A stretch of DNA of 35,843 nucleotides from Perkinsus olseni (Eukaryota): positions 1 through 35,843 of the forward strand of contig JABANN010000356.1 in NCBI GenBank assembly GCA_013115125.1, read 5' to 3'. Below the pieces are notes generated by a model that saw nothing but the letters and a program-made list of their open reading frames with translations, ran no database searches and was not told where the DNA came from. Positions 1 to 35,843 of the stretch are shown in pieces. The position numbers were made by a program, and so were the translations under genes. Position 1 is the first letter of the stretch; each line of letters begins with the position of its first letter.

Positions 1-316
1 GCTTCTGATTCGTGATTGTTACCGAGATATCGCTCTTTTTGGAAATATTCTAAGATTATTTGGAGCACTGTATTGGGAGAAATCCTCTGAGGTTCACTCA
101 CGACTTGGAGTGGTAGAAGCGAAAGAAAATTGCATAGATAGTTTGATAGCCCCACCCGAGCCGGAACCGTGAGAGGCAGGAGGAGCCCAGCACAGCCTTC
201 CCCGACTGACGGCAACTCGGAACCATGACCGACACAACAACAAGCTCATGACTGTACTCATGATGATAAAGTAGTGTACAAAAAGAAACTGGGAGCAACT
301 TCCGATAGAGAAATTT

Positions 317-3300
317 TCAATTCGTATGATTGGGAGCATCATCAACTGCAACCTCTTCGACGCGGACTTCGCTTTTTTCAACCGAGGAGTCGCCAGTGGG
401 GAGGTGGTCGTGGGGGCCAACCATCTTATCGGCGAAGAACACGTGTTGCCGCGACGCATATCTGATGAAAAAACCATAAAAAGGCAGCCCACTGCCATCA
501 ACAGCAGTAGCACTACACTTGAGGAGATTGACAGCTGCTGCTTTGACCTTGACAGAGGCATGCGTTCAACACTCGCTCGCTGCGTTTCTTCAGGCTCCAC
601 GGCACTAGGTAATCAATGATGCCGATAAAGTACTTGTGCCTAGGGAAGGGAAACCGATGAATGCTTCGCTTCATAGCTGTATCAAAGCCGGGCCTCAGAC
701 GCTAGCGCCAGCACTATTGCCAAAAAATCGGGCGAGCTAGGCAGGATGCAGAGCAGCAACACTGTCTCAGGATAACCGGGGATGCACTAGACTGGAGGGG
801 ATCGTGACCAGTAACCTACCTCCGGAATGGCGGGCTCGTTGAAGAAAGAGGGCCATGAACTCCTCGCCATACCTGCAAAAGCTATGCCCATGATCAGCGA
901 GCCACGCCATAGCAGCAGAACTTACCCATCCGTTGCCGACATGTTGCCGCATAGTGGAGGATGTGAGCTCGGATCGCAGAGTGCGCCATGAAGATGATGA
1001 TAATGAGTTGTTCGTGGAAGATCGACCGGACGCATTCACCTTACACGATGCTGCTACAACTTCTCACGTGAATCAAATCTATTTATTCCTCCTGTGCGAA
1101 AACGACGGCGCGATCGACACCCTCGGGCTGAGGACGCGTAGTCAGCATTGGGCCGGTGGCCTGCTCGAGACGAAGTGCAAAGGAGGGCATTCCATCGGAG
1201 GTCTCTTCAGCTGACTCATGCAACAACCAGCAAAATTGGAGGAATAACAGCCAGTAGAACGCGCTAACGGAACCCTATCGATCCAAAGCCCCACCAGCCT
1301 CAGCATCGGCAAGAGCTTCTTCAACGCTGTCTTCCGCAGTAGCTTGACGCCCTTCGTATGCACACCAGCATCGCTGCTCTCCGTGTCGTGTACCCCGACC
1401 AGTACGGAGTAATCCGTTACCTGAGCTCACCGCCATAAAGCTGCCAACACTCTGCCCAGCTTACTCCATGTTGTGCGAGGAACTCCACATCAGCCTTGTG
1501 TGTCGTTATCAAAATACTGATAAAAAACACTGCTTCGCTCCGCCCTATCCTCGGTGGCAAGTTACTCTTTGCATTCATCAGGCACATGTAACTTCATGCC
1601 AGCCTCACTCCAGTTAAGATCCTTCTTCACCGTTTCCGTGTCACCAGCCTTGCGGTTCTTCGACGTACCTTTAAAAGCACTAATCCCAAATCGCAGCTCA
1701 CAACGGATGCTCCAGGTGTCTCCGTTGCAAATTCGAGTGACGAAAGGTTCAAAAAACTGCAGATTCTTCGCTGTTCGCTCAAGATCAGCAGATAGTTGGA
1801 AAGACTCTCCCACACGCCCCGTCCAACATGTACCTACTTCCCTTCAAGTCATACTGTGCATGCAGCCCTAGGGAGCCGGTATCGAAGACGGAGGTCGATA
1901 CCTGGCCGCAAGATATCGATGGAATGAGCCGCCATTGCGCTTCAAGCTCACGAAGAACCATCGTCGGTAGCGATCTCCAATATGAAGCCGGTAGAGCCCC
2001 AGCATCCGCGTGAGGAGGGACCTGAGCAGCTAAGTCGGCCGGCGCAAGCTCTCGCACAAGGCCATCGCTCCGACCACTCCCACAGCACTATGCGCGGCCA
2101 GAATCCATCAGCAGAGCTCTCAGCGACCAACTCTGCCTAGCATGCCTACCTATGCGAGGTCACATGGTGGGCATAGTCCCTCAGCATCAGCAACAGCGTC
2201 TCGGCTTCCTCGTCCGATATGGTCTTCAACATGAACCTGAGCGCAGCTGCTGTCACCGCCGTCGTGGCCTACACTATCAGAGCTTACTTCCCATCGTGAC
2301 TGAAGAAGAAGAACTCTCCCGACTTGCTATTGGTGACAAACTCGATGAGAGAAAAGCCTCTCTGACAGAGGCTAGAGAGATACTGCTCGTCGGAGATACA
2401 GCACCTACGGCGGATATACCTGAGAATGGGGAGCCGTCGATACCATTCATCAAACGTCGGCGTGCTCGTTGGGCCAGCTGAGGTCAAGGGGCTCAGCCAC
2501 AGCCATCGCCCACTGTCTCTGCCGACGAGTCGCTCCCTCGTGCAGACGTACTGGAAGATCTCCGGCGCTGCCTCTTCGAAGACCAGTCTGTTAGGCTTGC
2601 TAATATGAGCGGGTGATAACCGTGTACCACTAGGAGGGAGGAGATAGCTACCTGCATAAATTTATGCTACCCGCACGACCACAACCGCCTCAACCAGCCA
2701 GAAATGGAGAGAAAACTGCTCTATATATGCACTTACGTCGCACAGCTGCCATCACGTTGTCAATCCTCATGGGGTTCGGCTCATCTGGTCTACCTTCTGA
2801 CGGCCAAGCCGGATCCATCTGCTGCCCTGCTCGTATCTTAGGTTGACCATAGTCACTTACGAAAAATGTCCACCTAGTAGCCTACCGTGGCCTCGATGCC
2901 CACCATCATGGCGTAGGCAAGAGCATAGTTGGCGGAATCCACACCAACTGACTTGGCGCCTAGACGACAAGCCACAGCTACAGATTAACCTCGTCATCGG
3001 GCTGCAAGACTCACGGCTGAGATGCTTCGGTCGACTCTTGTGAGTCATGGGAGCGTTGGTGATGTTCTCTCGAACTTCCTCGCTGGGGAGGTCGGACTCT
3101 GAAGCCTGCGTGGAAACTGAGCTTAATAAATAATTGAGCATAATTAATAATAACACAAATAATGGTTGTCATTCCAGCAGCGCTCCAGGCGAACATGTGC
3201 CTATTGGACCCGTAGAAAAAGCTGACCCCCCTGAGGCCTACCAGCGTCACTCGCCACGAAATTCCCCATGTAGACTCACCCGTGTCACTCGATACAAAAT

Positions 3301-3583
3301 TCCTTCCGCCGTCAGCTTCGAACTGCCGCCACAGCGGCTCGATTTTGCCTGCCAAGGAGAATCTCAAAACCCTCAAGCCCTCTTATCAGACAACAACCAG
3401 GCCGTCAGGCAGTATTTTGATATGACATTTTCCCCAAGAAAGATATTTTCCCCGGAAAAAAATTGAAGCCCTTTCTGACCCCCTCACACCCTCACCAACG
3501 CTCACCCCAGGCAGCTGCCTTCATTTCCTCGACGGGAGGCTTACTCTCAGTGGCGTCGATGATACCAGCGCTTGCAGTCTCAT
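317..3583 (-). CDS. Phosphatidylinositol phosphate kinase (PIP4K/PIP5K family), multi-exon; 5' end uncertain
   Basis: GT-AG spliced exons give the PIPK motifs in order: SANYALAYAMMVGIEAT (~2830-2900), YLLPPSGTRLSPAH..LVFEEAAPEIFQ|YIRRRCCISDEQYLSSLC..NSKSGEFFFFSHDGK|FMLKTISDEEAE, SLLTRMLGLYRL, YDLKGS, KKDLNW, ADVEFLAQHG|VTDYSVLVGVHD, KYFIGIIDYLVPWSLKKRSE. The last exon YASRQHVFF...HTN ends at TGA 317-319. ATG 3583 is the first in-frame Met I could link; further upstream exons are possible. Confidence 0.93.
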
Positions 3584-4545
3584 GGCGAACCTCGTGTAAC
3601 CTGAACAAGGAAACTGTAATGCTGTTCAAAATCGATCCGTGCAAAAAACGCAGTTGAATCCTACATCTCACGCTTTTTCGCAGCAGTAAAAGGGACCTCC
3701 GAAGATGCACTACCGAGGGCCAATATCTTTTCTGAGACAGAAAAGCATCCCCACAATGCTGATGATGATCGACAACGTCCTCGCAGCCCATCATTCGCGC
3801 AGCACTACCATGCCAGTCACGTCACTCTACCGAGCGATCTTCCCAGTACATGACGAGCAAAATCCATTCGTTGCAGCCACATTTAGGCGTTGGTACAATA
3901 GCAAGCTCCCTTGATCACCACACCTCTTCAAGCTACTTCACCAATAGGAACTTCAATTCCGTCAGGCCAGCGTTGCCCTCACCCAAGATACTCTCACAGT
4001 GATTTCAATTTCCATCGCGGAATCTATTAACTTCAATTTCGACGTAAGCTAGAAGAGGCAGATATATCTCAATAGCAAACTACGGTACCCTCAATGAAGT
4101 CCTATAAGAATCGCTAGCGCCCGGTGACACTTTCAGCGCGTCGCACTTAGTCATATATAATCCCCTTCACAGACACAGCCGCGCGATGACTAGAGAGAAA
4201 TATCTCGAAAGATACGCTCATCAACAGCCAGGCCATTTGAGGTTAACCTCGATCCTGCCAACTCTACCCATAAGATTCCCCATCTTAAGAGATTTCTCAA
4301 TGCTGTTGGAGTCAGTCGTCGATCTTCGAAGCCACATCGCGAAGTGACCAACTTCCAGCGCATTCCGAAACGCCTCATCAGGGCCACTACATCGACCATC
4401 ACGAGCACCTGCAGGAGGTTGCAATGACGAAGCTAGCAGCTCCCACCATCCAACTCTCAGGAAGCGAGAGTTGGCACAGCCTTGATAAGCTCTTTCTATG
4501 CGGATTTATGTTTCAGCGAGAACTCACTCGCTGCAGTCGTGCATA

Positions 4546-4600
4546 TGGCACTAGGGTCATGCCGCACGGTTCGTTGGTCGCCGGTTCGAATCCCAGCGAT
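4546..4600 (+). pseudogene. Degenerate tRNA-like / tRNA-derived SINE-head fragment
   Basis: Perfect Pol III B-box GGTTCGAATCC at 4583-4593. A-box-like TGGCACTAGGG at 4546 with a GGC/GCC D-stem. The anticodon arm is ~8 nt short and the T and acceptor stems are mispaired. Confidence 0.3.
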
Positions 4601-5372
4601 GATATATTGAATATCACGTTTTCATAGAGAAACTGTTGCGGACCCTTGCTAAGCAATGCGTATATGTGTCGTGTGTGCATGTGAGAAATTCCAAGTCGAA
4701 ACTCGGTATACTGTAGAATTGACCTCCCCACAACCAAGTCCCCGCTCTAGATGGCGGATTACACTACGACAAGAAGGCAGCTACTAGTTCAAGCTAACTC
4801 ATCCAATAACAATTCCGAAGTGTTACGTACAGGAAACAACAGACTGCCATATCGGGTATACTCGTTCCACGACACTCATTGAAACAGATACGTGGTCACC
4901 GCCTTGGAGCGCTTATCATGCGTGAGGTCTTAGCTCGCACTTCAAGCAGATTCTGAACCACCTCTTACGGCTCGGTGGCGACCCGCTCACGCGAAAGCGC
5001 TCCATTTTATCCTTCCTAAGACCCGTCCCCAGGAGCAGTATCATCATTCATTCGACTATCACGAGAAGGGCTATAAGATCTCGCAACCGACCCCCCGAGG
5101 CTCAAAGCGGGAGTTGCCATTACCAGTAGCTGGGGCTTGTGGGGTATCCTTTCTTGTCATCAAACAATTGTTGTTAAATCAAACTAGCAGACCGAATTGG
5201 CCGACAGTGGACTTAACCCGAATACGCGGCGAGGAGAATAAAAAATATTGAACTGCCTAGAACAATGGTAACAAGTGTGTCAATGTGAATGGTGCTGAGA
5301 AGAAGCCGGACTAGATGGTCCATCCGACAAAAGTGAAATCGATCACACGATCGATTTAGCGAGTATAATTCT

Positions 5373-8300
5373 CTAATGATAAGCTTCATTGTTTGCCTCT
5401 TTCTCTGCCGCTGCACAAATCCGGACCAACTGCCGACGGGACACAACGCCGCTTATCTGAAAAACCACGGGTGACCCAAGCGGTGACAACTGATGGAAAA
5501 ATCGCAAATGATAAAAGTATGTAGTGTATCATTAATCCAATATAAGATTATGTCAATACGCAACGAGTGCATGCTTCAACCTAAGATGCGCTCAAATTCA
5601 TGAAGGGCACCTAGGCCTCCTCGTGATACAAATCGTTCTCCTACGGAAATCCGTCCTTAAAACTCTCCTGTCCATTCATCTAGTAACGAAAAAATGATGA
5701 AAATCTCTCCATAGGTCTCTGGGGGACAACTACAACTGTGCCGTGGAGTACGCAACGAAGAAAGAGCGAAAACTACTGATGAGAAAGTTTTCACCCCAGG
5801 ACCGTAATTGCCTACCTTGCCGACCATTCCCAAATTGCCCTTCAAGTCCCCATGCATCACGAAAATCAGATCCGTCTTGTCGCGACCTTCAGCCGAGGGC
5901 CGAACGAACCAGCAGGAATAATCCAACTGAAAAAAGATACACCAAGAATAAGAGCACACCATGATTTAGGAACATGAAAGTGAACTCCTTCGTGACACGT
6001 CATACTACCAACAGATTCGCCCTATCCAGTTTACGACCTGGAATACGCTGTAGACGTTAACTACCTATGGCAATCACCATTGTATTAACAGTGGCATAAT
6101 AATGTCCAAGACAAATCCCATTATGGTCAGCAGCCCTGTGTCGTTCGACATCAATTCCCCTCCACAGTGATACCGATACGAGATATGAAACTATTTTCAT
6201 AACAGAAGACGGGAGGACAACAAAAAGTAGTGATTTCGGCCGTACGGCACAGGTCCGGCGATTATTGCTAGGCTGTCATAGTAAAGACTGTTGTTGAGGT
6301 TTTCAACTCGTGGAAAGGAATTTCGACAAGTGGCGATCTCGCCGCCGCCATCCCCGACTGAAGTATAGATTGAGCGATGATACGCGGATTCCAAGCCATA
6401 CCACACCTTCCACTACCAATCCCCTGATCGACTTAGAGTCCTCCTTCAATACGACATCATCTCCACCTAGCCTCTTCGGTACTTCCCCAACTCGCGCGCT
6501 CCGTGATAGTATAGCAGTGGAACCATCCTCAGACAGCGGCACTATGGCAAACATAATCATGTAGTCTCGCGTGCTCACTGGCCATATGGACTTGGCTGCT
6601 GTGTGTCTGAGAGAACCGGCAAATACTAATACTACCAATACTTCTTACACACGGCAAAACGCTCAAATTGGGGAGCGACCAGAGCGTATTCTCTCAGTCC
6701 CCGATGGCACCGCGGATACTAGAGCCTCATTTTGAGCGGATACTCAGGCAAATCCATCCTGTCCTACGACCAGGGAAAGGCGTTTCACGATTCTACTTTT
6801 TCTGACACCTCTAGCTGTCCATTACTCCCCCGATCCCTTCCCGTACTTTATCATACAACCGTTCTCCTCCACTATTGCCGTCTGGTAGTCCATCGTTTCA
6901 TCGCATCGCTGATACCGATCAAACTCAGTGAGAGCACTTATCTGAGCATACCGAAGACTGCACCTCCGAACGACACCGTCCAAGTGAAATTCCTTGTAGC
7001 TAGAGTAGAGATACACAAGGACTTAAGACACGACACTCAAGACCGAAAGAGACTTGAGTTTGATGGAATATATAATGGTGGTTTGTGGCATGCAGTGATA
7101 TCATGAAACGCTCGATCTTGTCCACTTAGCGAATCACAACGAAGCTGCGTCACGCGCCAGCTAATGCACGCATCACAGGATCACTGCGACGCCGTCACAC
7201 TTACGTTAGCGCGTCACGGAGTGAATTGTGATCTATATCGATCATTCGGGCGCGCGCTTTCTCTTACCATATCCCGCGTATTGGCGTTCAGCCCACGACA
7301 GGTTAAAGCAAAGGATGGCCACTGGTTTTCGGGGAACAAATCAAATGTCGAGTATACCTGTTAATAAACGGCAGACACCTCCTCATAATACATCATCACC
7401 AACAAGAGCACTCCTTGATAGGCAACAGTAATGGCCATCAACCAACTAAAAGCCATACTAACTGGGCCGCCGTCAGAGTGAATGCCTAGGACGACCCCTG
7501 TCGGTCAACTCTAAGATACCAATCTCCACAAGGTAACAGCAGCAGCAGCAGCAGCAGCTCCTGCTATCACACAACGACGATCAGCCGACAAGGGACTATC
7601 GGATTCTCGATAGTTCACGATTCTTCGGACCAGAATCAAAATCTCACGCGAAAACAGCCCTACTACCGAGGTAGCATTGACCTCTCTCCTGGCTACCTTG
7701 CAGTCAGGTTCGCTGACTTCCGTATCAGACGTCCAGTGAACTCCCCCGGTAAAGATACTCTGGGATATGTCAACCTGCCTCCTACGATCATGTGCTGCCG
7801 GTAGGGAATGCGGGAAAGATGCTGAGAAAGAAGGAATAAATATAGCGACTCATTCTGGGACGTATCTTTTCCATTCGTCATATGCACGCTCAACCTCACC
7901 CCCACTCACTGTCCACATGATCCTGCTGTGGTATGGTAGGCAGTACCTCATCGATCAGCTGATCGATAAGCTCCTTCATCGGCACGATAGGTAATGTATC
8001 ACCACTTGCCTCCTCGAACGGGGCTAAAGTTTCAGAACGATAAAGATGACGATGATGAACACCGCACACTCATTTAGTAGTCCCAGTACTGTCCAAGGAC
8101 AATGCAGATACGTACCACAAATTCAACGACACTGAAGACCTAAACCCGAGCGAATTTCAAGGGCGCTGAGACATACTACAATATTACTAACTGTAAATCG
8201 TTTCAAACGCTACAATGCGCGCTAAGGATACGGATGTTCTCGAACACGCGACTCGATATGGCATCGACCATGGCCGATCGAACGGTTGCCGTTCAGAAAC

Positions 8301-8568
8301 TCGCAGTATGAACCAGTTTCCACCACTCCCCAATCACGAACACCATTCCTCCCTCTGACAAGCATCGTTATGGATGCTCACAACAGCAGGCGTCAGTTCG
8401 TCTATTTCAACTCCTCCTCCTCCAGCACCACCTTCATTTGCTGTCAGCTGATCCCTTCTAGTATCAGATGATGTATCCGACAGAGCCTTGGGAGATGCAG
8501 CCGTCGCAGCCTCTGGCGAGGTCGATAACGTGGTCACTGATGAGGAGGATCTTGACCTCTGCGATGAC
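5373..8568 (-). CDS. START-domain (lipid-binding/transfer) protein, multi-exon; probably extends upstream to ~9770
   Basis: Phase-consistent splicing: Ser-rich linker..DACQREEW|RQVVDTLPIVPMKELIDQLIDE|VDISQSIFTGGVHWTSDTEVSEPDCK|VYSTFDLFPENH|YKEFHLDGVV..RCDETMD..MIK|HTAAKSIWPVSTRDYMIMFAIVP..SRS..IRGL (6417-6606)|LDYSCWFVRP..TDLIFVMHGDLKGNLGMVGK (5816-5926)|ISGVVSRRQLVRICAAAEKEANNEAYH* (5373-5456). WPVSxRD, IRG and DLKG are START hallmarks. Confidence 0.85.
7537..7557 (+). repeat. (CAG)7 microsatellite in a START-gene intron
   Basis: Seven perfect CAG units read directly. Confidence 0.95.
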
Positions 8569-8929
8569 CTGAGATGAAAACCATCAGCACAATTGTGTAG
8601 GATTCTCATATCATAGTTCTATGGGTGCATATCTTCAGTCAAGGATGAGCTATCGAGGTTAACCTATCGAGTATAGACGCTCAAAGATACTGCAGTGACC
8701 AATCACCTCAGCAGTGATAGTCATTCATTACCCTTCTCTAGCGACTACTCATTCCACTGCAGAATATCGAGCAACTGCGGACAACTCCGCGACCACTGCA
8801 GGTTCTCTCGTCAATTTTCAAGGGACGAAACAAAACAATCTCTCGCCGAGGTTCATCAACATTAGTTGATGACAGTAGTCGAGATGCATGATAGTTATGA
8901 TGCTCAAAGGGCATCATCGTTCCCTCAAC

Positions 8930-9777
8930 CGTTTAACGTAGAGGACAGGGTAGCTCGACTCAGAATGGATACGGCCTGCTTCCACGTAAGATACTCTCCA
9001 AATCGCATACAAATTTCACTGACCACGCAACGAGTTAGTACTACTGAACCTGTACTGTCAGGCTTCGTTGGATCCATCACAAGGACAGAAAGGCTGCATA
9101 ACTATGACCAGGGAGCACCCTAACTCGCGTTGTCCCCCCTACTACCCTCGGCCCCCCTCGACGGCCATGTCCAGCAGTAGAGCATTAGCAATGACCAAAC
9201 CGCCAAATATTGTACTTAATAAAGATAGCTTCAAAAATGCCAGACCGAAACTGACGCCATTCAATAGCAAACTGGAGGTAGGGTCGGCAACTCCATCAAG
9301 GGGTACGGCTAGCAGAACATAGGAAGACCGCGAGAAGAAGTAGGATAGTTGGGCCACCACTACTGACGGTAATAGACGCTTTAAATGCGGCATTGTAACC
9401 TAAGGAAAGATACTCCCGAGGGGAGGTCGAATCTGCCGCTCATCGACCATGTTAAAGATTCCCTTCACATCGTTATCCAGATTCCCTCGGGAGTATAAAG
9501 TCGTGAATAGAGTGTAATAACCCATGGGAAGGACGTTGGAGATTGCCTAGTATTTTCTAGCTGATTTCCAATCATACCACACCATACGCAAATCCTGATG
9601 GACCCGGCCATATGCGCTGAAGAATACAATGAGAAAAATAGAAACACCTATACTAAACTAACACCAGTTCCACTTTTTAGCAACTCCTTAACGATGCGAA
9701 GTTTCTGGACCACCGAGCGCCCACGGCGAATTGCTACGATCACACTGGTCACACTTTGCGGCGGAAGTTCAGATTCT
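8930..9777 (-). CDS. Probable upstream exons (hydrophobic region) of the START gene, or a separate membrane-protein gene
   Basis: Open, splice-site-bounded segments such as SVIVAIRRGRSVVQKLRIVKELLK, AISNVLPMGYYTLFTTLYSRG, and VTMPHLKRLLPSVVVAQLSYFF...LSTIFGGLVIANALLLD. Linkage to the START exons not resolved. Confidence 0.4.
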
Positions 9778-9906
9778 CATACTCATAGCAAGTTATTGAG
9801 GAGTGGGAAGATGGTGTGGAAAAATATCCCCGAAAAATGTTCGATTATCGCTATTTACATCACAAATTACGATGCACTGCATGAACTTCCATGAACGGTA
9901 AATTCC

Positions 9907-10356
9907 TCAGTCCCACACTACCTTCTTCTCCCTACTAGTATCATCCTCACTACCCCCACCATCGCCATCATCAACCTCATCGAGCAGGACCCCATCCGTG
10001 CCCGTCGATGGTTGAACATACCCATCTTCATCCTCTGCATTCATAGCTAACTCTAGCCCCTTCAACATCGCTCGGTGCCATCGGTCAGCTTCGATTCTCC
10101 TCATAAATTTAAACGCTATCCGGTCGAATTCAACCACACTCAGAGCTTGCCCGTCGGCTGAGGCTCCCGACCCTTCGTGATGGACTAACTTCTTCACATC
10201 TTCGCCGGCGTGCTCTAGCGACTCTTTCAGCTTCATTTTCCAAGAATCTTTCGCCTCTACACCATCACTGGTCGCAGTATCAACTGTGCTGGCAGCATCA
10301 TCAGAGCCTCTCCGATCACCGTAAGCACTGAATGTGGAATTAGGACGATTGCCCAT
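9907..10356 (-). CDS. Small acidic hypothetical protein (>=149 aa); an in-frame upstream exon 10561-10680 may extend it
   Basis: Uninterrupted ORF MGNRPNSTFSAYGD...KKVVWD*. Strong polypyrimidine-CAG acceptor at 10427-10444. Exon 10561-10680 splices in frame. Confidence 0.65.
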   Translation of the reverse strand: MGNRPNSTFSAYGDRRGSDDAASTVDTATSDGVEAKDSWKMKLKESLEHAGEDVKKLVHHEGSGASADGQALSVVEFDRIAFKFMRRIEADRWHRAMLKGLELAMNAEDEDGYVQPSTGTDGVLLDEVDDGDGGGSEDDTSREKKVVWD

Positions 10357-10773
10357 ACTAGAACTGCTGCCGCTGGAAGAGCTATCAAAACTCCTCCTTC
10401 CCCGCTGCAAATGGTTCAAAACGATCCTGAGGAAGAGAAAAAAAATTCGGTCAGTAAATGAAAATTCCCGATTCCCGATAGATACCAAAAGACGATGTTC
10501 CAAAGGAGTGGTATGGGAGCCCCGGTAGCAAGACGTCCACTGAGAGAACGTGATTAGTACCTGTATTGTCGAGCACCAGTCCAAGTCTTATCATCATGTA
10601 CAGGACTAACAGCATACTGTCGTAAATCTAGCCGAAACCGACTGCTGCGAGAAGTATGATACAAATCGGTGTATTCAAGCCTGAGAGAATATGAGGGATA
10701 CTTGGCCTCTACTTGGCGTCTACTGGTCCGCCAGTATCAACTGATCTCAATTTGGGATTGTTAAATGATCCAA

Positions 10774-10851
10774 TTCTGAAACTCAGAATAAAAACCAGAA
10801 CCGCATTCCACGCGTAAAAATCAATTCCAGAATCTGTTCTGAGTTTCAGAA
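10774..10851. mobile_element. 78-bp MITE-like inverted repeat
   Basis: Perfect 15-bp inverted arms TTCTGAAACTCAGAA (10774-10788) and TTCTGAGTTTCAGAA (10837-10851). No clear TSD. Confidence 0.45.
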
Positions 10852-11942
10852 CTACTTTATGGGAGGATTAGTAAGAATCATTAGACTAAGAGTAAGGGAC
10901 TGATTACGTCTCTAGTACTATCATCTACTACTACTTCTCCTCAGGCCTGCTGTCCCCGTGCAAACCTAGTAGCATTGCAGCTGATGTCCAGAATGTAAGC
11001 TATGACTGTTGTCCCCCCTTCACTACCATCCATCCGTCTTGATGGTCACGTATTTATCAGCCCATTTCCGCCGTCTTCGCAGAGTAGCTGGTCCAGCAAT
11101 GACGACTCCTTTCTGTGGATCAACAGGAAGGGTCGAAGTCGTGTGTTTCCGAATAATCGCGGAGTTGATGAGTTGATGAGTCATCAGTCAAAAAACAGGT
11201 ACTGTGCATGATCACTGAGCGATGAGGGCCGCCGCTCACGCCACATCACCGCATTTTCCGAAAGTCCAATAATCCTATTGGATTTTCTCTCAAGACATAT
11301 CAGATTTAACATGGCAAAGACAGCTGCTAGTTACGTGAGTGTGACGCTCTTCCTTCGAGCTGTCGATAGAAGCTTTTCTTACACGCCGTGCTGTACATGG
11401 TTCAATCGCCACGTCTCTCAGGACAAAAGCCGCCAACTATCACGCCAATGATACACAATAGTGGTCTTGAGATTCCTTCCAGGTCGCTCGCCAGCTACGT
11501 GCGTTTGACGGACTGCCTTCGAGCTAAGATCGATAGGACTGTATTTCTCTTAGTTTCGTTTTCTTCCCGAGCGCACGGGTGGACCGTCTTCGTGTTTTAT
11601 CGACGGTGAAACCGGGACGAAAGGAGACAAGATTTGTGTGCTAGCAGCATTGGCTGGAGCGCTCGCTAGCCAGGATGGATTCAATATACGTCATGCTGAC
11701 GTCTATATACTATGTTATAGAGGCAAAAATTGATATCTTATAATATAATACATAAGGATTAGTACACAGAATTTAATAGCTAATCGATTCAGCTTCTCGT
11801 TGTTCCCTGAGCAAACCGTTCCGTATTGCCGCATCGACGGAGTTGCAGAAAGACTTTAATACTACAACACTATCACCATTCGCCACAACAACACATCAAC
11901 ACACTGGCACGACCAACACGCTCGAACAGCCTCATGAGGGGA

Positions 11943-12748
11943 TCAGCCCTCCTCGTCGTGATACACAGCTTCCCCATGTCTGCGAAGCTTTTTCACAGCC
12001 TTCTTGACGAATTCCTTCTTCACAAATTTATCCATCCAACGCCTCCCGTACTTCTCGTAACCGGCGGGAGGGTGGGTCTCGACGTAGTTGATCAATGAAG
12101 CACATCTTTCGCCTTCCATACCAGCATCGAACTCTTCTACGATTTTATCGCCGACGTGGGCGAAGGGATTGTATTTCATGAACTTTCCATTGATTTCCTC
12201 CGACGCGCCCTCGACTTTCCCTCCCTTACTCCCGCGGAAGTACTGTAGCGAAGCCATCCCTCGAGGCTTCAGCCTGAGACGGACGAGCAGACCAACAGAC
12301 AGAAGGGAAGGAAAAACGAATCTCACCAATATTCGACAGAGGTGACCTTGGGTGTGTAAGAGACGAATGTAATCGAATGACCGCCACCTTCATAAATTCT
12401 ATGGAGAACTTGAAGAGAAGCAGGGCCTCTGTAACCCTTGTAGCAGTTGGTGGATGCAGCCGAGACCTGGAAGGCACCCACGCCGACACACGATTCAGAT
12501 CAAGGTCTTCCTACGGTACGAATCCTACCTCTTCAGGAGTCGTATCCGAAGTCCCCGCATTAGGCTCTGAGGACGCAGGGGCGGTGTGGCCAGCGACATG
12601 CGCCGTCTACGGGGGAGTATGGATTGCCAGTAATGATCATCAAACTCACCTTAGTCCTGCTGCTGGACTGCACTCCCATGACGGAGATGAGGCTCGACGA
12701 GAAGAATAGTGATGCGAACAGGAAGAATATACGATTGACGGTTCCCAT
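11943..12748 (-). CDS. Secreted protein, 215 aa, 4 exons (paralogue A, intact)
   Basis: Exons 12650-12748, 12529-12606, 12327-12466, 11943-12273 (648 nt); GT-AG introns of 43, 62 and 53 nt. N-terminal signal peptide MGTVNRIFFLFASLFFSSSLISVMG. C-terminal domain with NPFAH..C.SLINYVETHPPAGYEKYG..W is shared with paralogue B. Confidence 0.88.
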
Positions 12749-12842
12749 CGGGTTAACAAGAGTAGTCCTGCGACTGACGATGACTTCTCACATTCGTCGT
12801 CACAGCCCCTCATTATCTGATGCTGGTGCGAGACTCGGTGTA

Positions 12843-13101
12843 TGTGTGGTTAGTGGCTCGTTTGAGACTACCAAGTTTTTTTTGAGTGGAAACGAAATTA
12901 GACACGTCTGACATGGTAGATTATACGGATCACAGGTGAAACGTTTATCAACAGCCTTAACCAGCCAAGCAGACAGACAAACGCCCGCAGGCAGCAGCAC
13001 AGGCTACCAATCGACAGCGAGTAGTATGGACATGCTCGCCTACCACGGTGCACTAGACAGAAGATGGTGTGTGGTTAGCGGCTCGCTTGAGACTACCAAG
13101 T
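12843..13101. repeat. 34-bp direct repeat pair (12843-12876, 13068-13101)
   Basis: TGTGTGGTTAGYGGCTCGYTTGAGACTACCAAGT, 32/34 identical. The first copy runs into a T8 tract. Confidence 0.9.
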
Positions 13102-13325
13102 AGAACCCGAGGGGAGGTACCCGAACCATCAAGTTCGCCAAGGCGAGCGGAGTTGGATGTACGAATCTGAAACGGGAATATCTATTCCATCGTAGAGAAA
13201 TGCGGAACGATTTCTTGTGGGGGAAACCTCTAGCTGTGGTCTGATGTGATTACGCCTTCTAGCCGCGCGCCCCGGGCGCGCTGCGCGCCCAACCTCAGCG
13301 TTTATGGGTTTCCGCACGTGGAACA

Positions 13326-13516
13326 TTCAATTTCCAGGTGGGAGTTCGCCCCCGTTGGCCCCTCGTATGTTCAATTTCGTCACGCTGGAACTCTCAATTT
13401 CGCAATTGGGAAGCTCAAATTCACGTTCGAATCTTCAATTTTCGTGGCTGGTCCTCGGCACTTCTAATTTCGCGGCTCTGGGGAATTCAACTTCGTAAAT
13501 CGAATGTTCGACTTCG
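13326..13516. repeat. Array of eight TTCAATTTCG-like motifs with ~22-bp periodicity
   Basis: Copies start at 13326, 13370, 13393, 13414, 13434, 13462, 13486 and 13507. Confidence 0.8.
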
Positions 13517-14302
13517 ATTGTCCGTAGCAGTTTTTTGCACTTCACTCTCCAATGAACACGAAAAGATACCGGATGGGCGAAACTTCGGTCATGTTATAAT
13601 GTCATGATGTGGTGTCTGGGGAGGCTGATCGACCATTCTCTCTTTTCATCGAGAAAAACGGTTTTTAGATTCTTTTTGTCGGTCGTCAGTTAATATACAG
13701 TGATCTGGCGCTTTCTCCCATGGATTTGTCCCCGTTCGGTAGCCGGAAAATCCCCGTCCGGACTGCAGAAAAGTCCATGGGAGATTGTGCGAACTCGCCC
13801 TGGGCGAGCAACACTTGCTTGGCTGCAACTACTCCTTGCATTACTCCATTGCCGAGTGTAGCTAGTCATGTGCTCAGGCTCGATGGCCGTGCATATGCAC
13901 CTCGAAACATAACAGAGAGTGGTCAGCAACTTTAGCCCGCTCTTTGACACCGCCAACGAAGCTGTTGATTGGCCGCTGCCACTGCCGTCGCCGCGGTGTG
14001 CAGTATATGGAAGAACTATTTGATGATCCAACTTGTAGCATGTTCGCTCAACGGTCGAATGGAATGGTCATCTCATACAGCAAGGCTGTGATATGATTTC
14101 GTTTACTTAGCACAGGGTCGAATCCTAAATGAATAGAAATGATAGTTATGTTGTCGTCTACAACACGACACTGTCGTGACAAGACATCAGAACATCGTTG
14201 TTGTGACAGCTCGGCATCACACAAACATAACAACATGATATACTGGGAAAGTCTGAGTGAGAATCAGCTGTCTTCACCGGCTCACTATGCACGTATTCCA
14301 TG

Positions 14303-15054
14303 TTAACTCAGCCTCTTCACAGCCTTCTCGAAGAACTTCTTCTTCGTGTACTTTGTAAACCAATCCTTTCCGAATCTCTCGTATCCAGGGGGTGGGTTGG
14401 CCTCGATGTAGTTGAACAAAGACCAGCATTTCGACTCGTCTATACGCTCCTTCAGTCTTTTCATTATTTCATCCACCAAGTGAGCGAAAGGATTATGCTC
14501 TCGATAGTTCTTTTCGATTTCATCTCGAGCCCCTTCGACCAGTGCCCCCTTCGAGTGTTCCCATCCTTTCAAGTATTTCAGTTGTGCTCTCCCGTCTTCG
14601 CCCACCCTGAAAAGGCTGTCCGATGCATCACGTCGGACCCTAACCGAGTGCGGTAGCAGAACGGCATTTCCCATCACGGCTGGTGTCACCAGTAGTTCAC
14701 TATCCTGCGTCCGCTCTCAGTGATTTCAAGTGAGATACTGTACCTCCGTCGTGAGTTCTGCTCAAGTGAAGCGAATCGTGTGGTCCGTAGTATCTCTGGC
14801 AGCTCTTACTGTCGAATTGGACCTGGGAGGATTTGTGAAAGATTTGAAGAAATGATGCTTTGATGGTACGTCATCTCCCGGGCTGGCGGGAACTCCATGG
14901 ATCGTCAACAGCACGGGAAGGGCCGTCCGCCTGAAGAAGCGCACGTTGTACGGCAGAACTCTCTTAAGCATACCTGAGGCCGGCTTGACTGGATAGCCGT
15001 CACCGAAGTTAAGGCCGGGAGTAGCAAGAGAAGAGAGTGGGCAGCAGGAGCCAT
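14303..15054 (-). pseudogene. Secreted-protein paralogue B with two frameshifts
   Basis: Same 4-exon layout: 14974-15054 (signal peptide MAPAAHSLLLLLPALTSVTAIQSS), 14870-14930, 14690-14822, 14303-14606. Exon 2 is 61 nt (+1, giving TGA at 14871-14873). Exon 3 is 133 nt (-1, near 14741-14746). Homology to paralogue A switches frame at that point. Confidence 0.78.
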
Positions 15055-15449
15055 TATAATACAGACTGAGAATTGCGTGGCCTGAGCCTGCTTCAAGCGA
15101 GCGGGTGGAAGAAGTGGATTCGAGCGGGAGTTGTTCGCTCGTCATCATGATCGACGACCTCCTCGCAGTACTAATGAGGAGATGAGGGCTCACCTCGAAG
15201 GAGACCTCCGTTCGCTGAAGGAAGCGCTTTGAAGATTTTAAGGCATCGCCTTCAATACTTCCTGAAATCTACTGAACACCTTCAGAGTCCTGGAACACTT
15301 CCCGGGGTTTATTTTGGGGTCAGCTCTCTGAGCGCGATTTCGGTCTCCACCATTCTGTTATGTATTTTGACATTCAGAATAGATTTCTGAACCCCCCCCC
15401 CGGCGTGGTTGTCACCCCAGCGGGCCGTTGGTGGTATCACTAACTCCCG

Positions 15450-18400
15450 TGGTCGGACCGAGTGTGGAGTGGGAGCGGAGGCTGCATTGATAGTCATTGG
15501 TCACTCGGTTCTACCATCGGTTCTCACGAAGGAATTCTTCGCAATCATCATCATGCAATAGCAGAGACATGGAGCAATCCTCTTGCTACTGGATGACATC
15601 ATGTGACGATTGTTATTATTATCATTATAATCGCTCCTCTTCATATGCGGTCCGGGTCCGTAGACAGGTTTCAGGCGACTGCGGCGGTCTACACGGGGCT
15701 TAGGCGGCTATCGTTATCCGCACTCTCCTTGCGCCAAGGGTGATAGACGTTTTACTTGCGACTCGAATGGTCTATCATTGCAGACATATGTCGATGCGCT
15801 CCAGCTCGAAAGAAGCCTCCCGACCCAGTGCTCGTCGGGGTGCTCCAGGCAAATCCTTTCTCAATTTGTTTCTCCGACATGGATGGTGTCTTCTGCAGCA
15901 TAGTGCTATGACGGCTACGATGGGGAGTGTTGTGTTGAGTACGAACAACTCACGCGTTTTTACCGATTCACCTGTATTGGGGGTCGCTGGGGTTGTTATT
16001 GGCAGTGTTATTGAGATTGATGGGTAAGGTCCGTCCTCAGAAGAAGATATCGGCGGCCACTAGTGCCCCTTACCAGGGTAATGCACCAGCAGTGGAGAAA
16101 GGAGATGATGATGCTAGGATGGAGATAGAGGCTACCCATGGTAGTTGGAACAGGGGTTAAATCAACAGGGGTTCAGAGAGCGGTAACCACGAGTCGTACA
16201 TCCGTTCTCCTCGTTATCACTATGATAGCATTACGAGATGGCGTTGCATAGAATGGTAGCTCTCCTGCAATGTCACCGCTGTTGGTGTTGCTGCTGTGCC
16301 TTAACTACTCCTCTCAGTACCCCAGAGTGGTGACGATGTAGTGTCACACCTGCTGGATCGCAAGACCAGTGATGTAACGGTGATTGGCTTGGCTAACTTC
16401 CTTTCGACCCCGACCAAAAGGGGATACCGTCTACTAGCATCTACTAACTTGCTGGTGCTCATGCTTCCGAGATTGGGAGTGGACGAGAGTCGGTAATAGT
16501 AAAGGGGGAACGGGAGAGGTCAGCGCGCTTTGCCGCGTATCTTATGTTGAAGCCTGCCGTTGACAGTCGCGTATGATATTAAATACCACGCATACCACGC
16601 GCCGCATCAATGCCTGTGGAGTTAACTTATCGTAGACTCGTCGCGATTCAATCGCCTGCTCCGCTACTGAGGTTGTGTAGCAGTTCGGAACCTCCATACC
16701 ACAACTTCCCGTAATCTCAGGCTACAGTCGGCTCCGGTAAGGCAGGCGGTGCTCAGCGTCTACACCTCGGCAGTATCTTGGGCTCAAGAGAAGCTTTTGC
16801 GGAATCTTATTAAGAAGCATGCCCTGATCGATACGGTATCGGAAATGGCGCTCGTAGTAGACCGGTGACTGAGCGTATTTTAGGTCATGTCGACCTTGAG
16901 GGAAGATATGCGTATCTTATCCGATCCAACCTCTGCTCCTGCGAAAAGCAAGAAGGGAAAGAAGTCCAACCAGCGGCAAATTGACAGGGAGGGCCGCATC
17001 GAGATTGTAGAGGCAGAGTGGGAGCTGTTGGGGGTAGTAGGGGTGCTGGGGCGACCTAGGCGACGATCATCAGATCGACACTTCCCGATGATAGACGCTG
17101 CCTGCGTCACGCTGGTGTTGTTTGAATCTCCTACACCGTTGCTGAGTACTAAGCGGATTTCGAGAGAGGATTGTGGCGAAGAGAGCACGCGTGAGTTGTA
17201 CTTGAGGAGCAGTATTTGGTTCAGGGTCTGGTCCGGTTATGTGCACCCCCATTACAGCCTGTCTTGCCGCCAGAGGTTATTGACCTAGCCCTGCAGACCG
17301 CCCTGTCTAAAGGATGCGACCTTTCGGTGAGTCCTTTCTCCCTCCTAGCGGCCGCTAGTGAAGATGAGTACCCCTGTACCGCCTGACAGTAGTACCATCA
17401 TGCCGTGCTGTGAGGGCTCACTGTATCGGAATCGCCTTCCGTAGTTGTTGGTTTGTATCGGATATTGAGAAGGTGCCCTTATTGTAGGTGAGAGTGGCGG
17501 CAGGCAACATGCTATCGAGAGTGGCAATGGAGGAGATGTGCTCAGGTGAGACTCGTCTACCGCCGCGATTTAGTCGGTGTTTCGCTCCTCGTTGACGAGT
17601 GGTCTTCGCGACCAGTCCTGCTTCCGTCAGATTGCTGTCTAGCTCCTATGACTCCTCGAATTGCTGATGTGGAGAAGGCGATACAAGATGCTGAGGACCC
17701 CCTTCTAGCGGCCGAGCTCATGTCCGGTAGGGTTACGCTGTCGGGGTCGGGCGGATATATTAGTCCTCAGCGCTTTGTCGTGGATACCATATGGATCTGT
17801 TTGCCCCGGAGAAGGGAGGGAAGGAGAGGGCGGAACGAGTTGTCGAGGAGATACATCGTGTGGTAGGTTGTGGATCAGGCGAGAGGTTAACGGAGGGGGT
17901 GGTAGGGTGGACTGAGAATGGGTTCCGGATCATCATCACGGCGAACCCGAACTCTGAGATTAGTCGCGTAGACGGTACACTAATCTGCTTGCTTTATACA
18001 TATGCGATAAGGACGAATATCTCTCGATAGTAATATATCCAGCCAGTGATGATATCCCTCACAGCAATTGATAGTCTCTAAGGGAAATGCGCACCTGAAT
18101 CATATCATGTAGATCTAATATCAATGATATTTATACTTATGATTGTACCTGTCATCGCACTCGGTTCACCAAACCCAGCGGGGGATCGGCAGTGTAGTGG
18201 CTGACTTGAGATTAACCATCTATGCTCGGCATTCTTGTGGTGACCTTTCCCAGTAGACCGCAGATCGCTCCTACGCTTCTCAGCGTCCAAGGCTTGCTGT
18301 TCAGGTGAGCTCTGCTGGAAGCCATCTCGTCGACGGCTTCATTGATGTTGTCCACACTGTGGCTTCGATCCAACCTGTAATACTGTATACTTCGCATGGG

Positions 18401-20800
18401 GGTGGCTAACGGAATTGCTGGGTGAATGGTGTTTAGAAAGGCCCACCTAAGGGATCCGCGGCGGACTCCTCGCCACCCCCGGCAGATCCTTCGAAGCAGA
18501 GAGCAGCACAGAACACGCTAGACCAGTGGAGGAGGGCTGTTAGACGTGAGTGTGATGGAATGTTCTGCTTGGGAATTCGCGAAGACCTGAGGTTAAACTC
18601 AACACTTGTGTTCCTCTGATTTCGTTGTTTGTTTTTCCGTCGTCAGCAGCCGCTCTCTACCTTATAGTGACTTCTCTCTTGTCTCAGTTGTACAAACGTC
18701 CGTCTCGACGCTGTCCTTCATAGCATCGGCTGTAGTGGAGAAGTAGCAGGTGGAAGATGCCGAATGGTTGCCTATCACCCTCTTCCTTTCAGTGGCCGAT
18801 CGTCCAGCGACAACGCGCCCATGTCCGAGAGTGGCATGTCCTCGTCATCCTTGCCAACGCCGTTTATGTTCTCTGGCCGGGCGGAGGCTTACACGACCGT
18901 TTTGGCAGCTGCTATGAGCACTTTGGCTGAGGTGAAGGGGGGCACTCGTATGGTGTTATGTAAATGTGATTGCGACGGCATATCGCCGGTCGGCATGTTC
19001 TCCTACGTTTTGATGCTTTTCTGTATTCGGCGAAACGAGTTCGATTATGGTAGCCTCTAGATGGCGTACCGAGGTTCTCAACTTCGCGATCCGTTGCTCG
19101 CATGACGGATGATCGTCGAGAATAGATTGGCATCTAAATGTGGGCGTGGATGCCCCGGTGGAAGGCTGGGTGTCTCTCGGTGGCGCTGTCTTAAGTGCTC
19201 TTTCAGTTGTGCGGTTGCCTATCGAAAGCTCTGGATGAGGCATTGGTGGTTCGAGTACGCGGTGAGATGTGAGTAGACGGGCGGAGGTCTCCAGTGGAGT
19301 TATCACTGCGCTGTCGTTCGGCGTATGCGTCCGGCTCAACGGTTGTTCTGACTATCGACCACGGACGCGACATGGCTCCGCATAGCAGTAGCCATGCCTC
19401 GCGACTATTGGGATGAGCTGTGGATGAGTTCTTCCGTCCAACGCCGCCTTTAGTCGGATAATGTTCGCTCTCATACTTGTCCACGTCATCGCTCAGGCCG
19501 GTGGAGATGTTATCGGACTTAGCCTCCTTGTGGTCGCTGCACGCTAATGCCCTTGAAGGGTGTAGGGAGATTGTTGTGGTAGAGAATGCTGTGGATGAGG
19601 CTGGGGTAAGTTACCCATTCGACAGTGGCTATCTTGGCCGGTGCCAGTCGGCGGACCGGCCCTTGTTGTGAGTGTGAGTCGCAAAAGTATTGCGCTATGA
19701 CCGCGTCCAAGGCTTGCGGAGGTTGTGGGTTTGGCAGGTCTCGTCCCTGTGCCATCATTGCTCATCTACCCTGGATACAGCCTTGCCGTTGTTCTCCAAG
19801 CTGGACTGGGGTCGGGAACGTTCGTATGGATCGGCGATTGGAGAGCTCCTGCAGGCACTCTATCAGTCATTGGTCTTGGCGAGTAGGTGGGCGGTGGTGG
19901 TGATAACGGCAGTAGTAGTCGTGAAAGTCCCCTGGACGGCTCCTCATTGGACTGTGCGACCGTTTCTGAAAGCCATGAGCGTGTCGAGGGCTTTGGCGTG
20001 TGGGCCTCAAGGGGTACTATCATATGATACTACTCGTATCCTCTAGGTACGAGGGGGTGCTGTTCCATGGGTGATGAGTCGGAGGCGTTGGTGGGGCGGT
20101 CGGTGCAGATGACCGCCTTGAGGCCGCCTTTGTCGGAGGATATGGTCCAAGCACAGGTGACGCGGTCGAAGTGCTCATTGCCCCGTGACTGCCCGACTAG
20201 GTTGCTTGTATTGGTTGGCTCGGTCGCTGCCATGGCGATGCTGTTGATGTATGCGAGGGCCTGCTGCACCTCGTCAAGCTACATGCAGGGGAGAAAGGTG
20301 AGAACCAGGGAGGTATGTTAGCACTCTGGGATGCAGCGAGGTCGAGGATTGTATGTGAACCTGAGCTTCTTCGCTGAGACGTTCCTCTAGCCGGAGGCTT
20401 TTATCGTGGCGGTTTCTCGAGTGGCCTTTCTGTTATTAAGAGCGTTCGCTACCGGCTCCGATGAAGCATGGTAATTGCTGTTTAGGTGCGTTCTCGCGCC
20501 GAGTTCTGGTCGCCGCGTTCGAGGCCATCTTCGAGGTCTTCGGGGCCGACGATAACCCAGCGGCGGACAGGGTAGTAGCTTGGTGGCATTGGTTCAGTGA
20601 GGGGTACCTGCAACTGTCAGGCCCTTCGAGGGTGTGCTGATCCGGGATGGGAAGAGCTGCTTGAGGCGGGCGTTCGAAGGTTGAAGCGAGAAGCACAGAA
20701 CTGCGATGAAGAGGAGGTCGAGGGCGCTGCTGTGAACGGGGAGGCCTTCATAGAGTAGGGAAAGGAGTGGTATGATAAGCACTCATTAGGACCGCATGGA
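15450..20800 (-). CDS. One or more multi-exon low-complexity hypothetical genes; structure unresolved
   Basis: Numerous minus-strand polypyrimidine-AG / GT-bounded open segments, e.g. RLEERLSEEAQ|LDEVQQALAYINSIAM, CEQRIAKLRTSVRHLEATIIEL, LDRSHSVDNINEAVDEMASSR. No family motif recognised. Confidence 0.3.
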
Positions 20801-21079
20801 CTGAAGTGCACTAGGATAGCGCAAGGTTTTACTCGAGCATGTTGGTGATTGAGGGAGCGCATCAGGCATCTATCTTCGGAGAGGCATGTTCTCAGGTACA
20901 AGAGGGGGGAGCTGTGCCATAGTTGATTCTTAAGCTACTTTACCAACGTTAATAAGCGAGTTAAAACTGACGATCAACCGTTGAGGTGTTGTTAATTTCT
21001 TAAGCATCGGTGGCGTTTGCGGTGGACTAGTAATGAGGGCCATGGGCGATGATGATGGCGATGATGCTCGATCTCTCAC

Positions 21080-21555
21080 CTAGCCCGAGCTGCTTTGTCG
21101 TAGGCCTCGGGTGAAGCTGCATTACGACGTAGGTTGGGCGGCTTAGCTCACAGGATCACCGCATCACAGTTTTGGTTCGGCGAAGAGCCTTCATTGCTCC
21201 TCTCAATCCTGAACGCAAGGCGCAGGCGAACCTACTGCTTGCACACTAAGAGTGCTAGTGGTGCTGTACTACACCACCGTGGTTCGGCCTGCTGGGAATC
21301 TCACGAGGCCTGGGAATAACTTTGGGAAGAGATGGTAGAAAGTGGGCAATTGGGCAGCAGGCCAAAGACCCAGCCAGTATGCAGAGTGTTTCCTTCCGTT
21401 CTCCCCGTTGCCACCACGGGAGATCTTCGAGTGCCTCTGCCCAAAACTTATCATATCGTATTGAAGTCCTGCAATGACAGCGCTACCACACTCGAAAGAC
21501 GAAGGTTCAAGCCTACTCTAGCGATACGGTCGATAGCGAGGATTGGTGAAATCAT
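21080..21555 (-). CDS. Small basic hypothetical protein (~100 aa, 4-5 exons)
   Basis: Possible splicing MISPILAIDR|LQYDMISFGQRHSKISRGGNGENGRKHSAYWLGLWPAAQLPTFYHLFPKLFPGL|YSTTSTLR|LRGAMKALRRTKTVMR|FTRGLRQSSSG*. Head-to-head with the gene at 21723. Confidence 0.45.
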
Positions 21556-21722
21556 ATCGGAGCATGAATCATGGTCTGGTTGAAGTCAATCGCTAGCGAG
21601 CTCTCTGGTCTATCCTCTCCGTGGTTTTCTGACCTCGTTTCGGCTGAACGGAGCCGGCGGGAGTTTTGTTAAACACAATTTAGCCACATTCCCTCTCACT
21701 CGTCGTGTGAGATTGTTTGCTA

Positions 21723-23497
21723 ATGTCCTCCTCCTCATCATCGCTGGGCAGTGGGTGTCGAATGGCCCAGCCGTCATTAACAAGTCCGGCTCTACTGCAT
21801 CCCCTCAGCAACGAGGATGTCTATAGATTGCATGCTAGGATTGGGGAGTTGACTATGGAAAATGAAGCATTGAGGAGGCAGATTGAACAGAACCGTTCAG
21901 AGGAGGTGACGAAGGTTATTGGGCGTGCAGTTCACTCGTGGCCAGTGCTAACGATGAGACCGATTGTGGATCGATCGGCTGATCGATATATAGTTGTAGA
22001 CGATTGAAATTTCCCGTATCGCCCTGTCAAACCGGGATCGGACTCCGATAGTCGGAGTTTCGGCGGCGAAAGGGAAGAGCAGCTGACTATAACGAGGGAA
22101 TGCAACATGCAGCAAAAAACGAGGCCACTATGCCACGTGGCGAGTGAACGGTGGTCGAACTATCGCAACAGCGACGAGGAACTACTGCTGCTGTCTCCAA
22201 CCCTGCTGCTGCCGCGTGGCATAGCGACCTCATTATTGCATGATGAACTTTTCCTCTCACGGACTGTACTATGTTCTTATCTTTCATCCCAGTGCTCTAG
22301 GCAGTAGAGGGGGATGTTCCTGAGAGAAAACTGCGCCCTCCCTTCTCGAGTGATAGTGCACCATGATGACGCCTCATTTGTTACGCCTGTTCGAACCCTG
22401 TGTGGAATGATGCTCTCTGCGCTACTCAGGCCCACCACCGGTTACCAGGATCGATCCTGTCATCGCCCGCTATAGCAGACCAGGCTCGACTGCTCCTTTC
22501 GTTGGCTGAGAGCGTCAGGAGCGGAGTCCCCCCAGTGGTGGAGGCTGGCGAGTTGGGGGAGGCAATAGCAGCGTTATGGAGCGCTATCAAGGGAAGGATA
22601 CGATTAGCGCAGGAGTTTGGGTACGACCCAGCCAACTGCTCCGGCGAGGCCTCCTGCAGGTACCGAGCTGCTGCACCGCCGGCAACAGCTCTATCGCCGC
22701 TACCGGAATCGGCCGTAGTGAGGGCTAGAACCAGGAAGCCATTACAGACAGTGGTGGAAGGAAGCGAGAGGGTTGAGGAGGCTGAGAGCACAACAAGAGG
22801 GGACGACCTGAGCGAGGATATAGTGAGGCTGAAGGACATCCGGGAAGGGTGGGTAGCGTTGTGTATCGCTCCGCTGTTCATCAGGGTTTTTAGTTTGGGG
22901 AATATCCTTGATGGCACCACAGAGCAGATCAACAGCCGGGCAGGTGCCGAGGTGAAGCCCCCGGCGACAAGTCTGTCCAGTCCTATTTTGAAGTCCCGAC
23001 TGCATCTGAGACAGTCATTACATCATCCACCTCCGGCAACACCAGCTAGCTCAGCGCGGAAGAGGTGGGCGCAGCTCTGGAAGCATCTGAAGGTCCAAGG
23101 TTCGAACCCTTGAGCAGTAGTTACGTTCAGGTTGTCAAAACTGCCCAGCCCTTCACCGATAAGAGGGTATCCTGCGCACGCGCAAGATTCTCAGCATTCC
23201 TTCCAGCTGGACCGTTCATCCTGTGCGTCCCCTCTATGGTCTCGCCGAAACGGTGACAGCTCACTGTTTGACATTTCCGAATCGACTCACTATATTTTCC
23301 GGGATAATATCCCCGCGACGACAGGCAGCATGAGTGGCCCAAAGCAGTGTCGTGAGCCACTGAGGCAAGATGCTCTCGGAACCATCACGGCGCTCGAGTC
23401 GGCCTTTGGCAAGCAGGGTGATGATGAGAATACTGCTGCTAATGCAGAGGTCGTATCGTCTGAGTATATAGTGACTAGGAGGCGATTCAGCATGTAA
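21723..23497 (+). CDS. Hypothetical protein with N-terminal coiled coil, multi-exon
   Basis: First exon contains LHARIGELTMENEALRRQIEQ. Long open exon block at 22430-23091. Last exon ends ...TRRRFSM* at 23497. Internal junctions only partly resolved. Confidence 0.6.
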
Positions 23498-23737
23498 CTT
23501 TTTGATGGTGTACTATGCTACTGTACACTTGCGTTTCTTACATCGGCCTCGTCGTGTTGACCTCACTTGTCATTCCCGGGAAGGAAGGCTTTGGGGTATC
23601 CAGAGGTGCGCCGACCGTCGTGCAAACAACTAGCTTCAATCTCGGATACTCAGTCAGCAGCGACATCATCCGCGGGATATTTTATAAACTTCAAAATCCC
23701 TATCACGATGAGCCGGCCAAGCAATTTGTTATCGTAG

Positions 23738-26700
23738 ATGTCCACCGACCCCGTAATACTCAAGGCCATATGCTCATGCATCTTCACAGAGGGTGACAGA
23801 GACCGATTGAGCTACTTCGAGATAGTCACTGTGAAGCGAGGCGACCGAGTGAAGCTGTGCTACCTGTGTCTTGGCCGCCATGCCTTCTACCTCCTCCGGA
23901 TGAACATGAAGGGCCTCATTAGCAGTGGGACAATCGAATATGATAGCATCGATAAGGTAGCCGTCGCCAACGTGTGCGAGTCGGTCTTAGCTGATTTGGC
24001 TAGGCTGTGGTGGACCCAGCTAACAACTCAGCAATGCTGCTGATCCTGATGGGGATAACTGAGTGGGAGGACAATCAGGTGGGTCGGTAGGCATACTGCA
24101 CCATCAGTATTATGCGCACACCTTATCGATTATGGTGAGGCTTGCCTACTTCGGATCCATCGAAGTTTAAGAGCTCGTAGTTGGGCCATGTCCATAGTGG
24201 AATTTTAGTACTGCGTGGATCCCTAACGGAAAGTGAAGTCTCTCTCAGGTCTCATTAGCGTCCGATGACCGCCATAATTTGCTGCTGCGCCTCGTTGTTG
24301 CATGGCAAACGCATCACATGTGGAAAAGCAACACGCTGCAGTACCTCCCTGTAGTGGAGTACTCACTTGCTCCCTCGCAACAGGTGAGCTACCGCAGCAT
24401 ATGGATTGTGGTTGTTGGTATGCTTTCGGGTAATTTCTAGCTTTCTTGGTGGATAAATCGTTCGGGCGAAAGATAGAAAGTCACACTACATGACGAGAGC
24501 GATGATCGAGAGATGATCATAGAGCGATATAGGATGGAAATTCTGCAGGTCTCGAGTTTCAACTTTGTCATCGTTTCCGCATGCGCCTTTCAGGTGCCAT
24601 CACGCATGCGGGTTCATCCCTTCAAAGGCTTCGCCAGGAAGGAAGTGGGAGGCTATTCTATTTTCCTCAGAGAAAGCTTTCAGGTGAGAGTGCCTAACAC
24701 TATGTGTGCTGTTTGGCAGTCACAGCCGCAGAAAATAGTTCAACCTCAATTTCAACCTGGGCTGGTAATACCAGCCAGAACAGAATTGAACCAGAAATAC
24801 CAGCCTGGTATTTCTGGTTCAATTCTGTTCTTACAGTTGGCTTCATTCTCTTCCTTCGTCTTTCTCGAACAAACTTCGCATGGTCAAGTCTTTCACGACC
24901 GCTTGTTGTTTTTTGCCCACCGTAGTTCCAATATATCTAGCTAATTCCTGGCCATGTGTCTGGTAAATTGAAGTGGATGCTCTGATGGGCCTCTCGGGGA
25001 CGGTCACCATGTGTGTGGGGTGCCCTGCGACCGACGAGCTGTGATATTTGCGGCCTTCCGTGGTGGCTCTGGCCACCACTCTGATCGCCACTGTGGTGGC
25101 CCACCACTGGTGGGACATATATCTGAGTCCAATGATCCTCGGTAGAAAGGCTTGTGTAGTTCTTTCGTCCCAATATGCTTTTCTTTGGAGGACTCGGAAA
25201 ATAAGCAGACCTTGATGGCGGTCTTTAATGATGTTAAACAACTCTTTCGTGCGGCGGGAGTATTAACCAGAGTCTTAACTCTGGTGTGCGGTACTAACAG
25301 AGCCACCACGCGAGCTGCTTGCGCTGTATTTGACGAGGGTATTCACATGGGGCAGATCATGTGCCATCAGGCAAAGATGCTCGTTGAGAAATAACCGTCG
25401 GTCAGTTGGACTTGAAACAGCTGAAAATGACCACGCTGATCATCAGCGGCTGAAGTTGGATTTAGAGGCATCTGATGGCAACCCCAACTCTGTGATTGGC
25501 ATTCACCCCATCAACTCGGAATCAGCGTCCAGTTGACATTACACCCGTTGAAGTTTCCACTCACCCCAGCTGCTGCGTAACTCCTCACGGCTCTTGCTAT
25601 CGAGCACACTCGGATGGGCCAAAACAGATTTTCGGCGTTCAGTGCTAGGCGTCCGAGAGCTCGTGATGAATCTAATGTGTCGGCTTTAGGAGCGGCCGTC
25701 TGACGGCTCCTACTTGGGGACCAGTAGGGAGTACAACTTCGTGGAGAGCAGAGGGATTGAGGTAAGCCCTTACACAGAGAGCTTGTAGGAGAGAAGCCTT
25801 GCTGCCTCTAGTGTAGGGTCCGAATCGAAGAGCCGATTCCCATTGACTGGGCGAAGGAAGAGATAGCTTTGAAGTGACCACAGGGCGCCATAGGAGCACA
25901 TGATATTCCTTGATATACGCTCGTGCGCTGCCACACTGGATGCCGTTATCCGGAGCGTGCCGTCTTCATGCTGTTCATGCAGAGCCCTCAGGTTTCTAGC
26001 AGTCGAAGAGAGGCTGAGAATGATTGATCAAGCCGGGACCTGGTTCAACGTCATCCAGTGAGTGCTCCTGTCCTGCTATTGCCTGATGGTGTCTGTCACA
26101 GAGACAAGCCTTATATGAAGCGTATGAACTTGAACGACGATCTGTCAGAATGGTCTGGTTGGGAGTTCCTCTCAAAGACGATGACCAAGGCCTCGGCTTG
26201 CGTATTACTACGACGGTGGGTTCCCGCGAGCTTGTGATCGCTCTCGAGGAATGACTGACACTTTGTTATCGTGTATCGCACAGGCATCACTTTTGATGCT
26301 CTACTGCTGCCTCCTGGCCTCAGGAAGTACACACCGCCCTTGATGGATAATAGACAAGATATAATAGTAACCGTACACTGCCCCACGAAGATCATGGGAA
26401 AGGGCAGGTGAGCGACTAGAGGGAGCAGCGTCGACGCCTCTCGACCACTCGTAATCATGCGCTGGTCGGTAGCGCATCGGGGGCGGCTTTTCCTCTGACC
26501 TCAATGGCCACCTTGGATGCCTCCAACATAAGGGCCGCGAGGGCTTTTCTGTCTCTAAGGTTCACGGATGATGAGCTGCTCACCGAGTGCCATATAATAG
26601 CCGACTCTATCACTTCTATGAATGCGACATCCACAGTGTAAGAATTTTACTTGTGGCGTTCACGTCGCTGGCCGAGTTGTTCGACAGTGGTTCGTGCATG

Positions 26701-29700
26701 GTTTGGCTTCTTCCTGATGTGCTGTGATTGAGGTACTGTGACATGCTGCAGGCCAAAGTGGATGCTCTCATGTTCAACTCAGAGGCCTATAAATGGCTGA
26801 ATTCTCGACTGGATGTGCGACCAAGCTTTGCGGTAGGAATTCTCACCGTGTAATGAACGGTACGGGGAACGCCCAGGTTCATTCTGCGGAAGGTACATGC
26901 CAAGCCTATCGTCGCTGCTGTGATCAGCTTGCTGCAGAGGGAAGGGCTCTTGCAGGACAGGAAAGTAGCAGGTTGAAAGATGGGCCATTTTGGCGAAATT
27001 GATACCCCGCTGGAACATCATAAATATCCTAACACTACTCATTTAATCACTGTCCCTCCAGGCGCGATGCGATGGTTGATACTCTGCTAGTCTCACAGCA
27101 CTCTCACGGACCCACAATCTTCATCATCAGGAGCTGCTGCACTCCATCGATGAGCGCCTCCCGACGAATTTGAATCTGTGTGATATGATTGAAGACCTCA
27201 AGTGGGCTTCTGTTGAGGTTTGTTCGGGGAGGACAAGACCCTATTTGTTCCTAAACTCGTCACCATACGCTGTGTAGGGGTTCGGGAATCTTCTCAAGAG
27301 TGGCAGCGTCGGCGACGATAATGCAGAGTACGATGCAATTCGCAATTCATGGTGAGTTTGACTTGGTGATAGCAAAAGTGGAGAACCCGGGCATCGATCC
27401 CGGTGCCTCTCGCTTGCTAAGCGAGCGCTCTACCATTTGAGCTAGTCCCCCATGCCCGTCGAGTGTATATTGGTGCCTGACTAATCTAAGGGAATATCTC
27501 CGCTGAAGGCCAGCCCTATTACTGTTGTCTGTACAGGTACAGTCGCGTGTCGTCATATGTTGCTTACTGTCTCGATGGAGGTCTTCTGGGGAGCAGACTG
27601 GCTCTCAAGCTCGTACTTGGATCCTTATGCGAGCTGCGCTCCCCGTCCGTTCGAGAGAGCATCTCATGTATACGTCGTCAATCGGAGAGGCCACAACCAA
27701 CTCCCCTCATTAGGTCTGTTGAAGTTCATCCTTCACCTGCGACCTCGCGACTTAGAGAAGCCGTACCAAGCCGGCGATGTCCGACATCTCATTGGCGAGA
27801 ATGGGTCCCTGATCAACTACACATTCAATGCACACGTCATGGAGGTCTGTTGATAAGCTGGAAGATTGTTCGGGAGGGCGCAATTCTATGAGTCCCCGAT
27901 GATATTAGGTACTTATAGAGACAGACTTGCTCATGTGGCTCGTCGGGATTGACGCTATGCCAGCTGGAGGATGCGGAGCGGGAGCGTTATTCTCGCTGAC
28001 GAACCGCCTTTCCCCGGCGATGGTTTTGTCTAATGTGCTCGGACACAGGGACTCAACTCACTGCCTCAAGATGTGCATCTGCCGGTGAGAAGGGCACCTG
28101 CTGAGGGTGGGAAGTAGGTGAATATTTTCCGCGATTTCGAGGGGTGCAGATGGCTTGATCTGGGCCAGAGATTCCGGCCGTTGTGTCTGCCAGGAAAATA
28201 TCTGAGATGACACAGACTGAAGAGATTACCGTTGCTAGCTCTGGCTCGACGACACCGGGATCGGCAGACCAACGTCCGGAAACGCAGGGCAAACCACTCG
28301 AGGTGAAGCCACGCGGCGGGAGGAGCGGGAGCTTAGTTTTTTTGATAAAGGGCTTGCTTTACGGTCACATTACTATTCGGGGTTGCTTCACAGCAGGAAC
28401 AGTTTCGCGTGGTCGTAGCATGTTATTTTGTCGAAGAGAGTCGCCAAATCAACTTCCGTAACTTCTCACGTTCCGCTGATTGTAGTTACTGGCTGCTACG
28501 CTCTTGCAACTCCTGCGGAAAGAAAAATGCGTGCTCCTAAGAGCCCAGGTGTCAGCTGCCTTAACTGGGATTATATCAGCCGATAGAAGCATGAAAAAGC
28601 CCTTAGCGGAAGCCGGATTGATGGAGCTAGCGGTGGATCTTCTCGACATCACGGTGAGTCCAAGGCTTAACGAAATCCTGTATATAAGAATAGGCTACGT
28701 CTTGGCATCCTCGTGAAGCCTCGATTGACCAATAGGAGGACCTCTAATATCTGCCAACAGCTTCGACGTCACCACTACGTCGCGTAGTGTGCGGGGGGTC
28801 TGCCCGGGATGAATTCTATCCGATAGAGTGTGGAACGCTGAGAATACTGGCCTCCCCTTCGGCTCAGCAGCCGATGGACGTCGTCCATTGGACGACGCCG
28901 TCTCGCAGCTTGCAGTCGTGACAGAAGCATGCTACTGTGTCGCTGTAGGATGACGGCTTATTATTGGCTGCTTTGAGACTACTCGAGTGCGTAGTGGACG
29001 AGTCAGACAGGACGAAGATGCTCGTATCACCGCGAAGTGTTCTTCGCCCTACAGTGGAGATTATCAAGTCTTATTGCGACACTAAGTGAGTCGCGACACA
29101 TACTTTCATTGTATACGCAGACCAGGTCCAAATCCACGGTGGTTGCACACGCGTGCCACCTATTGGCGGGCCTCTGTACTGATGACGCCACTCGAGCGGA
29201 GTGCATTGCGAAGTAGGCTGCCGCTATTGCAAGTTCCGGGAGATCGCTCACCGCTGCAGCGTTCTGATTTTCAAGGTTCCCGTCCCTCACAGATTGCGTT
29301 ATGCGGGCGTTTCGTGATGCCGCGTCGCGTAGTGCCGAACAAACGCTGTGCCTCCACGCCATTGATCGTCTCTGTCGGGGGCTTGACCAGGAGGGAGTGC
29401 TCAGCGTCCGGGACGCGGTGACTGGAAGTCTTATACGAGATCTCGGAGAGCTGTTCACTAGGCTGAGTGAGTGGCTTCGTGTGCATCTTATGGCGAGCTA
29501 CTGGGTCCTGTTCGTAACAACCATTACCATGTCTCCAACCGCTGTCGAGAATTATTCACGCCGATTATCGGTCCTGCTCGAGAGAGTATCCAAAGGCCAT
29601 TCAGAGTCGCTGAACACTGGCAGTATGTGCCATCAATCTGAAAAGTTCTATCCCCACCTGGGATACCAGGGAATTCGTATGTGCTGGCTAAACGAGCATG

Positions 29701-30190
29701 TCTTACTGTGTGACTGCTGCAAGTACGCATGATTTACTTTCCTCTGCGTCAGTTCCAGGCGCTGATAAACAGTGTGAAGGCCTCAAGAACGACCTCGAGG
29801 ACTTCCTCACTAGCTCCTTACAAGTCTTCGCCATGCTGGCGGGGGAGGGCATGGAGGCCAACTGTGTTTACCTCAAGGAGAAGGGATTACCTCACGTTCT
29901 GGTAATTACACTGGGGTGGCACCCAAAAAGCCGCCTGGGTCTCATACTAGAATTGCAGAACTACTGAGATCCGCCCAGATTTTGCTTGTGTGGTTCGGAA
30001 GTTGTTTTCATGAGGGTGGAATATAGTGACTGCTGGATGGGCGGTATGTCTGCTTCAGTCGGCGATGCGGTCGAGATTGCCGGAGGGGCTATCAGATCTT
30101 CATGCAAGAATCGCGGCATTGGACGAGCGTATCAGGGCAGGTGCTTCAGAACGCTCTGCGGCCTCCTCCAGGCTCATGGCTAATAGCTGA
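23738..30190 (+). CDS. Large multi-exon protein with C-terminal armadillo/HEAT-like helical repeats
   Basis: Exons MSTDPVILKAICSCIF..LCYLCLGRHAFYLL; SIFLRESFQ|ERPSDG; KPYMKRMNLNDDLSEWSGWEF; YTPPLMDNRQD; RVSSYVAYCLDGGLLGSRL; ARM-like AALTGII..LAEAGLMELAVDLL; final KGLPHVL|SAMRSRL...MANS* (TGA 30188-30190). Confidence 0.75.
24760..24831. repeat. Double palindrome (8-bp arms plus 27-bp arms), read as a hairpin-type transposon excision scar of TSD GCTGGTAT
   Basis: GGCTGGTA-a-TACCAGCC (24760-24776) abuts a perfect 55-bp palindrome at 24777-24831 centred on c24804. Confidence 0.85.
24845..25680 (+). mobile_element. Decayed Mutator-like (MULE) transposase fragment in a 1,006-nt intron (24684-25689)
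   Basis: Across stops and frameshifts: RLLFFAH..IEVDA (first Asp, 24976), SFVPICFSLEDSENKQTLMAVFNDVKQLF, LVC[G]TNRATTRAACAVF (expected second Asp is GGT at 25290), and QIMCH. Order and spacing fit the MULE DDE domain. Confidence 0.55.
25093..25114. repeat. Hairpin-type excision scar, inferred TSD GTGGTGGG
   Basis: GTGGTGG-c-CCACCAC-TGGTGGG, exact fit to 1-7, 8', 7'-1', 2-8. Confidence 0.7.
27379..27451 (-). tRNA. tRNA-Ala(AGC), antisense within an intron of the ARM-like gene
   Basis: 73-nt cloverleaf GGGGGACTAGCTCAAATGGTAGAGCGCTCGCTTAGCAAGCGAGAGGCACCGGGATCGATGCCCGGGTTCTCCA. G3:U70 Ala identity pair. TTTT terminator at 27374-27377. Confidence 0.96.
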
Positions 30191-30472
30191 TAATCCTTTC
30201 CCGCCCTCTGATGGACTTGTCGAGCAGAGTCAGCGATTACGCTTTCCCATTTTACCGGCGCTCACGGTACGCTGTTATTCTACAGGCCGCGGGCGGAGAT
30301 GGCTAATACTATACCTCGATAAAGTACATAGTAGCATACAGGTGAATGCGAAGGGGCTACCCTGCTGGTGCACTGAACTTGGTACTGCTGAGCTTGAATA
30401 TTCCCACAGAACTCACTAAGGAGATGGCTGATTGTTCTAGTCCAACTGTTCGCTACCTCTTTCCCATCGTCC

Positions 30473-33400
30473 ATGTTGAGATCTGCAACAACCGACTACG
30501 GCTCTCTATTGCGTGCGACAGTGTCCGCTATTGACAAGTTCGATCCGAACAGGCTAACTGTTGATGGTTACTTGGACGACTACTGTGAAGAAGTGAAGCG
30601 CGCGAAGGACGAAGTGAGTGGATCCTCCGACCTTACGGCGTCGCTCTCCTAGAACCTCCCATTCTCGGGGCTTTGAGCTTCTCCGCGAAAGAGGCAGAAT
30701 TCGCTTTTTGTGTCCAATGGTGTCGCATATGCGCAATCAGTGCACTCTAGAAATCGCGTACTCGAATGAGGGAACCAAATACATCGGAGAGGTTAGAAAT
30801 ATAAAGATGAATATGCTTGCGGGATACCACAGTGATTATATAGCCCAACGAGTTAGGGGGGATAAAACTATGTCGTGGGACAGCACCAAGGCTGATACAA
30901 CTTGAGTCCGCTGAGAGACATCTCTGAATATCCACACAACGCAATAACTATGATCATTCTACGATAGAATTTCTATCACAACTCCCTTATTCGCGGGAGA
31001 GCGAAGAAATCGAGCGCTTGACTGCAGCAGTGGATTTCAGGTGGAGGAAAAGTTCATCCGACAGTGCGTCTACGGATGCGTGAGATATCAGAAGTTCCTG
31101 AGAGTAGGGTCTCCTAGTCGCATGATAGTCGCTCCTTACGTATATTCAGATCTTCGTTACAGCGTTCCTCGAGTTCAGACCAGCTGTGACACAACGGGGA
31201 GAGCAAACCCTCTACATGGTGTGATGATCCACCCTGTCTGCAAGCTTCTCCCTGAGTCTCTTGCTAGGTCCTTGCCCACCTCATTTTCCTGCGCTTGAGG
31301 GAGCTTACGGTACCCGAGCTCGGAAGGTGAGCGATGTGTTGCTGTCCGTACTCCGCTCAGTAGCAGTCAGTAGCATTCGTTGCAATAACGAATCCAGCTT
31401 CTGGCCTGGGGCTAGCGGCAGTGGTTTTTGGCGAGTCAGCGTGGTTTCGGCTGTAGAGAACGGCGACTAGAAGCGTTGCAACCTTCGTCTTCCTTGGAGA
31501 CCGAGCCTCTCCGATATAAGGTTCCTCGATACCTGCTCCCCTCCAACAATGCTGGCGTTGTTGGAGTTCGCGTTCGATCGCTCGGCTGTGGAGTCCTGGG
31601 TCCATACTGAATGGGCGAAGATATACGATGAGAGGTTAGGCCTGCCAGTCATCTTCATGCGCAAGCCTTTCCTCGAAGGTTCATCGAAGAGTCCATTCTC
31701 AAGCCGATCGAGGACCTCAGACACGGTAGGACCCCTCATTAGCGAGATTTCATTCGAACAATTGATATTGAGATCTCCCGACTATAGCCAGCGATGCGGA
31801 AAAGGAGACTCGGAACTGCTAAGAATGCAAATCTGCATTAGCGGTTCTCACGGTCTCCCTTCCAATCATAGCGTTTTCAGAATGTGACACGTTGCTCAAC
31901 GCCGTATCGAGGAAGGCCACCGGGACCGATGCAAAAGTTGACCATAGCCTCCCACCTATCAAGCCGAGAATTAAGTACGCGTATACGGGCTTTCATCTCG
32001 GTCTCCGCTTCACCGCACCTTGCCGAGACTATCGCGTGTTGAGGCGACTGCTAGCCATTGCAGAGCCAGTGAATCGCAAGCGACACCGAGATACTCCTGT
32101 AGGCATACTGTACCCTCCCCCTTCCAACTCACTGAGCCGAAGCCAAGGCAGCTCCCCGTTCCGCGGGAGACGATCAAACCAGTGAGCGATTCACGACAAA
32201 TATACTATCGCCCCTCAATTGTTCGTCTTTAGGTGACAAGCAGGCCAGTGCCGGAATCTCTCAGTGCAAATTCGCTGCAGAAAATCAAAGTAGGCGTAGT
32301 TGTTATTAGGAAGTAAACTGCAATGCTTGGATTGTGAACATATACCAGAAGCGGGGGTCGAACCCGCGACCTTCTGCGTGTAAGGCAGACGTCATAACCA
32401 CTAGAATATCCCGGCTATGGCTTATTTATTCGAAATCGCGACGGGGCTTCGATCGTCGTATATTCAGATCTATCTTGCATTGACCAACGCGGTTCTGCGT
32501 ATGTAAATCATGTTCAGCGAAACCCCTCCTTGAAGCGAGAATCCTGGCGAGTCGCAGATTTTTAGCTTATGAAATTCTTTGGGTTGAACCGAAGATAACT
32601 ATGAGCGCCATCCCTCCCATACCGTTCCATGTAGGAGCAAGATGAGGCACGGCTACTGATGACGAAGGAAAAGACCCAGTCCAAGTATGGTGAAGATACA
32701 GTCCCGACCTTGGTCACAGCGGGCCGCGCAGCTGACATTGACAGCTTGCGGAAAGTGAGCGCATCAGACGCGTTCTGGAGAGTGAAGAGCCGCTACTTCC
32801 CATCACGTACGTATTTTCTTAGGAGATGGAGGATAAGCGATTCGCTGAGTGCACTTTCCAACCGAGTCCAGCGAAGCCCGTGCCGAAGGTCCTGCCAGAA
32901 TCCGAAGTGAAGGCCACGAGCGCTAGTTTACTCAGGTAGCTTTTCTGGGTGAGTGTGTGGCCAGGATTCTTCTCTAGCCGCTCCGTAAGCCCTGCGTAGA
33001 GTTCCTGTAGTTCCTGTGTTCCGTCTAATTCGGAAGTAGCAGGAAGGCTGGATAAATGGTATAGGAAATATAGGAGGCGTACAAATAGGCCTATCGGACT
33101 GAAGCACACCCTCATTGGCGAACAGCGCCCGGCCTTGTGACGAGTCACGTCACTCAGTGACGGTCACTGTGCCTCAGGGAGTACTCCCTGCTAACCAAGA
33201 AACAGGAACTGGAGCATGATATTCTCAGACAGTATCTGACTGAACTCAGGGATGCATCGGAGTTCCATGAGTAAGCTCCATCCAGGAAGGAAGCCGTGGA
33301 AGCTTTGATGCGTCAGTTGGCAGAACAGGATGTATGCCCAAGATGAGCTTGATGAGAAGCTTCGGCTCGAACGCCGCAAGGTTTGCTGCTTATCGGCAGG

Positions 33401-35508
33401 AGGACACGAAGGCCTGGTTTTCTCAGCTTGAGATGCACTTAGCCCGAGAGCAAGCGGCAGAGGCCTCGAAAGCGCACCACAGGCGAAATAATGTGATGGC
33501 AAACATTCAGAAAGAGACTGTCCGTGAAAAGTTGGAGGAAACCGAGAGGGAGATCGAAGAGGTGCCCGTCCTTGGGAAAGTTCTAGAATTATCAGTTCGG
33601 CCTTCAGGCACTTGACCGCAAGCGCGACCTGGTATCGGTGGTGCAGTCCGAGGTAGTCCCTGTCCGCTTCATTGACGTATGTTGTTCTTAACTCTCAGCG
33701 TGACAACCCACGAGAAGCTGAGCGGAGAGTCATTGAATCGAAAGCAATGGAGGCTGAGAGGGTTCGAGAGGAAAAGGCGAAAGAGTTCGAAAGGAAGCGG
33801 CTGTAAGTGGGCAGTGTCTCGAGATCAATCTAAATGAGCTTGAAAAACTGCGTAGCTCAGCTGTTCTGGATAGAATTTCCTCCTCTTCAGCGAAGACGAG
33901 TACGAGATGGAGAGGCGTCGTGACATAATAATGCAGATCAGAGCGTTGGAAAGAGTGAGCGTAGTAAGACTGTTGCAACAATTACTGCTGTGAGATGAGT
34001 CGTAGGTGAAAACGTTGCCATACGATCCGTCTGAGATCCCGCATCATGGCCTGCTAGAAGAAATGTCTCTGGCGGAGCTTAAGGAGCGGCTGAAGCTAGC
34101 GAAGGAAGCTGATGAGGCCGAGCGAGAGAACAGGTTGGCAGCTCACGGATCATGTGCAGCGTTGCCGCTATGATATCCGCTTACAGGCGAGCGCATAACC
34201 TCGAGCAAAAACGGATCAAGCACGAGTCCCTGCTGGCGAAGGCTGAACAGTTATCGACAGTCCGACAGCAAGCCCGTATTGAAGCGGAGGAGAGGCATCG
34301 CAAGGAGGCCCGGATGAAGGCGGAAGTAACTTGCCTGGCTGGAAGCGACACTCGACGCGATAGGCTGGGAGGCGTTCCGACAAAGAACTGAATCGGTAGT
34401 AAAGTATTGTATTTCAGGAAACGGCGTTAATGCAAGAGCTGCACGAGAAAGCTGTGGTTGAAGTGACAGAAAAGATAGCCGAGAAAAAGCGGCAACGATT
34501 AGCGGAGGAGCGAAGGTTGCAAGAAGTACGTGCTATCGAGTTCACAATCATGTGTGTTTAATCGCTCGAAACTTCCGTCCGTCTTCGCGTACTGTTCAGG
34601 AACTCAGAGAAATTACTAAGAAGAGAGCAGCCTTGGCCGAATCAGCGAAACTTCTCACTAGAAAGCGCCATGAGGAGCTCCATAAGGGCCGCAAAAGGTG
34701 ATGAGCGAGGTCCTACATGCTTTCATGACAGGCGCCCGGTTCGCGTCCTTCGTGGTGCAAGAATTCTCGTCTACTGGGGATAGCTTGAGCGCTGCGCTTG
34801 ACTAGTTGAGCGTTAAAATAGCCGACTTTTCTTCTACTAGGGAAGCTTCTCACCGTCAGAAGACTGTTCTTAATGACAAGTCTGAAGAGATGAAGGTAAG
34901 GCATGGGAGGGCTCCTCAATAATGCTGATCTGGTCGCGTTCCTGGCAACGGCTCGGCTGAGTTCGCCAGATACGCCACGGTCCGCTAAGTTGATTTGGCC
35001 GCCGTGTGCAAAGTCAGCGAACCATATCCTACAGGTATTAGCTCGATCGAAGGCAATAAGAGAAGCCAATGTTGCGCGAAGCCAAGCGGAAACAGAAGAG
35101 CTCAGGAAGAAGTAATAGGGGCTATCACAGTGATAGCCGTGATCGTGTCACGACCCTACACTGGCTCAGCGTCTTGATGATGGAGCTTTGCCACTACCGG
35201 TGCTCATCCTTAGATGTAATCGTTCATACTGTAGTTAGCGGGCTTGGCGGAAATGAGAAAAACTGCCGTGAATATTTTCGCAAAGGTACGACGTAGCCAT
35301 GGCGCAAGCTAGAGCAGAGGACGATTATCGCCGTAGCGTCACGAGGAGAGCTGTCAAGGGAGCGCATGCGATGCAGCGCGCCCAGGATGGAGCATTATCG
35401 AGACTAATGGCAGAGGCCAAGCCCTATACAGCCAAAGCAAATAGCAGAAGTATCGAAAATGCTCGATCACTCGCATTTCAACCCCGAAAGCATGCCCACG
35501 GATGTTAG
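30473..35508 (+). CDS. CFAP99: Cilia- and flagella-associated protein 99, multi-exon
   Basis: MLRSATTDYGSLL..FDPNRLTVDGYLDD|VEEKFIRQCVYGCVRYQKFLR|IFVTAFL..QTLYM; ESWVHTEWAKIYD; SRKATG; PFQLTEPKP; ECTFQPSPAKPVP; REYSLLTKKQ..ELRDASEF; YDPSEIPHHGLLEEMSLAELKERL; coiled-coil tail to TAG 35508. Confidence 0.85.
30956..30977. repeat. Hairpin-type excision scar, inferred TSD ATTCTATC (CFAP99 intron 1)
   Basis: ATTCTA(c)-g-ATAGAAT-TTCTATC, 21/22 fit to the pattern. Confidence 0.7.
32343..32415 (-). tRNA. tRNA-Val(TAC), antisense in a CFAP99 intron (32290-32634); possibly impaired
   Basis: 73-nt cloverleaf, anticodon arm TCTGC-CTTACAC-GCAGA, intact GGTTCGACCC B-box. T at position 10 breaks the 10-25 pair. 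No oligo-T terminator adjacent. Confidence 0.88.
33148..33169. repeat. Hairpin-type excision scar, inferred TSD CGTCACTG (CFAP99 intron)
   Basis: CGTCACT-c-AGTGACG-GTCACTG, exact fit. Confidence 0.75.
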
Positions 35509-35592
35509 TGTCTTCTAGAGAGTTTGTTGGTGTTGTAGAGTATTGCCTCACTCAAATTTCACCTCGAATAACAATATGACGCTGGCTGGCAC

Positions 35593-35614
35593 ATCAGGAC
35601 TCCTGATTCAGGAG
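35593..35614. repeat. Hairpin-type excision scar, inferred TSD ATCAGGAG (3' of CFAP99)
   Basis: ATCAGGA-c-TCCTGAT-TCAGGAG, exact fit. Confidence 0.75.
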
Positions 35615-35650
35615 TGAACCTAGCACACCCATGGCTTGATGAAAGCATCC

Positions 35651-35843
35651 GAAGCCCGGAGAATCTGCTTCACTTGCGATTCGCATCCTTGAGATACCTT
35701 TTTGATTGCAGATCGGAAAGCACCTACCAGGAGCGAGGATTAAACTCGCGCTCTTCTGCGTGTAAGGCAGACGCCATAACCACTAGACTATCCCGGCGAT
35801 AAACCCCGAAGAACTTGCTTCATCTACAATCCGCATCCTTGAG
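35651..35843. repeat. 150-bp-period tandem unit containing tRNA-Val
   Basis: 35651-35693 and 35801-35843 align ungapped at 33/43, exactly 150 bp apart, flanking the tRNA. Confidence 0.75.
35725..35797 (-). tRNA. tRNA-Val(TAC) variant or pseudogene
   Basis: 63/73 identical to the copy at 32343. T-loop is TTTAATC (C56 changed to T, damaging the B-box). Compensatory A-T pair in the T-stem. Confidence 0.8.

What the first reader, a model, noticed from the sequence alone, without database searches (positions are those of the whole stretch)
24760..35614. Cluster of hairpin-type (hAT/RAG-like) transposon excision scars with 8-bp target duplications
Seen: five non-coding sites fit one rule, 8-mer bases 1-7, then the complement of base 8, then the reverse complement of 1-7, then bases 2-8. 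Exact at 25093-25114 (GTGGTGGG), 33148-33169 (CGTCACTG) and 35593-35614 (ATCAGGAG); one mismatch at 30956-30977 (ATTCTATC); extended form at 24761-24811 (GCTGGTAT). The 8-mers are unrelated to each other, so this is a process rather than a repeat family. The rule fixes 14 bases, so about 35843/4^14 (~1e-4) exact hits are expected by chance at uniform composition. Established: hAT transposases (Ac/Ds, Tam3, Hermes, Ascot-1) make 8-bp TSDs and leave hairpins on the donor flanks, whose opening gives palindromes centred on the complemented terminal base. Inference: a highly active cut-and-paste element has visited and left these loci, with repair stereotyped to a +14-bp scar, plausibly by annealing the opened hairpin ends through TSD homology. 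Five in ~11 kb, all intronic or intergenic, would make this a notable source of non-coding growth and a readout of this organism's break-repair pathway.
Basis: partly seen in the sequence, partly recalled or inferred. Interest (0 to 1): 0.8.

Follow-up and report, generated by a model that had tools for sequence, protein, structure and literature searches.

The report
Stereotyped hairpin-type transposon excision scars
At least ten unrelated spots in this 36-kb stretch of a Perkinsus-like parasite genome carry the same 14-base insertion built from the local 8 bases. This is the mark expected when a hAT-type jumping gene leaves and the cell reseals the hairpin-capped break, so the genome keeps a readable record of transposon visits and of its own break repair.

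Summary
The rule (8-mer bases 1-7, complement of base 8, reverse complement of 1-7, bases 2-8) has 4 exact, 4 one-mismatch and 2 two-mismatch hits, against 0, 0 and 0.1 in shuffles. There is also one extended form with 8- and 27-nt odd palindromes. A scan over duplication length n and hairpin offset k gives exact hits only at n=8, k=1. Odd palindromes with arms of 7 or more number 18 against 2.3 expected; even ones are at expectation.

One scar (25093) interrupts a weak Mutator-like transposase fragment. A Perkinsus olseni homologue reads straight through that point, so the 14 bases are a derived insertion.

The best reading is excision footprints of a cut-and-paste element with 8-bp target duplications and flank hairpins offset by one base. 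That is the published Ac/Ds and Kat1 (hAT) signature. The opened hairpins were rejoined by annealing through the duplication.

The superfamily is not proven. The claim "all non-coding" is not established. I rate this a new variant of a known kind, interest 0.65.

The parts
12508..12529 (.). Scar, target 8-mer TTCCTACC, one mismatch (in the inverted arm)
17094..17115 (.). Scar, target 8-mer GACGCTGG, one mismatch (in the inverted arm)
18110..18131 (.). Probable older scar, target 8-mer TTGATATT, two mismatches in the first arm
   Evidence: odd palindrome centred at 18124, arm 7
22036..22057 (.). Probable scar, target 8-mer GATCGGAG, two adjacent mismatches at the right-hand junction
24761..24811 (.). 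Extended scar, target 8-mer GCTGGTAT. The left palindrome is centred on A at 24768 (arm 8, i.e. one base into the left flank). The right palindrome is centred on C at 24804 (arm 27, copying the right flank). The two inverted tails are joined end to end with no shared bases.
   Evidence: (I1)
25093..25114 (.). Exact scar, target 8-mer GTGGTGGG. It shifts the frame of a MULE-like ORF fragment.
25434..25455 (.). Scar, target 8-mer CGCTGATG, one mismatch in the last arm
28874..28895 (.).
30956..30977 (.). Scar, target 8-mer ATTCTATC, one mismatch
33148..33169 (.). Exact scar, target 8-mer CGTCACTG
35593..35614 (.). Exact scar, target 8-mer ATCAGGAG
25078..25358 (+). Fragment of a Mutator-like (MULE) transposase pseudogene. 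It is 58-60% identical to residues 461-549 of a 905-aa Perkinsus olseni protein (P0001). It is split into two frames by scar 25093 and carries one in-frame stop (TAG at 25143-25145). It serves as the outgroup that shows the polarity of the scar.
   Evidence: Pfam MULE E 0.0021, below the curated cut-off; phmmer E 3e-14; tblastn E 9e-24; extension of the match when the 14 bases are taken out

Best explanation
These are footprints left by excision of a cut-and-paste DNA transposon, most likely hAT-like.

Proposed steps (inferred):
1. The element inserts with an 8-bp target duplication.
2. On leaving, the transposase nicks one base inside each flanking copy. The flank's 3'-OH attacks the other strand, so each flank ends in a hairpin whose tip is the complement of the duplication base next to the element.
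3. Host nucleases open both hairpins at least 8 nt from the tip. This unfolds 3' tails that carry an inverted copy of the duplication.
4. The two tails are complementary over exactly those 8 nt. They anneal, flaps are trimmed and gaps filled.
5. The result is X1-7, X8', X7'..X1', X2-8, a net +14 bases.

When the tails are instead joined end to end, longer double palindromes such as 24761-24811 result.

Shown here: the pattern, its restriction to n=8 and offset 1, the odd centres, and the derived-insertion polarity at one site.
Inferred: the element, the transposase family, the opening distance and the annealing step.

The confidence of 0.7 is for excision scars of an element with 8-bp duplications and offset flank hairpins. 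For the hAT superfamily specifically I put it at about 0.55.
For: (1) Exact and near-exact hits occur only at duplication length 8 and offset 1: 4 exact and 8 at up to 1 mismatch, against 0 exact in every other informative cell of n=6-12 by k=0-3. There are 10 hits at up to 2 mismatches against 0.1 expected.

(2) Palindromes are odd and centred on complemented bases: 18 against 2.3 expected for odd, 5 against 2.8 for even. Versions with uncomplemented centres or even palindromes have 0 exact hits.

(3) The extended scar 24761-24811 has two separate odd palindromes. Each is centred on the complement of the outermost duplication base, and each copies its own flank (9 and 28 nt). This is what two independently opened hairpins would give.

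(4) Polarity. P0001 reads ...TLYTTVVGHISE... without interruption. The window reads TLIATVV in one frame and (L)VGHISE 14 bases later in another. Taking out the 14 bases gives one frame and lengthens the match from residue 466 back to 461 (97.1 to 103 bits).

(5) The 8-mers and flanks are unrelated, and 8 of 11 scars have no other copy of their 7-mers within 200 nt. This points to a process, not a repeat family or a nearby template.

(6) There is a graded series of 0, 1, 2 and 3 mismatches (13 against 3.1 expected at 3 mismatches). This fits scars of different ages that decay.

(7) Literature. Ac/Ds footprints in Candida, yeast and plants are P-nucleotide palindromes centred on the complement of the base next to the element, with arms up to 20 nt in yeast and frequent use of microhomology (PMC5873905, passages). 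Kat1, a hAT-derived enzyme, makes the hairpin mostly 1 nt from the TIR, and hAT duplications are 8 bp (PMC4763223, passages).
Against: No transposon with TIRs and a 6-10-bp duplication lies in the window. None of 283 ORFs of 58 aa or more matches a hAT or BED domain.

The only transposase-like sequence is a sub-threshold MULE-like relic. MULEs also form flank hairpins and make 8-9-bp duplications (PMC5499845, PMC5225508). Merlin remnants, which make 8-9-bp duplications, are reported in Perkinsus marinus (PMC8101967).

The hAT target consensus nTnnnnAn (recalled) is only weakly visible: 9 of 22 positions.

No empty or occupied allele was seen.

Polarity was tested at one site only, with a 58%-identical paralogue. 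Taking out the scars does not systematically lengthen ORFs at the other sites.

Scar 25093 has extra copies of its 7-mer and of the reverse complement 20-33 nt upstream. For that one site a local template switch is not excluded.
Confidence: 0.7

Rival explanations
1. Same excision-and-hairpin process, but the element belongs to another superfamily with 8-bp duplications: a Mutator-like element, Merlin, P, or an undescribed one.
For: A MULE-like transposase relic lies in the window, and its full-length relative exists in Perkinsus olseni. Muta1 (a MULE) forms hairpins on flanking DNA and makes 8- or 9-bp duplications (PMC5499845; PMC5225508). Merlin remnants (8-9 bp) are reported in P. marinus (PMC8101967). 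No hAT sequence was found in the window.
Against: All 10 rule-fitting scars (up to 2 mismatches) and the extended scar have n=8, with none at 9 or 10. MULE and Merlin duplications vary. The Muta1 flank hairpin was 43+43 = 86 nt, i.e. no offset, and its excision in yeast was about 90% precise when flanked by duplications. Offset-0 scars have 0 hits here. In the papers read, the complemented-centre signature is documented for hAT only.
Confidence: 0.18
2. Transposon-independent replication or repair errors. Here a short template switch or fold-back priming inserts an inverted copy of the local sequence.
For: The product is formally direct copy, inverted copy, direct copy, which strand switching can give. 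Scar 25093 has a perfect 8-nt inverted repeat of the same word 20-33 nt upstream.
Against: Strand switching has no reason to use exactly 8 bases with complemented end bases. There are 0 exact hits at n=7 or n=9-12 or at other offsets. 8 of 11 scars have no nearby copy of their 7-mers. The extended scar shows two separate flank-derived palindromes.
Confidence: 0.07
3. Sequencing or assembly artefact (fold-back chimeras).
For: Palindromes are a known trouble spot for library preparation. No reads could be laid.
Against: An artefact would not obey an 8-base rule with complemented centres at eleven unrelated places, nor show copies with 1-3 substitutions. Six runs from two studies hold 0.99 of the sampled 31-mers of 24700-34699, which contains six scars. 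This is weak support, because these runs may be the source of the assembly.
Confidence: 0.02

Closest known systems
Ac/Ds (hAT) excision footprints in plants, Saccharomyces and Candida (PMC5873905; Coen 1986, Weil and Kunze 2000, Yu 2004, Huefner 2011 and Lazarow 2012 as cited there, not read)
   Same: 8-bp duplication retained. Palindromic P nucleotides centred on the complement of the base that adjoined the element. Long arms where hairpins are opened far from the tip (up to 20 nt in yeast). Microhomology used in joining.
   Different: Those are experimental, heterogeneous footprints of a known element: 28 types among 128 events in Candida. Here a single 22-nt outcome dominates what can be detected. 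The scars are natural, of several ages and dense (10 in 35.8 kb), and the element is unknown. I did not see the 22-nt product named in the passages I read.
Hairpin formation by hAT transposases: Kat1 (PMC4763223) and Hermes (Zhou et al. 2004, recalled, not read)
   Same: The flank hairpin is closed about 1 nt from the element end, which predicts the odd, complemented centre seen here.
   Different: That is biochemistry on defined substrates. No enzyme is identified here.
Mutator-like element Muta1 (PMC5499845, PMC5225508)
   Same: Hairpin on flanking DNA. 8- or 9-bp duplications. The duplication takes part in repair of the donor site.
   Different: Muta1 repair is about 90% precise, its other footprints are small deletions, and the hairpin product shows no offset. 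The scars here are +14 insertions with offset 1 and only n=8.
P nucleotides at V(D)J coding joints (RAG hairpins opened by Artemis; recalled)
   Same: An inverted copy of the end sequence arises by off-centre opening of a hairpin-capped end.
   Different: RAG and Transib hairpins have no offset (even palindromes), their P tracts are usually a few bases, and no 8-bp duplication is involved.

Membership tests
hAT-superfamily excision footprint | 8-bp target-site duplication flanking the excision site | tested here: met
   Exact hits only at n=8 (4 exact, 10 at up to 2 mismatches). None at n=7 or n=9-13.
hAT-superfamily excision footprint | Palindromic nucleotides centred on the complement of the duplication base next to the element (flank hairpin closed 1 nt short) | tested here: met
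   Offset k=1 is the only populated cell. Versions with uncomplemented or even centres have 0 exact hits. Odd palindromes: 18 against 2.3 expected. The definition comes from PMC5873905 and PMC4763223.
hAT-superfamily excision footprint | hAT element or transposase (BED finger, DDE, hAT dimerisation domain) in the genome | tested here: inconclusive
   0 of 283 window ORFs match. No TIR-plus-duplication element in the window. The whole genome is not held.
hAT-superfamily excision footprint | Alleles with the element in place, or with a single 8-mer, at the same sites | not testable with these tools
Metagenome scans were empty. One indirect test was met: a paralogue lacks the 14 bases at scar 25093.
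hAT-superfamily excision footprint | Target preference nTnnnnAn (Ac-type; recalled) | tested here: inconclusive
   T at position 2 or A at position 7 in 9 of 22 positions. No TA at positions 4-5, which would be the Buster type.
Mutator-like element (MULE) footprint | Duplications of 8-10 bp, varying within a family | tested here: inconclusive
   Only 8 bp is seen. 8 bp lies within the MULE range.
Mutator-like element (MULE) footprint | Flank hairpin without offset (43+43 nt product of Muta1) and mostly precise excision | tested here: not met
   Offset-0 scars: 0 hits at n=6-12. The scars are +14 insertions. Precise excisions would leave no trace and cannot be counted.
RAG/Transib-type coding-joint P nucleotides | Even palindromes (hairpin closed exactly at the border); 5-bp duplication for Transib (recalled) | tested here: not met
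   Even palindromes are at expectation. k=0 has 0 exact hits at n=6-12. n=5 carries too little information to test.
Template-switch or quasi-palindrome mutations | Variable length set by local inverted repeats, with a template nearby | tested here: not met
   The length is fixed at 8. 8 of 11 scars have no nearby copy of their 7-mers.

The most novel reading that the evidence does not exclude
This perkinsid genome may be peppered with one stereotyped 22-nt excision scar. If this window is typical, there are on the order of 10,000 clean copies in about 43 Mb, plus decayed ones. That would make it the first natural genome in which the history of cut-and-paste excision can be read site by site. 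It would imply three things:
- A very active hAT-like, or undescribed, element that mostly leaves rather than accumulates.
- A host that opens hairpin ends at least 8 nt from the tip and rejoins them by annealing, without Artemis-type tip opening.
- A steady supply of new direct-repeat-flanked hairpins in transcribed DNA. This is the kind of raw material seen in the inverted-repeat plus direct-repeat 'introner' elements of the related parasite Amoebophrya (PMC7789003).
Probability: 0.35. Interest if true: 0.8.

Novelty: new variant of a known kind. Interest (0 to 1): 0.65.

Why it matters
Excision footprints are normally short and heterogeneous, so old ones cannot be recognised in genomes. A scar with 14 constrained bases can be found by rule alone. 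That allows several things:
- Counting past excisions, as well as insertions.
- Dating excisions by their decay.
- Mapping where an element has been, and measuring local hopping.
- Reading the host's way of opening and joining hairpin-capped breaks without any experiment.

In an intron-rich parasite lineage next to dinoflagellates, whose DNA repair is little known, it also identifies a recurrent source of +14 frameshifts and small hairpins in transcribed DNA.

Tried and rejected
- **Whole genome:** none held.
- **Reads:** There is therefore no evidence on polymorphism, expression or splicing.
- **Metagenome scans:** P0001 gave 44 pattern matches but no relative. An empty-or-scar allele pattern for site 33148 gave 0 matches.
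- **Intact elements:** an 8-bp duplication plus TIR search found only one weak chance-like pair. A relaxed scan for duplications of 6-10 bp found 0.
- **Duplicated tRNA-Val regions as an internal outgroup:** only the tRNA genes align.
- **Paralogous orphan genes as an outgroup for scar 12508:** the similarity stops at 12248.
- **Taking out each scar to see whether ORFs lengthen:** no systematic effect.
- **Generalised scars with other spacings:** 56 hits over 80 spacings, which is background, except spacing 7 (6 hits) and the extended scar. The classical 16-nt footprint (spacing 1) had 0 hits, but short scars carry too little information to separate from chance.
- **Candidate 15545-15603:** rejected as unconvincing because it lies in an ATC repeat.
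- **GC-only triple at 13265-13290:** does not fit the rule.
- **Protein annotation:** no homologue for the orphan ORF. The Atlas was uninformative. The listing of cluster members could not be made.
- **Earlier findings of this scan:** nothing relevant.
- **Literature:** eight full-text searches turned up no description of a fixed 22-nt scar or of excision scars in Perkinsus. Yu et al. 2004 is not held. Lazarow 2012, Huefner 2011 and Zhou 2004 were not read, so the product may be shown in their figures.

Full report
**1. The observation**

I read the five sites. Three are exact (25093, 33148, 35593). One has a single mismatch (30956). The fifth (24761-24811) is an extended form.

A mechanical scan for the rule X1-7, comp(X8), revcomp(X1-7), X2-8 found exact hits as follows: 8 at n=4, 1 at n=5, none at n=6 and 7, four at n=8, and none at n=9-13.

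A mismatch-aware scan gave 4, 8 and 10 hits at n=8 for up to 0, 1 and 2 mismatches. The added sites are 12508, 17094 and 25434 (one mismatch) and 18110 and 22036 (two mismatches).

Against 20 dinucleotide-preserving shuffles, the n=8 counts at 0/1/2/3/4 mismatches are 4/4/2/13/49 observed and 0/0/0.1/3.1/33 expected. n=7 and n=9 have no exact hit. n=9 stays near expectation, while n=7 exceeds its shuffles at 2 mismatches (10 vs 2.95), which I did not examine and which may be off-register readings of the n=8 scars. A version with uncomplemented centres has no exact hit. Its four hits at two mismatches are, by my reading, the four exact scars scored with both centres wrong. A version with even palindromes has none at up to 3 mismatches.

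The excess at 3 mismatches (13 against 3.1) suggests further, older copies, for example at 7178, 10744, 14243, 16432, 20019 and 21251. I do not count these.

**2. Two parameters define the process**

I generalised the rule to a duplication of length n and a hairpin closed k bases short of the element: X1..X(n-k), revcomp(X), X(k+1)..Xn. Over n=6-12 and k=0-3, the only cell with exact hits, apart from the nearly unconstrained n=6,k=3 cell, is n=8,k=1, with 4 exact and 8 at up to 1 mismatch.

Independently, perfect odd palindromes with arms of 7 or more number 18 against 2.3 expected. Even ones number 5 against 2.8 (30 shuffles). By my tally of the list, thirteen of the 18 belong to the listed scars.

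**3. The extended scar**

24761-24811 reads GCTGGTA, A, TACCAGC plus one further base of inverted left flank. It is then joined, with no shared bases, to 27 nt that are the inverted copy of the right flank and duplication, then centre C, then CTGGTAT and the flank.

Each palindrome is centred on the complement of the outermost base of the 8-mer. This is what two separately opened hairpins joined end to end would give. A single strand switch does not readily explain it.

**4. Polarity**

A Pfam scan of 283 stop-to-stop ORFs of 58 aa or more found one sub-threshold MULE match at 25146-25391 (E 0.0021) and one PIP5K exon.

An exhaustive phmmer search with the 82-aa piece gave 4 proteins at E up to 0.001. 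Only P0001 (905 aa, E 3e-14, 58% identity) is a real relative. The other three carry unrelated or repetitive domains.

P0001 aligns to 25107-25358 (E 9e-24) with one in-frame stop. The alignment starts inside scar 25093. P0001 reads TLYTTVVGHISE. The window reads TLIATVV in the frame upstream and (L)VGHISE in another frame downstream. With the 22 bases reduced to the single 8-mer inside a script, the match becomes one frame from residue 461 (97.1 to 103 bits).

So at this site the single 8-mer is ancestral and the 14 bases are an insertion, in a sequence that is now a pseudogene fragment. This is one site and one 58%-identical paralogue. Doing the same at the other ten sites did not systematically lengthen ORFs, as expected if they lie in non-coding DNA. 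That context could not be verified.

**5. What it is not**

- The eleven 8-mers and their flanks are unrelated.
- Eight of eleven scars have no other copy of their 7-mers within 200 nt.
- No element with TIRs and a 6-10-bp duplication lies in the window.
- Scar 25093 does have the same word as a perfect 8-nt inverted repeat 20-33 nt upstream. A local template cannot be excluded for that one site.

**6. Organism**

The PIP5K exon at 516-701(-) is 98-100% identical to two Perkinsus olseni proteins and 80% identical to one from P. chesapeaki. About 15 short exons of that gene map to 320-4409 on the minus strand at mostly 88-100% identity. P0001 is also a P. olseni protein.

The window is therefore from P. 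olseni or a very close relative. It is an intron-rich alveolate parasite of molluscs, with about 43-59 Mb of contigs per run.

**7. Mechanism**

[quoted passage not shown] Arms reach 20 nt in yeast and only 3 nt in Candida, and microhomology is frequent (PMC5873905, passages). Kat1, a hAT-derived enzyme, closes the flank hairpin mostly 1 nt from the TIR, and hAT duplications are 8 bp (PMC4763223, passages).

With those two properties, the left flank unfolds to L X1-7 X8' X7'..X1'.. and the right flank to ..X8'..X2' X1' X2-8 R. The two 3' tails are complementary over the 8 nt of the inverted duplication. Annealing followed by flap removal gives exactly the 22-mer.

This requires opening at least 8 nt from the tip on both sides. 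That suits Mre11/CtIP-type processing rather than Artemis-type tip opening (inference). Annealing of the direct copies instead would give precise excision, which leaves no trace. The scars are therefore a lower bound on excisions (inference).

**8. Which element**

hAT fits best: strict 8 bp, offset 1, and the documented footprint type. The superfamily is not shown.

MULEs form flank hairpins with 8-9-bp duplications. However, Muta1 shows a 43+43-nt hairpin and about 90% precise excision (PMC5499845, PMC5225508). Merlin remnants occur in P. marinus (PMC8101967). Dada elements there make 6-7-bp duplications (PMC3706591), which does not fit.

The target consensus is uninformative (9 of 22).

**9. 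Novelty and limits**

Eight full-text searches found no description of a fixed 22-nt scar or of excision scars in Perkinsus. Key older papers were not available to me, so the same product may appear among experimental yeast footprints.

I rate the finding a new variant of a known kind. It is the known hairpin footprint, but natural, dense (10 clean copies in 35.8 kb), of several ages, and collapsed onto one outcome that can be searched for.

Genome-wide frequency, exon depletion, polymorphism, the element and the repair genes all remain untested.

Noticed in passing
window 320-4409 (-): A PIP5K (PF01504) gene in about 15 very short exons (18-50 aa) with short introns. It is mostly 88-100% identical to Perkinsus olseni PIPK proteins. 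Only one exon was long enough to hit Pfam.
   Followed up: partly
window 25060-25079: A perfect 8-nt inverted repeat, GTGGTGGC-TCTG-GCCACCAC, lies just upstream of scar 25093 and uses the same word as the scar. It lies in the coding part of the MULE-like fragment. It could be chance, an older event, or a local template.
   Followed up: partly
window 13265-13290: A GC-only triple: GCGCGCCC, C, GGGCGCGC, T, GCGCGCCC. These are two odd palindromes with arms of 8 and centres 9 apart. The centres are not complements of the outer bases, so it does not fit the scar rule. It may be a different kind of event.
   Followed up: partly
window 5338-5356, 7950-7968, 21970-21988: Three copies of a palindromic motif, ATCGATC-N4-GATCGAT, in unrelated surroundings and without flanking duplications. 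It may be a protein-binding site.
   Followed up: partly
window 27378-27451, 32343-32415, 35725-35797 (all -): Three tRNA genes within 8.5 kb: Ala-AGC and two Val-TAC that are 86% identical. A 42-nt repeat flanks the second Val gene on both sides (35652-35693 and 35802-35843), with an inverted partial copy at 4935-4954.
   Followed up: partly
window 11973-12248 and 14297-14572 (-): Two paralogous orphan ORFs, 45% identical over 92 aa. One of them (14306-14716) had no homologue in the 5.8-billion-protein search. One is held in the ESM Atlas as a predicted protein.
   Followed up: partly
the eleven scar sites: The base just after the 8-mer on the + strand is T at 8 of 11 sites. When both strands are pooled, the matching flank base is T after or A before the 8-mer in 11 of 22. 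This may be a target preference reaching beyond the duplication, but the sample is too small.
   Followed up: no
window 1-12500: None of the 10 clean scars lies in the first 12.5 kb, which holds minus-strand genes including PIP5K (negative GC skew). Only two 3-mismatch candidates (7178, 10744) lie there.
   Followed up: no
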